Of a stretch of 64,000 bases of DNA, positions 1 to 64,000 are shown in pieces (positions within the stretch are counted from its first letter, which is position 1; the number at the start of each line of letters is the position of its first letter). The position numbers and the translations under genes are program-made. Source of the stretch: a virus; the IMG/VR virus record IMGVR_UViG_3300032087_004567, one strand, 5' to 3'. Under the pieces are notes generated by a model. That model was not told the DNA's origin, did no database searches, and was given only the letters and a program-made list of their open reading frames with translations.

Positions 1-297
1 GATCTAGCATGGTCGGTAGAATTTGTAGAGCATGTTAAGAAGCCTTATATGCCTAACTTCTTACAATTATTTACTAGATGTAAATATGTTTGTATGACTC
101 ATGCTTTACCTAATCAGCCAGGCCATCATCATGTTAATTGCATGGTAGCAGAATATTGGTTTGGTGTAATGGAGGCAATTAATTTCTCAGTGTTAGTAGA
201 AGATACAAATAAGATGAGAGAGTCATCTACTATGAAAGAACGTTATATTAGACAGCAAGGTTATCTATTTAAGAATAACTTATTAGAAGACTTATAA
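1..297 (+). CDS. 5'-truncated putative class I SAM-dependent methyltransferase-like protein
   Basis: Frame is open from base 1 (DLAWSVEFVEHV...PGHHHVNC..YW), so the true start lies upstream of the window; motif resembles phage methyltransferase-like proteins. Confidence 0.45.
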   Translation, partial: DLAWSVEFVEHVKKPYMPNFLQLFTRCKYVCMTHALPNQPGHHHVNCMVAEYWFGVMEAINFSVLVEDTNKMRESSTMKERYIRQQGYLFKNNLLEDL

Positions 298-298
298 T

Positions 299-901
299 AT
301 GGTTCTTATGGAAGGGTTTGATGCATATAAAATGTATATTGCATTAAAGTTACACTTTACAACTAAGAGCTATAACTTCTTAGATTATAAAGGTAAGACG
401 AGGGCTAAAAGAAGTACATTTGAAAATAGAAATGATAGGTACTTCTTTAAGAAACTTTCTAATAGAAAAGATATGCAACAGTTTCTTGTAGCTAATTTTT
501 TAACTGGCAATAAATGGATAGGAAATTTAGTAAATGAAGAAGAAGCTGAAAAAGAATACTTTAAGTGGAAGAAACGTATTGAGTCATTATCGTATACGTT
601 TACAAACGACCTTGATAAGCTTGATGATGTACTTGAGAATAATATTTCAGTAAAAGATGGTCATCATCCAATCTTATTAAGAAAGTATATGAAGAAAGAA
701 ATATGTCCTGAAACTGTATTGATATTTCGAGATATAGTTAAGGAGATTAAATTTGATTTCTTCAATTATTGGGATAGAAAGATAGAAGAAAAAATTTTAT
801 GGCCTATGGAGAAACAAAAGCTGTTAAAGTATAGACCATTCTTCTCTATCGATCTGCCTAAATATAAAAGGATACTTGTTGATTTTTATAAGCAAGTATA
901 A
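299..901 (+). CDS. gp59: Helicase loader (T4 gp59-like)
   Basis: Y..Y.ALKLHFT, RNDRYFF.KL, HP.LL..Y and ICPET motifs; directly upstream of gp32 as in T4-like phages. Confidence 0.9.
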   Translation: MVLMEGFDAYKMYIALKLHFTTKSYNFLDYKGKTRAKRSTFENRNDRYFFKKLSNRKDMQQFLVANFLTGNKWIGNLVNEEEAEKEYFKWKKRIESLSYTFTNDLDKLDDVLENNISVKDGHHPILLRKYMKKEICPETVLIFRDIVKEIKFDFFNYWDRKIEEKILWPMEKQKLLKYRPFFSIDLPKYKRILVDFYKQV

Positions 902-907
902 TACAAT
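879..907 (+). promoter_or_regulatory. Putative sigma70-type promoter for gp32
   Basis: TTGATT (879-884), 17-bp spacer, TACAAT (902-907); AAGGAG RBS before ATG 964. Confidence 0.5.
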
Positions 908-963
908 AGTTAATATTATGCACAAAGTGGACAAATCGCAAACGAAATATAAGGAGAATAATT

Positions 964-1845
964 ATGGCTATGGACTTTAGTTCATTAAAGAAAAACCGTC
1001 AAACGGTATTCGATAATCTCACTTCTGAGATGAATAAACTCAATACACCTCAACAAACTAATCAATCAGATGATACACGTTTCTGGAAACCAACTGTAGA
1101 TAAAGCCGGTAATGGTTATGCTGTTATTAGATTTTTACCTGCACCAGAAGGTGAAGATGTTCAATTTGTAAGAGTATGGGATCATGGTTTTCAAGGACCT
1201 GGTGGTCAGTGGTATATTGAAAAGTCATTAACTACTATTGGTCAAAAAGATCCTGTATCAGAACATAATACTGAGTTATGGAATTCAGGTATTGAGGCTA
1301 ATAAAGATACAGTAAGAAAGCAAAAACGTAGACTTTCATACTATAGCAATATCTACGTTGTAAAAGATCCTTCTAACCCAGAGAATGAGGGTAAAGTCTT
1401 TTTATACAAGTATGGTAAAAAGATATTTGAGAAGTTAAATGATGCATGCAATCCAGAGTTTGAAGGTGAAACAGCAATTAATCCTTTTGACTTTTGGGAA
1501 GGTGCTAACTTTAAATTAAAGATTCGTAAGGTAGAAGGCTATCGTAATTATGATAAGTCTGAGTTTGATGTACCTAGTGCATTATCAGAAGATGATGCTG
1601 CATTAGAGAAGATCTGGAAACAGCAACATAAGCTTGCCGAGTTTGTAGATCCAAGTAACTTTAAAACTTACGATGAATTAAAAACTAAACTACATCGTGT
1701 ACTAGGTTTAAATGGTAGTAGTAATATGACTTCTAACATAGAAGAGGCTGCTAGTCCTGCAATGAAAGAGACTAAAGCACCTGTATTACAGACTGCTGAA
1801 GACGATGAAGATTTAGAAATGTTTAAGAAGTTAGCTAACGATTAA
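964..1845 (+). CDS. gp32: Single-stranded DNA-binding protein (T4 gp32-like)
   Basis: DTRFWKP..DKAGNGYAVIRFLPA, GKVFLYKYGKKIF, NYDKSEF, acidic C-terminal tail. Confidence 0.97.
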   Translation: MAMDFSSLKKNRQTVFDNLTSEMNKLNTPQQTNQSDDTRFWKPTVDKAGNGYAVIRFLPAPEGEDVQFVRVWDHGFQGPGGQWYIEKSLTTIGQKDPVSEHNTELWNSGIEANKDTVRKQKRRLSYYSNIYVVKDPSNPENEGKVFLYKYGKKIFEKLNDACNPEFEGETAINPFDFWEGANFKLKIRKVEGYRNYDKSEFDVPSALSEDDAALEKIWKQQHKLAEFVDPSNFKTYDELKTKLHRVLGLNGSSNMTSNIEEAASPAMKETKAPVLQTAEDDEDLEMFKKLAND

Positions 1846-3731
1846 GTACTATGACGTACATCGTCATTTAAACTACCTCTATTAGCTATGGTGTCAAGGA
1901 GAGGAATATCTTGTTTTTGCTCTCCTTTGGCATCTATTATTTGACTATTATCAAAATTTGCAACAGTTGTTCCTCCTCCCATACCAGCACCATCTACATT
2001 TTCAGAAGCACTAGCAATTATGTTACCCATATTAGAACGACTAGGATCAAGCCCTGCTGCTTCACCTGCAAAAGCAGAATAACTTTGACTATCTGATAAA
2101 GTAGTTGCAGCACTTTGATCACCAAATGAAAATAATCCAGGTGCACCAGTTTTTAAAGGATTGTAAGTATTTTCTTTACCAAAGTCTGATTTAGGTCTAT
2201 GTTCAAAGTGTAGATGTGCACCATATGCATCATTTTCTATCTCTCCACCTTTACTTTTTCCACTCGCACCTGTTTTACCTATTACTTGTCCTGGCTGTAC
2301 AACATCACCTGCTTTTACATTATAATTATCCAAATGTGCAAATCTTAGTACATCATTTTTACCAACTTCTACATCGATTGTTCTACCATATCCTGTTTGC
2401 GCTTGTGCCCTTTTAACAATACCAGGGACAAGCATAGTAATAGGAGTACCTTTAGGTGAAAGAAAATCAACACCTGCATGTAAGCTTGTTCCAGATTTAG
2501 TTTTTCTCATACCATATCTTGAATTAATTGGTATCTCATTTGGTTTACCTTTTTGGTAACTTACATTTTCATCTCCTGTACCTGGTGAATTGTCTTTCTT
2601 ATCCCCATCACTTTTTTGTTTTGTATATGATCTACCTTCTTTTGGTTCAAAATCTTTAGATGATTCAGCAGTAGGCGCTTCTACATTAGGTCTAATATCT
2701 GGCTTAGGTGCTGGTGCTGCAGCAGCTGGCGCAGGGGGGGTTGTAGGTTCTTTTTGCTCTACTTGTGCATCTGTATCTGTATCAAATCCTAACTCTTTTG
2801 CACCGGTCATATCTTGACCTTCTATTTCTTTTTCAATCTTTTTAATATCAGCTTCTGTTTTTGCTAATTCAGAATCAGTATCTGCATCATCACCTTCATC
2901 AGGTACATAATCTTCATCTGATAGATCTTCGTCAGTAATTTGATCAGTTGTTTCTTTTAGTTTATCATAGGTTAACATACCACCGGCCAATGCTGCTAAT
3001 GCACCTACCTTCTTTAAACCACTCATTCTTCTAAACATAGTTTTACTTGCAATAATTAATGCTGATATTATTCCTATGTTATCATTAAGTAGTTGTAACG
3101 GTTTTTTACCGAATACATTCTCTATATTTTCACTTATACTACTAAGTGTTTGACCTAGTTTACTTTCCTCTCCTGTTTCTTTTTCTAAACCTAATAGCCC
3201 GGTAAAGAAACCACCAAACCAATTAGTTATTTTTTCTTTAGTTTCTTTTGGTAAAATAGAATAAACAAGACCAGAAAATGCAGCAATCATTGCAGGTGAT
3301 AATAAAAGAGATTTAATAATACTTCCTATACCTTCTTTATCCTCAGGTTTAGGATCTGTTATACGAGTTGCATCTGGAACTTTTTTACCTTCCATTGCTT
3401 CTTCTTCTGCAGCATATTCAGCAGCTCGCGCTTCATCTTTTTTATCACCTAGCATTTCATTAAATAATAATCCTAATGAGCTTAGACTATTATTAATACT
3501 TGAAAGTGACATGGAAACAGAAGAAAGATTATTCATAATAACTTCTCTACTTTGTTGTGCAGCAGCCTCCATCTTAGGATCGACCATTGACTCTTCACGT
3601 CTTACTTCTGTAACGTTACGAGTAGAAAGATTTATTATAGTACTAGATTTCTGTGCTGCTTTGTTAACAGCTTGTGCTCTAGCTTGTCTTCTTTTTTTAA
3701 GTTGTCTTTTCTTTTTTCTATTTTTAGCCAT
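1842..3731 (-). CDS. Tape-measure/baseplate-hub-like protein with C-terminal M23 peptidase (peptidoglycan hydrolase)
   Basis: HAGVD (HxxxD), GYG, RFAHL and HLHFE (HxH) M23 motifs; helical/hydrophobic N-half; acidic Pro/Ala-rich linker. Confidence 0.75.
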   Translation of the reverse strand: MAKNRKKKRQLKKRRQARAQAVNKAAQKSSTIINLSTRNVTEVRREESMVDPKMEAAAQQSREVIMNNLSSVSMSLSSINNSLSSLGLLFNEMLGDKKDEARAAEYAAEEEAMEGKKVPDATRITDPKPEDKEGIGSIIKSLLLSPAMIAAFSGLVYSILPKETKEKITNWFGGFFTGLLGLEKETGEESKLGQTLSSISENIENVFGKKPLQLLNDNIGIISALIIASKTMFRRMSGLKKVGALAALAGGMLTYDKLKETTDQITDEDLSDEDYVPDEGDDADTDSELAKTEADIKKIEKEIEGQDMTGAKELGFDTDTDAQVEQKEPTTPPAPAAAAPAPKPDIRPNVEAPTAESSKDFEPKEGRSYTKQKSDGDKKDNSPGTGDENVSYQKGKPNEIPINSRYGMRKTKSGTSLHAGVDFLSPKGTPITMLVPGIVKRAQAQTGYGRTIDVEVGKNDVLRFAHLDNYNVKAGDVVQPGQVIGKTGASGKSKGGEIENDAYGAHLHFEHRPKSDFGKENTYNPLKTGAPGLFSFGDQSAATTLSDSQSYSAFAGEAAGLDPSRSNMGNIIASASENVDGAGMGGGTTVANFDNSQIIDAKGEQKQDIPLLDTIANRGSLNDDVRHST

Positions 3732-5179
3732 TATTGTCCCATTGCCAGTACAGGGTATGTTGAATTATTATTTAGTGTAATATTAACTTGCTCTGAACCT
3801 TTTCTAGCACTCTTATTTGATTCTGACTTTGCACCTACATTACTGCCTGTATTTACAGGAATAGTTTCTTGCTGACTCTGTTCCATTTGTGGAGCAGATT
3901 TTTTTATCGCCTCACTTTGCTCAGCTTTTAAATTTTCAAGTCGTTCTTTTTTCTTTTCTAAACCTTTTGCTGATATACCAATAGTACTATTTATTCCTGT
4001 TTTTCTTCTACCTGTATCTATTTCCTCTTGTAGTCTATCTATTTCTTTTTGTCGTTTCTCTATCTTTTTTTGTTCCTTATCAGCAAATATAAGATCAGAT
4101 AAACCAAAAGAGAGCGCTGATGCTAAATTTTTACTAAAGTCTGTCATATATGGTTTTGCAAGGTCTAATGGTCCTTTTGTTTCATTAGATTGTGCTTCTG
4201 GTCTAAATTTTTCAAACATTTCCTCACCTGATTTATATGGTAATTCCGGATCAGGTTGTATACTACCTGTCATTGCATTTATTACAGTCATCATTGCAGC
4301 CTCTGCAACAGCGGCAGCAGCAAAACCAACAAGAAAAAGCGGACCTAAAGTTAAAGAGAATCCTTTTATTACCTTACCTATATTTCTTACAACATTAACT
4401 AAAGCCTTAATTCTCTTTCTCATTGCCATTCTTCTTTGTCTTGCTCTTACTTTATCTTTATAGACATCATCTGCAAATCTTTTCATTCTTCTATCACGTT
4501 TTGTTATAAGTCTAATGTTAGCTCGTATACGCTTTTTTTCTTTTATAGTAGCAAGTCTTTGTCTTGCTGCTTTTCTTCTTTCTTTATTTACTGCTCTTTT
4601 TTGCTTACGTACTTCTTTATCAGCACTTATAACTGTATCGGAACCAAATATAATATTAAATAATAAAGAACCTAGACCTGTTAACATTCTAGTTAATGCT
4701 TTAATAAATGGTGTAATAAACTTTCCTATCTTAACTAAGAATAAAGCCGATAGTAACCCTCCTAGACCTAAGAGACCTGCTTTTAATTTTCCTATACTTT
4801 CATCATTAAGTCCTAAAAGACCTTTTAGAAAATTTGCGAAATAATTTCTAGATTCTTCATTAAGAAGTAATCCTACTATTGCACCTAAACCTAGTAAATT
4901 AAATCCTTGTTTAGTCATAGATTTTTTAGGAGGTTCAGTTACTGGTGTAGTATCTGGTTTTGGATCGGTAATTACTTCAGGCTGTTCTACTGGTTCAAAA
5001 TCAAAAAATTGACGTATTGAATTAACTAAGTTTTTAACTGTATTATCTGTTTCTTTAGTTATATCATCAAGTTCACTAAATTGTTCTTTTGCAGCAATAA
5101 AAAAGCTCATACTACTCATTGCCGATTGTGCAGCAGATACTTTAGCTTCTTGTAGTTCTAATTCTAGTTGTTCAGCCAT
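3731..5179 (-). CDS. Tape-measure-like helical protein, paralog of 1842..3731
   Basis: Helical and hydrophobic segments, very basic central region, shared ITDPKP and F..GLLGL motifs; follows gp26/gp51. Confidence 0.5.
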   Translation of the reverse strand: MAEQLELELQEAKVSAAQSAMSSMSFFIAAKEQFSELDDITKETDNTVKNLVNSIRQFFDFEPVEQPEVITDPKPDTTPVTEPPKKSMTKQGFNLLGLGAIVGLLLNEESRNYFANFLKGLLGLNDESIGKLKAGLLGLGGLLSALFLVKIGKFITPFIKALTRMLTGLGSLLFNIIFGSDTVISADKEVRKQKRAVNKERRKAARQRLATIKEKKRIRANIRLITKRDRRMKRFADDVYKDKVRARQRRMAMRKRIKALVNVVRNIGKVIKGFSLTLGPLFLVGFAAAAVAEAAMMTVINAMTGSIQPDPELPYKSGEEMFEKFRPEAQSNETKGPLDLAKPYMTDFSKNLASALSFGLSDLIFADKEQKKIEKRQKEIDRLQEEIDTGRRKTGINSTIGISAKGLEKKKERLENLKAEQSEAIKKSAPQMEQSQQETIPVNTGSNVGAKSESNKSARKGSEQVNITLNNNSTYPVLAMGQ

Positions 5180-5363
5180 TCTTATGCTTTAATCTCTCTT
5201 GTTCTCTTTCCAAATAATCTTTTAACATATCAACATAAATGTCTCTTTCATAAGGCATCATATTTTCAATCTCTGTTACAGACCATTTGTGGTGCTGAGC
5301 CAAACTAAAAATTAAAGTATAATAGTTTGAAAGGTTATTGTGACTCAGCCCAACGTAAAAAAA
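5172..5363 (-). CDS. gp51: gp51-like baseplate hub assembly frame (63 codons), probably reached by -1 frameshift from gp26; absent from the ORF track
   Basis: Manual translation FFYVGLSHNNLSNYYTLIFSLAQHHKWSVTEIENMMPYERDIYVDMLKDYLEREQERLKHKNG*; L.QHHK.S..EIENM.P.ER.IY is the cyanophage-type gp51 pattern. Confidence 0.8.
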   Translation of the reverse strand, partial: FFYVGLSHNNLSNYYTLIFSLAQHHKWSVTEIENMMPYERDIYVDMLKDYLEREQERLKHKNG

Positions 5364-6055
5364 TCATTTAACGTCTCCAATCTTACTACTCTTTCATTAC
5401 CAAGACTATTTGTATATTTTAATTCATGATATAATCTAGGAATAGTTTCGTAAAACTTTTGAATCTTATTAAATGTCTTAACATCTAAATCTTGTATAAA
5501 TTCCTCTAATTCTTCATCAGATGAATCTAAAGCATTATATTCATTCTTACCTTCATAGATTATATCAATACTACTCTTTAACATTTCAAAGAATACATCA
5601 GTTTGATTCTTTGCATCTTTTAATTTTTCTGTAATACTTACTTTAGGATACTTCATAGTAAATCCTATTTCTTTATTAATCTCAATTTTGTTATTATGAT
5701 CTTCAAATGTTTTTACTTCTACTTCATCTAAATTTAACTCTAAATCATAACTTTTTTTATCTTCATTATCTTTGTAACGCAACTTAATTATATTATTTAC
5801 TGATCTAGATCTTAATTTTAAAAAAATATATTCTATATCAAAAGTTGCAAGTTCGTCTAATTCTACATCACTTTCAATAATACAATTACTAATAACCTGT
5901 TTTAATGAATTTAATATTTCATCAGTATCTTCACTCTGTGATGCCATTAATAATACTTTTTCTTCTTTAACTAGAAAAGGTCTTAATTTAATTTTTTTAC
6001 CATTTGATGGTAATGTCAATTCAAAAGTCGGATGACTTATCTTTGGTAACGCCAT
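5345..6055 (-). CDS. gp26: Baseplate hub assembly protein / tail chaperone (gp26-like)
   Basis: MALPKI..P.FEL.LPS, RPFLVKEEK.LL, FDIEYIFLKLR.RSV; AGGAG RBS. Confidence 0.9.
   Translation of the reverse strand: MALPKISHPTFELTLPSNGKKIKLRPFLVKEEKVLLMASQSEDTDEILNSLKQVISNCIIESDVELDELATFDIEYIFLKLRSRSVNNIIKLRYKDNEDKKSYDLELNLDEVEVKTFEDHNNKIEINKEIGFTMKYPKVSITEKLKDAKNQTDVFFEMLKSSIDIIYEGKNEYNALDSSDEELEEFIQDLDVKTFNKIQKFYETIPRLYHELKYTNSLGNERVVRLETLNDFFTLG
5357..5363 (-). other. Candidate -1 programmed ribosomal frameshift heptamer T_TTT_TTT
   Basis: GAT TTT TTT ACG TTG GGC TGA in the gp26 frame; the -1 frame continues into the gp51-like ORF. Confidence 0.75.
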
Positions 6056-6067
6056 TATATCTCCTTA

Positions 6068-6997
6068 TTATCTCAATCCACCTATTGCTATCTTTGTATT
6101 GTTTATAACATTAATTACATCTGCAACACCCTGTGGTTTACGTAAACCACCTAGTACTTGCACTGCATTTCCTACTTTAATTAATTTTTGTAAAACACTT
6201 TCTTCTCTTTCTTGTTGAATTTGTCTTACATTTATTCTTTCTATCTTCCAATTAAAATATGTAAACGTAATTGGTAATCTTGCAATGTTATCATTATCAC
6301 CCCATGATAGACCAATATCACCCATAAAGATTGGAAATATATCTCTAAAGCGAACATTTACTATATCATTATTACTTTCATCAACTGTTGTTACTAGCAT
6401 ATCAGTTGCATAATTTTCTTTATAATTTACCCCAAATGGATGAGGATTAAAAACTGAACGTGTATCTATTTGATTATCGCTTTGAGGAACTTTAGAATGA
6501 TATGGCATTTCGTCAAACATAATAATACCATTTATCCAATCATTAAAAAAGTTTTGTACTACACCAGATCCATCAACAAAGAAAGATAGTGTTGTGTCAA
6601 CAAATACTGGTGAATAAGGTTTTCTTTCTAATGGTCCAGTTCCATATCTTCTTATTTCAGAAGTAGCTAACGATATACCTGGTAATGTTGCTGATTCAGT
6701 TAAAAAAGCTAAACTTCTGGCTTCATCAGATCTATTTGCCATCATTGGAGGTGGGAATATCTCTACATAAAAATAATTTGGCTTAGTAAAACTATTTAAT
6801 CTATTAATATTAGAGATAAGATTGTTCATATCTCTTCTATTCTCTTTTGGTGCTAATCCTTCACCTGTATTAAAAATACCTTTTATTGCTTTTCTTATAC
6901 CAGCAGGTACACCAGGAAAGTCAGCTACAGCTCCAGCAACACCAGCTACATCTCGTGCTTTAGATATTCCTTTTTGAATTTGATCTGATATTGCCAT
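6068..6997 (-). CDS. gp54: Tail-tube-fold baseplate protein / tube initiator (gp54/gp19-like)
   Basis: KPN.F.V.I..P, ESATLPG, PY...F...TLSF, IFP...G.I.LSW, L.ITFTY..W motifs of the T4 tube family. Confidence 0.7.
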   Translation of the reverse strand: MAISDQIQKGISKARDVAGVAGAVADFPGVPAGIRKAIKGIFNTGEGLAPKENRRDMNNLISNINRLNSFTKPNYFYVEIFPPPMMANRSDEARSLAFLTESATLPGISLATSEIRRYGTGPLERKPYSPVFVDTTLSFFVDGSGVVQNFFNDWINGIIMFDEMPYHSKVPQSDNQIDTRSVFNPHPFGVNYKENYATDMLVTTVDESNNDIVNVRFRDIFPIFMGDIGLSWGDNDNIARLPITFTYFNWKIERINVRQIQQEREESVLQKLIKVGNAVQVLGGLRKPQGVADVINVINNTKIAIGGLR

Positions 6998-7602
6998 TAA
7001 CTTCTGCCTCTAACGTTATTATAGTTTCTTATAGTTCTTAAACTATCTCTATGAACTACATTTATATTTGCTTTTCTAAATCTTTGTAATGGTAAGAATA
7101 AAGCAACCTCCCATTGATCTGGAGGTACCATTATAAATCTACTTCTTACCTGAGTATTTAGATAGTATTTAAAACAAGGTCTAAAAAATCTTAACTTTCT
7201 TAATGTTTTTAATCTATCATAAGTCATTCTAATTCTAGTCATTAAATCACCAGTACCAGTTACAAACTTGTATAAATTATCCATTAACATTGCTCTATAG
7301 GTTAATGGCAGATAATGCATATTAATTCCAGTAAATCCTTCTTCTTTTACATCTATTAAAAATATAACTGGAAACATATCATAATATGGTAGTTCCATTC
7401 TTAGCTTTGGATTATATTTAAACAGATATAACCTGCCTGGTAATAATCTATTAGTACCAAGACTTTGTGATGTCTTAGTTATTACACTTTGTGTATTTTT
7501 TATTTCTGCCTGTTGTGCTGTTTCTCTAAACCATAATCTTGCATCAACAACTCTATCTTCAGGTATCTTATCATTTAAAAAGTCGGTAAACTTAATTGCC
7601 AT
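6997..7602 (-). CDS. gp2: DNA end protector protein
   Basis: PG.LY.F.Y.PK...LPYYD.FP, G.N.HYLP...R, PC.K.YL, W..A.FLP..RF. Confidence 0.92.
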   Translation of the reverse strand: MAIKFTDFLNDKIPEDRVVDARLWFRETAQQAEIKNTQSVITKTSQSLGTNRLLPGRLYLFKYNPKLRMELPYYDMFPVIFLIDVKEEGFTGINMHYLPLTYRAMLMDNLYKFVTGTGDLMTRIRMTYDRLKTLRKLRFFRPCFKYYLNTQVRSRFIMVPPDQWEVALFLPLQRFRKANINVVHRDSLRTIRNYNNVRGRS

Positions 7603-8024
7603 TATTTAATACCAAGTTCTTTTTCCGTCATAATCATAAATTTCCATTTTCTATCTTCGCAGAATGCTTTAGCAGCTTTCCATTTAGCTGTATTAATACC
7701 ATATGTTCTAACCTCATTAATATATCTTCTATTAGCCTTTTGTTTAATTTTTGGTGGTCGAACTTGTATACCTGGCTTTACTTCAATAACTATTGTCTCA
7801 TTCTTCTTTTTAACTAGAAAATCTGGATAATAACGATGTATCCTCCCATCTATTGGTGATCTATAAGGAATAGAAAATTCTTCAGATGCCCATTCAACTA
7901 TATCAGAATGGCTATCTAAATATATCATAAGCTTTAGTTCCCAATTACTACGATAAATAATATTGAGAGGGTTACCAATATATTTTTTAGGATTTTTGGG
8001 CCTGAAGATTCCTTTATAACTCAT
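7602..8024 (-). CDS. gp4: Head completion nuclease; start re-assigned to ATG 8024 (MSYKG)
   Basis: YKG.F.P.NP.KY.G, YRS.WE, W.SEE..IPY, HRYYPDF, IEVKP, N.AKW.AA. Confidence 0.95.
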   Translation of the reverse strand: MSYKGIFRPKNPKKYIGNPLNIIYRSNWELKLMIYLDSHSDIVEWASEEFSIPYRSPIDGRIHRYYPDFLVKKKNETIVIEVKPGIQVRPPKIKQKANRRYINEVRTYGINTAKWKAAKAFCEDRKWKFMIMTEKELGIK

Positions 8025-8029
8025 AGAGA

Positions 8030-8037
8030 TATTTATG
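8030..8037 (-). promoter_or_regulatory. T4-type late promoter variant CATAAATA for the gp4 operon
   Basis: CATAAATA 5 nt before the gp4 ATG; overlaps the gp48 start codon on the opposite strand. Confidence 0.65.
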
Positions 8038-9213
8038 CCGTTTAAGCCAGAAGACATTTTAAAACAAGCAACTTCATTATCACAACAATTTGATAAGTCA
8101 TTTAAGTCAAGTGTTGATTCATTTGCAACTAGAGCAGATGGATTTGTGAAAAGCGCACCAACAAGTTTAGGTCAAAATCTACCTACAATTAATGATTTAG
8201 CAGGTAAGTTAGGAAAACTAGGATCATCTATATCAGGTTCAGTTAATGGTGCATTAAATCAACTAGGTCAAATTGGATCATTTACTAAGTTTCAGGATAC
8301 ATTTATACCTCCTTCTAAATTAGAAGATATTACACCAGAAGAAGCAAGACTAAAAGGAAGGCAATTTATATTTAAAGGAGATTTAACATACCCTATTGAC
8401 CTAGCAAATTATTTTATTAGCTTTAAATTTAAAGAATATGAAAGAAAAATACCTTTAGGAGAAAAGAAAGAATTTCCTGTATTAACTGTCAATCTTCCTG
8501 TACCTGGTAATCTATCTGAAAATTTTAATATGAATTATGCTGATGCAGAATTAGGGTTGTTAGGAATGCTAGATGAAAACATTCAAAAAGAAACAGTTGG
8601 TAAAATAACAAGTCTAGGAGGTGCAGATGGTGCTGAAGCTACAGGAAAGGGTTTAAGAGAAACTATTACTGATCCTACAGCATTAGGATATGCAGGTAGA
8701 AAGGTTGCAGGTATAGTAGATGCAGCATCTGGTTTAAATACAACCGGTGTAACACAAAAGCTAACTGGTGCAGTTCTTAACCCTTTTCAGACTTTATTAT
8801 TTCAAGGTACTAATTTAAGATCACATACATTTGAATATAGGTTTTCACCTAGATCTAAAAAAGAAACAGAAATATTAAAAAAGATTATTAACGAATTCAA
8901 AAAGAGAATGCACCCAGGTAAAAAAGGATTTCTGTTTACCTTCCCACAAGTTGTCGATATTGAGTTTGGTATGGGTGCCGAAGCTGAACCTTACTTTTTT
9001 AAAACATGCTTTCTAGAAAGCATGGGTGTAAATTATGCACCATCTGGCATACCTGCATTTTTTGGTAATTCAGCTGATCCAGTTGAAATTAATCTATCAT
9101 TAACATTAAAAGAGATTACACCGCTTACTAGTGAAGATTTTGGTGGATCTAAAAATGAAGTTAATATACCTTATCAAGGTATGAAATTTGATAACGAAAA
9201 TAATAACGGATAA
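8035..9213 (+). CDS. gp48: Baseplate tail-tube cap
   Basis: YP.D, LP.P..L, NP....LF.G..LR.H.F.Y.FSPRS..E, C.LES..VNY.P, L.L.LKEI. Confidence 0.85.
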   Translation: MPFKPEDILKQATSLSQQFDKSFKSSVDSFATRADGFVKSAPTSLGQNLPTINDLAGKLGKLGSSISGSVNGALNQLGQIGSFTKFQDTFIPPSKLEDITPEEARLKGRQFIFKGDLTYPIDLANYFISFKFKEYERKIPLGEKKEFPVLTVNLPVPGNLSENFNMNYADAELGLLGMLDENIQKETVGKITSLGGADGAEATGKGLRETITDPTALGYAGRKVAGIVDAASGLNTTGVTQKLTGAVLNPFQTLLFQGTNLRSHTFEYRFSPRSKKETEILKKIINEFKKRMHPGKKGFLFTFPQVVDIEFGMGAEAEPYFFKTCFLESMGVNYAPSGIPAFFGNSADPVEINLSLTLKEITPLTSEDFGGSKNEVNIPYQGMKFDNENNNG

Positions 9214-9215
9214 AA

Positions 9216-10097
9216 ATGAGTACACTTTACAACTATTTTAATAAATTAGGAATCATTACTTACGATGATCAAATAGTAAATAATATTATAACTAGTGTTA
9301 GATTTAAAGATATAGTATTAAAAACTCAAGCTGCATTTTATCCTTATACAATAAAAGAAGGTGAAAGAGCAGATATAATTGCTGCAAATTATTATGATGA
9401 TGCAAGGTATGCATGGTTAGTTTATTTAAGTAATAAAATAATGGACCCATATTATGAATGGCCTTTATCACAATATGACTTTCAAAAGTATCTTATTAAG
9501 AAATATGGTACAATTGCAGAAGCAGCTGATAAAGTCGCCTTCTATAAAGTCAATTGGGAAAGCGATGATAGCTTATTAACACCTTCAGGCTATGCAGCCC
9601 TTAATACTGATCTTAAAAAATATTGGGCCCCAGTAGTAGGTGTACAAGGTACTGTTGTTAACTATGAAAGAAAAGAATTAGACTGGGTTGTTGAAACTAA
9701 TAAAGTAGTAAGTGTAACAGTTAGTAGTATTGATGATTATCAATTAGAAGAAAAAGTAACACAAAAAACATCTGGTACTACAACTGGTACTGGAACAATT
9801 AAAGCAATAGATTCAACTAATAAACGATTAACTTTATTTCATATAACTGGTTCCTTTGCTGTAACTGCAGGTAATGTAGGCAATGTAATAGGTTCTAAAT
9901 CAAATGCAACTAGAACTGCATCTGCGGTGACTACGGTTAAAGAATCTATTCCAGCTGCAGAAGCTGCATACTGGGTAGAAGTAAATCAACATACCTATGA
10001 AGATGATTTAAATGAATCTAAAAAACATATTCAGCTTATCGATAAATCATTAGTGAATGAAATAGAAGATCAAATGTTAAGTGTATTATCAGCATGA
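9216..10097 (+). CDS. gp53: Baseplate wedge protein
   Basis: Y.IK.GER.D.IA..YY.D..Y.W.V.L.N.I.DPY.EWPLS, YE...NE.K..I. Confidence 0.9.
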   Translation: MSTLYNYFNKLGIITYDDQIVNNIITSVRFKDIVLKTQAAFYPYTIKEGERADIIAANYYDDARYAWLVYLSNKIMDPYYEWPLSQYDFQKYLIKKYGTIAEAADKVAFYKVNWESDDSLLTPSGYAALNTDLKKYWAPVVGVQGTVVNYERKELDWVVETNKVVSVTVSSIDDYQLEEKVTQKTSGTTTGTGTIKAIDSTNKRLTLFHITGSFAVTAGNVGNVIGSKSNATRTASAVTTVKESIPAAEAAYWVEVNQHTYEDDLNESKKHIQLIDKSLVNEIEDQMLSVLSA

Positions 10098-11359
10098 ATA
10101 TAGAACCAGGTGATATAAAAATACTTAAAGCTACTATTAGCAAAATTTATCCCGGACAACAGGCCGAAGTAGATATTACCGCACAGGTAAAGAGTATTGA
10201 TATCTATGAAGATATGACTGAACCATCTATGATGGTAGAATTGTTTTTAGTTGATGCAATTAATCTTGTACAAGACTATCCTATTATTGGTGAGGAGATG
10301 ATAACTTTATCTTATATAACCCCAGGTAGAGATATTCCAACCAAAAAAGGATTTAATGTCTATAGTGTACAAGGTCAAGGTGTAGATAAAAATTCTCAAT
10401 CATCAATGTATACAATAAAGGCGGTTACACCGTTGCATTATCATAATAGTTCTATTACAATAGAAAAGGCATATAATGATACTGTAGATGTAATGGTGTC
10501 TGATATACTTAAAAATACTGCACAAGAGGCTGAAGTAAGTAGTATATTAGTTAACACAGAGAAGACTAGAGGTTTATTACCTATTACAATTCCTGGTCTG
10601 TCACCTTTACATGCTATAGATTACTTAAGACAAAAAGCTGTAAGTGCAAAATATGTAAATGGTGGTGCATATACTTTCTTTGAAAATCAATACGGTTATC
10701 AATTTAAAAGTATAGAGGCTATAATTGAAGAAGGAAGAGAACAAGTTGCAACTAAAGAGTTTACATTTGCACCAGATACAAAGTCTGATAAGCAAAGAGA
10801 TCAATATGCATATAGAAATATTCTAAGATATTTAAAAGTACAAAATTTTGATATTGTTAAGAACATTTATGAGGGGGTATATAATAATACAGTTGAGGCG
10901 TTTGATCTTATAACAAAGCAATCTAGGTTTACTAATTTTGATATAGGTAGTAAAGCACGAAACTTTGTTGCAACTGATAAGTCAAATCGTTTACCTAACT
11001 CATCACAAATGATAGAAAAATTTGGTAAAAAAGGCTCTAGTAAATATTTTATACCTGCTGATGCTAGTAAGGGTACTGATTATTTAGATTCAACTATAGG
11101 TTCTAAAAATGCATTTCAAAAAATGTTTAATCAAAATAGAGCTAGAATAATGATAAATGGAGATAATTATATTTCTGCTGGAGATTTAATTAAACTTAAT
11201 CTACCGGAATTGAGCGGTACAACAGAAAAGAAATCATATGATACAATGAACTCAGGTAATTATTTAGTAGAAAGATTAAGACATAATATTTTATTTGAAG
11301 AAAGATCAACACCTAAACATAGAATTGCAATGGATGTGGTAAGGATGGGATATAAATGA
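10094..11359 (+). CDS. Probable baseplate hub protein (gp27-like position)
   Basis: Between gp53 and gp5; I.IYED, PIIGEE, FFEN..G.QF.SIE, G.Y.SAGD.I, SGNYLV..LRH. Confidence 0.6.
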   Translation: MNIEPGDIKILKATISKIYPGQQAEVDITAQVKSIDIYEDMTEPSMMVELFLVDAINLVQDYPIIGEEMITLSYITPGRDIPTKKGFNVYSVQGQGVDKNSQSSMYTIKAVTPLHYHNSSITIEKAYNDTVDVMVSDILKNTAQEAEVSSILVNTEKTRGLLPITIPGLSPLHAIDYLRQKAVSAKYVNGGAYTFFENQYGYQFKSIEAIIEEGREQVATKEFTFAPDTKSDKQRDQYAYRNILRYLKVQNFDIVKNIYEGVYNNTVEAFDLITKQSRFTNFDIGSKARNFVATDKSNRLPNSSQMIEKFGKKGSSKYFIPADASKGTDYLDSTIGSKNAFQKMFNQNRARIMINGDNYISAGDLIKLNLPELSGTTEKKSYDTMNSGNYLVERLRHNILFEERSTPKHRIAMDVVRMGYK

Positions 11360-12645
11360 CAACGGCAAGTATAGGACAAGAAGGTTTTGTTTGGTTTATT
11401 GGTAAGGTTGAAGATAGAGATGATCCTCTACAACTAGGTAGAGTAAAAGTAAGAATAATGGACTTTCACCCTGAAAGTAAAAGTCTTGTTCCTACCGATC
11501 AACTACCTTGGGCACAAATTTTATTACCTTCTACAAATCCTAGTTTTGAAAAAGTAGGATTATCCCCAGTAGGTTTAACTATTGGTACAACTGTATTTGG
11601 ATTTTTTATAGATGGCTATGATGCCAATCAACCTGTTATACTTGGTACTACCCATGGTAAGGTTGGTAATGTAAGTGATGTACCAGATACATCTATAGGT
11701 TTAAATTCAGTGGAAAAAACATTTGATAGTTTTGAACCAAAATCGGCCTATGCAGCACAATATCCATATAATAAGACTTTTAGATCAGAGCAAGGTCATG
11801 TAATAGAAATAGATGATACACCTAATCAAGAAAGAATTCATATGTATCATAAATCTGGTACATATAAAGAAATAAACAAAAATGGTAATCAAGTAGATAA
11901 AATTGTAGGTGATCATTTTGAAATAACTTTAAAGAATAAAGTTGTTCATATAAAAGGTGATGTTGCTATGTTAGTTGATGGTTCATATACTTTAGAATCA
12001 AAAGGTAACATGCTCTTTAAAGCACCTAGAATAGATATTAATCCTCCAGGTGATAGTGGTGTTACTTCTAAAGCAACAGATCTTGCTTCTGAGGCAAGCG
12101 CACAAGCGGTAACAGGTACACAGACAACTATTGTATCTTCTACTACAACATCAGCAGATGTAATTGAAGGTAGTGATGCTACATCAGATAGTGTTACTGG
12201 TGAAACAGGTTCAGATCTTGGTGCACAAATTGCAGCATTATTTACTAGTGGTACTATTTTAGGATTAATATCACAAGCAGTAGAACCAATGGTCGCCCAA
12301 GAAATGCAAGCATTAGGAACATTTAATGTTGGTGAAGGCAATGCTGTATCTATTACAGCATCAGGTGGTATTGAAGTACAAGATCTAACAGTTAATTCAA
12401 CAGCTATATCTGTACCCGCAGAAATTAGTGTTGGTAATACAACTGTTAATACACAAATAAATGCTACATCAGTTTCTATTGGAGGCAACTTTAGTATAGG
12501 AGGTTTTGCTTTTGAGAATGCAAGCACAGTAGATTTTGATTATACAATTAGTACAAATAAAAATGCAATGTCAGCTGGACCTATTACTATTAATACAGGT
12601 ATTACAGTAACAATACCGTCAGGGTCTGTTTGGACGATAGTTTAG
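11356..12645 (+). CDS. gp5: Baseplate central spike gp5 (OB-fold plus beta-helix, no lysozyme domain) with ~200-aa C-terminal extension
   Basis: FVWFIG.VEDR.DP..LGRV.VR, LPWA, GFF.DG, YPYN...SE.GH.IE.DDTP..ERI..YH.SGT, APRIDIN. Confidence 0.92.
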   Translation: MTTASIGQEGFVWFIGKVEDRDDPLQLGRVKVRIMDFHPESKSLVPTDQLPWAQILLPSTNPSFEKVGLSPVGLTIGTTVFGFFIDGYDANQPVILGTTHGKVGNVSDVPDTSIGLNSVEKTFDSFEPKSAYAAQYPYNKTFRSEQGHVIEIDDTPNQERIHMYHKSGTYKEINKNGNQVDKIVGDHFEITLKNKVVHIKGDVAMLVDGSYTLESKGNMLFKAPRIDINPPGDSGVTSKATDLASEASAQAVTGTQTTIVSSTTTSADVIEGSDATSDSVTGETGSDLGAQIAALFTSGTILGLISQAVEPMVAQEMQALGTFNVGEGNAVSITASGGIEVQDLTVNSTAISVPAEISVGNTTVNTQINATSVSIGGNFSIGGFAFENASTVDFDYTISTNKNAMSAGPITINTGITVTIPSGSVWTIV

Positions 12646-12653
12646 GAGAATAA

Positions 12654-13208
12654 ATGCCAATCACATTAAACGGTACAACAGGAAAAATTAATAATCTAAC
12701 AATCCCAACTGAATCAGGTACAATAGTAGGTACTGGTTCAAATTTTCCATTAAATATTGATCCAAATGCAGCAGCAAATAGCGTCTTTATTAGCTCGGCA
12801 GGTAAGGTATTTAAGTCTAAAGTTCCATATATTCAATTACTACATAATGCTAATCAAGAATATGCAGCAGGAAATGCTATTACCAATTGGAGAGTATATC
12901 AATCAAGAGATATAGTTCATTCATCTGGGGTTTTAACAATACCTGTTACTGGGTTATATCATATTGGTGTTACTTTAATTCAAGATGGTGATGGTGGAAT
13001 ATATGCAAATATAAATGGTACAGATCAATTTAGAATTGGATATGCTGATAGAGGAACTGATACTTCTTGGTCACAGCTTTCAGGTGATGCGATATTTTAT
13101 ATGCAAGCTAATGATCTTTTTAAACTTACAATGCAAGGTACTCATAATATATACGGGGATTCCGGTGTACCAACAGTATCATCATTTTATTGTTATTTAA
13201 TAGGATAA
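12654..13208 (+). CDS. Small fibre/adhesin protein with C1q-like C-terminal domain
   Basis: GVLTIPVTGLYHIG (F..PV.G.Y-like), ...AND...L and terminal F..YLIG pattern. Confidence 0.55.
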   Translation: MPITLNGTTGKINNLTIPTESGTIVGTGSNFPLNIDPNAAANSVFISSAGKVFKSKVPYIQLLHNANQEYAAGNAITNWRVYQSRDIVHSSGVLTIPVTGLYHIGVTLIQDGDGGIYANINGTDQFRIGYADRGTDTSWSQLSGDAIFYMQANDLFKLTMQGTHNIYGDSGVPTVSSFYCYLIG

Positions 13209-13211
13209 TAA

Positions 13212-13700
13212 ATGAGTAAAATAAAAATAGTTTCAAATGCATCAGGAACTGGCGTATATACAATAGAGAGTCCTAGTTCAAATGATAATAGAACTCTAAC
13301 CTTACCAAGTAATGGTGGTAATCTTGTCACCACTGGTGATTCTAATACTATTACTAACGACATGATTTCTACAAACTTTTTAAGGTTTGACCTTATTGCC
13401 GAAGGTGCATTTACTACTAATTTTACGTTATCAGAAACAGCTGCAAATTTTGATATGTTATTTGTGCATTATGATTTATCAACAGGGACACAGACGATTG
13501 CTAGTACAAATGCTACTGATCAAGACTGGGAAAGAACATTATGGCTATCCCCACATCATATTCAATATGGTTATTCATATGTAGAATCAACAGACCAAGA
13601 TGATTTTGCAGTTATAGGAACAACATTTTATTACCATAGAGGCACACAAACAAATAATATTGTAAGGCAAGTCTATGGTGTAAAATTTAGAGGTGCTTAA
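13212..13700 (+). CDS. Small tail-fibre-associated protein
   Basis: N-terminal GTG..TI..P....RTLTLP...G.L motif typical of marine phage fibre modules. Confidence 0.5.
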   Translation: MSKIKIVSNASGTGVYTIESPSSNDNRTLTLPSNGGNLVTTGDSNTITNDMISTNFLRFDLIAEGAFTTNFTLSETAANFDMLFVHYDLSTGTQTIASTNATDQDWERTLWLSPHHIQYGYSYVESTDQDDFAVIGTTFYYHRGTQTNNIVRQVYGVKFRGA

Positions 13701-14141
13701 ATGTTAAAATATTATTTTGATACAAACAATAAATGTATAGGTATTCAAGAAGATGGACAACTTGGAGAACCTATTTACGATACAAAAGTAGAAGTAAGTG
13801 GTAATAATCAATTATGGAGCGTTCAACATCAAGGTGTTGTAATTGATAATAAAAGATATGATATGTCAGTATTACAAAATAATAATGGCACAGTTGAAGT
13901 AGTCCAATCAAGAATTGATGATATAGATAGTAACGCATATAAAATAAAAAGAGGGCCAACAAGAGATGTTGATAAAGCATTTGCTGAAAAATATAATATT
14001 AAAACTTATCCATCATTAGGTGAACAGTTGGATTTATTATGGCATGATATTGATAATGGATTATTTGGAGATTCAGTAAAAACAAATTCAACGTTTTATA
14101 GTAAAATAAAAGAAGTTAAAGATGAGCATCCAAAGGAATAA
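13701..14141 (+). CDS. Probable fibre assembly chaperone
   Basis: C-terminal YPSLGEQLDLLWHDI...IKEVKDEHPK motif. Confidence 0.5.
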   Translation: MLKYYFDTNNKCIGIQEDGQLGEPIYDTKVEVSGNNQLWSVQHQGVVIDNKRYDMSVLQNNNGTVEVVQSRIDDIDSNAYKIKRGPTRDVDKAFAEKYNIKTYPSLGEQLDLLWHDIDNGLFGDSVKTNSTFYSKIKEVKDEHPKE

Positions 14142-14144
14142 AGT

Positions 14145-15296
14145 ATGAGTACATTAATAGTAGACGCAATTAAAGGAACTGAATCATCAAATAATGATAT
14201 AGTAATAAATGCTAATGGTGAAGTTGAATTTAAGAGCCCTGTTGCCTTTACTAACCCGGCAACTAATATAAATGGTGATAAAAATGTTTTAATAAATGGG
14301 GATATGCGTATTGCACAGAGAGGAGCTTCAGCAGGTGTATCTGGTGGATATCAAACTCTTGATAGATGGCAAACTGATTTTTCAGGTCTTGGTGGGTTTA
14401 CAATGTCACGTTCTACTGATGTACCAGATGGTCAAGGCTTTACACGTAGTCTAAAAATGGATTGTACATCTGGTGATCCATCACCTGCATCATCAGATAG
14501 ACTAACAGTAAGACAGAAAATCGAAGGTGGTAATTTACAACATTTTATGAAAGGTACAGCTAATGCCCAAAAAATGACTTTATCATTTTGGGTAAAGTCA
14601 AATAAAACTGGAACATATGTTGTAAAATTTAAAGATGCAAATGGTAGATTTATTTCAAAAACTTATACTATTGATTCATCATCTACATGGGAAAAGAAAA
14701 TAATAACAGTTGAAGGTGATACAGGTGGTTCAGTTATAGGTGATAATGCTAATGAAGGTCTGCAAGTTGAGTGGTGGTTAGGTGCTGGGTCTAATTATAC
14801 ACTTGGTTTAAATGGTAGCTGGGATGTTGTAACTGATGATTTATCAGCAGGTGGTCAAGTTAATTTAGCAGATGCTATATCTAATGAATGGTATATGACT
14901 GGTACCCAACTTGAAGTTGGACCAGTAGCAACAAATTTTGAATTTATATCTTATGATAGATTATTTGCTAAATGTCAAAGATATTATCTATTACCTAAAA
15001 ATAGTAGTTATGGTTGGCAAGGAAGACGAGGTGGTGGTAGATTTTTTAGAGTTAATAATAGAACGCAAGGATCATATGATTTTCCAGTTCCTATGAGAGC
15101 ACCTCCATCTTTTACTGCCACAAGATTGTATGGTGATGGTACATGGGCAAGTGGTACTTGTTATGCAGGTAATGGTTGGGCTAACCCTACTGCTAATAAC
15201 TATGTTAATTTTGAATCAAATGTCAATCCAGAATCAGGTAGTGGTAATGGTGGAACTTTTGGTTTTAATGTGGTCATTTCAGCAGAATTAAGTTAA
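14145..15296 (+). CDS. Fibre/adhesin with putative carbohydrate-binding jelly-roll domain
   Basis: KNVLINGDM.IAQRG, DRW, QKIEG, TLSFWVKS, QLEVG..AT.FE, CQRYY, terminal AEL. Confidence 0.65.
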   Translation: MSTLIVDAIKGTESSNNDIVINANGEVEFKSPVAFTNPATNINGDKNVLINGDMRIAQRGASAGVSGGYQTLDRWQTDFSGLGGFTMSRSTDVPDGQGFTRSLKMDCTSGDPSPASSDRLTVRQKIEGGNLQHFMKGTANAQKMTLSFWVKSNKTGTYVVKFKDANGRFISKTYTIDSSSTWEKKIITVEGDTGGSVIGDNANEGLQVEWWLGAGSNYTLGLNGSWDVVTDDLSAGGQVNLADAISNEWYMTGTQLEVGPVATNFEFISYDRLFAKCQRYYLLPKNSSYGWQGRRGGGRFFRVNNRTQGSYDFPVPMRAPPSFTATRLYGDGTWASGTCYAGNGWANPTANNYVNFESNVNPESGSGNGGTFGFNVVISAELS

Positions 15297-15308
15297 AGGA
15301 GAATAATT

Positions 15309-15482
15309 ATGTCTGAATTTACATATGAAGAAGTAAAATATCAAGATAGTCTAGACACAGTTTCACATATAAGACGTTCTGATGGTTGGGATATTCCTAT
15401 ACATGAAGATAACTCTATGTATAAAGAATATTTAAAGTGGAAAGAGGCAGGTAATACACCTGGTGAGTTAATACGCGAATAA
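15309..15482 (+). CDS. 57-aa putative fibre chaperone; absent from the ORF track
   Basis: MSEFTYEEVKYQDSLDTVSHIRRSDGWDIPIHEDNSMYKEYLKWKEAGNTPGELIRE*; AAGGAG RBS. Confidence 0.7.
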   Translation: MSEFTYEEVKYQDSLDTVSHIRRSDGWDIPIHEDNSMYKEYLKWKEAGNTPGELIRE

Positions 15483-15487
15483 TACAG

Positions 15488-15495
15488 CATAAATA
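15488..15495 (+). promoter_or_regulatory. Late promoter variant CATAAATA (gp25)
   Basis: 5 nt before ATG 15501. Confidence 0.6.
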
Positions 15496-15500
15496 GAAAT

Positions 15501-15929
15501 ATGGCTCTAGTTAAACCAATCACAAAGAAGAAACCTAACGCAATTCAAGAAACGTTATATCAAGATTTGTTTGCGTTTAACTTAGTAAATAATGAAAATA
15601 AAGATTTAAATCTATTAGAAAATGAAAATGCTGTTAAACAATCTATAATTAATATATTGTTAACAAATGTAGGTGAGAGACACTTTAATCCTGATTATGG
15701 TAGTGATATTAATAAAGTATTGTTTGAGAATATAACACCTCAAACTATTAGTACTTTAAAGTCATTAATAAGAACTAGCATTGAAAATTTTGAACCAAGA
15801 GCAAAAATTTTAGAGGTATCAGTTACACCATCTGCAGATGAGCATTATCTAAATGTTAACGTTATTTTTAACATAATAAATAAAACTGAACCAATCGATT
15901 TAGACATTTTACTTAATAGGATACGATAG
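15501..15929 (+). CDS. gp25: Baseplate wedge / sheath initiator
   Basis: NE.AVKQSI.NI..T..GER.FNP.YGS.I..LFE, I..FEPR. Confidence 0.95.
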   Translation: MALVKPITKKKPNAIQETLYQDLFAFNLVNNENKDLNLLENENAVKQSIINILLTNVGERHFNPDYGSDINKVLFENITPQTISTLKSLIRTSIENFEPRAKILEVSVTPSADEHYLNVNVIFNIINKTEPIDLDILLNRIR

Positions 15930-17737
15930 TGGCAAACACTAGTTTAAAATTAACAGGATTAGACTACGATAGTCTTAGGGATAACTTTAAAAACTTTTTA
16001 AAGAGAGCTGATTCGCCTTTTAAAGATGTAGATTTTGAAGGTTCTAATATTAGCCAGCTTTTAGATATATTAGCATATAACACATATAATAATGCATTCT
16101 ATTTAAATATGGTTGCAAGTGAGATGTTTTTAGATTCAGCACAATTAAGAGATAGTGTTATATCACATGCTAAAGAATTAAATTATGTTCCTAGGTCCTA
16201 TAGATCGGCAGAGGCAACTGTATCATTTACAGTAACACCTTCCACTAGTATTGATTCTTTATTAATTCCAAAAGGTACTTCTTTTACAACAAAGATAGGA
16301 TCTAATAATTATATTTTTACTACAGGTGTTAGTTCAATACACACTGCAAATACCAGTAATGTAATTAATGTAGATAATTTAAGTATATTTGAAGGAACAT
16401 TTGTAACAGATACATTTATTTACTCTACATCGAATAATGATCAAAGATTTGTTCTTTCTAATCCAACTATTGATACTAGAAGTATTACAATAACAGTATT
16501 AGAAAATGAAGGTGCTAATTCATATACCTATACACAAGCAACTTCATTCTTAGGTCATTCTGCTAATTCACAAGTATATTATATACAAGCTGCAGAGAAT
16601 AGTCAATATGAGATCAAATTTGGTGATAATGTAGTTTCAAAAAGACCACAAAACGGTTCTACTATAGTTGCAGAATATAGAGTATGTAATGGTGAATTAC
16701 CAAATGGTGCAGCAGTATTTTCTATAGATGGTCCAATACAAGGTCAATCTAACATATCTGCTATTTCAACAGACACACAGGCAAGAGGTGGTGGTGTTGC
16801 CGAGTCAATTGAAAGTATTAAATTTAATGCACCACGTTCTTATCAAAACCAAGATAGAGCTATTACATCATCTGACTTTGAAAATTTATTAAGACAAAGT
16901 TTTCCTGAAATAGAATCAGTTGCAGTGTATGGTGGAGAAGAATTAGATCCACCACAGTTTGGTAGAGTTGTTGTTGCAATTGATACTGTTAATAATGAAG
17001 GTATAACAGAGGCAGACAAAACAGAATATACAGAATTTTTAAGTTCAAGATCAACAGTTGGAATTACACCATTAGTTGTTAATCCAGATTTCTTATATGT
17101 TGAAATCGATGTTACAGTTACATACAATATTAATAATACTAATTTAGATGATACAGCTATTAAGACGTTAGCTAAAAATGAAATTAGTACTTACAATGCA
17201 ACATATCTAAATGACTTTAATAAATCGTTAAGATATAGTCAATTAGTAGAAGATCTTAACGCTATACACGATTCAGTAGTTAGTGTTGATGTACGTTTAC
17301 ATCCTTTTGTTAGATTATCACCTACTGCAGGAGTTGCATTTAACAAAACAATATTGTATAATATAGAGCTTGATACTGAGTATAGTTTAAGTACTGGTGA
17401 AACAGATTATGTTCAATCAGAAGTACATGCAATATTTTCTTCTAGATTTACATATGAAGGTAGCACTGCAACTATTCAAGATGATAGAGCAGGTAAGTTA
17501 GTTATCTATAGATTAGATGATAATAATAAGAATGTATTTGTTAAAAATATTGGTACAGTAGATTATACAACCGGTAAAGTTTCAATAGAAGGATTAGTTA
17601 TACAAAATACTGGTAATTTTGCATCTATAAGACTATATGCCAATCCTAAGTTTAGAGATATAACCGCATCTAAAAATACAATTATTACAATTAGAGATTC
17701 AGATATAGAAGCATTCACAAAGCAGATTAGAGAATGA
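15929..17737 (+). CDS. gp6: Baseplate wedge subunit (GTG start)
   Basis: D.DFEGS.IS.LLD.LAYNT, E.FLDSA.LR.SV.SHAK.L.Y.PRS, ESIESIKFNAP, Q.RA.T..D, YGGEE.DPP.FG.V. Confidence 0.96.
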   Translation: MANTSLKLTGLDYDSLRDNFKNFLKRADSPFKDVDFEGSNISQLLDILAYNTYNNAFYLNMVASEMFLDSAQLRDSVISHAKELNYVPRSYRSAEATVSFTVTPSTSIDSLLIPKGTSFTTKIGSNNYIFTTGVSSIHTANTSNVINVDNLSIFEGTFVTDTFIYSTSNNDQRFVLSNPTIDTRSITITVLENEGANSYTYTQATSFLGHSANSQVYYIQAAENSQYEIKFGDNVVSKRPQNGSTIVAEYRVCNGELPNGAAVFSIDGPIQGQSNISAISTDTQARGGGVAESIESIKFNAPRSYQNQDRAITSSDFENLLRQSFPEIESVAVYGGEELDPPQFGRVVVAIDTVNNEGITEADKTEYTEFLSSRSTVGITPLVVNPDFLYVEIDVTVTYNINNTNLDDTAIKTLAKNEISTYNATYLNDFNKSLRYSQLVEDLNAIHDSVVSVDVRLHPFVRLSPTAGVAFNKTILYNIELDTEYSLSTGETDYVQSEVHAIFSSRFTYEGSTATIQDDRAGKLVIYRLDDNNKNVFVKNIGTVDYTTGKVSIEGLVIQNTGNFASIRLYANPKFRDITASKNTIITIRDSDIEAFTKQIRE

Positions 17738-20700
17738 GTTCACTAGAAAGATTTATTTCACCTTTTATAGAATCACAGTTTCCTGATTTTTATAAAGATC
17801 AAGGACCATTATTTATTCTACTTATGGAAGAATATTATAAATGGCTTGAAACTAATGAACCAGAATATGCTAATTATGTTGGTGCATTGGTAAACGGTAA
17901 TCCACTCTATCATGGAAGAAGATTAACAGATTATAAAGATGTTGATAGAACTATTGATGAATTCTTTATACATTTTAAAGAAAAGTTTGTAAAAAATACA
18001 ACAATTGATTCTACTGTTTCAAAAGAACAATTAATTAAATCTGCACAAGATATATTTTCAAGTAAAGGTTCTGAAAGATCGATAGATCTTTTATTTAAAA
18101 ATTTATACGGTAGAAATATAGAAGTATATTATCCAGGTAATGATGTATTAAGAACATCCGATGGTACATATGTTTCACCAATTTATCTTGAACTTAGTAT
18201 TTCAACTAGAACTAACTCAATGGTTGGTAAAAGTATTACAGGTTCAAGTTCAGGTGCAACTGCAAATATAGAATATATTGTAAGAAGAAATGTTAATGGT
18301 AAAATTATTGATGTAGCATTTTTATCAAACGTAATTGGTACTTTTAGATCCGGTGAGATTGTTTCTGAAGATGGTGTAGATTTAAATGCACCTAAAATAG
18401 TAGGTTCACTTACAAATATTAATCTAACTCTATCAGGTCTTAATTTTACATTAGGTGAAGAAGTAAACATAACATCAACAAATGGTATTGAAGGTAAAGC
18501 ACTTATTACAGCAGTTGATTTTACAACTGGTAAAGTAAGTATAACTTTAACCGATGGTGGATGGGGATATACTAACTCAACAGTTGAGACAGTAGTAAGT
18601 AGTAAGGGTGTTGAGTATTTTAATTTAAGTAATGCTAATTCTAATATTACAACATTTGAAAGATTTGAAACTGTAACTCAAAATAATTTTTCGTTTGTAT
18701 GTAATAATGTAGTAGGAACTATCTCTATTAATTCAAATTTTACTAACATAGATGAATCATTATCTAAAGTAGTTTTAAGAACACAAGATTCAGGATCAAA
18801 CGCTGCAACAATTACATTATCTCAAATAAGTGGTAATGTATTTTCTAACTCTATTTTATTTGATAAAAATCAATCAATAGTTGTAACTAATACAAATGTT
18901 TCAGATTTTTCCGCAGGTGATATTATTAGACAAGAAAATGCAGGAACTAATAATACTACTGGTTCTATTCAATCTATTTCTAATGTTGCAATTATTAATG
19001 TTGATACAGCAACAATAGGATCAAATGGAATTCATGTAGGTTTATTTGCAGAACAAGATACAACAGAAGCTACTGGAATAGTTAAACTTATCCCTAGGGA
19101 GAACTATCACACCTATACAAATGTAGAAGTAATGGCCCTATCAGGAGTAACTGGGACATTCAATGGATCTGATGATATAACACTATATACAACCAATGCT
19201 AAATCTACTAGTGTGGAAGTTATTACACCAACGGCTGCAACTGATGGTTTTCTTTTTAATTTACAAGATACTAATTTATCAGATAATACTAGATTTTCTA
19301 CTAGTAATACTATAATATTAAGCGGTGATTCTTCTGTTAATAATGTAATTAAAATTGCATCTGATGTTGGAGGAATAGTAAATAATTCAACGGATGTATC
19401 TGCAACTGGTAATAATATATTAGGTAACACCACTCATTTAGGATTTAGTAGTCCTAATAACACTTTTTATGCATCTGGTAATTCTACTTTAGTAACAGGA
19501 TTAAATTCCAATTCAGTTGCAAATGTATCTGCAGTTTTAACTGGGTCGGGTGCTGATTACTCTGTTGGTAGATTAGTAGATACAGAATCAGTTAGAATTA
19601 ACACTGACTTATTAAGTTCTAATAATGATGGTCCAGGTTCTGATAGTGCCGAACATATGGATATTTTAATTACTGGTGCCAATGCAACATTTGGTAATTT
19701 AAGTTCAGTGTATATTGCTAATTCTGGTACAGGTTATTCTAATACTGACACAGTACAATTTACAGGGGGTAATACTGGGGTTGGTTCTTTTGAATCAGGT
19801 AATGCAACTATCACAACAGATGCATCAGGTAATATTACTTTAGTTACTTTATCTTCTAATGTAGGTAGTGGTATAGTTACAACAGCACAAACAGGTATAA
19901 CAACTAGTGGTGGTACTGGTGCAAATTTAATTCCATTTTCTTCTTTAGGATTTGTTAAATCACCTAGTGGTGATTCACAAACAAGATTACAAGATTTATT
20001 TTCATATACAGATTATACAATAGGTACTATTGGTAACTTGTTTGGTATTAACCCTGGTGAAGATTATAATTATGATCCTTTTGTTATAGCATATGAACCA
20101 AAGATTGCAGCATATGGAAAACAAGATATAGTATTACAAATAGAAAATGTAACAGGCGCATTTTTAGAAGGAGAAAATGTTACACAAGGTATTGATACAC
20201 CTGGTGTTAGTATAGTATCAAATACTATTACTGGTAATACAACTTTTGATGCTGGTGAGTTTGTATATTCTAAAGATGCATTTAATACAAATACAGCCAC
20301 AGGTATTATTAGTACAACAGAAGTATCAGGTGCAAATCAAACAACAGTTATTCATAGTAATACTGGTACATGGCAAGCATCTGTAAATACTAATTATCTT
20401 ACTGTTGGTGCAAATACTAACTTTGCACCAGATGATGCAGTTACACAAAATGACGCAAGCGGTACATTAGTTACATCTAATTCTACAACATTAATTGTAA
20501 AAGATATTACAGGTTCGTTTGCATCTAATTCAACTCCAATTACTTCTGATTCGGGAGGCAGTCAATTAATAACAGCTACACCTACTACTAATACAATATA
20601 TCAGATGTTTGGTATAACATCAAACGCACAAGCACATATTTTATCTGCATCTGCTTGTACTTCTTCTGCAACAGCAAGTGCGAGAATAGTTACTAATGCT

Positions 20701-21249
20701 AATAACACGTATCTATTTTGTAAGAGATTAAGCCTATTCAATGAATTTAGAGATTCAGGTTCTGCAGATTTAACTGGAGATGCAACTGGTTCTACCGCAC
20801 AAGTTAAAGCAGCTACGCCATGGGCATCATCAAACGTAATTGGTGATAATGCTGTATTTGATTCTGTTGCACAATCAGGTAACGGATCAATTAATACATT
20901 ACAAATTTTAAATTCAGGTCTTGGTTATGTTAATAATGAAACAGTTACTATATCATCTCAAGATGGTTTAAATACAGCATCTGGTAAAGCAAATGTGGCA
21001 ACACAAGGTGTAGGAACAAAATACTATAATAGTACAAGAGGCTTCTTATCTAATAATAAATATTTACATGATGGAGATTTCTATCAAAATTATTCATATG
21101 AGATAAGAACTTCAATACCATTAGATGAATATTTTGATACAGTTAAAAATGTGCTTCATGTGGCAGGTAAAAAATTATTTGGAAGACTAGTAGTAACATC
21201 TAATACAGTTAGTACTATTAGTGGCAATTCAGTTGTTTCAACAAGTTAA
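17734..21249 (+). CDS. gp7: Baseplate wedge initiator (gp7-like)
   Basis: SQFP.FY...GP.F.....YY.WLE, SKGSE.S...LF..LY, C-terminal G.LS....L.D..FYQ.YSYEI and H.AG.K.FG. Confidence 0.85.
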   Translation: MSSLERFISPFIESQFPDFYKDQGPLFILLMEEYYKWLETNEPEYANYVGALVNGNPLYHGRRLTDYKDVDRTIDEFFIHFKEKFVKNTTIDSTVSKEQLIKSAQDIFSSKGSERSIDLLFKNLYGRNIEVYYPGNDVLRTSDGTYVSPIYLELSISTRTNSMVGKSITGSSSGATANIEYIVRRNVNGKIIDVAFLSNVIGTFRSGEIVSEDGVDLNAPKIVGSLTNINLTLSGLNFTLGEEVNITSTNGIEGKALITAVDFTTGKVSITLTDGGWGYTNSTVETVVSSKGVEYFNLSNANSNITTFERFETVTQNNFSFVCNNVVGTISINSNFTNIDESLSKVVLRTQDSGSNAATITLSQISGNVFSNSILFDKNQSIVVTNTNVSDFSAGDIIRQENAGTNNTTGSIQSISNVAIINVDTATIGSNGIHVGLFAEQDTTEATGIVKLIPRENYHTYTNVEVMALSGVTGTFNGSDDITLYTTNAKSTSVEVITPTAATDGFLFNLQDTNLSDNTRFSTSNTIILSGDSSVNNVIKIASDVGGIVNNSTDVSATGNNILGNTTHLGFSSPNNTFYASGNSTLVTGLNSNSVANVSAVLTGSGADYSVGRLVDTESVRINTDLLSSNNDGPGSDSAEHMDILITGANATFGNLSSVYIANSGTGYSNTDTVQFTGGNTGVGSFESGNATITTDASGNITLVTLSSNVGSGIVTTAQTGITTSGGTGANLIPFSSLGFVKSPSGDSQTRLQDLFSYTDYTIGTIGNLFGINPGEDYNYDPFVIAYEPKIAAYGKQDIVLQIENVTGAFLEGENVTQGIDTPGVSIVSNTITGNTTFDAGEFVYSKDAFNTNTATGIISTTEVSGANQTTVIHSNTGTWQASVNTNYLTVGANTNFAPDDAVTQNDASGTLVTSNSTTLIVKDITGSFASNSTPITSDSGGSQLITATPTTNTIYQMFGITSNAQAHILSASACTSSATASARIVTNANNTYLFCKRLSLFNEFRDSGSADLTGDATGSTAQVKAATPWASSNVIGDNAVFDSVAQSGNGSINTLQILNSGLGYVNNETVTISSQDGLNTASGKANVATQGVGTKYYNSTRGFLSNNKYLHDGDFYQNYSYEIRTSIPLDEYFDTVKNVLHVAGKKLFGRLVVTSNTVSTISGNSVVSTS

Positions 21250-21255
21250 TAAATA
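21248..21255 (+). promoter_or_regulatory. Late promoter variant AATAAATA (gp8)
   Basis: 5 nt before ATG 21261. Confidence 0.5.
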
Positions 21256-21260
21256 AGAAT

Positions 21261-23285
21261 ATGGCAACTCTAGTAAGTAAAAAATTAAAAAGACATTTAG
21301 CAGATCAGTTTATAGAATCTATTACAGAACCTGCTAATAATGTATATTATATGGTAGCATCTAAGCATACTGATTATGCTAATAATGCTAGTAATACACA
21401 TGTACCTTTAGATACAAATAAAGAAACAGAAATAGATGTTTATGAGGAAGGTATTTTTGGTAAAAAAGTATCTGATTCAGATGTATATAATCTTATTCCA
21501 AAATATATGTGGACATCTAATACAGTTTACACACCGTATGAGCATGATGTAGATCTAGAAGGTAAAACATTTTATGCCGCAGTAGATGGTGGATCTACTT
21601 ATTATGTTTATAAATGTTTAGATAATAATGGTGGAGTAGCTGCAAATGATCAACCATCAAGCACTAATGAAAGTGCTTGTAACTTTATAACATCATCAGA
21701 TGGTTATACATGGAAGTTAATGTATACTTTACCTGAGGCAACTTTTGAAAAGTTTGCAACAGATGATTTTATGCCGGTAAAGACTAGTGCAAATGTTTCT
21801 GGCAATACAGTAGGTGGTGCAATAGATGTTGTTAAGATAACAGATAACGGTTCAGGTTATTTAACATCATTTACTGGAACATTTCAAGTTGATGATCTAA
21901 GAACAAGCATACCCGGTATTTCAGGAAATACTACTACATATAGATTAGCCAATACAGCATCTTCAAACACAGATTTTTATAAGAATAGCGCACTTTATAT
22001 TTCTAGTGGTACTGGTTCAGGTCAATTGAAAAGAATTACTTCTTATACATCATCTTCAAGAGTAATAGTAGTTAATAGCGCATTTACTACTGCACCTGAT
22101 TCTACATCTACATATACAATAGGACCTGATATTACTATTGATGGGGATGGTACTGGATTTGAAGCTTATGCAACTATTGCATCTAACTCAACAGTAAATA
22201 ACTATATTAGTAAAATAAATGTAGTAGATAGAGGTAGTGGCTATACATATGCCAATCCAACTATATCAGGTAATACAGGCGGTACATCAAATACTGCTTC
22301 AGTTAAAGTTATTATACCACCAGTAGACGGACATGGTAAAGATGCACCTAAAGAATTATTGTCAAAAGAACTAGGTGTATCGCTTACATATACAACTAAT
22401 GAAAGTGGATTTATTACAGTAGAAAATGATTATAAAAAGTTTATTATGATTAAGGATCCATTATTTGATGGAGTTAATCTACAAGTAAATAATGCTACTG
22501 GTACATTTACTACATCAGATACAATTACACAAATATCATATAAAACTCTAAGAGGTACTATTACAGGTAACACAACTAGTACAACTATTACTGGTACAAA
22601 TACAGAATTAGATAAAGCGTTAGATTCTGGAGATAAAGTTTACATATTAGACCTAACAGCTAATACTTCAACTCTTGCCACTATTGATTCAGTAACTAAT
22701 TCAACTTCTGCAACACTAACTGCTAATCTAGCATTTGCAACTGGTGCCGCACAAGCAAGAATTGCATATGCAGAAGTAGAGGCAGAAGGTTTATTTTCAG
22801 GTAATGCTTTACCAAATATGACTTTAGGTAATTGTGAGCCTAAATTTACTACTGGTAGTTTTATTATAGGAAGCACTACAGGCTATACAGCAACAATTAA
22901 TGCTATTTCTGTAGGGGAAAAAACCTATAATAATTGGAATACTTTTGATAATAGATTTAGAATTGCATATTCATCTAATACAGGTCTTATGCCTGAAGAT
23001 GCAAAAGTATATCAAACATCTAATGATGCAGATGGGTCAAATGCATTTTTTCATTCTGCTAATTCGACCTATATATTCTTGACAAGCGTCAAGGGAACTA
23101 TAAATGCCGATGCAAATGATCCAATAAATGAAGTAGATGGGTCTGCGACATTTACTTTAGGGACAACTAAATATAATTCAGATATGGTAAAAGGTTCAGG
23201 AGAGGTGATGTATGTAGAAAATATTACTCCTGTATCTAGATCTGGAAGTCAATCAGAAACAGTTAAGTTTATTTTAAGTTTTTAA
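21261..23285 (+). CDS. gp8: Baseplate wedge subunit
   Basis: W...T.Y..Y, VYKCLDNN, DGY.WK.MY, KF.T..FMPV, PP..GHG, SGEV.Y.EN..P..R...Q.E..K.IL.F. Confidence 0.9.
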   Translation: MATLVSKKLKRHLADQFIESITEPANNVYYMVASKHTDYANNASNTHVPLDTNKETEIDVYEEGIFGKKVSDSDVYNLIPKYMWTSNTVYTPYEHDVDLEGKTFYAAVDGGSTYYVYKCLDNNGGVAANDQPSSTNESACNFITSSDGYTWKLMYTLPEATFEKFATDDFMPVKTSANVSGNTVGGAIDVVKITDNGSGYLTSFTGTFQVDDLRTSIPGISGNTTTYRLANTASSNTDFYKNSALYISSGTGSGQLKRITSYTSSSRVIVVNSAFTTAPDSTSTYTIGPDITIDGDGTGFEAYATIASNSTVNNYISKINVVDRGSGYTYANPTISGNTGGTSNTASVKVIIPPVDGHGKDAPKELLSKELGVSLTYTTNESGFITVENDYKKFIMIKDPLFDGVNLQVNNATGTFTTSDTITQISYKTLRGTITGNTTSTTITGTNTELDKALDSGDKVYILDLTANTSTLATIDSVTNSTSATLTANLAFATGAAQARIAYAEVEAEGLFSGNALPNMTLGNCEPKFTTGSFIIGSTTGYTATINAISVGEKTYNNWNTFDNRFRIAYSSNTGLMPEDAKVYQTSNDADGSNAFFHSANSTYIFLTSVKGTINADANDPINEVDGSATFTLGTTKYNSDMVKGSGEVMYVENITPVSRSGSQSETVKFILSF

Positions 23286-23297
23286 TAAGAGGAAGTT

Positions 23298-26200
23298 ATG
23301 CCGATAGATACCAATTTAAATGTTACACCTTACTACGATGATTATAGTGAGGATAAAAACTTTCATCGAGTTTTGTTTAGACCTGGTGTAGCGGTACAGG
23401 CAAGAGAATTAACTCAATTACAAACCATCTTACAAAACCAAGTTGAAAGATTTGGTGATAACATTTATAAAACCGGTACTATAATTAGAGGTTGTTCACT
23501 TACAACTGATTATGGTGCAAATTATATTAAGATTGGTGATTCACAAAATGACGGTCAAGCAGTATCTTTAAGCTCTTATGCAAATACTTTAGTAGTACAA
23601 GAGGCAGTTAATTTACATTCCTATGTTGTCAATTCAGTAACTGGTCTTGTTGCAAATGATCCTGATTTAAATACCTTATATATTAAGTATATAAACACTG
23701 GTACAGGCAACGAAAAAAATTATTCAGCTGGTCAAACAGTAAAAATATTTAATAGAGAAAGAACAGTTGAAGATGTAGATATTGATACAGGCGGTAGCAG
23801 TTACTCAAACAGTGATACTATTACATTTAGTGGTGGCGGAGGATCCGGTGCTACTGCAACTATTACCACAGATGCATCTGGTACTATTACTGATGTATCT
23901 ATGGCATCTAAAGGTTCTGGATATACTACTACACCTAACGTATCTATTACAACAAGCACTGGTAGTAGTGCTACATTAACCGCTATTAATTACATTGCAG
24001 AAGTAACAGTATCTTCATTAGCAAATTCTGTTGGTATAGGTACTACAGTTAAATCAAGCGAAGGTGTTATATTTCAAAAAGGACATTTTGTTAGAGTTGC
24101 ACCTCAAGAAATAGTAGTAGAAAAATTTTCTAATCTACCCGATGATAAAGTTGTTGGTTTTAGAACAATAGAAACTATTTCAAATAGTAATATCGATAGT
24201 TCACTTCTTGATGTAGCAACAGGAACTCCAAATGAGAACGCTCCAGGTGCTAATAGATTAAAATTAGAGCCATCATTAACAGTTATGGCAAGTGCTAATG
24301 CAACTACTAATAATGAGTTTTTAGTTTTATTAGAATATCAAAATGGTAATATTGTAAGAGATAGAACATCTACACAATTTAACGCAGTTAATAAAGAACT
24401 AGCAAGAAGAACTTTTGATGAAAGTGGTAATTATATTCTTAAACCAGTTAAGTTAGATGTTGAAGCCATATCATCTAACACTACTCATAATAATTTAGTA
24501 GTCGGCCCTGTTACAGCTTATGTAAACGGTGTAAGAGCTGAAACATTAAATCATGTTAGAATCGCACAAAGAAAAGGCGATGATTTTGCAAATAATACTA
24601 ACCAAACAATTAATACATCTTTTGGTAATTACATAATTGTAGATGAGTTAGCAGGTACGTTTGATATTAAAACCGGTGAACAAATATTATTAAAAGATAC
24701 AGCAGAAGATGCAGTATCAATTGGTCTTGGTACTATTGCCGATCCCGGTACTACTATTGGTAATGCAAGAGTAAGAGGCTTTGAATATCATAGTGGTGTT
24801 GTAGGTAAACCTAACTGTCAATATAAACTATTTTTATATGATATAAAAATGAACGCATCACGTTCGTTTAAAGATGTAAAGAGTGTATTTGTAGCAACTA
24901 GTGGTGTTGCAGATTTAGTTTTAAATACACAAGGTCAGGCAGAATTAAAAGATACAGATCAGAATAAATTAGTATTTGATTCTGGTACGTTTGCAATTAA
25001 AGAATTAAACAATGAAGAATATTTATTTAAAGCATTTACAAATGCTACATTTACTACCGGTGGTTCTGCAACATTAACCTTTTCAGGTGGTAATACTTTA
25101 CCTTATGGTACAGGTAATTTAACTGACGCCAATAAAGAAGAATGGTTAGTTATACCACATTCAAATGTACATTTCTTAGCAAATAATACTGGTACAGTAA
25201 GCAAGACATCTGGTTCTAATTCAGTAACTGGATCAGGTACATCATTTACATCTGATTATACTGTAGGTGATTTTATATCAATTAAAGACAGTGCAAGTGC
25301 TACAGATTTATTAGAAATTACTGCAATTACTAATAATGAATCTCTATCTGTAAGAACTAATGCAGGTACTACAAATGCTTCTGCAGTTGCAAGTATTGGT
25401 TTTCCTGGTAACGTTCCAATCGATATGACTAAAGGCTCTAGAGAAATTACAATTAATTCAACTACTAGTGTAACAGTCAATCTAGGTGCAGGTACAAATG
25501 TAGCAACCGACTTTACAGTACATAATATTTTACAAAATGATTCACCAACAGTAAGAGCTAAGACTTTAAATAATCCAGTCTATATTAAATTATCTACAGA
25601 TAGTTTAGCTAATACAACTACTGGTCCTTGGAGTTTAGGAGTACCAGATGTACTTTCTATTGAAGCAGTATATGTAGGAACAAGTAACACATATTCTGAA
25701 ACTGGTACTAATTATCAAGATCAATTTGAATTAGATGATGGTCAAAAAGATAACTATTATGGATTATCTAATATTAAGTTATCACCTGGTGCTACTTTAT
25801 CTCTAACTTCAAGCTCTAATCTTTTAGTTAAAGCTAAAGCATTTACACATGGTACAGGTAAATATATCTCAACAGAATCATATCCTGTAGATGATACAAC
25901 TACAGTTCTACCTTCTAATAAAATTAGAACAGAATCTATTCCAATATATGTTTCTAAGCAAACCGATCTTGCATTATCATTAAGAGATTCTATAGACTGC
26001 AGACCTATTGTAAGTAATACAGCAGATGTATCAGCAACAACTGCAGGTGCTGCATCAATTGATCCATCTAATACAGAAACTTTTGATACCAATGAAAAGT
26101 TTTTCCCATCACCATTAAGATCTTTTACTACTGATATTCAAGCATATCAAGGTAGAATTGATAGATTAATTGTTGATGAAAATGGACTAATAAGAATTAA

Positions 26201-29200
26201 AGAAGGTATTCCAAGTTATGCACCAGTACCTCCAGCAACAGAGGTAAGAACATTACCACTAGCAATGATATATGTTGCACCATTTCCAACGTTATCTTCT
26301 AAAGAGGCTAATGATGCCAAGAGACCTGAATTACAAAACTCTATTAAGTATAACAGTACAGTACGTTATACAATGGAAGATATTAGGGATATAGAAAATA
26401 GATTACAAAGAGTAGAATATTATGCATTAATTAATACTCTTGAATCTAATACTATTGCTAAAACATTAACAAGCGATGCAAATAATCAAATAGAATTATT
26501 TAAGAATGGATTTATGGTCGATGCGATGGATAATTATATTGTATCTGATCTTAACGATGGTGAATATAAAGCACAAATTGATGCACCAACATCAAGGTTA
26601 CATCCACAAGAGGCATCAGTACCAATTGATTTAAAATATAATAATGGTGATAGTTCTAATATTACTAAGACTGGTAATATACTTACATTACCATTTAGCG
26701 AAGTAACATTAGTAAATCAACCTATTGCAAACAAACAAAGAACATTAGTTGAAGATAACTGGGCATTTGGTGGTAGTATGCAAGTTGTACCAAGAGTTGA
26801 TAACTTCTTTGATTTAGATGTTACAGGCTCTTCAACAATTAATATTAATATTGCTGATCCTATATCACAATTAGTAAGAGCGCAAAATGCAATTAATAGA
26901 GCTATTACACAAACATCTTCTACTACAACTAACCGTTCTAGAGATTTAGTTTTCCAAGGTAGTGGTTTAAATGATTGGAATGCATGGGCTAGAGATTGGA
27001 TAGGTAATAGACCAAGTTCAACTACAGTTCATAAAAATACTGTTACTACTACAACAAGAACATCATTTCAAGGTATTACAGTACCTCCAACAAAATCATC
27101 AGTAAATGAGGTAGGTAATTTCTTAACCAGTGTATCTATTAATCCTTATATAAGAGCACAAAAAATATGCTTGTATATCAATGGTTTAAGACCTGGTGCA
27201 GAACATTTTGTATTTTTTGATAATACAGATATATCTAGTAGTTGTAGACCTGGATTGTTACCTGAATCAGTAACTGGAGAACTTTCTGTTGATGACTTCT
27301 TAGAGACAGCATCTAAAACTGGTTCACAAACATTAACTGCTAATTCAACAGGTGAACTTGCTGTTATAGTAAACATGCCAGCAAATACATTTACCTCAGG
27401 GGAAAAAGAATTTTTAGTTATGGACTTTAACACTCTTGCTTCAGAAGATTCAGCTACATCTAAAGCAATAGGTAAGTTTGCATCATTTGGTACATCAGGT
27501 GCTGCAACTGCATTAACAGTTAATACTAAAGATTTTGATTTATCAAGCGGTCATAGTTTTGCAAGAAGAACATTCTCACAAACAAGAACAACCAGAAGAG
27601 AGTGGCATAGTATTGTTGTAAGAGCATGGGATCCATTATGTCAAACATTTACTGTAGATAGACAAAAAGGAAGTGATTATCTATTAGTAAGCTCAGTAGA
27701 ATTATATTTTCAAGGTAAAGATGCAACAAGAGGTGTTGCTATTGAATTAAGAGAGGTAGATCAAGAAACAGGATATCCTACTACTTTATCAATACCATAT
27801 TCTAGAGTATATAAGAGACCTGCAGATATTAATACTAGTGCAACAGCAGCAACATCTACTAAATTTACTTTTAATTCACCATTAGTTTTAAAAGCAGGTG
27901 TTGAATATGCAATAGTTATATCACCTGATGCTAACTCGCCAGATTATAGAGTATGGACATCTGAACCAGGTGTACCAGATGTTACTGATACATCTTTAAT
28001 ATCTAATCAAAGTTGGGGTTTAGGTACATTATTCTCCTCTACTAGTAATAGGGCATTCTCTGCAATACAGGGTGAAGATCTTAAGTTTAAAGTTAACAGG
28101 GCTGAGTTTAGTAGTCAATCAGGAACAGCAGTATTAGAAAACGGTGATTATGAATTTTTAACTGTAAATGTTGCAAGTGGTAGTTACACAGGTGGTGAAG
28201 ATATTGCACAAATGGATCATGCATATATTGATACAGCTCTAACAACTAATACATCAAGTAGAGTTATTACTACTAATAACGATTTAACTTCTACATTATC
28301 TGTAAATGATAAAGTATTAGTAATATATGGAACAAGTAATTCAGAAAGTACAGCAAACGTAACAGTAACTGGAGTAACGGTTACTAATGCAAGTTCAACA
28401 ACTACTGATTTTAGTAATGAATATTCAGCAGGTGACTTCATACAAATTGGTGATGAAGTAAGACAGGTAGTTTCTATTGCTAGCGCTACAAGTTTAAATG
28501 TCGATGTAGCTTTTGTAAGTACTATTACCAACGATAAGCATTATGCAGTAACTGAAAAGTTTGATGTATTTACCGTACAGGCAGCAAATAGTACTTCATT
28601 TACAGTTAATAGACCTCCTGCATATGTTGTCAATACATTTAATAAAGCAGTATTACAAAAAGTTGTTACTGGTAGAATGGATTACTATAATTCATCAGAT
28701 CAAAAATTATATCTTAGAGATAGTACTTCAGCTAATAGTACACATTTATTTGAAGCTGCAAATAGTACATACTTAGGATACTTAGTTGGTGATCAATCAG
28801 AAGCACAATCTAAACTCTTTAGTGTAGATAATGTTAAGTTTAGTAAGTATACACCATTTATTAATAATTTAATTTTACCTCAAACAACTCTTGCTTTAGA
28901 TACAGAGGTAACTAAGTCAGGTGGTGGTACTGCTACTGAAGCACATCTATTTACAGAACAAAATGTCTTACAATGTAACGATACAGCAGTAGTTAAAAGT
29001 AGATCTAATGAAATTAGTGGTACAACAATTACTAAATCATTTACAGCAAATATTCAATTTACTGCAACATATGACGATACATCACCAGTAGTAGATGTTA
29101 ATCCATCAAGCGTATTAGTCATAAACTATAACATTAATAATAGCTATGCAGATGAAAATACTAGATATGGTAATTCATCATGTAAGTACATATCTAAGAG

Positions 29201-29855
29201 ATTAGTATTAGAAGATGGTTTAGATGCAGAAGATGTTAAAGTATTTGTAAGAGCATATAAACCAAGTGGATCTGATATTAAAGTATATGCTAAAATATTA
29301 AGTAGTCAGGATCCAGAATTATTTGAAGATAAGGACTGGTCTCCATTAAGACAAGTTACTGATGCAGGTGTATTCAGTTCATCTTTAAATAGTGGTGATT
29401 TAAAAGAGTATGAGTTTACATTTAAGAAAACACCAGTAGTATCAGTTATTGCAGGAGCAGCAACAACAAATGCAACTGGTACTAATACTACTATTAACGG
29501 TATAGGTTCTTCATACGATTCAGAACTAGCAAATAACGATTTAATTAAAGTTGTATATACAGATGATGAAGATGATTACGAAGTTGTAAGTGTTGCAAAT
29601 ACACCAGTTGCAGGTTCTTTTGAAATAAGTGCAACATTAGGTACAGCATCATCTTCTGCTAGCATACAAAAAATTACTAATAAAGGTGAAGCATTCAAGT
29701 ATAATCAAAATAGTAATGAAGTAAGATATCATGATAGTGAGAATAGAGCGTATGATGGTTATAAACATCTAGCAATTAAGATAGTATTACTTTCTGAAAA
29801 TGAATATAATGTACCAGAGGTTGATGATTTAAGGGCAGTAGCAGTATCAGTATAA
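23298..29855 (+). CDS. Large virion structural protein (VrlC/DUF4815-like)
   Basis: TNLNV.PYYDDY, LFRPG.AVQARELTQLQ.ILQNQ, APGA.RLK, LARRTFDESGNY, RYTM.DI..IE.R, FKNGF.VD, DPL.QTF, P.V.DLRA.A. Confidence 0.85.
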   Translation: MPIDTNLNVTPYYDDYSEDKNFHRVLFRPGVAVQARELTQLQTILQNQVERFGDNIYKTGTIIRGCSLTTDYGANYIKIGDSQNDGQAVSLSSYANTLVVQEAVNLHSYVVNSVTGLVANDPDLNTLYIKYINTGTGNEKNYSAGQTVKIFNRERTVEDVDIDTGGSSYSNSDTITFSGGGGSGATATITTDASGTITDVSMASKGSGYTTTPNVSITTSTGSSATLTAINYIAEVTVSSLANSVGIGTTVKSSEGVIFQKGHFVRVAPQEIVVEKFSNLPDDKVVGFRTIETISNSNIDSSLLDVATGTPNENAPGANRLKLEPSLTVMASANATTNNEFLVLLEYQNGNIVRDRTSTQFNAVNKELARRTFDESGNYILKPVKLDVEAISSNTTHNNLVVGPVTAYVNGVRAETLNHVRIAQRKGDDFANNTNQTINTSFGNYIIVDELAGTFDIKTGEQILLKDTAEDAVSIGLGTIADPGTTIGNARVRGFEYHSGVVGKPNCQYKLFLYDIKMNASRSFKDVKSVFVATSGVADLVLNTQGQAELKDTDQNKLVFDSGTFAIKELNNEEYLFKAFTNATFTTGGSATLTFSGGNTLPYGTGNLTDANKEEWLVIPHSNVHFLANNTGTVSKTSGSNSVTGSGTSFTSDYTVGDFISIKDSASATDLLEITAITNNESLSVRTNAGTTNASAVASIGFPGNVPIDMTKGSREITINSTTSVTVNLGAGTNVATDFTVHNILQNDSPTVRAKTLNNPVYIKLSTDSLANTTTGPWSLGVPDVLSIEAVYVGTSNTYSETGTNYQDQFELDDGQKDNYYGLSNIKLSPGATLSLTSSSNLLVKAKAFTHGTGKYISTESYPVDDTTTVLPSNKIRTESIPIYVSKQTDLALSLRDSIDCRPIVSNTADVSATTAGAASIDPSNTETFDTNEKFFPSPLRSFTTDIQAYQGRIDRLIVDENGLIRIKEGIPSYAPVPPATEVRTLPLAMIYVAPFPTLSSKEANDAKRPELQNSIKYNSTVRYTMEDIRDIENRLQRVEYYALINTLESNTIAKTLTSDANNQIELFKNGFMVDAMDNYIVSDLNDGEYKAQIDAPTSRLHPQEASVPIDLKYNNGDSSNITKTGNILTLPFSEVTLVNQPIANKQRTLVEDNWAFGGSMQVVPRVDNFFDLDVTGSSTININIADPISQLVRAQNAINRAITQTSSTTTNRSRDLVFQGSGLNDWNAWARDWIGNRPSSTTVHKNTVTTTTRTSFQGITVPPTKSSVNEVGNFLTSVSINPYIRAQKICLYINGLRPGAEHFVFFDNTDISSSCRPGLLPESVTGELSVDDFLETASKTGSQTLTANSTGELAVIVNMPANTFTSGEKEFLVMDFNTLASEDSATSKAIGKFASFGTSGAATALTVNTKDFDLSSGHSFARRTFSQTRTTRREWHSIVVRAWDPLCQTFTVDRQKGSDYLLVSSVELYFQGKDATRGVAIELREVDQETGYPTTLSIPYSRVYKRPADINTSATAATSTKFTFNSPLVLKAGVEYAIVISPDANSPDYRVWTSEPGVPDVTDTSLISNQSWGLGTLFSSTSNRAFSAIQGEDLKFKVNRAEFSSQSGTAVLENGDYEFLTVNVASGSYTGGEDIAQMDHAYIDTALTTNTSSRVITTNNDLTSTLSVNDKVLVIYGTSNSESTANVTVTGVTVTNASSTTTDFSNEYSAGDFIQIGDEVRQVVSIASATSLNVDVAFVSTITNDKHYAVTEKFDVFTVQAANSTSFTVNRPPAYVVNTFNKAVLQKVVTGRMDYYNSSDQKLYLRDSTSANSTHLFEAANSTYLGYLVGDQSEAQSKLFSVDNVKFSKYTPFINNLILPQTTLALDTEVTKSGGGTATEAHLFTEQNVLQCNDTAVVKSRSNEISGTTITKSFTANIQFTATYDDTSPVVDVNPSSVLVINYNINNSYADENTRYGNSSCKYISKRLVLEDGLDAEDVKVFVRAYKPSGSDIKVYAKILSSQDPELFEDKDWSPLRQVTDAGVFSSSLNSGDLKEYEFTFKKTPVVSVIAGAATTNATGTNTTINGIGSSYDSELANNDLIKVVYTDDEDDYEVVSVANTPVAGSFEISATLGTASSSASIQKITNKGEAFKYNQNSNEVRYHDSENRAYDGYKHLAIKIVLLSENEYNVPEVDDLRAVAVSV

Positions 29856-30073
29856 TGGAAAGAGAGTTATTAAAAACACCACTTACTGATTTTAAAAGAG
29901 ATAAAGAGTCTAATGCCTTAATAAATACTAATGTACATGCTTATAAATTATATAAGCAACAAAGAAAAGATAGATTATCGGTAAAGATGAAAGATGAAAG
30001 AATCGGTAAGCTAGAAGATGAATTAAGAGATTTAAAAATTTTAGTTAAAGGATTATTAGAGAAAAATGACTAG
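29855..30073 (+). CDS. Small conserved hypothetical coiled-coil protein
   Basis: RD..S.A.IN....Y..Y motif; translationally coupled to neighbours. Confidence 0.6.
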   Translation: MERELLKTPLTDFKRDKESNALINTNVHAYKLYKQQRKDRLSVKMKDERIGKLEDELRDLKILVKGLLEKND

Positions 30074-30893
30074 AAGCGTATCAAATGTTGTTATAGCAAC
30101 AGGAACATTTGCAGGATGGGTTGAGACAACTAACCAGCTTGCAGATTCAATGTCAGTATATGCAGTAACAGCTGATTCAACACAGGCAGGGGCCAATACA
30201 TCTGGTAATGTAAATGTTATTGGATTACTTTCAGCTAATAATTTAAAGACTGAAGCAGTAATAGGTGGTGAAGCTGGTAATACAGCAGCTCATGCAGCTT
30301 TAAGTGTAGGGTTTTCAAATAGTACAGTTTCAAGTAATGTAACAGTAACCGGTTATAGTACCACAATATCTTCTAACTCTTTAACAATAACATCAAATAC
30401 GTCTGTAGGAGATGCATCACAGAACGTTTATGTGAATGTAGCTAATCTAACAGTTAATACGGCTACATTTGATATTACTGCAACATCAAATATTGAAGTA
30501 GATTCATCAGTTACGATAACAGGTGATATTTCAGTAAATAATAAAATTACATTTACAGGAGAAGCACAACTATATTGTAACACAATTGCACTTACTTGGA
30601 CTAGTGGTGATGATACTACTACAAATACAATTACTAATGTTGCAATATCAGATTATAAAAGTGCTAAATATACTTTGAATGCATTTGAAACTGCAAATGC
30701 TGACAATAGATCATTAACAGAACTTATTGTTGTATATGGATCAAGTAATGCCCATGTAACTGAATACGGTTCAGTACATACAGGTAGTCAATTTATTACC
30801 TATAGTGTTTCTGCTAATGCTACTCATTTTGAATTATTATGTAACTCTGCAGTAAATAGTACATTCAATTTTATACAAACAGCATTCGAATAA
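30066..30893 (+). CDS. Fibre anchor/adaptor-like virion protein
   Basis: N-terminal TF..W...TN motif, beta-rich body, C-terminal Y.SAKY...TEYG domain. Confidence 0.5.
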   Translation: MTRSVSNVVIATGTFAGWVETTNQLADSMSVYAVTADSTQAGANTSGNVNVIGLLSANNLKTEAVIGGEAGNTAAHAALSVGFSNSTVSSNVTVTGYSTTISSNSLTITSNTSVGDASQNVYVNVANLTVNTATFDITATSNIEVDSSVTITGDISVNNKITFTGEAQLYCNTIALTWTSGDDTTTNTITNVAISDYKSAKYTLNAFETANADNRSLTELIVVYGSSNAHVTEYGSVHTGSQFITYSVSANATHFELLCNSAVNSTFNFIQTAFE

Positions 30894-30915
30894 TTTTAGT
30901 GGATAGGGAAGCTAA

Positions 30916-33027
30916 ATGGCAGCAAATAATCAAAACTTTAGAGTAAAGTATGGCTTAGATGTAACGGAAAATTTAAACGTTACAGGTGATCTTACCGTAA
31001 ACGGTGCAATTCAATTATCAAATTCAGTAACCATAGAAAATCTAACTGTTACTGGTAATGCAGAAATAACAGCTGCTCTTTCAACACAAAACACATCACT
31101 TGTATTTTCAGATGGATTAACATTATCTGATCCACCAGGTAGTAATGTATCAGTAACAGTAAATAGAGGTTCATCAGCTAATGTTGAACTATCTTGGAAT
31201 GAGGTAAATGATAGATGGGAATTTACAAATGATGGATCAAGTAGATATCCATTAAAAACATACGATGATAATTATTCTTTCACATTTGATAATTCAGTAA
31301 TAGATACTGATTCAGATCCAGGTGATAATACTATTATATTTAATAGTGCCAATAACGCGGCTGCAAATGTTATTGCAGTAGATAATAAAATAGTTGGTGG
31401 TGCAAATGTTGCAGCATTTCTTGCAACTTTAGATGATGGTAATTCAGATCCAGCAGGTACAATAGTTATTAAAGATATTGATGATACAACAAAAACACAA
31501 TCCTTTACCTATAGTACAGTTGTAGCCAATACAGGTTTTGTACAATTTACAGGAGTTAGTTGTATTGAAACAGCCAATGTTGCATATGCAAATGGTGACA
31601 CACTTGCATTGAACTTTATTCGATATGGTGATAAAGGTCAAAAAGGTGAAAAAGGACAAAAAGGTCAGAAAGGTGAACTAGGACAAAAAGGTGAACAAAT
31701 TAATAGTGCATCTTTTGATGACGGTACTAATACAACAACCTTTACAAACTCCGATGCAAGTACATTTAATATTGTTGGACTAAAAGGTCAAAAAGGTGAG
31801 AAGGGTCAAAAAGGACAAAAAGGAGAACTAGGTCAAAAAGGCGATAAAGGAGATACAGCATTAACCGGTAATACAGTTGTAACGGCTTTTGCAGAATCAA
31901 ATACATCTTTTGGTACACATAATGCTATAATGAACGGTAACTTTGAATATTGGCAAAGAGGAACTTCAATAGATAATGTTTTCTCTAATGATGATTTTGC
32001 AATCAATAGTGATACAGAATATGTCTGTGATAGATGGAAGTTAATTAGTGATGGTAATAACATAGTTGATTTAGGCCGTGAAACTACTAACACACCAACT
32101 TACACACATGGTAAAGAACAATATGCATTTAGATTTGATGTTGAAACCACAGGAAGTAAATTTGGAATAATACAATATATTGAAAGACAAAATTGTCAGG
32201 ATATTATTGAGGCAGGTGTTGCCACTTTATCTTTTAAAGCAAAAACATCTGATGCAACTACTATTGATAATGTTAAGGCAGCTATTATTTCATGGTATGG
32301 GGGTACTAATGGTTTATCTAATGATCCAATATCGGCATGGAATGCTGATGCTACTAACCCTACTCTTAATACTAATTTTAACTATGAAAATTCACCAGTA
32401 AATTTAAATATATCTGATTCTGAATTTACAGATGTAACCATTACAGCTAGTTTTGCCGATCCTAGTCCAAGTACTATTCAGAATCTAGCGGTTATGATTT
32501 GGTGTGATATTTCTGATGCAAATGTAGGTGACTTCCTATACATATCAAATGTACAGCTTGAAAAGGGAAGCGTTGCTACACCATTTGTTCGACCAGATCC
32601 TGCTTTAAAAGCAGTACAGATGCAAAGATATTATGCTAAAACAGATGCTGATATAGATATGCAACTTATTTGTGCTGCAGCAGCTGATTCAGTATTTGGA
32701 GGAGCAGTATTTACAAATGCTATAATGCCAAACGTTAGAGGAAGTACAGCAAGATGGATACGTAAAGGTTCTGGTACTGGTACTCGTAATACAACGTTTG
32801 TTTTAGATATAGTACCTGATAATAATAGTCACCTTGGACGTTCTGGTGGCTATACAGTAAACAGTTTTGCAGTCGGTCAAGCATCACCTGAAGGTATAAG
32901 TCGTTTAAGATATAATATGTCTTATGGGCATACTAAAACTGTAGTTTCAGGTGGTAATAGAGTAAATCAAGTATCAGATGGAGGAAGTCATCCATATGGT
33001 AAAATTGAATGGTTAGGAGAGTTATAA
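30916..33027 (+). CDS. Collagen-repeat tail fibre/adhesin with C-terminal putative carbohydrate-binding domain
   Basis: FRVKYGL N-terminus, V.RG....L.WNE..D.W, two Gly-X-Y blocks, NAIMNGNF.YWQRG...VQLEKG..AT.F...QRYY. Confidence 0.8.
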   Translation: MAANNQNFRVKYGLDVTENLNVTGDLTVNGAIQLSNSVTIENLTVTGNAEITAALSTQNTSLVFSDGLTLSDPPGSNVSVTVNRGSSANVELSWNEVNDRWEFTNDGSSRYPLKTYDDNYSFTFDNSVIDTDSDPGDNTIIFNSANNAAANVIAVDNKIVGGANVAAFLATLDDGNSDPAGTIVIKDIDDTTKTQSFTYSTVVANTGFVQFTGVSCIETANVAYANGDTLALNFIRYGDKGQKGEKGQKGQKGELGQKGEQINSASFDDGTNTTTFTNSDASTFNIVGLKGQKGEKGQKGQKGELGQKGDKGDTALTGNTVVTAFAESNTSFGTHNAIMNGNFEYWQRGTSIDNVFSNDDFAINSDTEYVCDRWKLISDGNNIVDLGRETTNTPTYTHGKEQYAFRFDVETTGSKFGIIQYIERQNCQDIIEAGVATLSFKAKTSDATTIDNVKAAIISWYGGTNGLSNDPISAWNADATNPTLNTNFNYENSPVNLNISDSEFTDVTITASFADPSPSTIQNLAVMIWCDISDANVGDFLYISNVQLEKGSVATPFVRPDPALKAVQMQRYYAKTDADIDMQLICAAAADSVFGGAVFTNAIMPNVRGSTARWIRKGSGTGTRNTTFVLDIVPDNNSHLGRSGGYTVNSFAVGQASPEGISRLRYNMSYGHTKTVVSGGNRVNQVSDGGSHPYGKIEWLGEL
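31627..31698 (+). repeat. Collagen-like block 1, (Gly-X-Y)8
   Basis: GDK GQK GEK GQK GQK GEL GQK GEQ. Confidence 0.95.
31777..31857 (+). repeat. Collagen-like block 2, (Gly-X-Y)9
   Basis: GLK GQK GEK GQK GQK GEL GQK GDK GDT. Confidence 0.95.
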
Positions 33028-33386
33028 TGTCATATCAGATAGTTAATGAAGAAGGTAATGAAATTATGCATCTAGAAGAAAAATATACTATCTTTACAGA
33101 TGGTCCTCCTAGTCAGCAATTAAGCATCTATAAAGAATGGTTAGCTGAAGGTAACGTACCCTTACCTAGAGCACCTATGTCTAATGATGATATATTACAA
33201 GGTATCAGAGATGATAGAAATCTAAAATTAGCTGAATCTGATTGGACACAATCTGGAGATGTTCTTACTTCTAGTAAAAGAGCAGAATGGGCAACATACA
33301 GACAGCAATTAAGAGATTTACCTGAAAGTATTACTAATCCACTAGAATGGAGAGAGGCAGACAACTGGCCATCAAAACCTGATTAA
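33027..33386 (+). CDS. Tail fibre assembly chaperone (start probably ATG 33027)
   Basis: Y.EWLAEGN.P plus R..RN.KL..SDWTQ..D...W.TYRQ.LRDLP...WP.KP; AGGAG RBS. Confidence 0.75.
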   Translation: MSYQIVNEEGNEIMHLEEKYTIFTDGPPSQQLSIYKEWLAEGNVPLPRAPMSNDDILQGIRDDRNLKLAESDWTQSGDVLTSSKRAEWATYRQQLRDLPESITNPLEWREADNWPSKPD

Positions 33387-33400
33387 ACTATAATTATATT

Positions 33401-35371
33401 ATGAATATTTTTGTTATTAATTTAAAGCATAGAGTTGATCGTCTTCAATATATTAAAAATCAACTAAAGGATTATCAATATACTATTATTGATGCAGTTG
33501 ATGGATACCACCTTGAAGATCAAGAATATAATATTTTTAAAAACTGGATAGACCCAACAACAGGTAGATTTGGTTTAACAAATGGTGAGATAGGATGTGC
33601 TCTATCACATATAAAAGCATGGAAAGAAGTTGTAAAATTAAATAAGCCTAGCATTATATTAGAAGATGACACGCTTTTAAGACAAAAGATAGATTTTAAT
33701 CTAATAAACGAACACATAAATGAATCAGGATTTCTTTATCTTTATCATAGAGAGATGCAACCTGAAAAAAGTAAATCAGTAGATTACTTTAAAAATATTC
33801 CTGCATATCCATATATGGCTAATGCATATATTTTAACCCCTATTTTTGCTAAAAAACTATTAGACTACAACTTACAAAATAATTTAATACCTGTTGATGA
33901 ATTTTTTCCTTTATTAAATGGTATGAATTATGAAACAGATTATATACATGATGCTGAAGCATGTTATAGTAAGCAGGTATTCTGTAATTTTAAAAAACTT
34001 AATAAACTATTTAATAAAGATTTAAAAGAAAAATTTTATGCTTTAAGATTAAAGGAAAATTTTAGACCTGCACGTAATACGTTTTCTTCTGATATAGAGT
34101 GTAGTTATAGTAATGAAAATCTTTTATCTGTTGTTACAGCATATGATGATGAATCTAAAGCTTCCATGCTTATTAAATCATGTAATGTAAATAAAATAAA
34201 AATAAAAAATTTATGTGAGGGTATACCATGGAATGGTGGTAGTATGAAATCTACCGGTGGGGGTCAAAAAGTAAATTTACTTTACGATCATTTATTAGAA
34301 CTTAAAAAACAAGATAAAGGTAACTTTATCGTATTATTTGTCGATGGTTTTGATGTTATAATAAATGATACTGAAAAAGAATTGTTGCAAAAATTTAATG
34401 ATATGAAAGTAAATATTGTTTTTGCAGCGGAGAAGAATTGTTGGCCTGATCAATCCTTAGCAAAATATTTTGAGTCATATGGAAACGATAACCGCTTTTT
34501 AAATAGTGGTTGTATAATAGGTTATGTTGATTCTTTATTAGAGTTAATTGAAAATAAAATAAAAGATACTGATGATGATCAATTATTCTATCAAAAGAAA
34601 TATCTTGATAAAAAGAAAGAACTAAATGCTGTTTTAGATTATGAATGTTACATCTTTACATGTCTTGCTGGTGCAGAACGAGAAATAGGATATTTAAGTA
34701 ATAGACAATTTGTAAATGGTTATACTAATTCTTGTCCATCTATCTTACATGGAAATGGTGGAGATAAATCAAAACAGAAGTATAAACAAATATGTGATGA
34801 ATATTTAAGCTTCAATCAAATACTACCTTCTACAACTAGTATAAGTGTTGTTGCACCTGAAATACTACAATGTAATTTTTTAAGTAAAGATGATTGTAAT
34901 CAAATAATTAGACAAGCAAACTATTTTGATAATTGGAAATCAATGCCAGGTGATAAGTTTCCAGGACAGGAAGTACGAATAAGAGACTTTAGTCATGTTA
35001 TTTTTAATATTATAAAAGATTATTTAAAGAGTAGAATTTATTCGGCAATAGAAGAATACTGGAAACCTTTATTAATGTACGGTATAAGAGATATGTTTGT
35101 AATTAAATATAGTGAAGGTGAACAAACTAGCCTACCCTTACATCATGATGCATCTCTTGTAAGTTTTAGTATTAAATTAAATGAGGATTATGAGGGGGGA
35201 GAACTTATATTTCCTAGACAGAATTTTTCTAATATAAACGTAAATGTAGGTGATGCTATTATATGGCCAGGTCAAGTAACACATGGTCATAGATGTAATA
35301 CTCTTACAAAAGGTACTAAATATAGCCTAACAATTTGGACATCAAGATACCCTAAAGATAAAAATTATTAA
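33401..35371 (+). CDS. Putative trifunctional collagen-modifying enzyme: COLGALT-like GT25 + PLOD-type glycosyltransferase + 2OG-Fe(II) lysyl hydroxylase
   Basis: GT25: INL..R.DR, AVDG, GEIGC.LSH, EDD, PVDEF.P. PLOD GT: GGGQKV, FVDGFDV, AE..CWP, RFLNSG, DDDQLFY, HGNG. Hydroxylase: Q.SL..HHDAS, DYEGG, PG..TH.H, GTKY. Confidence 0.88.
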   Translation: MNIFVINLKHRVDRLQYIKNQLKDYQYTIIDAVDGYHLEDQEYNIFKNWIDPTTGRFGLTNGEIGCALSHIKAWKEVVKLNKPSIILEDDTLLRQKIDFNLINEHINESGFLYLYHREMQPEKSKSVDYFKNIPAYPYMANAYILTPIFAKKLLDYNLQNNLIPVDEFFPLLNGMNYETDYIHDAEACYSKQVFCNFKKLNKLFNKDLKEKFYALRLKENFRPARNTFSSDIECSYSNENLLSVVTAYDDESKASMLIKSCNVNKIKIKNLCEGIPWNGGSMKSTGGGQKVNLLYDHLLELKKQDKGNFIVLFVDGFDVIINDTEKELLQKFNDMKVNIVFAAEKNCWPDQSLAKYFESYGNDNRFLNSGCIIGYVDSLLELIENKIKDTDDDQLFYQKKYLDKKKELNAVLDYECYIFTCLAGAEREIGYLSNRQFVNGYTNSCPSILHGNGGDKSKQKYKQICDEYLSFNQILPSTTSISVVAPEILQCNFLSKDDCNQIIRQANYFDNWKSMPGDKFPGQEVRIRDFSHVIFNIIKDYLKSRIYSAIEEYWKPLLMYGIRDMFVIKYSEGEQTSLPLHHDASLVSFSIKLNEDYEGGELIFPRQNFSNINVNVGDAIIWPGQVTHGHRCNTLTKGTKYSLTIWTSRYPKDKNY

Positions 35372-35382
35372 GTTTCTTATCG

Positions 35383-35390
35383 TATAAATA
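35383..35390 (+). promoter_or_regulatory. T4 late promoter TATAAATA
   Basis: Exact consensus, intergenic. Confidence 0.8.
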
Positions 35391-35411
35391 AAAGTACGAT
35401 AAGGAAACTAT

Positions 35412-35741
35412 ATGGCAACTAAAGCAAATCTTGTTATTGATCAAGGCACTACATTTTCAACTACTGTTACTTTAACTGATGATAATGGTGATTTAGTTAA
35501 TTTAGTTGATTATACCGGTGCTGCACAAATAAGAAAACATTTTACTTCATCAACTGCAACAAGTTTTGATGTTACTTTAGGTGGTGCAAATGGAACGGTT
35601 ACAATTGCATTATCTGCTAATACTACATCTGGTCTTACAGCAGGTAGATATGTATATGATGTTGAATTAACTGATTCTGCATCTGCAGTATCAAGAGTAT
35701 TAGAAGGTATTGCAACAGTGACGCCTGAGGTAACTAAGTAA
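35412..35741 (+). CDS. Small Ig-like virion adaptor protein
   Basis: NL.IDQG.TF, L..YT..AQIRK, G.Y.YDVE, R.LEG...V.P.VT. Confidence 0.65.
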   Translation: MATKANLVIDQGTTFSTTVTLTDDNGDLVNLVDYTGAAQIRKHFTSSTATSFDVTLGGANGTVTIALSANTTSGLTAGRYVYDVELTDSASAVSRVLEGIATVTPEVTK

Positions 35742-36028
35742 TGCCTATTAATCAATCAGGATTAACAGTAACTGTAAGACAGAGTTCAGGTATATCTGCA
35801 CAATTAGGAAGCAGAACAAATATATCAAACACTGCACCAATAACCCTTAAGAGTCAATCAGTATCAGTAAGTCAATTAGCAAACTTACTAGATGTGGATG
35901 AAACCTTCGAAGCTAATGGAACTGTTCCTGATGGAAGTACATTAGTATATGATTTGGATACTGATAAATATATTGTAAAAAGAATAGAATCAGATGATAT
36001 TACGTCAGTAGACGGAGGAACATTTTAA
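35741..36028 (+). CDS. Small fibre linker protein ending in DGGTF
   Basis: L..L.DVD, DG..LVYD, terminal DGGTF. Confidence 0.55.
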   Translation: MPINQSGLTVTVRQSSGISAQLGSRTNISNTAPITLKSQSVSVSQLANLLDVDETFEANGTVPDGSTLVYDLDTDKYIVKRIESDDITSVDGGTF

Positions 36029-37767
36029 TGGCGAACACCACAATTCAAATTAAAAGGAGTACATCAAATGCTGCTCCCGTATTACAACCTGGAGAGTTAG
36101 CATATACCGCAAATGGTGAAATCCTTTTTATTGGTAGTGCAGTTGGGTCAGATACCTCCAATACTATTCCAATAGCTGGAAAAAGAACACCAGGTACGTT
36201 AACTGCAAATCAAGCAATTGTAGCTAATAATTCAAGTTGGGTAGATAATTTATACACAGCCAACCTTGCAATAGGTACTCCAGCATCAAATAAAAATATT
36301 ACATCTATTACCGATGATGGTAACCTGGCATCTGTATCAAATAATATGCTTGTTACATCATGGGCTATTAAAGACTATGTTGATAATAATTCAGCTGCAG
36401 AGTTAACTGGTTTAGATGATGTAGATACAACAGGTATTGCAAATAATTATTATCTAGTATATGATAATACAGCATCTAGATGGGAACCACATTTTATTCA
36501 AGGTACTGCAAATGAGGTAGATGTTGCATTTAGTAATAATGATTTAACTATTGGCCTACCAGCCGATGTTGATATTACTACATCTTTAGATGTTGGTGAT
36601 GTTGCAGTAAATACAACTACAGTTGATGTCGGTAATTCTACAGTAAATGCTTTAGCTAATTCTACAACAGTTTTAGTTAGCGATGCAACAAATGTATTAA
36701 CAGTAAATAGTTCTGCAATTGATCTTGCAGGCTCAGTTGATATAGGAAACTCAACAGTAAATGCATTAGCAAATTCTACAAGTTTAAATGTAAGTGATGC
36801 AACTAATGTACTAGCTGTTAATTCATCTTATATCGATTTAGGATCAGGTGGTACAGTTGAGGTAGGTAATTCAACAGTTAACGTTGCCGCCAATTCTACT
36901 ATAGTAAGAGTTATAGATGCATCATCTAATGTTACTATTAATAGTACAGCACTTGCAGTAGGTAATTTAGTTGCTGCAGAAGATAGAATAGATATAGGTA
37001 ATTCAACTGTTAATACAGTTATTACACAAAATACAATTATAACCGATGGTTACTTAGATGTTACAGGTAATGCAACATTTGCAAATGTTATTACAGTTAC
37101 TGGCAATGCATCATTTAGTAATCAAATTACCGTTACTGGCAATGTAACTGTTACTAATGTTGCAACATTCCAAAATAATGTATCAATTGCAGGTACATTA
37201 ACAGTAGAAGATTTAACTGTACAAGGAACGCTAACATCACTTGAGACTACTAATTTAGAGGTAGAAGATGCAGTAATTAGACTTGCAAAAGGACAAGCAA
37301 ATACAGGAACATTTACAGATGCAACTGATATTGGATTTTATGGTGAGTATGGTAATACATCTGCAGAGACTTATACTGGTTTAGTAAGAGATATAACATC
37401 AAATACTTATATTTTATTTGATAATTTAACTACGGATCCAAGTTCTGATGGTGTAGATTCTAGTACAGATCTGGCTACTTTAAAAACGTTATTTGCATCA
37501 CCTGGATTAGTTTCTAATACAACAAATATTTCTATAACAGCTAATTCATCTTTTACTGCAAATATTGTTGCTAATACATTAACCTTATCAACTGATTTAG
37601 AGGTTGCCGAAGGCGGTACTGGACAGTCTTCATTTACTAATAATGGTATTTTATTTGGTAATACTGCAGGTGCAATATCAGTTACAGCAGCAGGAACAAA
37701 CGGACAGGTATTACAAGTAACATCAAACGTGCCAACATTTGGAATGCTAGATGGAGGTACATTTTAA
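36028..37767 (+). CDS. Tail fibre shaft protein with Mtd-like N-terminal domain
   Basis: IQIKRS...P.L..GELA, GNSTVN repeats, V.G.L.V.G, D..I.L, GGTG, terminal DGGTF. Confidence 0.7.
   Translation: MANTTIQIKRSTSNAAPVLQPGELAYTANGEILFIGSAVGSDTSNTIPIAGKRTPGTLTANQAIVANNSSWVDNLYTANLAIGTPASNKNITSITDDGNLASVSNNMLVTSWAIKDYVDNNSAAELTGLDDVDTTGIANNYYLVYDNTASRWEPHFIQGTANEVDVAFSNNDLTIGLPADVDITTSLDVGDVAVNTTTVDVGNSTVNALANSTTVLVSDATNVLTVNSSAIDLAGSVDIGNSTVNALANSTSLNVSDATNVLAVNSSYIDLGSGGTVEVGNSTVNVAANSTIVRVIDASSNVTINSTALAVGNLVAAEDRIDIGNSTVNTVITQNTIITDGYLDVTGNATFANVITVTGNASFSNQITVTGNVTVTNVATFQNNVSIAGTLTVEDLTVQGTLTSLETTNLEVEDAVIRLAKGQANTGTFTDATDIGFYGEYGNTSAETYTGLVRDITSNTYILFDNLTTDPSSDGVDSSTDLATLKTLFASPGLVSNTTNISITANSSFTANIVANTLTLSTDLEVAEGGTGQSSFTNNGILFGNTAGAISVTAAGTNGQVLQVTSNVPTFGMLDGGTF
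36631..37014 (+). repeat. Four ~38-44-aa internal repeats anchored on GNSTVN
   Basis: GNSTVN encoded at 36631, 36745, 36865 and 36997. Confidence 0.85.
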
Positions 37768-37783
37768 TTATTGAAAGGATATT

Positions 37784-38260
37784 ATGGGTGGTGAAGATAC
37801 TGAATATATTAACATTTATATACAAAAACAACAAAAAGTAATAACCGATTTAACAAATAAAAATTTAATAAACGATACAAAGTTAGATCTAGTAACAAAA
37901 AAATATAATGATTTAAGTGGTGTATATGAAAATGAAAAGAAATCTCTTAGTGATAAAATTCAACAATTACAAGGTGAAGTTAATTCATTAGTTGAAAAAA
38001 ACAATAGAGATGTAAATAGTGCAAGACAAGAGTATATAGATAAGTACAAGGATTCTATTCATACTATACAAAATCTTGAAAAACGGATTAGAGAGCTAGA
38101 TAAAGGTATTAAAGATCAAGCAGGTATAATAGATGCATTAGAAAATAATTTAAAAAGTGAAAGAGAAAAAAATCATAATTTAGATGTTGAGAATAAAAGA
38201 CTAGTTGCAAAGGTAAATACTTTTAATACTAGAAAAAAAGTAACTGAAATGACTAAATAA
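37784..38260 (+). CDS. Coiled-coil hypothetical protein (possible fibre chaperone)
   Basis: Heptad-rich K/E/N/L composition; AAGGA RBS. Confidence 0.55.
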   Translation: MGGEDTEYINIYIQKQQKVITDLTNKNLINDTKLDLVTKKYNDLSGVYENEKKSLSDKIQQLQGEVNSLVEKNNRDVNSARQEYIDKYKDSIHTIQNLEKRIRELDKGIKDQAGIIDALENNLKSEREKNHNLDVENKRLVAKVNTFNTRKKVTEMTK

Positions 38261-38266
38261 CTACAG

Positions 38267-38274
38267 TATAAATA
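38267..38274 (+). promoter_or_regulatory. T4 late promoter TATAAATA
   Basis: Exact consensus, intergenic. Confidence 0.8.
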
Positions 38275-38277
38275 ATA

Positions 38278-38311
38278 TTGTCTTATATAAGACAAACTAA
38301 ACCTATATAGG
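38278..38311 (+). promoter_or_regulatory. Tandem palindromes in 5' UTR
   Basis: TTGTCTTATATAAGACAA (38278-38295) and CCTATATAGG (38302-38311); the second overlaps the AGGA RBS. Confidence 0.55.
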
Positions 38312-38320
38312 AATGTTTAC

Positions 38321-38605
38321 ATGGCAAGCAAATTTCAATTAAAGCGTACTACTGTATCTACGCGCACCCCAAACACTACTAATTCGGCTAATGGTGCCTT
38401 CATTGATGTGGGTGAATTAGCTATTAATGTTACTGATAGTAAGTTATTTTCCTCTAATGGAACAGTACAGTTTGAAGTAGGTGCAAATTTATCTAATATG
38501 CAAGTAACTGGAATTGCCACATTAAATAACATTTCTTTTTCTGATGGTTCAACACAAACTACCGCACCATTGGATCCAATAGTTTATGCAATAGCATTAG
38601 GATAA
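38321..38605 (+). CDS. Small Mtd-N-like fibre connector ending in AIALG
   Basis: FQLKRT...R.P...GELAIN..D.KLF, F.DGSTQTTA, IVYAIALG*. Confidence 0.6.
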   Translation: MASKFQLKRTTVSTRTPNTTNSANGAFIDVGELAINVTDSKLFSSNGTVQFEVGANLSNMQVTGIATLNNISFSDGSTQTTAPLDPIVYAIALG

Positions 38606-38608
38606 TAT

Positions 38609-38959
38609 ATGGCAAGCACATTTAAAAATTATATTAAACAGGCAGTAGGTACAGGTAATACAGTAGTTTACAATCCTACAGCTTCAGGTATACAATCAAC
38701 AATTATTGGCATGACAGTGTCAAATAGAATAGCTAATAATATTTCAATAAGCGTTACAGTGTCTAATGGTGCTAACTCTGCACAAGCAGGAGCTAATACA
38801 GTTTACATTGTAAAGGATGCTGTAGTACCTTCAGGTGCTTCAATAGTACCAGTAGGAGGAGATCAAAAAGTAGTATTAGAAGAAAATGACTTTTTAGAAG
38901 TATCAGCTAATGCTGCATCATCTGCTGATGCATTAATATCTGTATTGGAGATTACATAA
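38609..38959 (+). CDS. Small beta-sandwich virion adaptor
   Basis: MA.TFKN, IIG..V.N, IVKD..VP.G.S, QK.VLE..D, D...SVLEI. Confidence 0.6.
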   Translation: MASTFKNYIKQAVGTGNTVVYNPTASGIQSTIIGMTVSNRIANNISISVTVSNGANSAQAGANTVYIVKDAVVPSGASIVPVGGDQKVVLEENDFLEVSANAASSADALISVLEIT

Positions 38960-39471
38960 TGAGTTATCTTGGCAGATCAGGTGCTTTTGATACAAGACTA
39001 GAAGTAAGATCAGATGTATTTAGTGCTAATGGAACACAAACCGCCTTTGCATTAACTTATGCGGTTACCACTACAACTGATATTGAGGTATTAGTTAATA
39101 ACGTACAACAATCACCTTATGATGGAAGTTATTCTGTATCAGGATCAACATTAACATTTACAGGCGCACCGTCATCTGGTTCTAATAATGTTTATGTAAC
39201 ATATAGGGATTACTTTCAAGTAAATCCAAAAATAAATGATCAAGCAATTTTAACAGATAACTATGCTGCATTATCTGTCACTGAAGCAAAAATTGCAAAT
39301 TATGCAGTTACATCACAAAAGGTAGCAAACACAATTCAGTTTAACACAGTTACTTTGACCGGACCAAGTTCAGCGTCAAACACATTTTCAGTAAACACAA
39401 GAGCGCAATCTGCAAACCATGCAACACAAAAACAATACGTTGATGCGCTAACTATAGTATTTGGAGCGTAA
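38959..39471 (+). CDS. Fibre linker protein
   Basis: MSYLG, NG.QT.F.L, V.VNNV.Q.P, L.FT.AP, ATQKQYVD, terminal IVFGA. Confidence 0.6.
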   Translation: MSYLGRSGAFDTRLEVRSDVFSANGTQTAFALTYAVTTTTDIEVLVNNVQQSPYDGSYSVSGSTLTFTGAPSSGSNNVYVTYRDYFQVNPKINDQAILTDNYAALSVTEAKIANYAVTSQKVANTIQFNTVTLTGPSSASNTFSVNTRAQSANHATQKQYVDALTIVFGA

Positions 39472-39474
39472 TTA

Positions 39475-42348
39475 ATGGCACGAAGATTTGTAAATAATGG
39501 TAATTATAGTTTTACACCATCGACTAGTACAATTAAGGTAACCGGGTTTGTACCTATAGAAAAATTTTTAATGATCACCCATATTAATTCTGGTGTGGTT
39601 ATTCAACAGTTTGCATCACCAGAATTAAGAATTACAACACATAGTTATTCTCCTACATCAACTGATTTAGATACAGATTCAGGTGTAACAACTATTGTAT
39701 TAAATTATGATACAACATCGTTAAATGCATCAGATAAGTTACAAATAATTATTGAAGAAACAGATATAAGGTCTAAACCATTTGATTTTGGAGTTGATGC
39801 AATTGAGAGGGCAAGAGTATCAAATCCTAACAGTTTAATTGACGCCGACTTTGAATATGGAACTCAAGGTACAAAATGGCATACATTTACTTCAGTAAAT
39901 CAATTACCAGGAATATATGAAATACCCGGATCAGAAATTACAGTATCTAATGTAGCTACTAATAACACATCACCGTATTCAACTATTACAGTTACAGCAA
40001 ACGGCCATGGATTAGTAGTTAATAGTACGTATCAAGATGCGGTATCAATTTTTGGTTTACAAAATTCACCACCTACTGCATCTAGAGCAGAAGGAACATT
40101 TTTGGTTAATTCAGTTACTAATGCAAATGTATTTACCTATCTTGCAAAAGGATATGTTGGTCCTAATACAACCGTTGATATAGTAACTCCATATACACAG
40201 GCAAGAAAAGCTGCATTTTATACTGGTGCATCACTTGCAGTTACTAATGCGGTATCTGATGGTGCCAATCCATCTATTATAACAGTTAACACCGCTAATG
40301 CCCATGGTTTATTTCCTGGTCATACACTAGCAGTAACAACATCAGGTGCTAATAATCACGATTATGCAAAAGGTAACTTTTTTGTTAAGTCAGTTGAGTC
40401 AGCAAATCAGTTTACTTACGAAGCACTTACAGGTGCAGTAGTAGGTGCCGGAATGTCTAATACTAATATGGTAGTATATTCAAGACCAGATGGATTTAAT
40501 ATTCATAGACCTTTTGATGGTGGAGTATTAATTGGTCCAAATTCACCAGCACACGGTGCAAATGTATTAAGACAATCAAAACAATATTTTAGATATCAAT
40601 CTGGTAAAGGTATATTATGGACTTCAGGTACTTTATATCAGCCTAATTACGATATAGAATCGGTTACTGCATCAGGTAATGCAATTGGTGCTGCTATTAC
40701 AGTAACAACAGAACAAGCCCATGGTATTCAAGCAGGTTCAACTGTTATACTTTCTGGTATTGATACAGGAGGATTTAATGGTTCATATACTGTTGCATCT
40801 ATTGTATCAGAAAATAGTTTAACAGTTACATCAACAGCTGAATTAGAATTTGTAGGAGCCAATACTGCTGACTTACAAAGACGACCAAGACTTGCAGTAT
40901 CTGCATGGAGAGGTTCATCAATAAGGGCAGGTTTATTTGATGAGCAAAATGGATTATTTTGGGAGAGTGATGGTCAAAGAGTATCAGTAGTAAAAAGAAG
41001 TTCTACATTTCAGATTGCAGGGACAGTTGCAGTATCTAATGGTAGTCATGAAATCGTAGGTACAGGTACAAGATTTGTATCACAAGTACATGTAGGTGAT
41101 AATATTATTATTAGAGGGCAATCTAAAAAAGTGGTAAGTATTGCCAACAATACGTACATGGTAGTTAATCCAATGATAACTATTGGTGGTTCGGCATCGG
41201 TGTCTGGTATTAAGCTTGCGTTAACTATAGATGAAAGAGTACCACAGGAAGACTTTAATAGAGATAGAATTGATGGTACGGGGGGTTCTGGTTATAATTT
41301 TGACTTTAATAAAATGCAGATGACCGGTATCGATTATTCATGGTACGGTGCCGGTTTTGCTGACTTTATTATTAGAGGGTTAAATGGAGATTTTGTAACA
41401 GTACATAGATTTAAAAATAATAATATAAATGATGAAGCATATATGAGATCTGGTAACTTACCAGCACGATATGAAATTGTAAATGAAGCTTCAAAATCTT
41501 ATTTAACTGTTGCAGCTAATACTACAAATGATTTTTTAACTCTTGCAAACACTTATTTCTTTCCTTCTAGTGGAACTTTATATGTTGATAATGAACTTGT
41601 ATCATACACTGGAAAAACAAATGCAAATAATACTTTAACTGGTGTATCAAGGGCGGCTTCTTTAAGTCAGTTTACTGGAGGGGAAACAAAAACATTTACA
41701 GCAGGTGCTGCAGCTGCACATGCAGTTGATGCAGGAGTAACTATAGCCGATGTTACATGTTCACCTACATTATCACACTGGGGATCATCTGTTATTATGG
41801 ATGGTGGTTTTGACTTAGATAGAGGTTACTTTTTTAATTATGGTGAAGAAAATAAAGCAGTAGGTGGTAATTCTACAGGTACTGGATTTTTAATAAGACT
41901 AGCACCATCGGTTAGTAACGGTCTTGCTGGCTCGTTAGGACAGCGTGAGTTAATAAACAGAGCGCTTATTTTATTACAAAAGGTTGAAATTATTACCAAT
42001 AGAGATACAATTGTACAAGGTATATTAAATCCAACGGGTGTAACAGGTATTACTTGGAGTAATATTAATTCATCTTCTTTTGGATCACAACCTTCATTTG
42101 TACAAATATCAAATAGCTTTACAGGTACTGCAGCACCAGGTGAACAAATATTTTCAACAATTGCATCAAGAGCAGGGGGTATTACAACATTTGATTTATC
42201 TGAACTTAAGGCATTAGGTAATGGTGTTGTAGGAGGTGATTTACAATATCCAGATGGACCTGATGTACTAGCAATAAATTTTGTAAACACAGATGCACAA
42301 AGCGCAAATATTCAAGTTAACTTATTCTGGACAGAAACACAGGCCTAA
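39475..42348 (+). CDS. Large beta-rich virion/fibre protein
   Basis: Y.F.P, RVSNP.SLIDADFEYG.Q.TKW, repeated TV....HG. modules, RQ.K.YFRYQSGKG, W.GAG, HWGSSVIMDG.FD. Confidence 0.65.
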   Translation: MARRFVNNGNYSFTPSTSTIKVTGFVPIEKFLMITHINSGVVIQQFASPELRITTHSYSPTSTDLDTDSGVTTIVLNYDTTSLNASDKLQIIIEETDIRSKPFDFGVDAIERARVSNPNSLIDADFEYGTQGTKWHTFTSVNQLPGIYEIPGSEITVSNVATNNTSPYSTITVTANGHGLVVNSTYQDAVSIFGLQNSPPTASRAEGTFLVNSVTNANVFTYLAKGYVGPNTTVDIVTPYTQARKAAFYTGASLAVTNAVSDGANPSIITVNTANAHGLFPGHTLAVTTSGANNHDYAKGNFFVKSVESANQFTYEALTGAVVGAGMSNTNMVVYSRPDGFNIHRPFDGGVLIGPNSPAHGANVLRQSKQYFRYQSGKGILWTSGTLYQPNYDIESVTASGNAIGAAITVTTEQAHGIQAGSTVILSGIDTGGFNGSYTVASIVSENSLTVTSTAELEFVGANTADLQRRPRLAVSAWRGSSIRAGLFDEQNGLFWESDGQRVSVVKRSSTFQIAGTVAVSNGSHEIVGTGTRFVSQVHVGDNIIIRGQSKKVVSIANNTYMVVNPMITIGGSASVSGIKLALTIDERVPQEDFNRDRIDGTGGSGYNFDFNKMQMTGIDYSWYGAGFADFIIRGLNGDFVTVHRFKNNNINDEAYMRSGNLPARYEIVNEASKSYLTVAANTTNDFLTLANTYFFPSSGTLYVDNELVSYTGKTNANNTLTGVSRAASLSQFTGGETKTFTAGAAAAHAVDAGVTIADVTCSPTLSHWGSSVIMDGGFDLDRGYFFNYGEENKAVGGNSTGTGFLIRLAPSVSNGLAGSLGQRELINRALILLQKVEIITNRDTIVQGILNPTGVTGITWSNINSSSFGSQPSFVQISNSFTGTAAPGEQIFSTIASRAGGITTFDLSELKALGNGVVGGDLQYPDGPDVLAINFVNTDAQSANIQVNLFWTETQA

Positions 42349-42351
42349 AAT

Positions 42352-43437
42352 ATGTCATATATTGGTGTACAAACAGTAAAGACTGCAAGAATAGAAACAG
42401 AGATAACTGCAACAAATAACCAAACTACTTTTAATCCTAACGGGGGATATCAAAGAGGTTTTATTGATGTATACGTTGATGGTATAAAAAAGAATAGTGG
42501 AACAGATTTTAATGCAACAGATGGTGTATCAGTTGTATTTACATCTCATGTAACTAATAATTCGATTGTATCTTTGGTTGCCTTTGGTCCTGTTAACATG
42601 GCATCGGTAGTTTCAAGATCAGGTGATTCTATTACTGGGGATTTAACCTTACCTAATTTAACTGCATCGGCAAATGTACAGGCTAATAATTTTAATGGTA
42701 CACATTTAGATGTATCAAATTCAGTAACATTTCATTATGGTGCTAATATAACTGGTGCAACCACCCAAACCGGTGATATGACCGTTACTGGCAATTTAAC
42801 TATTGATGGTAGTTTATCTATCGTAGGATCAGCATCAGAGGTAACAACATCCTCATTAAGTGTTGATGATACAATAATTAAACTTGGTGGTAATAATACA
42901 TCTGATGTTTTAGATATTGGTTTTGCAGGTGCTTATTCAAATGGCTCGGCAAATTTATATGCTGGAGTTATACGAGATGGTGCATTAAAAAAGTTTTATT
43001 TCTTTAAAGATTATACTGCTGCAGTTAATAACAATATTGATACTGGTGATGCATCTTTTACAGTTGCAAATGTAGTTGGAAATTTTGAAGGTAATTTAAC
43101 TGCAAATTCAATTTTAACAGATTCGGTAAGTTCTGGTAATATATCTTTAACTGCAGGTATTCATGTAACTGGTGATGCAACTGGGTATAGACAAACTATG
43201 ACAACAAGTTATGGTGGTGCAGCAGGATCGGCTGAAGGAAGATTTGAATACCATGCTAATGCATGGAATTTTAATGCAGGTTCAGATAGTGCAAACCTTG
43301 CAGTATTTAGACGAGGTGGTACAATAGTTTCATATATAGATAATAATGGTGATTCGTATTATGCAAATGGTTCATCAATAGGTGGTGGCGGTGTTACCAC
43401 TGGTAAGTCAATTGCAATGGCAATTGTGTTCGGTTAG
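42352..43437 (+). CDS. Fibre linker/shaft protein ending in IAMAIVFG
   Basis: MSYIG, QTTF, DVYVDG.K, DF.ATDG..V, V.G.L.I.G, terminal TGKSIAMAIVFG. Confidence 0.6.
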   Translation: MSYIGVQTVKTARIETEITATNNQTTFNPNGGYQRGFIDVYVDGIKKNSGTDFNATDGVSVVFTSHVTNNSIVSLVAFGPVNMASVVSRSGDSITGDLTLPNLTASANVQANNFNGTHLDVSNSVTFHYGANITGATTQTGDMTVTGNLTIDGSLSIVGSASEVTTSSLSVDDTIIKLGGNNTSDVLDIGFAGAYSNGSANLYAGVIRDGALKKFYFFKDYTAAVNNNIDTGDASFTVANVVGNFEGNLTANSILTDSVSSGNISLTAGIHVTGDATGYRQTMTTSYGGAAGSAEGRFEYHANAWNFNAGSDSANLAVFRRGGTIVSYIDNNGDSYYANGSSIGGGGVTTGKSIAMAIVFG

Positions 43438-43447
43438 AGGAAAATAA

Positions 43448-43810
43448 ATGGCAAATCCAAATATAGTAAATGTATCAGATATAAGAGGTAAAACAGTTGG
43501 TGCAAATCTTTCAACAACAGCCGCCAATGTGGTAACTAATTCAAGTGGTAGTAATAAGGTGTTTAAAGTTAATTCATTTGTTGTATCAAATATAGATGGT
43601 ACAAATGCTGCAGATGTTACCGCTGGGGTTTATAAAGGAGGATCGGTATTATATCATTTAGCATATACTATTTCAGTACCTGCCGATTCTACATTAGTTG
43701 TTGTATCAAAAGATACTGGAATATACTTAGAGGAGAATGATAGTATTAGAGCTACCGCATCAGCTAATTCTGATTTGCAAGCTGTAATTTCTTATGAAGA
43801 GATAAGCTAA
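43448..43810 (+). CDS. Small beta-sandwich virion adaptor
   Basis: MANPNIVNV..I.GKT, KVN...V.N.DGTN, TISVPAD.TL, YLEE.D, SYEEIS. Confidence 0.65.
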   Translation: MANPNIVNVSDIRGKTVGANLSTTAANVVTNSSGSNKVFKVNSFVVSNIDGTNAADVTAGVYKGGSVLYHLAYTISVPADSTLVVVSKDTGIYLEENDSIRATASANSDLQAVISYEEIS

Positions 43811-44658
43811 TGGGCTTTTATACTACTAATGGTGGTAAGATAGGTACTGGTGAAATACTTGAAAAAGATGGTGTGTTTGATCAAAAAACCAATTTAATTA
43901 AACCAATTATTACAACAGTTAGATCTACTCAAGCGTATCAAAGCGGAGTAATGGCAGGCGGTACGAGTCAAACAAATGTAACATCACAAACACAAAGTAT
44001 AGGTCTATCATCAGCCAACTATTCGTCAAATAGAAGATATGTTATAGCATTATTTGGATTTAGAGATTCAGGTGGTGCATTAACTAATAATCGAACACCT
44101 CAAGTAAATACAGTTACTCTTGGTGGTGTTGCTCTAACAAAATTAGATGAAGGACATAGTGATTTTAATTCCTCTATTATTGCAGCTGGATTTGTTAGCA
44201 GAACAGGTACTCAAAATTTTACTTTTACCTTTAACAATTCTATAAGTGGAGGTGCTGGTTATGTTAGCTTGCTTGTTTTTGATAGGGTTGATGGGGTAAG
44301 CTTTGCTTCTAAAACTTATAGTGCCAGTTCTTCAACTGGTAATGTAATAATAAATTCTAGTTCAGATATACCTGCAGGTATAGCAGGTACAGGAAGAGGT
44401 CAAACTGTTAGAGTTATAGGGTTAAATGCTTCTAATCCTAGTACTGCTCCAACTTGGACTGCAAGTGATGGATTTACTTACGCATCGTGGTTTAGCCAAG
44501 ATAATGGAACGACTGAATTTTCCGTAGGTCTTTATCATATATCAACTATAATTACAGGTACACAAAATAGTATTTCAGGTACGGTAGGAGGTGTAACTGC
44601 TGGTCAAGGTAAAGGATTTATTGGAGCTGATTTTAAAATGTTTTCATATACAGGATAA
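43810..44658 (+). CDS. Putative receptor-binding/adhesin protein
   Basis: NGGKIG N-terminus, S/T/G-rich beta protein within the fibre cluster. Confidence 0.45.
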   Translation: MGFYTTNGGKIGTGEILEKDGVFDQKTNLIKPIITTVRSTQAYQSGVMAGGTSQTNVTSQTQSIGLSSANYSSNRRYVIALFGFRDSGGALTNNRTPQVNTVTLGGVALTKLDEGHSDFNSSIIAAGFVSRTGTQNFTFTFNNSISGGAGYVSLLVFDRVDGVSFASKTYSASSSTGNVIINSSSDIPAGIAGTGRGQTVRVIGLNASNPSTAPTWTASDGFTYASWFSQDNGTTEFSVGLYHISTIITGTQNSISGTVGGVTAGQGKGFIGADFKMFSYTG

Positions 44659-44674
44659 TTAATAGGGTTTATTT

Positions 44675-46564
44675 ATGCGAAGAAATTCGGGAATAGTTGG
44701 TAAAAGAATTATCACCACAACTAGCAATACCTCCGGTGTACATGATTTATTTGATGCTTTTAATAAAGTAAAGGATAATACCTATCAACCAACAATAAGA
44801 ATCACACAATATGGCAATACAACTTTAAATACTACTTCTAATACTTATGTTGAGAATTCTCGAAGATTAATACCAATATTTTTTAGTGGTATTACTGAAC
44901 AAACTTTTATATATTATAAGTTTTTAAACGTACAAAATACTACTGCAAACACTTTTGGTGGAAGACTACCGGGTGATTTTCTTGGCCAACTTAGTGATGG
45001 TGACGGTGCTGGTATCTTTAATGCGTATGCAAATAATTTTGGCGCACATTTTGTTGTTATTGGTATAGATGGTAGAAATAATAAACCTAATACACAATTT
45101 AAATTTGTATATTCAACGGGTGATTATTATGATAATGGAGGTTCAATAATAGGTGAAAGTGACATATTTACTATACCAAAAATTGCCTTTACAGAGAAAA
45201 CTTTTAGTTCAGCATCAATTGATGAAGGGAGTGCTAGTAGTAGTAGACCAACTATAAAAATAACACCAGACGCTAATACGTTTGGAGATTATCAAGCTGC
45301 CTGGGTATTTACTGGAATGAGATCTGGAGGTACCGCAAATAATGCTGAGGTAATTTATAATGTTCGTTATGCTAACTCGGAATTACAAAGTACTAAAAAT
45401 TGGGGGTCACATTCTAATACCGAGATGGTTATTGGCTCCAGCTTGAATTATTATGTGCGAGGCTCTGGTTCAACAGATTCAAATACTACTATTTATGCAG
45501 AGGTTGAAGGGGCAGGAGATTTTTTAACTGAAGGTAGTGAAACTTTTAATCCTGGCTTTATTATAGTTCCATATTATACTGTTGGTAGTAACGCTATAAT
45601 AAGTGCAACAGATCTTACCGATGATGAGATGTTCACTATGCCCCAACTTACAATTTCAGATACCTCCACTAATGCTACATTTACTGTTACGTCTAGCGTC
45701 ACTACAATTACTGAAGGTGGTTCAGTTAATATTGTTTTAACTGATACATCACAATCAAATAATAATGCTAACTTTTTTTATTCTCTTGATGGAACTAATA
45801 TTAATGCAAACGATTTTAGTATGACCCCTGGTAATGGTTACATAACAATGACCGGATCTACAGCAAACGTAACTGTTACAACCGCTCAAGATAGTGATAC
45901 AGGGACTGAAAATTTTACGGTTAATTTTAGAACAGGTAGTAATAGCGGTCCTATTGTTGCATCGAGTAACACTATTACGCTTAATGCACTTTCGCTATCT
46001 AATGCCCATGTTGTTTTTGCTGAACATAGATATGGATCAAATATAGGAACGGCTAGATTAAAAGTAGTTAATACTAGTGGTACAGAACTAGCAACATTAA
46101 GAACTGTATCTGGGCAGGTCGGTAACTTCTGGTCATTAATAACTGCTCCTGGAATTACTGGTTTAACTCCAGGTACACAAATAAGGTTTTTATGGCATTA
46201 TACTTCAGCAAGTTCATTTAGAGGTGATTATGCAATTGATTATGTACGATGGTACAAAGATGGTGTAGCACAAAGTTGGCCTTCTTCAACTTATGGTAAT
46301 TTTGAAAACAGTACAGATAGATCAGGATGGCTTACTAATAGAAGATCAACTACTAACTACACAACTGCTGCGGCCGCATTATCTGTTGCAACAAATTTAG
46401 CTGTCAGTACACAAAATCGTGTATGGAATGTTGATTCAGGAACCACACCTTCAAGTAGTACCGGACCTTCTGGTGCATACAATGGCACATACTTTGCATA
46501 TACTGAAGTTTCTTCAGCTTATGGTCGTGATTTTTGGTTATTTTCTCCAGTGGTAACAATATGA
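44675..46564 (+). CDS. Putative adhesin with Calx-beta/Ig-like modules and C-terminal permuted MAM-like domain
   Basis: RRNSGIVG, SI.EG and TEG.E.F modules, GDYAID, W....GTTPSSSTGP...G.Y.AY.E.S. Confidence 0.6.
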   Translation: MRRNSGIVGKRIITTTSNTSGVHDLFDAFNKVKDNTYQPTIRITQYGNTTLNTTSNTYVENSRRLIPIFFSGITEQTFIYYKFLNVQNTTANTFGGRLPGDFLGQLSDGDGAGIFNAYANNFGAHFVVIGIDGRNNKPNTQFKFVYSTGDYYDNGGSIIGESDIFTIPKIAFTEKTFSSASIDEGSASSSRPTIKITPDANTFGDYQAAWVFTGMRSGGTANNAEVIYNVRYANSELQSTKNWGSHSNTEMVIGSSLNYYVRGSGSTDSNTTIYAEVEGAGDFLTEGSETFNPGFIIVPYYTVGSNAIISATDLTDDEMFTMPQLTISDTSTNATFTVTSSVTTITEGGSVNIVLTDTSQSNNNANFFYSLDGTNINANDFSMTPGNGYITMTGSTANVTVTTAQDSDTGTENFTVNFRTGSNSGPIVASSNTITLNALSLSNAHVVFAEHRYGSNIGTARLKVVNTSGTELATLRTVSGQVGNFWSLITAPGITGLTPGTQIRFLWHYTSASSFRGDYAIDYVRWYKDGVAQSWPSSTYGNFENSTDRSGWLTNRRSTTNYTTAAAALSVATNLAVSTQNRVWNVDSGTTPSSSTGPSGAYNGTYFAYTEVSSAYGRDFWLFSPVVTI

Positions 46565-47049
46565 TCAAACACTTACAATTTTCATATAACGGGCAATATC
46601 CAATTATTTTTGAAAAATTACCAGATAGAATAAGGTTAAGTAATGGGCTTACTATTACAGATAAAGATAATTTTACATTAGAAAATTTAAGAGATGCAGG
46701 TTATATAGTTGCTCCTACCATACCTGATTATAATTGTAATAATGAGAAGTTAATATGGAATGGTAGTGATTGGGAGGTAGTTTCATTAACTGATAGTGAG
46801 TTAGATAATATAAAACAAGAATATGTAAATATAATGATAGAGGAAATTAATATAGAAATAAATGAATGTAATAATTTAATTTTTAATTCTGGAGATGATA
46901 TAGATACGGTAGAAAAAGAAGGATTAGATGCTGACTATGTAACTGCAATGAAGAATTATATTACTACTTTAAACACATTAAAGGATACTACTTTTCCTAA
47001 TGCAGATGATCCTTTTTCATTAAAAGTACCGAACAGACCTGAAGAATAA
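46561..47049 (+). CDS. Probable fibre chaperone (start probably ATG 46561)
   Basis: YP...LP.RIRLS.G.T.TD, L.DAGY, L.W.G..W.V; ATGA overlap with the upstream stop. Confidence 0.55.
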   Translation: MIKHLQFSYNGQYPIIFEKLPDRIRLSNGLTITDKDNFTLENLRDAGYIVAPTIPDYNCNNEKLIWNGSDWEVVSLTDSELDNIKQEYVNIMIEEINIEINECNNLIFNSGDDIDTVEKEGLDADYVTAMKNYITTLNTLKDTTFPNADDPFSLKVPNRPEE

Positions 47050-47065
47050 TCTAATAATCCATACG

Positions 47066-47073
47066 TATAAATA
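47066..47073 (+). promoter_or_regulatory. T4 late promoter TATAAATA (gp13)
   Basis: Exact consensus followed by AGGAG RBS. Confidence 0.85.
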
Positions 47074-47094
47074 CTTAAAAATCAGGAGTATTTA

Positions 47095-48072
47095 ATGGCC
47101 GTACCAATATCAAGAGCAGAATTCAAAGAATATTGCCTAAGAAAATTAGGCAAACCAGTTATAGAGATCAATGTAGACGACGATCAAGTAGATGATAGAG
47201 TTGATGAGTCACTTCGTTATTATTGGGATTATCATTTTGATGGGTCAGAAAGAACGTTTTACAAATATAAAGTTAGCGGTGGTGAAAGTCAAAAATCAGT
47301 AAAACAAATATCAATTTCTACACCAGGTTCTGGATATAGTAATAGCGATACAATTGTATTTACTGGTAGTGCAGATGAAAGTGCTGCAGCAACTCTTACT
47401 ACATATTCTAACGGTTCAATATCAGAAATTAAAATGACTAACTACGGTAGTGGATATACATCTGCACCCACAGTTAGCATTACAACATCAACCGGATCAG
47501 GTGCAGCATTAGATGCACATTTAGGTGATGGATCAATTACATTACCTGAAAACATAATAGGTGCAATACAAGTATTTCCAATAGGAGATCCAACAGTAAG
47601 TTCTAATGACTTATTTAATATAAGATATCAAATTGCACTTAACGATCTTTATACTTTAACTTCTGTATCAATGGTACCATATTATATGGTAATGCAACAC
47701 CTTGCATTAATACAAGAGGTATTAGTAGGTAAACAGGCCATAAGATATAACAGACATAAAAATCAATTACATTTAGATATGGACTGGGATAAGGTTAAAC
47801 AAAATGATATCTTATTGATAGAGGCATATCAAGTAGTTGACCCTGATGAATATACTAATGCATGGGGTGATAGATGGTTACAAACATATGCTACAGCAAA
47901 GATTAAATATCAATGGGGATCCAATCTAACTAAATTTAGTGGATTACAATTACCAGGTGGTGTTCAGTTTAATGGTGAAAAAATAATGGATGATGCTAAA
48001 GCTGAAATAGATAAGTTAGAACAAGAGATGATTAGTTCTTACTCACTACCAGTAATGGATATGATAGGATAA
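47095..48072 (+). CDS. gp13: Neck protein with inserted GSGY domain
   Basis: P.SR..FK.YCLR.LG.PVIEINVDDDQ..DR, YH.DG, WL..YATA.IK.QWG.NL.KF.G.QLPGGV..NG. Confidence 0.95.
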   Translation: MAVPISRAEFKEYCLRKLGKPVIEINVDDDQVDDRVDESLRYYWDYHFDGSERTFYKYKVSGGESQKSVKQISISTPGSGYSNSDTIVFTGSADESAAATLTTYSNGSISEIKMTNYGSGYTSAPTVSITTSTGSGAALDAHLGDGSITLPENIIGAIQVFPIGDPTVSSNDLFNIRYQIALNDLYTLTSVSMVPYYMVMQHLALIQEVLVGKQAIRYNRHKNQLHLDMDWDKVKQNDILLIEAYQVVDPDEYTNAWGDRWLQTYATAKIKYQWGSNLTKFSGLQLPGGVQFNGEKIMDDAKAEIDKLEQEMISSYSLPVMDMIG

Positions 48073-48075
48073 TAA

Positions 48076-49353
48076 ATGCCAATAACACATAATATTAAGA
48101 GTCCAGTTACACTGGCTGCAGCTGATATTACTGAAGCAGAGATAGCCAATGGTGCTGTAACTGATAATAAAGTTAATTTTACTAGTAGTATTGCAGTAGG
48201 TAATAGTACGGTTAATACAACTATAACAAATCAATCTATTGATACATATGCACCTATTACTAATAAAAATCTTATTATTAATGGTGGTATGAATGTTTAT
48301 CAAAGAACTGCAAATAGTGGTTCTACGTCGGCTAATGGGTATCATCTAGCAGATAGATTTGAGACTACTGGAACTAGCCATGGCTCTCAAACCCATGGTA
48401 TTACAACTGACGTACCATCAGGATATGGATTTACTAGTAGTTATAGAATTTACAGAGATGGTATAAATGATTCTTCAGCACCAAACCCATCAGCAGCTAC
48501 TATACTTACACTTTCACAAAAAATTGAAGGGCAGAATCTTCAGCATTTATGTAAGGGTACATCTAATGCAAAAGAATTAACATTAAGTTTTTGGAGTAAG
48601 TTTTCAAGCGGTAATGGTAATGTTTTTGTAGTAGAACTAGTTGATTTAGATAATAACAGACAAATATCTAAAGCACTTTCTTCATCGTCAGACTGGACAA
48701 AAAATACCGCTACATTTCCTGCTGATACTACTGGTGCATTTGATAATGATAATAATGCTAGCTTACAAGTAAATATTTGGCTTAATGCAGGAAGTAATTA
48801 TACTAGTGGAACTTTTAATGATTCGGCTTGGGCATCTACAACTGATGCAAATAGAGTTAAGTCAGATATTATGCATTTTATGTCTGTCGATAGCAGTACT
48901 GGTGCACCTACTAGTTTTCATTTTACAGGAGTGCAATTAGAGGTTGGTGATACAGCAACAGGGTTCGAGTTTGAACCATATGAAACATTATTAAGAAAAT
49001 GTCAAAGATATTTTGAGTTAACCGACCATGGAACCGATGATGTTCCTCCATGTGCAGTAGTTAATGGTAATGGTGTTTATAGAAGTCAGGCAATATTTTA
49101 TAAAGTTGAAAAAAGAGATAAACCTACTTGTGCACAAAGAGTTGCGTGGACTCCTCAATATTATAATGGTAGTAGTGTAAATGTAAATAATGATTATAAT
49201 TTTAATGGAAATAAGTATGGTTATGTTTTAGGTGGAACGGCATCTGGTAGAACCACGTATCAAGCTTTGGGTAGTTCTAGCGTTCCTTTTACAGGCCCTG
49301 CTGAAGGAGCAGGTTTATCAAATTATGTAATTGAATCAGATGCAGAATTATAG
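48076..49353 (+). CDS. Fibre/adhesin, paralog of 14145..15296, inserted between gp13 and gp14
   Basis: KNLIINGGM.V.QR, ADRF, QKIEGQNLQHL, LTLSFW.K, GVQLEVG..AT.FE, CQRYF, terminal DAEL. Confidence 0.7.
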   Translation: MPITHNIKSPVTLAAADITEAEIANGAVTDNKVNFTSSIAVGNSTVNTTITNQSIDTYAPITNKNLIINGGMNVYQRTANSGSTSANGYHLADRFETTGTSHGSQTHGITTDVPSGYGFTSSYRIYRDGINDSSAPNPSAATILTLSQKIEGQNLQHLCKGTSNAKELTLSFWSKFSSGNGNVFVVELVDLDNNRQISKALSSSSDWTKNTATFPADTTGAFDNDNNASLQVNIWLNAGSNYTSGTFNDSAWASTTDANRVKSDIMHFMSVDSSTGAPTSFHFTGVQLEVGDTATGFEFEPYETLLRKCQRYFELTDHGTDDVPPCAVVNGNGVYRSQAIFYKVEKRDKPTCAQRVAWTPQYYNGSSVNVNNDYNFNGNKYGYVLGGTASGRTTYQALGSSSVPFTGPAEGAGLSNYVIESDAEL

Positions 49354-49361
49354 GAGAAGAT

Positions 49362-49538
49362 ATGGATATTAGCTCGGCACAATATTATACTGATGGAATT
49401 CATTCAGAAAATTTTGGTATAAGAACAGTCATTAATGGTAAGACATTTTTTGTTCCACTAACACCAGGAAACAGATACTATGACGAAATTATGCGTCAGG
49501 TAGAAGCAGGAACATTAACCATAGCAGAGGCCGATTAA
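49362..49538 (+). CDS. 58-aa putative fibre chaperone; absent from the ORF track
   Basis: MDISSAQYYTDGIHSENFGIRTVINGKTFFVPLTPGNRYYDEIMRQVEAGTLTIAEAD*; AGGAG RBS. Confidence 0.7.
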   Translation: MDISSAQYYTDGIHSENFGIRTVINGKTFFVPLTPGNRYYDEIMRQVEAGTLTIAEAD

Positions 49539-50266
49539 TGCCAACAAATGTATTTTTTAACAACTTTGGTTCAAGTCAAGAACAAAACTTAATAGAAAAC
49601 TTAATTGTTGAGTCAATTAAGATATATGGACATGATGTATTTTATTGTCCTAGAACTTTAGTTGATAAAGATACAATACTTGGTGAAGATGCATCATCAA
49701 AGTATACTAAAGCATTCGAAATAGAAATGTATATTAGAAACATAGAGGGCTTTGAGGGTGAAGGTGATTTACTTTCTAAATTTAATTTAGAGATAAGAGA
49801 TAGAATTACATTTACTCTTGCAGTACGTACATATGATAATGAAGTTGCAACTGTAGAAGGAGCCGGAAGACCTAACGAAGGTGATTTAATATACTTCCCG
49901 CTTAATAAAAAAATATATCAAATTAAATTTGTAGAACATGAGGCAATATTCTATCAATTAGGCTCATTACAAACATATGATCTACAATGCGAACTATTCG
50001 AATATAGTAATGAAATATTAGATACGGGTATTCCAGACATAGATGTAATAGAACAAAATCATAGTATTGCAACTACTAACTATGGTATCTTAACCGAGGA
50101 GTATAACAACTATCATTTATTAGATGAATCTGGATACTCATTAATGCTTGAATCATTTGATTTACAGGTTCAGGTACCTGATGCCGATAATGCACAACTA
50201 CAAATTGATAGTGATTCATTTATAGACTTTACCGAAATAGATCCATTCAGTGAGGGTAATGTATAA
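49538..50266 (+). CDS. gp14: Neck protein
   Basis: EQ.L.E.L..ESIK.YG.DV.Y.PR, GF.GEG.LLSKF, RP.EGDLIYFP, CELFEYS.E, DF.E.DPF. Confidence 0.95.
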   Translation: MPTNVFFNNFGSSQEQNLIENLIVESIKIYGHDVFYCPRTLVDKDTILGEDASSKYTKAFEIEMYIRNIEGFEGEGDLLSKFNLEIRDRITFTLAVRTYDNEVATVEGAGRPNEGDLIYFPLNKKIYQIKFVEHEAIFYQLGSLQTYDLQCELFEYSNEILDTGIPDIDVIEQNHSIATTNYGILTEEYNNYHLLDESGYSLMLESFDLQVQVPDADNAQLQIDSDSFIDFTEIDPFSEGNV

Positions 50267-50925
50267 TGTTTGGAACTACCTTCTATCATGAGCATTTAAG
50301 AAAGTATGTAGTACTATTTGGTACTTTATTTAATGACATCTATATTAATAGGGCAAACTCTAGTGGTCAAATATTATCATCAATGAAGGTTCCTATTTCT
50401 TATTCACCAAAAGAAAAGATGATCGTAAGGGTTGATCAAGATCCAAATTTTGAAAGACCTGTTGCAATAGTATTACCTAGAATGGGTTTTGAAATGACTA
50501 CAATGGCTTATGCATCAGAAAGAAAATTATCATCTATAAAAAAGTTTGGCGTTAGACAAGATAATAACAATGATGAAAACTTAAAATATATTTACAATCC
50601 AGTACCATATGATATTGGTTTCTCTTTATACATTGCAGTAAAAAATACTGAAGACGGTACTAGAATATTAGAACAAATTTTACCATTCTTTACACCCGAA
50701 TGGACTGCAACAGTTAATTTAATACCAGATCTAAATATTAAAACAGATATACCTACTATATTAACCTCAGTAACATCACAAGATATTTACGATGGTGATT
50801 ATACATCAAGAAGGGCGTTAGTGTGGACTTTAGAATTTACTATGAAAGGTTACATATTTGGACCTGTTAAAGAGTCTGGTGTTATTACACTTGCAAATAC
50901 AAACTTCTACGAGGATGTATCATAA
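50266..50925 (+). CDS. gp15: Tail sheath stabiliser / completion protein
   Basis: FYH...RKYV..FGTLFN.I, VPI.Y.PK.K, LPRM.FE, PVPY, EQILP.F.P, DY.G...RR. Confidence 0.95.
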   Translation: MFGTTFYHEHLRKYVVLFGTLFNDIYINRANSSGQILSSMKVPISYSPKEKMIVRVDQDPNFERPVAIVLPRMGFEMTTMAYASERKLSSIKKFGVRQDNNNDENLKYIYNPVPYDIGFSLYIAVKNTEDGTRILEQILPFFTPEWTATVNLIPDLNIKTDIPTILTSVTSQDIYDGDYTSRRALVWTLEFTMKGYIFGPVKESGVITLANTNFYEDVS

Positions 50926-51572
50926 TGGCATTAGAACCATCTGAAAGATTAGTTATTACACCTGGTCAATATGCAAATGGTGATGCATTAACTATGAGAG
51001 TTTCACGTGCAACAGCTACAGCTACTGTAACTGGTGGTGCAATATCGGCTATTACTGTAAAAAGTCAAGGGTATGGATATGATACTGCAACAGTAACTAT
51101 TGCCGCCCCTCCTGTTAGTAATACTATTCAAGCTACAGCAACTGCAACAGTCAATTTAGAGTCAAAAGAAGTTATTAGCTTTACAATATCAAATGGTGGT
51201 AGTGGTTATACATCTACCCCTACAGTAACTATAGCCGACCCGGATAGTGGTAATACGGCCACGGCAAATGCCACGCTTACAGACGGTGTCGTCACTTCAA
51301 TAAATTTAATTGATGGTGGTGATGGATATGGATTAAGTCCTGCTGTAACTATATCAGCACCTTCTTCTATTACTACAAAGACTGCCACAGGTACAGTTAC
51401 AGTATCAGGTAATGTGGTTACTTCTATTGCTGTAAGCAGCGGTGGTGCCGGTTATGTAACATCACCTAATGTAACAATATCAGCACCAGATAAAAGTGTT
51501 GCAAGAGAAACTGTACAAGCTAATTCAACATATGGATTTATTACTGAGATTGTGAGGTTAGATGATGAATGA
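50925..51572 (+). CDS. GSGY-repeat virion protein, possibly the separated C-terminal part of gp15
   Basis: Four G.GY...(P).VTI..P units between ER..ITPG and YGFITE segments. Confidence 0.6.
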   Translation: MALEPSERLVITPGQYANGDALTMRVSRATATATVTGGAISAITVKSQGYGYDTATVTIAAPPVSNTIQATATATVNLESKEVISFTISNGGSGYTSTPTVTIADPDSGNTATANATLTDGVVTSINLIDGGDGYGLSPAVTISAPSSITTKTATGTVTVSGNVVTSIAVSSGGAGYVTSPNVTISAPDKSVARETVQANSTYGFITEIVRLDDE

Positions 51573-51960
51573 TCCAATAAGTAAGGCATTGGATATAGAA
51601 CCAATGAAGAATGAAGTTAAACCAAAAGAAAAAACAGAAGTTCAACCAATAAAGGATAATAAGATAGAACAAGATTTTGAATTTGCAAGAATAAATCAAA
51701 TTCAAGTTATTGATAAAGGTAGAGAGGCATTAGATAATATGTTAGATGTAGCACAAATGTCACAACACCCACGTGGTTATGAAGTAGTTGCAACATTAAT
51801 GAATTCAATCACTACTGCTAATGAGAAGTTATTAGATCTAAGTAAAAGGAAAAAAGACTTAGAAGGTGAAAAGAATCCTACTACCATTAACAATAATCTA
51901 TTTGTAGGAAGTACAAATGAGTTGCAGAAACTACTAAAGAAAAATAATGAATCAGACTGA
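51562..51960 (+). CDS. gp16: Terminase small subunit
   Basis: D.E.AR.N, G..A, HPR.YEV, NNNLFVGST.ELQK.L. Confidence 0.93.
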   Translation: MMNDPISKALDIEPMKNEVKPKEKTEVQPIKDNKIEQDFEFARINQIQVIDKGREALDNMLDVAQMSQHPRGYEVVATLMNSITTANEKLLDLSKRKKDLEGEKNPTTINNNLFVGSTNELQKLLKKNNESD

Positions 51961-53587
51961 AACTTATCTAGGTAATAAAAATCTAAAGAAACAATACGTT
52001 AATATAGAATGGACTAAAGATCTAATTAACGAATATATGAAGTGTGGACGTGATCCGGTTTACTTTGTTGAAAACTATATGAAGATTATTCATGTAGATC
52101 AAGGATTGGTTCCATTTAAACCATATAGTTTTCAAAAAGATATTATTAGATCATCGGTTATAGAAAGATTTTTAATATGTAAAATGCCAAGACAGGTTGG
52201 TAAAACAACCGTACTTACAGCAGTTATATTACATAATGTATTGTTTAATGAAAATTATTCTGTTGCAATATTGGCGCATAAAGCAGATCAGGCAAGAGAA
52301 ATATTAGGAAGAATACAACTTGCCTACGAACATTTACCTAAATGGTTACAACAAGGTATAATTAATTGGAATAAAGGATCGGTAGAATTAGAAAATGGTT
52401 CAAAGATACTTGCAAGTTCAACAGCATCAAGTGCAATTAGAGGAACATCTCAAAACTTAGTATACTTAGATGAGTTTGCATTTGTACCAGGACATATACA
52501 AGAGGAGTTCTTTGCATCAGTCTATCCTACTATTTCATCTGGACAAACTACAAAGGTACTAATTACATCTACACCTAAAGGTTTAAATCTATTTTATAAG
52601 TTATGGAAAGATAGTGAGGAAGGTAGAAATGATTATAAAAGAATTGATGTACATTGGAGCCAGGTACCAGGAAGAGATGAGAAGTGGAAAGAGGAAACTA
52701 TACGAAATACTTCTGAAGAACAATTTAGAGAAGAGTTTGAATGTGAATTCTTAGGTTCATCCTCAACTTTAATAAATGGTCAAAAGTTAAAATTATTAAC
52801 ATATAGTAACCCAATAAAGACTGATAACGAATTAAAGATATATTCAGAACCAGAACAAGATAGATTATATATGATTACGGTGGATACTGCAAGAGGTGTC
52901 GAAGGAGATTATTCAGCTTTTAAAGTATTTGATGTTACAGAAATGCCATATAAAGATGTAGCCTCCTATAGAAATAATACCGTAGATCCTATATTATATC
53001 CTAATATAATACATCCAGTTGCCAAACATTATAACAATGCATTTATTTTAATTGAAACTAATGATATTGGACAACAGGTAGCTGATATATTACATTATGA
53101 ATTAGAGTATTCTAATTTATTATATACTGCAAATCCTGATAAGAAAGGTGTTAGATTATCTGCAGGTTTTAGTGGACATTCACATGCAGGTGTAAGAACA
53201 ACACCTATAGTTAAGAAATTAGGTTGTAGTAATTTTAAAACTTTAGTAGAAAATGACAAATTAATAGTAAATGATTATGAGACTTTGCAAGAAATGTATA
53301 GATTTATACATAAGGGATCATCATTCGAAGCAGAAGAAGGCAATGACGACCTAGTTATGTGCTGTGTTTTGTTTTCATGGATGACAGATCAATTATATTT
53401 TAAAGAACTCACAAGTTCTGATTTTAGACAACGTTTAGAAAAAGAGAATGAAAAACGACTAGAAGATAACCTATTACCCTTTGGATTAAGAGAAAATGGT
53501 GTGGATGATGTTATTGATTGGACTGATGAAGAGCCAAAGGTAGTAGACTTAGAGAACATGTCGTTTGACGAGTGGATGAGAAATTGA
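51947..53587 (+). CDS. gp17: Terminase large subunit
   Basis: YLGN.NLK, PRQ.GKTT, YLDEFAF, STP.G.N.FY, D.ARG...DYS, DDLVM. Confidence 0.98.
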   Translation: MNQTETYLGNKNLKKQYVNIEWTKDLINEYMKCGRDPVYFVENYMKIIHVDQGLVPFKPYSFQKDIIRSSVIERFLICKMPRQVGKTTVLTAVILHNVLFNENYSVAILAHKADQAREILGRIQLAYEHLPKWLQQGIINWNKGSVELENGSKILASSTASSAIRGTSQNLVYLDEFAFVPGHIQEEFFASVYPTISSGQTTKVLITSTPKGLNLFYKLWKDSEEGRNDYKRIDVHWSQVPGRDEKWKEETIRNTSEEQFREEFECEFLGSSSTLINGQKLKLLTYSNPIKTDNELKIYSEPEQDRLYMITVDTARGVEGDYSAFKVFDVTEMPYKDVASYRNNTVDPILYPNIIHPVAKHYNNAFILIETNDIGQQVADILHYELEYSNLLYTANPDKKGVRLSAGFSGHSHAGVRTTPIVKKLGCSNFKTLVENDKLIVNDYETLQEMYRFIHKGSSFEAEEGNDDLVMCCVLFSWMTDQLYFKELTSSDFRQRLEKENEKRLEDNLLPFGLRENGVDDVIDWTDEEPKVVDLENMSFDEWMRN

Positions 53588-53593
53588 GTCATT

Positions 53594-53601
53594 TATAAAT
53601 A
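53594..53601 (+). promoter_or_regulatory. T4 late promoter TATAAATA (gp18)
   Basis: Exact consensus, intergenic. Confidence 0.85.
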
Positions 53602-53646
53602 AAATAGACTTGTGCTAAATAATAACCTTAATGGGGAGATAATAAC

Positions 53647-55764
53647 ATGCCATTCCAAGTAAGTCCAGGAGTTAATGTATCTGAAATTGACTTATCTACG
53701 GTTGTCCCTGCGGTATCCACTACAGAAGGCGCACTTGCCGGTCTGTTTAGATGGGGACCGATAGACAAACGTTTATTAATCAGTTCAGAAGATGAGTTGG
53801 TCGAAAGATTCGGCAAACCAACTAATCATAATGCAGAAACTTTTTTTACTGCCGCAAATTTTTTATCTTACGGTAATAAGTTATATGTCGTAAGATCAGC
53901 TAATACAACTGATGCTGGTGGTTCTGCAGGTGTTCTAACATCATATGCTAATGTAGGTGCTGTAACTACTAATACAAACCTAATAGTAAAAAATGATGAT
54001 GACATTGATAGCAGTTCAGTACAAACATCACTAACAAGTGAAACAAATGTAATGTACGTTGCAAGATATCCAGGTGCAATAGGTAATTCATTAAAAATTA
54101 GTGTATGTGATACAGCAACAGCTTATTTTAGTAATACATCTATTACTGGTGGTGATGCAAATCTATCATCAAATGGAGAATTAACAAGTGTAGTTGCAAC
54201 TACAGGTTCAAATACAGTTAGTATTAAAATTGCTAATTCAGCAACAGGTGTTGTTTCAGAAGCTGAAACAAAAGTAACCGCCTTAAAAGCATTACTAACA
54301 GTAGGTGATCTTTTAGAGTTAGGAAACACATCTATAGGTACACAGACTAAAAAAATTACTGCTTTAGGTGCTGTAACTACTAATACTACTCATGCATCAG
54401 TAACCATTAATTTAGATAGTAACTATACACTCGCAACATTTGGCAATGAAGCTGTTGCTAATGTTGAGACAACTGATTCAGGTTACCTAAAGAGATATTG
54501 GGAGTATTATAATGCAGTAGATGCTGCACCAGGTACTTCTACATACCAAACAAATTTTGGTAACTCAGCTGCTGTTGATGAAGTACACGTAGTGGTAGCC
54601 GATGAAGATGGTTTAATTTCTGGTGTACCAGGAACTATTCTAGAAACATGGAGAGGTTTGTCTAGAGCTACAAATGCTAAATTAGAAGAAGGACAAACTA
54701 ACTACTATAGAGATGTAATTAATAATAACAGTAGATATATTTACCCAGCTGCAGTTAGAAGCTCAGGCTACGCTAATACAGCTGCAAATATTACTACACT
54801 TTCAAACACCTTACCACAAACAGTATCAATGGTAGGTGGTTCAGATGGTAATCCAGAAGGTAACGTTGCACTATCAACTATTCAGTTAGGATATGATCAC
54901 TTTAAATCAGCTGAAGATGTTGACATTTCATTAGTACTACAAGGTAAGGCAAGAGGTGGTACAAATGGAGAATCAGTTGCAAATTATATCATCGATAATA
55001 TTTGTGAAACAAGAAAAGATTGTGTAGCATTTGTTTCACCAGATAAAGATGATGTAGTATTACAGACAACAGGTGATGAAGAAACTCAAGTTAAGACTTA
55101 TAGAGATTCAGTTACAACATCATCATACGCTGTAATGGATTCTGGTTACAAGTATCAATATGACAAATACAATGACCTTTATCGTTATATTCCACTTAAC
55201 GGTGATGTAGCTGGTCTTTGTGTTAGAACAGATGAAACAAGAGATCCTTGGTATTCACCTGCAGGTTACAACAGAGGAGTAATTAAAAATGTTGTTAAGC
55301 TTGCATTTAATCCAGGCAAAGCCGAAAGAGACGTTCTTTATAAGTCAGGGGTAAATCCAGTAGTAACATTCCCAGGACAAGGAACATTACTTTTTGGAGA
55401 CAAGACACTATTAGCTAAGCCTTCAGCATTTGATAGAATTAATGTAAGAAGACTTTTCATAGTACTAGAGAAAGCGATTTCTACAGCAGCTAAATTTACA
55501 TTGTTTGAGTTCAATGATGAATTTACAAGAGCACAGTTTAAGAATTTGGTTGAACCATTCTTAAGAGATGTTCAAGGTAGAAGAGGTATCACTGACTTTA
55601 GAGTTGTTTGTGACGAAACAAACAATACTGGTGAGGTTATTGATAGAAACGAGTTTGTTGGAGACATTTACATCAAGCCCGCAAGATCAATTAACTTCAT
55701 TCAGCTTAATTTCGTTGCAGTAAGAACAGGTGTAGAGTTCTCTGAAATTGTCGGACAGTTTTAA
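53647..55764 (+). CDS. gp18: Tail sheath protein
   Basis: SPGV.V.E.DL, F.WGP, FL.YG, RKDC.AF.SP, PW.SPAG..RG, SAFDRINVRRLF, KPARSINFI.LNF. Confidence 0.98.
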   Translation: MPFQVSPGVNVSEIDLSTVVPAVSTTEGALAGLFRWGPIDKRLLISSEDELVERFGKPTNHNAETFFTAANFLSYGNKLYVVRSANTTDAGGSAGVLTSYANVGAVTTNTNLIVKNDDDIDSSSVQTSLTSETNVMYVARYPGAIGNSLKISVCDTATAYFSNTSITGGDANLSSNGELTSVVATTGSNTVSIKIANSATGVVSEAETKVTALKALLTVGDLLELGNTSIGTQTKKITALGAVTTNTTHASVTINLDSNYTLATFGNEAVANVETTDSGYLKRYWEYYNAVDAAPGTSTYQTNFGNSAAVDEVHVVVADEDGLISGVPGTILETWRGLSRATNAKLEEGQTNYYRDVINNNSRYIYPAAVRSSGYANTAANITTLSNTLPQTVSMVGGSDGNPEGNVALSTIQLGYDHFKSAEDVDISLVLQGKARGGTNGESVANYIIDNICETRKDCVAFVSPDKDDVVLQTTGDEETQVKTYRDSVTTSSYAVMDSGYKYQYDKYNDLYRYIPLNGDVAGLCVRTDETRDPWYSPAGYNRGVIKNVVKLAFNPGKAERDVLYKSGVNPVVTFPGQGTLLFGDKTLLAKPSAFDRINVRRLFIVLEKAISTAAKFTLFEFNDEFTRAQFKNLVEPFLRDVQGRRGITDFRVVCDETNNTGEVIDRNEFVGDIYIKPARSINFIQLNFVAVRTGVEFSEIVGQF

Positions 55765-55792
55765 TAAATAGAATAGACAAGGAGAATATTAA

Positions 55793-56344
55793 ATGGCCTT
55801 TACAGTAAACGAAATAAGAAGTCAATTATCACTTGGAGGAGCGAGAAATACGCTCTTCCAAGTACAGATACAGAATCCTGCGAACGGGGTAGCAGATATT
55901 AAAGTCCCGTTTATGGTAAGAACAGCAATTATCCCATCGAGTGACCTAGGTGTTATAGAGGTACCATACTTTGGTCGTAAGATTAGATTAGCTGGTGATA
56001 GAACTTTTGGAGATTGGACAGTAACAGTAATTAATGATGAGGACTTCCTTATCAGAAATGCAATGGAACAATGGTCCAACCAAATTAATTCTTTAAGAGG
56101 TAACTTAAGAACTTTTGGTGCAGCAGCTCCATCACTATACAAAGCTAACGCAACTGTAACTCAGTATTCTAAGACGGGTGTTCCAATAAGAACATATACC
56201 TTTAATGGTATATTTCCACAGTCTTTATCAACTATTGATTTAGATTGGAATGCAACAGATCAGATAGAAGAGTTTACAGTATCATTCCAATACGATTGGT
56301 GGGAGGTTACTGGTGGCATTACTGGCAACGCAGGCGGAGCTTAA
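55793..56344 (+). CDS. gp19: Tail tube protein
   Basis: GGAR..LFQV, P.S.LG.I.VPY.GR....AGDRTF..WT.T.IND, IEEF.V.F.Y..W. Confidence 0.97.
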   Translation: MAFTVNEIRSQLSLGGARNTLFQVQIQNPANGVADIKVPFMVRTAIIPSSDLGVIEVPYFGRKIRLAGDRTFGDWTVTVINDEDFLIRNAMEQWSNQINSLRGNLRTFGAAAPSLYKANATVTQYSKTGVPIRTYTFNGIFPQSLSTIDLDWNATDQIEEFTVSFQYDWWEVTGGITGNAGGA

Positions 56345-56360
56345 TTGTTATTTTGATAAT

Positions 56361-56387
56361 AGAGGGATAGGAGACTATCCCTCTTTT
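56361..56387 (+). terminator. Intrinsic terminator after gp19
   Basis: AGAGGGATAG-GAGA-CTATCCCTCT stem with GNRA loop and short U-tract. Confidence 0.8.
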
Positions 56388-56401
56388 GATATGGAGATAT
56401 A

Positions 56402-57973
56402 ATGAAAATATTTGGATTTGAAATAAAAAGACCTTCAGAAGAAAAAGAACCTTTATCTTTTACAGCGCCAACAGATGATGATGGAGCTGTAGTTGTAGCT
56501 GCAGGTGGTGTTTATGGCACCTATGTTGATTTAGAAGGTTCAGCTAAGACTGAAGCAGAGCTTGTTACAAAGTATCGTGATATGTTAAATCAACCAGAAG
56601 TTGATCTAGCTGTAGATGACATAGTCAATGAAGCTATCATACAAGAACCCGAACAACCTATTGTTAAAATTAATTTAGATCATTTACTTCATACGAAAGA
56701 AAATGTTAAGTCAATAGTTACACAAGAGTTTGATGAAATATTAGAACTTTTAAATTTTAACAATCAAGCATATGAAATATTTAAAAGGTTTTATGTTGAT
56801 GGTAGATTGTATTATCATGCAGTAATAGATGATAATGATGTTAAAGCTGGTATAAAAGAGTTAAGATATGTCGATGCTCGTAAGATAAGAAAAATAAAAG
56901 AAGTACAAAAGAAAAGAGATAAGTTAACAGGCGCATCTTTATCTAAAACTGTTAATGAATACTATTTGTATAGTGAAAAAGGCTATTGGAATGCCGGGAA
57001 CGGTAATCCAAGCTCACAAGGGGCTGCAACAGGCGGCTTAAAAATTGCAAAGGATAGTATTGTTCATGTTACCTCAGGACTTATGGATACTAATAATACG
57101 GTTGTACTTTCATATCTTCATAAGGCGATAAAAGTTTTAAATCAATTAAGAACTTTAGAGGATGCAACTGTAATTTATAGAATATCAAGAGCACCAGAAA
57201 GAAGAATTTTTTATATTGATGTTGGTAATTTACCAAAGATGAAAGCAGAGCAATACTTACGTGATATGATGTTAAGGCATAAAAACAGAACTGTTTATGA
57301 TGCTACAACAGGTGAGGTAAGAGATGATCGTAAGTTTATGACAATGTTAGAAGATTATTGGTTACCTAGAAGAGAAGGTAATAGAGGTACAGAGATAACT
57401 ACTCTACCTGGAGGTCAAAACTTAGGTGAGTTAACTGATGTACAATATTTTCAAAAGAAACTTTATAGAGCACTTCATGTACCTGAATCTAGATTGCAAG
57501 TTGAAACATCTTATAATATAGGTAGGTCAACAGAGATACAGAGAGATGAAGTTAAGTTTACTAAATTTATTAATAGATTAAGAGGTAAGTTCTCGCAACT
57601 ATTCTTAAAGTCATTAGAGAAGCAATTAGCACTTAAAGGACTAATGAATGTAGATGAATTTAAAGAAATATCACAAGATATTAAATTTGATTTTGCTATT
57701 GATAATTATTTCTCTGAGTTAAAAAATATTGACATTACAAGAGAAAGAGTTAGTGTATTAAGAGATTTAGATGAATATGCAGGAAGATATGTTTCCCATA
57801 AATGGGTAAGAAAAAATATCTTAAGACAGTCTGAGGAAGAGATTGAAAAAGAGGATGCAGAAATGGGAGAAGAAATGAACGATCCTAGATTTGCTACTCC
57901 ACAAGCTCAACCAGAAGGTGAAAGTGAACCAAGTCAACCTAGTAACGATCAAGGTGATGAAACTTCACAATAA
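56402..57973 (+). CDS. gp20: Portal protein
   Basis: YVDGR, ELRY.D.RK, SYLHKAIK..NQL..LED..VIYR..RAPERRIFYIDVGN.PK.KAEQY, EDYWLPRREG.RGTEI.TLPGG. Confidence 0.98.
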   Translation: MKIFGFEIKRPSEEKEPLSFTAPTDDDGAVVVAAGGVYGTYVDLEGSAKTEAELVTKYRDMLNQPEVDLAVDDIVNEAIIQEPEQPIVKINLDHLLHTKENVKSIVTQEFDEILELLNFNNQAYEIFKRFYVDGRLYYHAVIDDNDVKAGIKELRYVDARKIRKIKEVQKKRDKLTGASLSKTVNEYYLYSEKGYWNAGNGNPSSQGAATGGLKIAKDSIVHVTSGLMDTNNTVVLSYLHKAIKVLNQLRTLEDATVIYRISRAPERRIFYIDVGNLPKMKAEQYLRDMMLRHKNRTVYDATTGEVRDDRKFMTMLEDYWLPRREGNRGTEITTLPGGQNLGELTDVQYFQKKLYRALHVPESRLQVETSYNIGRSTEIQRDEVKFTKFINRLRGKFSQLFLKSLEKQLALKGLMNVDEFKEISQDIKFDFAIDNYFSELKNIDITRERVSVLRDLDEYAGRYVSHKWVRKNILRQSEEEIEKEDAEMGEEMNDPRFATPQAQPEGESEPSQPSNDQGDETSQ

Positions 57974-57996
57974 ATAAATAAAATGGAGACAATAAA

Positions 57997-58284
57997 ATGC
58001 CAAGTAGTATACAAGATATAATTGATGCAGCAGTAGAAGAAAAACCTCAAGAGGTTGCTTCTCATTTTAATGATGTACTAGGACAAAAAGTTTTAGATGC
58101 ATTGGATGCGAGAAAAAAACAATTAGCGCAGTCAATGTTTAGTAATAGTAACGATGATCAAGAGACTGAAACAGAAGTAGAAGCTCAAGATCAACAAGAA
58201 CCAGAACAGGAAATAGAGGCCCAAGATGCAGAAACCGAAGACACTGAGTCAACTGAAGAAGACGATACAACAAAAGAAGGGTGA
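57997..58284 (+). CDS. Acidic prohead core-like protein (gp67-like position)
   Basis: Follows portal; F...L..K..DAL..RK..LA..MF plus acidic tail; GGAG RBS. Confidence 0.6.
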   Translation: MPSSIQDIIDAAVEEKPQEVASHFNDVLGQKVLDALDARKKQLAQSMFSNSNDDQETETEVEAQDQQEPEQEIEAQDAETEDTESTEEDDTTKEG

Positions 58285-58774
58285 GTCTGGCTCTGGGGCG
58301 TATTACCCTAAAGGCAAAGACGAACAAGAATTTGTTGATAAGCATGAAATAGAAAAAACTGATGATGCAAATGGTAATGGTGATGAAGTCTTTAGCGCAA
58401 GTAATGTAAAAGTTGCAAAGCGTTCAGAAGAAAAACATGGCTACGATAAAGATAAAGATGATGATGTATATGAAGAAGTAAATGAAATGTCAGATAGTGA
58501 AAAAAAGAAAGCAGAAACTATCGTTAAAGGCATGAAAAAGAATATGTCATCTTTTAAAAAGCAATATGGTAAAGATGCTGAATCAGTTATGTATGCAACA
58601 GCAAACAAATTAGCACAAGAAGAAGTTGAAGAAGGCGAGGATGTAGATACAGCTTTACTTGAACTCTATGCTGAACTAACATCAGATAATAAGCTAATCA
58701 TGGAACAAATGTTAGAGGAAGGATTACAAGACGAGCTTCTAGAAGCTTTAAAAGAAGAGGAACAAAATGGCTGA
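58226..58774 (+). CDS. Acidic prohead core/internal protein
   Basis: E..FVDKH, GN.D.VF, E.IVKGMKK....F...YG..A..VMYATA.K.A. Confidence 0.6.
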   Translation: MQKPKTLSQLKKTIQQKKGESGSGAYYPKGKDEQEFVDKHEIEKTDDANGNGDEVFSASNVKVAKRSEEKHGYDKDKDDDVYEEVNEMSDSEKKKAETIVKGMKKNMSSFKKQYGKDAESVMYATANKLAQEEVEEGEDVDTALLELYAELTSDNKLIMEQMLEEGLQDELLEALKEEEQNG

Positions 58775-59042
58775 TATTCTTAAAATAAAAAACTCTGAAA
58801 TAACAGTTCCAGCTACTGCTAATACTGTTGATGACGCCTCTTTAGTAAGATTAATTAACACATCATCAGATACTAATTTTACTATTACACAAAAATATGC
58901 CAATGGTGATACTATTGGTACATTTACGATAGGATTTGCAGGTACAGATGAAAGTGTTGTTTATCTTATGAAAGAGCCAACAGAAACTATAGAGGTAAAT
59001 TCTGGCACATCTGTTAAAGGTGTTTCAGTAGCGTTTTACTAA
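58767..59042 (+). CDS. Hypothetical small virion protein
   Basis: Coupled ORF with GAGG RBS just before gp21. Confidence 0.55.
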   Translation: MADILKIKNSEITVPATANTVDDASLVRLINTSSDTNFTITQKYANGDTIGTFTIGFAGTDESVVYLMKEPTETIEVNSGTSVKGVSVAFY

Positions 59043-59053
59043 AAGGAAAAGAG

Positions 59054-59725
59054 ATGAAATTAATTAGCGAACTCGTAACAGAACAAGTAAAGTTGTTAGT
59101 TGAAGAAGATTCTGATGATAAAGAAAAGAAAAACTATTTTATCGAAGGTGTTTTCTTACAAGGTAACTTAAAGAATAGAAATGGTCGTGTTTATCCGATG
59201 GAGGTTCTAGATAAAGAAGTTGAGCGATATAATAAAGAGTATATCGAAAAAAATAGAGCTTATGGTGAACTTGGACACCCACAGGGTCCAACTATTAATT
59301 TAGAGCGTGTATCACATATGGTTAAAGGGCTTGAAAAGCAAGGCGACAACTATATTGGTAAAGCAAAAATTATGGACACTCCATATGGCAATATTGTAAA
59401 GAATTTAATGAACGAAGGAGCAATGTTAGGTGTTTCTTCAAGAGGTATGGGTAGTTTAAAAGACAATAAAGGTGTTATGGAAGTACAAGATGATTTTTAT
59501 CTTGCAACTGCAGCAGATATAGTTGCAGATCCTTCTGCCCCTGACGCATTCGTTAGAGGTGTTATGGAAGGTGTTGAATGGGTTATGGATCCAGATGCAG
59601 GCTTAAAAATGATTAAAGTAGCAGATGAAACACAGAAGCAAGTTAAAAAAATGTCTGTAAAACAAATAGAGGAGCAAAAGCTTGCAATATTTGATAACTA
59701 CTTAAAAAGTTTATTAGGTAAATAG
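59054..59725 (+). CDS. gp21: Prohead protease
   Basis: IEG.FLQ...KNRNGR.YP, GELGHP.GP.INL.RVSH, GVSSRG.GS, D.VADPSAPDAFV. Confidence 0.98.
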   Translation: MKLISELVTEQVKLLVEEDSDDKEKKNYFIEGVFLQGNLKNRNGRVYPMEVLDKEVERYNKEYIEKNRAYGELGHPQGPTINLERVSHMVKGLEKQGDNYIGKAKIMDTPYGNIVKNLMNEGAMLGVSSRGMGSLKDNKGVMEVQDDFYLATAADIVADPSAPDAFVRGVMEGVEWVMDPDAGLKMIKVADETQKQVKKMSVKQIEEQKLAIFDNYLKSLLGK

Positions 59726-59731
59726 TATTTT

Positions 59732-59739
59732 TATAAATA
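59732..59739 (+). promoter_or_regulatory. T4 late promoter TATAAATA (gp22-gp23)
   Basis: Exact consensus, intergenic. Confidence 0.85.
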
Positions 59740-59769
59740 ATAATAGATATTTTATACGGGAGTAATACA

Positions 59770-60750
59770 ATGTCAAAAAAGAAACTAGACGAGAAGGTAG
59801 TCGTTAAAGGGGGAGAGAATGGTGATCAAATCATTCCTGAGCCTACTGACGCTAAAGCTACTCTCCCTAAGTCGAAAGACCAGGGTGAAAAGCAACCTCC
59901 TCTTAGAACAGCATCTGATCTAGAAGCTGGTACACCTAAAGCTGGTGAGGCAAGTGCAGACGCAAATAAAGCGACTCTTAACATGAAGCCTTCTGACGCA
60001 TCTCCAAAAACTGTGGAGACATTAAATATGTCTTTAGAAGTAGCTTTTGAAGGTGAAGATTTATCAGAAGAATTTAAAGAGAAAGCTTCTACTATTTTTG
60101 AAGCTGCTGTTGCTGCTAAAGTTAAAGGTATTGAAAAGCAACTAGAAGAAGAACAACAAAAACATATTGAAGAGACTGTTGAAGCAGTAACTAAGGATCT
60201 TCATGAAAAAGTTGATAATTATTTGAATTATGTTGTTGAACAATGGATGGAGCAAAACGAACTAGCCGTTGAGTCATCACTTAAGTCAGAAATTACTGAA
60301 GAATTTATTGATGGTCTTAAGAAGTTATTCGCAGAGAATTACATCGAAGTGCCAGAAGATAAGTTAGATGTTTTAGGTGAATTAGCTCAAAAAGTTGAGG
60401 AACTTGAGTCCAAACTTGATGAGTCTATAAACGATAACATCAAGCTAAAAAACAATCTTAAAGAGCAACAAAAAACTAAACTACTCGCACAAGTCAGTGA
60501 AAGTTTAACTGTAGCTCAGAAAGAGAAGTTTGCAGATTTAGCAGAGGGTGTTGATTTTGTAGACGAAGAGTCATATGTCAAAAAGCTAAACATTGTCAAA
60601 GAGAATTATTTCAAAGTTGACAAAAAAGGCGCTGACATTGTTGAGTCTGAAGTCGAATCAGCTGAAGAGCCAGAACAGGAAACAAAACAAGTCCTATCAG
60701 GACCTGTAAGTTCTTATGTTAAGGCTATATCAAGATCATTAAAACGATAA
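59770..60750 (+). CDS. gp22: Prohead scaffold protein
   Basis: LSEEFK.KA.TIFEAAV, VD.YL.YVVE.WM..N..A, F..GLK.LF.E.YI.VPE.K. Confidence 0.95.
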   Translation: MSKKKLDEKVVVKGGENGDQIIPEPTDAKATLPKSKDQGEKQPPLRTASDLEAGTPKAGEASADANKATLNMKPSDASPKTVETLNMSLEVAFEGEDLSEEFKEKASTIFEAAVAAKVKGIEKQLEEEQQKHIEETVEAVTKDLHEKVDNYLNYVVEQWMEQNELAVESSLKSEITEEFIDGLKKLFAENYIEVPEDKLDVLGELAQKVEELESKLDESINDNIKLKNNLKEQQKTKLLAQVSESLTVAQKEKFADLAEGVDFVDEESYVKKLNIVKENYFKVDKKGADIVESEVESAEEPEQETKQVLSGPVSSYVKAISRSLKR

Positions 60751-60785
60751 ATAAATTTTAACAATAATAATAAGGGGAAGTTGAA

Positions 60786-62141
60786 ATGCAACTATCAGAA
60801 GACGTCCAAAATAAGTGGAAGCCAGTCTTAGAGCATCCCGATCTCGAAAAGATCGATGATGGTCATAAGCGCGCGGTAACTGCTCAAATTTTAGAGAACA
60901 CTGAAAGGGCCTTAAGAGAAGCATCATATCAGGCTCCTGGAAGTCAATCATTAACAGAGGCTGCTCCTACTAATGCAATGGGTGGATCATCTTCAGTTGC
61001 CGGTGACGGTGCTGTTGATATTTTTGATCCAGTACTCATTAGCTTGGTAAGAAGAGCAATGCCTAACCTTATTGCATATGATATTTGTGGTGTCCAGCCA
61101 ATGACTGGTCCTACAGGTCTTATCTTTGCAATGAGATCAAGAGTAACTAGCCAAACTGGTGACGAAGTATTCTACAACGAAGCTAACACTTTACATTCAG
61201 CTAACGCTGCTACAGGTGGTACAGAAGTAGGTAATAATCACTTAGGTTCAACAGGTGCTGGTGCTAACTTAACTCAGTTAGCTACTAACACACAGATTAA
61301 CTTTGCATCTGGTGCTACTACAGATCTTTTAGAGAGAGCAGGATCTAACTCAACTGTGCTATTTAATCAAATGGCATTCTCAATTGAGAAAGTAACTGTA
61401 ACAGCTAAAGGTAGAGCGCTAAAAGCTGAGTACTCAATGGAACTTGCTCAAGATCTTAAAGCAGTACACGGTCTTGATGCAGAATCAGAGCTTTCTAACA
61501 TTCTTTCTGCTGAAATCTTAGCTGAGATCAACAGAGAAGTAGTTAGAACAATCTACGTTACTTCTAAAGTAGGTGCTCAATCAGATACAACAACTACTGG
61601 TAAGTTCGACTTAGATGTTGACTCAAACGGTAGATGGTCTGTTGAGAAGTTCAAAGGTCTAATGTTCCAATTAGAGAGAGAAGCAAACGCCATTGCAAAA
61701 GGAACTCGTAGAGGAAAAGGTAACATCGTTATTTGTTCTTCAGACGTAGCTTCTGCATTACAAATGGCAGGTGTTTTAGATTACGCTCCAGCTTTAAATT
61801 CTAACAATCTAAACGTTGATGATACTGGTAATACATTTGCTGGTGTTCTTAACGGTAGAATGAGAGTTTATATTGATCCATATGCTGGTGGTAACTATAT
61901 GATCGCAGGTTACAAAGGTTCAAATGCGTTTGACGCTGGACTGTTCTACTGCCCATATGTTCCACTACAGATGGTAAGAGCCGTTGATCCAGATACATTC
62001 CAACCTAAGATTGGTTTCAAGACTAGGTACGGTATGGTAGCTAATCCATTTAACGATGGTATTACAGGTGCTGGAACAGGTGCTTTATCAGAAGACACAA
62101 ATGAATATTACAGAAGAGTCAGAGTAGACAACATTATGTAA
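60786..62141 (+). CDS. gp23: Major capsid protein
   Basis: KW.P.L, DPVLISLVRR.MPNLIAYD.CGVQPMTGPTGLIFAMR, R.LKAEYS.ELAQDLKA.HGLDAE.EL, FYCPYVPLQM, FQPKIGFKTRYG. Confidence 0.99.
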   Translation: MQLSEDVQNKWKPVLEHPDLEKIDDGHKRAVTAQILENTERALREASYQAPGSQSLTEAAPTNAMGGSSSVAGDGAVDIFDPVLISLVRRAMPNLIAYDICGVQPMTGPTGLIFAMRSRVTSQTGDEVFYNEANTLHSANAATGGTEVGNNHLGSTGAGANLTQLATNTQINFASGATTDLLERAGSNSTVLFNQMAFSIEKVTVTAKGRALKAEYSMELAQDLKAVHGLDAESELSNILSAEILAEINREVVRTIYVTSKVGAQSDTTTTGKFDLDVDSNGRWSVEKFKGLMFQLEREANAIAKGTRRGKGNIVICSSDVASALQMAGVLDYAPALNSNNLNVDDTGNTFAGVLNGRMRVYIDPYAGGNYMIAGYKGSNAFDAGLFYCPYVPLQMVRAVDPDTFQPKIGFKTRYGMVANPFNDGITGAGTGALSEDTNEYYRRVRVDNIM

Positions 62142-62177
62142 ATTCAAATATTATAATAATAATATATACCTCGCACT

Positions 62178-62205
62178 AAGGGCTCTTAATTGAGCCCTTT
62201 TTTTT
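62178..62205 (+). terminator. Intrinsic terminator after gp23
   Basis: AAGGGCTC-TTAATT-GAGCCCTT stem followed by a T-run. Confidence 0.9.
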
Positions 62206-62211
62206 GGCTTG

Positions 62212-62219
62212 TATAAATA
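62212..62219 (+). promoter_or_regulatory. T4 late promoter TATAAATA (gp3)
   Basis: Exact consensus 5 nt before ATG 62225. Confidence 0.85.
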
Positions 62220-62224
62220 CTAAT

Positions 62225-62773
62225 ATGGCAGCTATAGCAAACACACCTACAAATAAAAACTTTTTATCACCATTAGGGTTTACTTTTTCTATAAAGAAAC
62301 TTCCTAATGTTAACTATTTTGTACAAACAGCAGAGATACCTGGTATTACTTTAGGTCAAGCTGATATACAAACACCCTTTACTCGTTTACCTGTTTATGG
62401 TGATCATATTGAATTTGGAGTTCTTAATATTACATTTGCAATAGATGAAGATATGGTTAACTATACTGAGTTGTTTAATTGGATTAATGCACTAGGTACA
62501 CCTGAAAGTGGTGCACAACATAAGTCAGTATTTCCCGCCGATAGGCCTGGCTTTGAAGGGACTGCACAACCTATGACTGGTGATGGTGCATATTCAGATG
62601 CATCTTTAATGGTTCTTAATTCAGTAAAAGCACCCGTAAAAGAATTTGTATTTAAAGATCTATATCCTACCTCATTAACTGATGTTGCATTTGATGTTAC
62701 TGCAACAGATGTTAGTTATGTAATTGCATCTGTAGCATTTGCATTCCGAAACTTCACGTTGAACTCTGTTTAA
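62225..62773 (+). CDS. gp3: Tail tube terminator / tail completion protein; start re-assigned to ATG 62225
   Basis: NFLSP.GF.F.I...P.V.YF.Q.A.IPGI, G.L...F.IDEDM.NY.E...W, SDA.L..L, F.D..P.SL....F. Confidence 0.88.
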   Translation: MAAIANTPTNKNFLSPLGFTFSIKKLPNVNYFVQTAEIPGITLGQADIQTPFTRLPVYGDHIEFGVLNITFAIDEDMVNYTELFNWINALGTPESGAQHKSVFPADRPGFEGTAQPMTGDGAYSDASLMVLNSVKAPVKEFVFKDLYPTSLTDVAFDVTATDVSYVIASVAFAFRNFTLNSV

Positions 62774-62787
62774 GTTTAGTCTATAAT
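62759..62787 (+). promoter_or_regulatory. Putative sigma70-type promoter for uvsY-uvsW
   Basis: TTGAAC (62759-62764), 17-bp spacer, TATAAT (62782-62787). Confidence 0.65.
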
Positions 62788-62817
62788 ATAAAGACTGTTA
62801 TAAATTATTTTTTTATT

Positions 62818-63252
62818 ATGAAACTAGAAGAAATTCAAACTATATGGCGTAATGATTCTAATATAGATAGAACCGAACTTGGTGAAGAAAGTTTACGCAT
62901 ACCTCAATTACATTCAAAATATTATAATATGTTCTCTGCTGAAAGAATGCAACTAAGAAAACTAGAACAAGATTATAATTTATTATACAAGTTGAAATTT
63001 GAGTATTATAATGGTACAATAAGTGAAGAAGAATTAAAAGAGAATGCATGGGAGCCTTTTCAGTTAAAAATACTAAAAACTGATTTATCTATTTACATGC
63101 AATCGGATGTACATCTAAAAAATTTATCACTTAAGATAGCTGTACAAAAAGAGAAAGTTGAATTTTTAGAATCAGTAATAAAGAATTTACCTGCTAGAGG
63201 TTATCAGATAAACGCAGCTATAACATGGGAAAAGTTTAAAGTTGGAGCTTAG
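62818..63252 (+). CDS. uvsY: Recombination mediator protein
   Basis: W..DS.ID...L..ES..IP.LH.KY, YY.G, PF..K.LK, R.YQI..AI.W.KF. Confidence 0.92.
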   Translation: MKLEEIQTIWRNDSNIDRTELGEESLRIPQLHSKYYNMFSAERMQLRKLEQDYNLLYKLKFEYYNGTISEEELKENAWEPFQLKILKTDLSIYMQSDVHLKNLSLKIAVQKEKVEFLESVIKNLPARGYQINAAITWEKFKVGA

Positions 63253-64000
63253 AGTAGAAAAGATAAACGATGTACATATGAAGATACATTGTGAGAATGA
63301 TCTTGCATATGAATTATCAGACTATTTTACTTTTAATGTACCAGGTGCTAGATTTTCTCCTGCATTTAGAAATAGAGTATGGGATGGAAAGATAAGATTA
63401 TTTTCTAAAGCAACACATTATCTTTATCTTGGATTATTACCATATGTACAAAGATTTGCTAAAGAGAGAGGTTATGAGCTTACCCTTGACTTGTCAGAGT
63501 TCTCTGACATTAACTTTAATTTAAAGGAAGCGGAAGAGTTTATATCCTCTCTTAACCTAACTCTTAAACCAAGAGACTATCAATTAGATGCATTTGTACA
63601 TGCAATAAAAAAGAAAAGAGCATTATTATTATCTCCTACTGCATCAGGCAAGTCATTAATAATATATTTGGTATCAAAGTATTATGAATCTGATCCTGAA
63701 AAAGTATTAATTATTGTACCTACAACTTCATTAGTACATCAAATGTCATCTGACTTTGTTAGTTATGGTTGTAATGAAAATCAAATACATAAAATATTTT
63801 CCGGTCAAGATAAAGTAACTGATTGTAATTATGTTATTACAACCTGGCAATCGATATATAAAATGCCCAAGCCTTGGTTTACACAATTTCATTGTGTTAT
63901 AGGAGATGAGGCGCATTTATTTAAAGCTAAAAGTTTAACTTCTATAATGACTAAGTTAATTGAATGTCCTTACAAGTATGGTTTTACTGGTACTTTAGAT
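63242..64000 (+). CDS. uvsW: RNA-DNA/DNA-DNA helicase, 3'-truncated (probable TTG start); absent from the ORF track
   Basis: ELSDYFTF.VPGA.F.P..RNR.WDGKIRLF, PRDYQ, SPTASGKS (Walker A), VPTTSLV.QM, TWQS, GDEAH, GFTGTLD. Confidence 0.95.
   Translation, partial: MELRVEKINDVHMKIHCENDLAYELSDYFTFNVPGARFSPAFRNRVWDGKIRLFSKATHYLYLGLLPYVQRFAKERGYELTLDLSEFSDINFNLKEAEEFISSLNLTLKPRDYQLDAFVHAIKKKRALLLSPTASGKSLIIYLVSKYYESDPEKVLIIVPTTSLVHQMSSDFVSYGCNENQIHKIFSGQDKVTDCNYVITTWQSIYKMPKPWFTQFHCVIGDEAHLFKAKSLTSIMTKLIECPYKYGFTGTLD

Follow-up and report, generated by a model that had tools for sequence, protein, structure and literature searches.

A three-domain phage enzyme resembling the animal collagen-lysine modification complex, encoded beside a collagen-like tail fibre

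The window analysed here (the whole 64-kb stretch of viral DNA) comes from a marine, T4-like phage and encodes a 656-aa protein (33401..35371, + strand) which, judging from its sequence, appears to be a cytoplasmic single-chain counterpart of the animal LH3/PLOD3 and COLGALT1 complex that modifies collagen lysines. It is likely that this enzyme hydroxylates, galactosylates and glucosylates the collagen lysines of the adjacent tail fibre and that it is produced along with the fibre and its chaperone. The present study establishes the homology of the domains, the conservation of catalytic residues, a gene order that recurs between phages, and a statistical association with one specific collagen motif. 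The original prediction that one phage polypeptide runs the whole pathway on its own fibre is supported.

Domains and catalytic residues of the enzyme

PHROG 61 ('2OG-Fe(II) oxygenase', moron/AMG category) matches the enzyme over its full length (E 5e-93). The three-domain architecture read earlier from the letters was borne out by Pfam, with all three domains above the curated cut-offs, and Pfam, profile search and an AlphaFold model (mean pLDDT 85.7) give the order GT25, PLOD-type glycosyltransferase and hydroxylase. In a profile search against the PDB, the family profile scores 254 bits on human LH3 in two stretches, the glycosyltransferase and the hydroxylase. The PLOD accessory domain is absent, as had been suspected; the match to mimivirus L230 sets in immediately behind the glycosyltransferase domain (profile position 450), and a fourth domain is not seen in the AlphaFold model. 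The scaffold half of COLGALT1 is absent as well.

Domain 1 (aa 1-175, 33401..33925, +) aligns to COLGALT1, resembling its GalT-C half, and is proposed to be a hydroxylysine (Hyl) beta-galactosyltransferase. Pfam Glyco_transf_25 (PF01755) covers aa 2-168 (E 1e-27). The catalytic site of COLGALT1 is known from structure, with E435-x-D437 as metal ligands, D522 as proposed base and G377 as uracil contact (PMC11897130); the equivalents are E88-x-D90, D166 and G35. The GT25 motifs quoted earlier are all present and align with COLGALT1, and the two COLGALT1 strings given with them, yrdpyhgr-pltkgelgc and pvdeflp, were found in the alignment. Domain 1 groups with COLGALT1 and not with LPS GT25 enzymes. 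The family profile gives COLGALT1 141 bits, the bacterial LPS-type GT25 (a beta-1,4-galactosyltransferase) 52 bits and mimivirus R655, which matches domain 1 at E 5e-6, 56 bits. Foldseek searches with the model gave the same order (COLGALT1, E 8e-15; bacterial GT25, PDB 8xlz, E 3e-7). Bacterial GT25 lipo-oligosaccharide galactosyltransferases such as 8xlz share the GT-A fold and PF01755 with domain 1, but they match much more weakly and have no fused hydroxylase or PLOD-type domain.

These scores bear on whether the protein could be an LPS or O-antigen glycosyltransferase serving to change the surface of the host, which we regard as most improbable. The source annotation reads 'GR25 family glycosyltransferase involved in LPS biosynthesis', the Pfam GT25 family likewise takes its name from that process, and modification of the host O-chain has been favoured for glycosyltransferases of pelagimyophage fibre regions (PMC7029224). 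However, mimivirus L230 and R655 were likewise mis-annotated as LPS enzymes (PMC9546862), and LPS synthesis has no use for the fused lysyl-hydroxylase domain, whose Fe/2OG site is intact. Direct reading of the enzyme N-terminus also showed neither a signal peptide nor a membrane segment.

Domain 2 (aa 239-473, 34115..34819, +) is a PLOD-type GT-A glycosyltransferase by Pfam (GT_PLOD, aa 239-458, E 3e-57), by alignment to LH3 and by Foldseek, and is proposed to be a Gal-Hyl glucosyltransferase. It is 34% identical to the human LH3 glucosyltransferase domain, and its model superimposes on that domain (6wfv) with TM 0.87 and rmsd 2.1 A. The closest viral relative is mimivirus R699 (E 3e-35). D315, D318 and H450 correspond to the Mn ligands D112, D115 and H253 of LH3 (PMC11897130), and the domain also carries the GGGQK loop, CWP and the DDQ helix. 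All the motifs quoted earlier (GGGQKV, FVDGFDV, AEKNCWP, RFLNSG, DTDDDQLFY, HGNG) are present and align with LH3.

Domain 3 (aa 481-656, 34841..35368, +) was assigned as a PLOD-type 2OG/Fe(II) lysyl hydroxylase by LH3 alignment, profile search and Foldseek, and contains Pfam 2OG-FeII_Oxy_3 (aa 567-647, E 1e-6). H581, D583 and H630 correspond to the Fe ligands H667, D669 and H719 of LH3, and Y570 to Y656 (PMC11897130); the motifs LHHDAS, QVTHGH and GTKY align with LH3 as had been claimed. The 2OG-binding arginine (LH3 Arg729) is replaced by K640, a lysine that is invariant in the family. In the profile search against the PDB the domain groups with LH3 and mimivirus L230, as anticipated, and not with prolyl hydroxylases. 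The L230 hydroxylase scores 65 bits (E 1.5e-6 against domain 3, 4e-17 by profile), while the family-profile search against the PDB returned no prolyl hydroxylase at E 0.1. Foldseek agreed, placing L230 at TM 0.74 and rmsd 2.0–2.4 A and prolyl hydroxylases only at E about 1e-7 with rmsd 5–7 A.

Animal LH1 and LH2 retain the fold of the glycosyltransferase but little or none of its activity. By that parallel one or more domains of the phage enzyme could have lost catalysis and act as scaffolds, a role that the N-terminal half of COLGALT1 may have, and the cascade could be only partial. Besides K640, where LH3 has Arg, the window's enzyme has F317 where LH3 and most of the family have Tyr. That any domain is dead is nevertheless quite unlikely, since neither the metal ligands nor the proposed catalytic base vary among 25 diverse homologs (37–47% identical to the window's enzyme), a constancy not expected of a relic domain. 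The same holds for every other mapped residue except G35, which matches the family consensus AxDG. In the human complex, mutation at LH3 D112, D115, H253, Y656, H667, D669 or H719 disrupts activity (PMC11897130).

The collagen-like fibre and its gene neighbourhood

The proposed substrate is a 703-aa tail fibre protein (30916..33027, +; phrog_4492 tail fibre, E 8e-26) lying in a T4-like baseplate/fibre module, and Pfam Collagen scores 31.9 bits on it against a cut-off of 27.2. It contains two collagen blocks. Block 1 (aa 238-261, 31627..31698, +) has eight Gly-X-Y triplets, GDK GQK GEK GQK GQK GEL GQK GEQ, and block 2 (aa 288-314, 31777..31857, +) has nine, and is identical to block 1 at 58 of 72 aligned DNA bases. 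Each contains K-G-Q-K-G-E. The earlier counts were confirmed, with Lys at Y in 13 of the 17 triplets and Pro in none, and so was the statement that this protein, two genes upstream of the enzyme, is the sole collagen-like one in the window: in all six frames, runs of at least four Gly-X-Y triplets occur only in its two blocks. At 8 and 9 triplets the blocks are short.

Between fibre and enzyme lies a 119-aa tail-fibre assembly chaperone (33027..33386, +; PF16778 Phage_tail_APC, E 5e-15). Its ATG overlaps the fibre stop as TAATG and a gap of 14 nt precedes the enzyme; with an alternative upstream start (ATG at 33009) the product would be 125 aa long, and the chaperone is called as 119 aa on other contigs. 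Directly downstream of the enzyme is a small fibre-assembly-like protein of 109 aa (35412..35741, +; phrog_1084 / phrog_3304, 'L-shaped tail fiber protein assembly', E 4e-25). Next come a 95-aa ORF and then another fibre-like protein (36028..37767). The order, including the 109-aa protein, is repeated on independent contigs. Two cyanomyoviruses, S-CAM9 and S-PRM1, also have the run of fibre, chaperone and enzyme, as does roseophage CRP-6, an unrelated phage in which the middle gene again belongs to PF16778. The fibres of all three carry GxKGQKG collagen runs.

Linkage of the enzyme family to Lys-bearing collagens

The enzyme family comprises more than 1000 protein clusters and at least 536 IMG/VR loci, and Uroviricota clusters of the ESM Atlas (52–262 members, 98–100% viral) have the same architecture. 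Literature searches found no paper studying the phage form of the three-domain enzyme, in agreement with the original statement that no such phage module was described, but the family itself is already catalogued, in PHROG 61 and the ESM Atlas, without a collagen-related function or substrate.

When enzymes were clustered at 60% identity into 16 lineages, a Lys-bearing collagen ORF lay within 10 kb of the enzyme in 13 of them. In two further lineages the collagen is nearby with short blocks (L004) or 16 kb off (L073). The predicted co-occurrence was thus found, and it spans distant, unrelated phage types. Lys occupies Y in 26.6% of triplets in enzyme-linked collagens and in 4.4% in 77 randomly scanned viral collagens (lineage-level Mann-Whitney, p = 1e-7). 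Enzyme-bearing loci are mutually related, and pattern-scan matches have uneven flanks, so that the scan counts given below are samples among the matches listed. Of Lys-rich viral collagens, 1 of 74 among the matches listed has a linked enzyme. The original use of Gly-X-Lys as a sign of the enzyme's target therefore stands as to linkage, but viral collagens with no linked enzyme often have Lys at Y too; Gly-X-Lys alone is weak evidence, and Lys at Y must also have an enzyme-independent reason. Salt bridges of the K-G-E/D type stabilise Pro-poor triple helices.

K-G-Q-K-G-E is a sharper signature of enzyme linkage. It occurs in 52 of 58 enzyme-linked collagens and in 14 of the 16 lineages, as compared to 8 of 64 unlinked Lys-rich collagens and 0 of 80 random viral collagens. 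Scanning by this motif alone, the enzyme was present at 27 of 80 loci among the matches listed, and at 10 of the 21 listed that have at least 5 kb of downstream sequence; a generic (GxK)5 scan gave 1 of 80 among the matches listed (Fisher p = 2e-8).

It is unlikely that the enzyme has a target other than the adjacent fibre, be it a different virion protein, a protein of the host or a small molecule, and sits in the fibre module only because that region is hypervariable. Unrelated genes do gather in the fibre regions of pelagimyophages and cyanomyophages (PMC7029224). One lineage (L017, L018, L025, L026, L030) has the enzyme and no Gly-X-Lys run in contigs of 56–93 kb (for L026, a 15.6-kb locus only), in records estimated to be 15–26% complete. 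Stand-alone relatives of domain 3 in Acidimicrobiia genomes likewise have no collagen neighbour, so the hydroxylase fold by itself is not tied to collagen. Set against this are the linkage in 13–15 of 16 lineages across unrelated phage types, the roughly 27-fold advantage of K-G-Q-K-G-E over generic Gly-X-Lys runs in predicting the enzyme among the matches listed, and the collagen-specific enzymes that are the closest relatives of all three domains.

Proposed pathway and known systems

For modification of the adjacent fibre, we infer catalysis, step order and sugars as follows. While the fibre chains still await trimerisation, the C-terminal 2OG/Fe(II) domain would hydroxylate the Y-position lysines of their Gly-X-Lys blocks, with K-G-Q-K-G-E as the probable site. 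The N-terminal GT25 domain would next put galactose on the hydroxylysine, and the middle PLOD-type domain would then put glucose on that galactose. Once assembled, the tail fibre would thus bear Glc-Gal-Hyl on its short collagen segments. In the virion the glycan could serve helix stability or protease shielding, or could affect adsorption; that it stabilises or shields a helix devoid of Pro is speculative, since position X is rich in Pro in many of the enzyme-linked fibres.

Precedent exists in mimivirus, where L230 and R699 carry out these reactions on viral collagen (PMC9546862). It is possible, though we hold it the lesser likelihood, that the pathway is right and the chemistry different, with Glc-Hyl, Gal-Hyl only, another second sugar or another order of addition. 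The L230 glycosyltransferase is also of PLOD type, yet it glucosylates Hyl directly (PMC9546862), so donor-sugar specificity is not readable from homology; a sequence similarity of 24–34% does not fix it, and LH3 binds or hydrolyses both UDP-Gal and UDP-Glc (PMC11897130). On the other hand, COLGALT1-like and LH3/R699-like domains on one chain exactly mirror the human two-enzyme cascade, and R699 acts on Gal-Hyl with no activity on Glc-Hyl (PMC9546862).

Prolyl 4-hydroxylases of PBCV-1 and Bacillus anthracis, some of them viral, also apply a 2OG/Fe(II) double-stranded beta-helix to collagen-like repeats, but domain 3 matches them at fold level only and not by sequence profile, and the collagen blocks of the window's fibre are Pro-free. 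The human 'KOGG' complex of LH3/PLOD3 and COLGALT1/GLT25D1 (PDB 8zgc, 6fxk, 6wfv, 9evj) has in common with the phage enzyme the three catalytic folds, the metal ligands, the proposed catalytic base and the presumed target, Lys at Y of Gly-X-Y. It is a 2:2 complex of proteins of about 730 and 620 aa, whereas the phage enzyme is one 656-aa chain in the order GT25, PLOD-type glycosyltransferase, hydroxylase, with Lys for the 2OG-binding Arg of LH3. The phage enzyme also differs in lacking the LH3 accessory domain and the GalT-N scaffold half of COLGALT1, in being cytoplasmic, without signal peptide or ER retention, and in its presumed substrate, a tail fibre with blocks of 8–9 triplets. The mimivirus proteins L230 (glycosyltransferase and lysyl hydroxylase), R699 (Gal-Hyl glucosyltransferase) and R655 (GT25-like) are also virus-encoded and act on virus-encoded collagen, but there the three activities are on three proteins in a eukaryotic host and R699 keeps the accessory domain, whereas the phage has one protein, and its domain 1 is nearer to human COLGALT1 than to R655 (141 versus 56 bits).

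The three-domain enzyme and its animal and mimivirus counterparts

O-glycosylation of collagen hydroxylysine is regarded as a hallmark of the animal extracellular matrix, mimivirus being the one viral curiosity. The 656-aa enzyme encoded at 33401..35371 (+) was found to carry three Pfam domains: GT25 at aa 2-168 (PF01755, E 1e-27, 97.6 bits, cut-off 24), GT_PLOD at aa 239-458 (PF25342, E 3e-57, 194 bits, cut-off 27) and a 2OG-Fe(II) oxygenase domain at aa 567-647 (E 1e-6). In single-sequence searches of the PDB, domain 1 (GT25) matched the human collagen enzyme COLGALT1 (E 2e-16), mimivirus R655 (1e-6) and bacterial GT25 (1e-3). Domain 2 (PLOD-type glycosyltransferase) matched mimivirus R699 (E 3e-35) and human LH3 (E 3e-33), and domain 3 (hydroxylase) matched LH3 (E 1e-8), mimivirus L230 (7e-7) and PiuC (1e-5). 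A family profile built from 25 diverse homologs scored LH3 at 254 bits, COLGALT1 at 141, the L230 hydroxylase at 65, R655 at 56 and bacterial GT25 at 52, and it retrieved no prolyl hydroxylase from the PDB at E 0.1. The AlphaFold model (mean pLDDT 85.7) has three globular domains with a helical linker at aa 176-238, and Foldseek returned proteins in the same order as the profile search. Domain 2 has a GT-A fold that superimposes on the human glucosyltransferase domain 6wfv (TM 0.87, rmsd 2.1 A, 230 columns) and on R699 (rmsd 2.2-2.4 A), and domain 3 superimposes on L230 (TM 0.74, rmsd 2.0-2.4 A). COLGALT1 was matched at E 8e-15; bacterial GT25 and prolyl hydroxylases came far behind COLGALT1, LH3 and L230.

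These rankings bear on the possibility that the enzyme modifies host LPS. The protein clusters of the family are unnamed or called 'GR25 family glycosyltransferase involved in LPS biosynthesis', and glycosyltransferases of the fibre region of pelagimyophages were interpreted as modifiers of host LPS (PMC7029224). The original prediction had placed the domains with COLGALT and PLOD. They were indeed found not to group with LPS-type GT25s (141 bits for COLGALT1 against 52) or with prolyl hydroxylases, where grouping means a ranking by score and structure and not a phylogeny. LPS modification is thus the weaker explanation, and a collagen-modifying activity is preferred. The finding corrects a widespread misannotation of these proteins as 'LPS biosynthesis GT25' or '2OG-Fe(II) oxygenase'.

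A canonical PLOD/LH enzyme contains a glycosyltransferase, an accessory domain and a hydroxylase, whereas the accessory domain is absent from the AlphaFold model of the phage enzyme, in which the domain 3 match begins ~10-20 residues past the glycosyltransferase domain. The phage enzyme is therefore not a canonical PLOD, though both PLOD catalytic domains are present. COLGALT1 has two lobes, of which the N-terminal GalT-N binds LH3, whereas the phage enzyme starts directly at the catalytic lobe; the domain 1 alignment spans only residues ~303-500 of the COLGALT1 chain. The chemistry and the folds have precedents in animals and in mimivirus L230, R655 and R699 (PMC9546862, PMC12279948). What is new is the fusion of three catalytic domains in a chain that lacks both the PLOD accessory domain and the scaffold half of COLGALT1, its occurrence in tailed phages of bacteria, its position inside a tail-fibre module and the collagen motif associated with it. 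In 2010 Iyer and colleagues predicted a modification of collagen-like proteins by dioxygenases of bacteria, and noted dioxygenase gene clusters in cyanophages without describing the three-domain enzyme (PMC2938197). Full-text literature searches found no publication on the phage enzyme.

Catalytic residues were mapped by combining the PDB alignments of the enzyme with the roles reported for the human complex (PMC11897130). The Mn ligands of the LH3 glucosyltransferase (D112, D115 and H253) correspond to D315, D318 and H450, a DxxD motif with a distal His, and the LH3 hydroxylase site (Y656, H667, D669 and H719) corresponds to Y570, H581, D583 and H630, with the HxD...H iron triad. In the GalT-C lobe of COLGALT1 the metal ligands E435-x-D437 correspond to E88 and D90, the proposed catalytic base D522 to D166 and the uracil contact G377 to G35 (PMC11897130). 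One offset of +40 in the COLGALT1 alignment puts all three mapped points correctly. The mapped residues except G35 are invariant in the 25-sequence alignment, in which the homologs are 37-47% identical to the enzyme of the window, and G35 agrees with the family consensus AxDG. Two departures from LH3 were seen that would fit a reading of one or more domains as dead. The 2OG-binding Arg of LH3, which we take to be Arg729, the ligand of the 2OG C5 carboxylate, is replaced by K640 (GTKY vs GTRY), and in the DxxD motif Phe takes the place of the Tyr found in LH3 and in most of the family. The Lys is invariant in the family, and a function for K640 is plausible because Lys fills the carboxylate-binding role in other 2OG oxygenases. 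Since the mapped residues are conserved, all three domains look catalytically competent from their sequence, and dead domains are the weaker reading.

The tail-fibre module and its phage

The window covers the structural region of a T4-like myovirus, with homologs of the baseplate wedge proteins gp6/7/8, the tail sheath, the portal and the major capsid protein, along with gp59, gp32 and further baseplate proteins, and has a GC content of 32%. For the major capsid protein, identity to the counterparts in Stenotrophomonas phage DLP_6, OM43 phage Melnitz, Pelagibacter phage Mosig and cyanomyoviruses is 62-67%. When 50,697 phage records were searched for near-identical DNA with the 12-kb locus, nothing matched; therefore, the phage of the window does not correspond to any sequenced isolate. 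The identical enzyme and gene order recur on at least 23 contigs from public assemblies. Two other genes of the region may be mentioned. A 151-aa ORF at 7602-8057 (-), amid baseplate and tail genes, has a TnsA-like endonuclease N-terminal domain (PF08722, E 1e-20) and is possibly a homing-type endonuclease. A 629-aa protein at 1842-3731 (-), adjoining baseplate genes, has a peptidase M23 domain (E 2e-19) and may be a cell-puncturing hub in which an endopeptidase replaces the lysozyme of T4 gp5.

The fibre module is located after the baseplate genes on the + strand. It begins with a 2185-aa protein (23298-29855, +) that matches phrog_358, of unknown function, over its full length (E 5e-277). 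Two small ORFs (+) separate it from the 703-aa tail fibre (30916..33027, +), which is followed by a tail-fibre assembly chaperone (33027..33386, +; PF16778) and the three-domain enzyme; a small fibre-assembly-like protein, a 95-aa ORF and a second fibre-like protein come after the enzyme, all on the + strand. The fibre stop codon overlaps the ATG of the chaperone (TAATG), and 14 nt lie between chaperone and enzyme. A promoter and terminator scan returned 46 sites, with 52 expected by chance. The 2185-aa protein stands directly after gp8 and ahead of the fibre genes; the same giant gene, judged from ORF size and position, precedes the enzyme module in the comparison locus L004 and in L005 stands on the downstream side of the enzyme.

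It was found that the fibre contains exactly two uninterrupted Gly-X-Y runs, of 8 and 9 triplets (PF01391, 31.9 bits against a cut-off of 27.2), with Lys filling the Y position of 13 of 17 triplets and Pro absent, and that both blocks contain K-G-Q-K-G-E. No further run of at least four Gly-X-Y triplets was found in any frame of the whole 64-kb window. Thus, all the sequence features from which the original prediction started (the three domains, the Lys-rich and Pro-free triplets and a sole collagen-like protein in the window) were recovered.

Linkage of the enzyme to a particular collagen sequence

The family comprises more than 1000 protein clusters at 90% identity, nearly all of the same architecture. 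PHROG 61 matches the enzyme along its full length, a relative is encoded by at least 536 IMG/VR loci, and ESM Atlas clusters of the same architecture are 98-100% viral. Full-length copies in genome collections are on MAG contigs, beside Lys-bearing collagen genes. Among isolates only S-CAM9, S-PRM1, S-8S53/55/56 and roseophage CRP-6 carry the enzyme. In S-CAM9, S-PRM1 and CRP-6 the genes for a tail fibre and a small protein come immediately before it; in CRP-6 the small protein belongs to the PF16778 chaperone family, as in the window, and all three fibres have GxKGQKG collagen runs.

Linkage was assessed in 82 IMG/VR loci, the three isolate loci and the window, the enzymes being grouped by single linkage at 60% identity into 16 lineages. 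In 13 of the 16 lineages a Lys-bearing collagen ORF lies within 10 kb of the enzyme. The L004 lineage has short GEKGQKGEKGER blocks resembling those of the window, and in the L073 lineage a Lys-bearing collagen gene is 16 kb off. In the L017 lineage (L017, L018, L025, L026 and L030) no Gly-X-Lys run was found in 56-93 kb of contig (at the locus only for L026); the CheckV completeness of these records, estimated at 15-26%, suggests very large genomes. The enzyme of this lineage is preceded by a small 2OG oxygenase and by fibre-like proteins (660-720 aa) that are not collagenous, and a 704-aa fibre-like protein of the lineage has no similarity to the fibre of the window.

As a control, IMG/VR was scanned for any 12-triplet Gly-X-Y run, and 77 usable collagen genes were obtained among the matches listed. 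Relative to these, enzyme-linked collagens are enriched in Lys at Y (pooled, 26.6% vs 4.4%; per-locus median, 0.26 vs 0.00; lineage-level Mann-Whitney p = 1e-7, all for controls among the matches listed). The converse, that Lys-rich collagen implies the enzyme, was dropped: the enzyme, a fragment at most, was present at only 1/74 viral loci with in-frame (Gly-X-Lys)5 among the matches listed, and Lys at Y is therefore not diagnostic of it. It is known that K-G-E/D salt bridges account already for Lys in Pro-poor bacterial collagens. Because the converse association failed, a narrower collagen motif was sought. Among the matches listed, Gln occupies X of G-X-K in 37% of cases in enzyme-linked collagens and in 5% in unlinked Lys-rich ones. 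K-G-Q-K-G-E occurs at 52/58 enzyme-linked loci (14/16 lineages), 8/64 unlinked Lys-rich loci and 0/80 random viral loci, while K-G-D-K-G has the opposite distribution (21/58 enzyme-linked vs 61/64 unlinked), again among the matches listed.

A blind prediction was then made with a DNA pattern for G-x-K-G-Q-K-G-E-x-G. The enzyme was present at 27 of the 80 motif loci among the matches listed (complete in 19; in the other 8 partial, mostly truncated where the sequence ends), as against 1/80 with the generic pattern (Fisher p = 2e-8). Of the 21 motif loci among the matches listed that have 5 kb or more of sequence downstream of the collagen gene, 10 have the enzyme. Of all the evidence gathered here, this prediction ties the enzyme most strongly to a particular collagen sequence, and it suggests that K-G-Q-K-G-E is the recognition site of the enzyme. 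Action on another substrate, with which the L017 lineage could be reconciled, is the weaker explanation beside this association, and the linked fibre is preferred as the substrate. Four viral contigs (L240, L256, L261 and L446) have three or four collagen genes in tandem, in which K-G-Q-K-G-E is densely repeated, and no three-domain enzyme within the locus DNA examined; a 197-aa ORF in L240 (5791-6381) matches the hydroxylase core only.

The original prediction had also assigned the enzyme a role in a Pro-free helix. This specificity was discarded, since Pro makes up 30-40% of the X positions in many enzyme-linked fibres. In many cyanophage lineages one or two extra stand-alone 2OG-Fe(II) oxygenase genes (~185-205 aa, PF13640) lie between fibre and enzyme, as in S-CAM9 (L001:7839-9004), L025:9402-10001 and L004:8831-9996, the two L004 ORFs being judged by size and position. 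The linked collagen exceeds 5% Pro per triplet at 28/33 loci with such genes vs 10/24 without (Fisher p = 0.001, the loci not being independent), and the extra oxygenases may be prolyl hydroxylases. The window has neither collagen Pro nor extra stand-alone oxygenase genes.

A predicted single-chain pathway

The enzyme is best read as a single-chain equivalent, active in the cytoplasm, of the human LH3/COLGALT1 complex. By analogy with the animal enzymes, the C-terminal domain would hydroxylate Lys to Hyl on chains that are not yet triple-helical, the GT25 domain would then add galactose and the PLOD-type domain would add glucose. Catalysis, the identity of the sugars, the order of the reactions and the biological benefit are all predicted here from homology, conservation of catalytic residues and genomic linkage. 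It is probable that the enzyme modifies Lys of the linked collagen-like fibre, and the linkage to Gly-X-Lys fibres is indirect evidence for 5-hydroxylation of Lys at Y as the initial modification. For the exact Glc-Gal-Hyl product, the chance is at best about even; the similarity of the two transferase domains to COLGALT1 and to the LH3 glucosyltransferase argues for it, and the use of different sugars, which the same folds could accommodate, is weaker as an explanation. The module is a real, well-supported and so far uncharacterised enzyme-substrate pair with a predicted function.

A large phage family, which includes cyanophages, a roseophage and this AT-rich T4-like phage, carries all three catalytic domains in 656 residues beside the likely substrate. 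If the activity is confirmed, hydroxylysine-linked glycosylation would to our knowledge have its first reported case in a bacteriophage virion, and in abundant marine phages both tail-fibre biology and host recognition would gain a post-translational level. The enzyme would also serve as a minimal model of the human LH3/COLGALT1 complex, for which the handling of substrates is yet to be worked out (PMC11897130), and as a bacterial-native means to make glycosylated recombinant collagen in E. coli, which has been blocked as human glycosyltransferases are hard to express in active form in bacteria (PMC9546862). The finding bears on the origin of the animal enzymes as well. It is an unlikely proposition that tailed phages possess a self-sufficient single-chain cytoplasmic cascade which reads K-G-Q-K-G-E and puts Glc-Gal-hydroxylysine on tail fibres, and that a phage lineage, and not animals, was the older source of the PLOD and COLGALT catalytic domains of metazoans and giant viruses.

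Partial versions of the architecture were also observed. Freshwater Acidimicrobiia/Ilumatobacteraceae (L328-L400) commonly encode stand-alone proteins with 38-45% identity to the hydroxylase domain (aa ~469-646); their genes are on large chromosomal contigs (340-510 kb for L350, L365 and L380), with no collagen-like gene within 10 kb. On the chromosome of Streptomyces kronopolitis (L323) a fusion of PLOD-type glycosyltransferase and hydroxylase (526-aa ORF) is followed by a separate GT25 gene, and on that of Kaistia terrae (L326) the fusion stands alone (451-aa ORF), ~8 kb downstream of a collagen-like ORF in which Y is often Pro. The ESM Atlas contains phage proteins that join GT25 to an OGFOD2-like oxygenase (~430-465 aa) or a PLOD-type glycosyltransferase to an oxygenase (~437 aa), and giant-virus proteins of ~881 aa that combine Glyco_tranf_2_4, GT25 and GT_PLOD.
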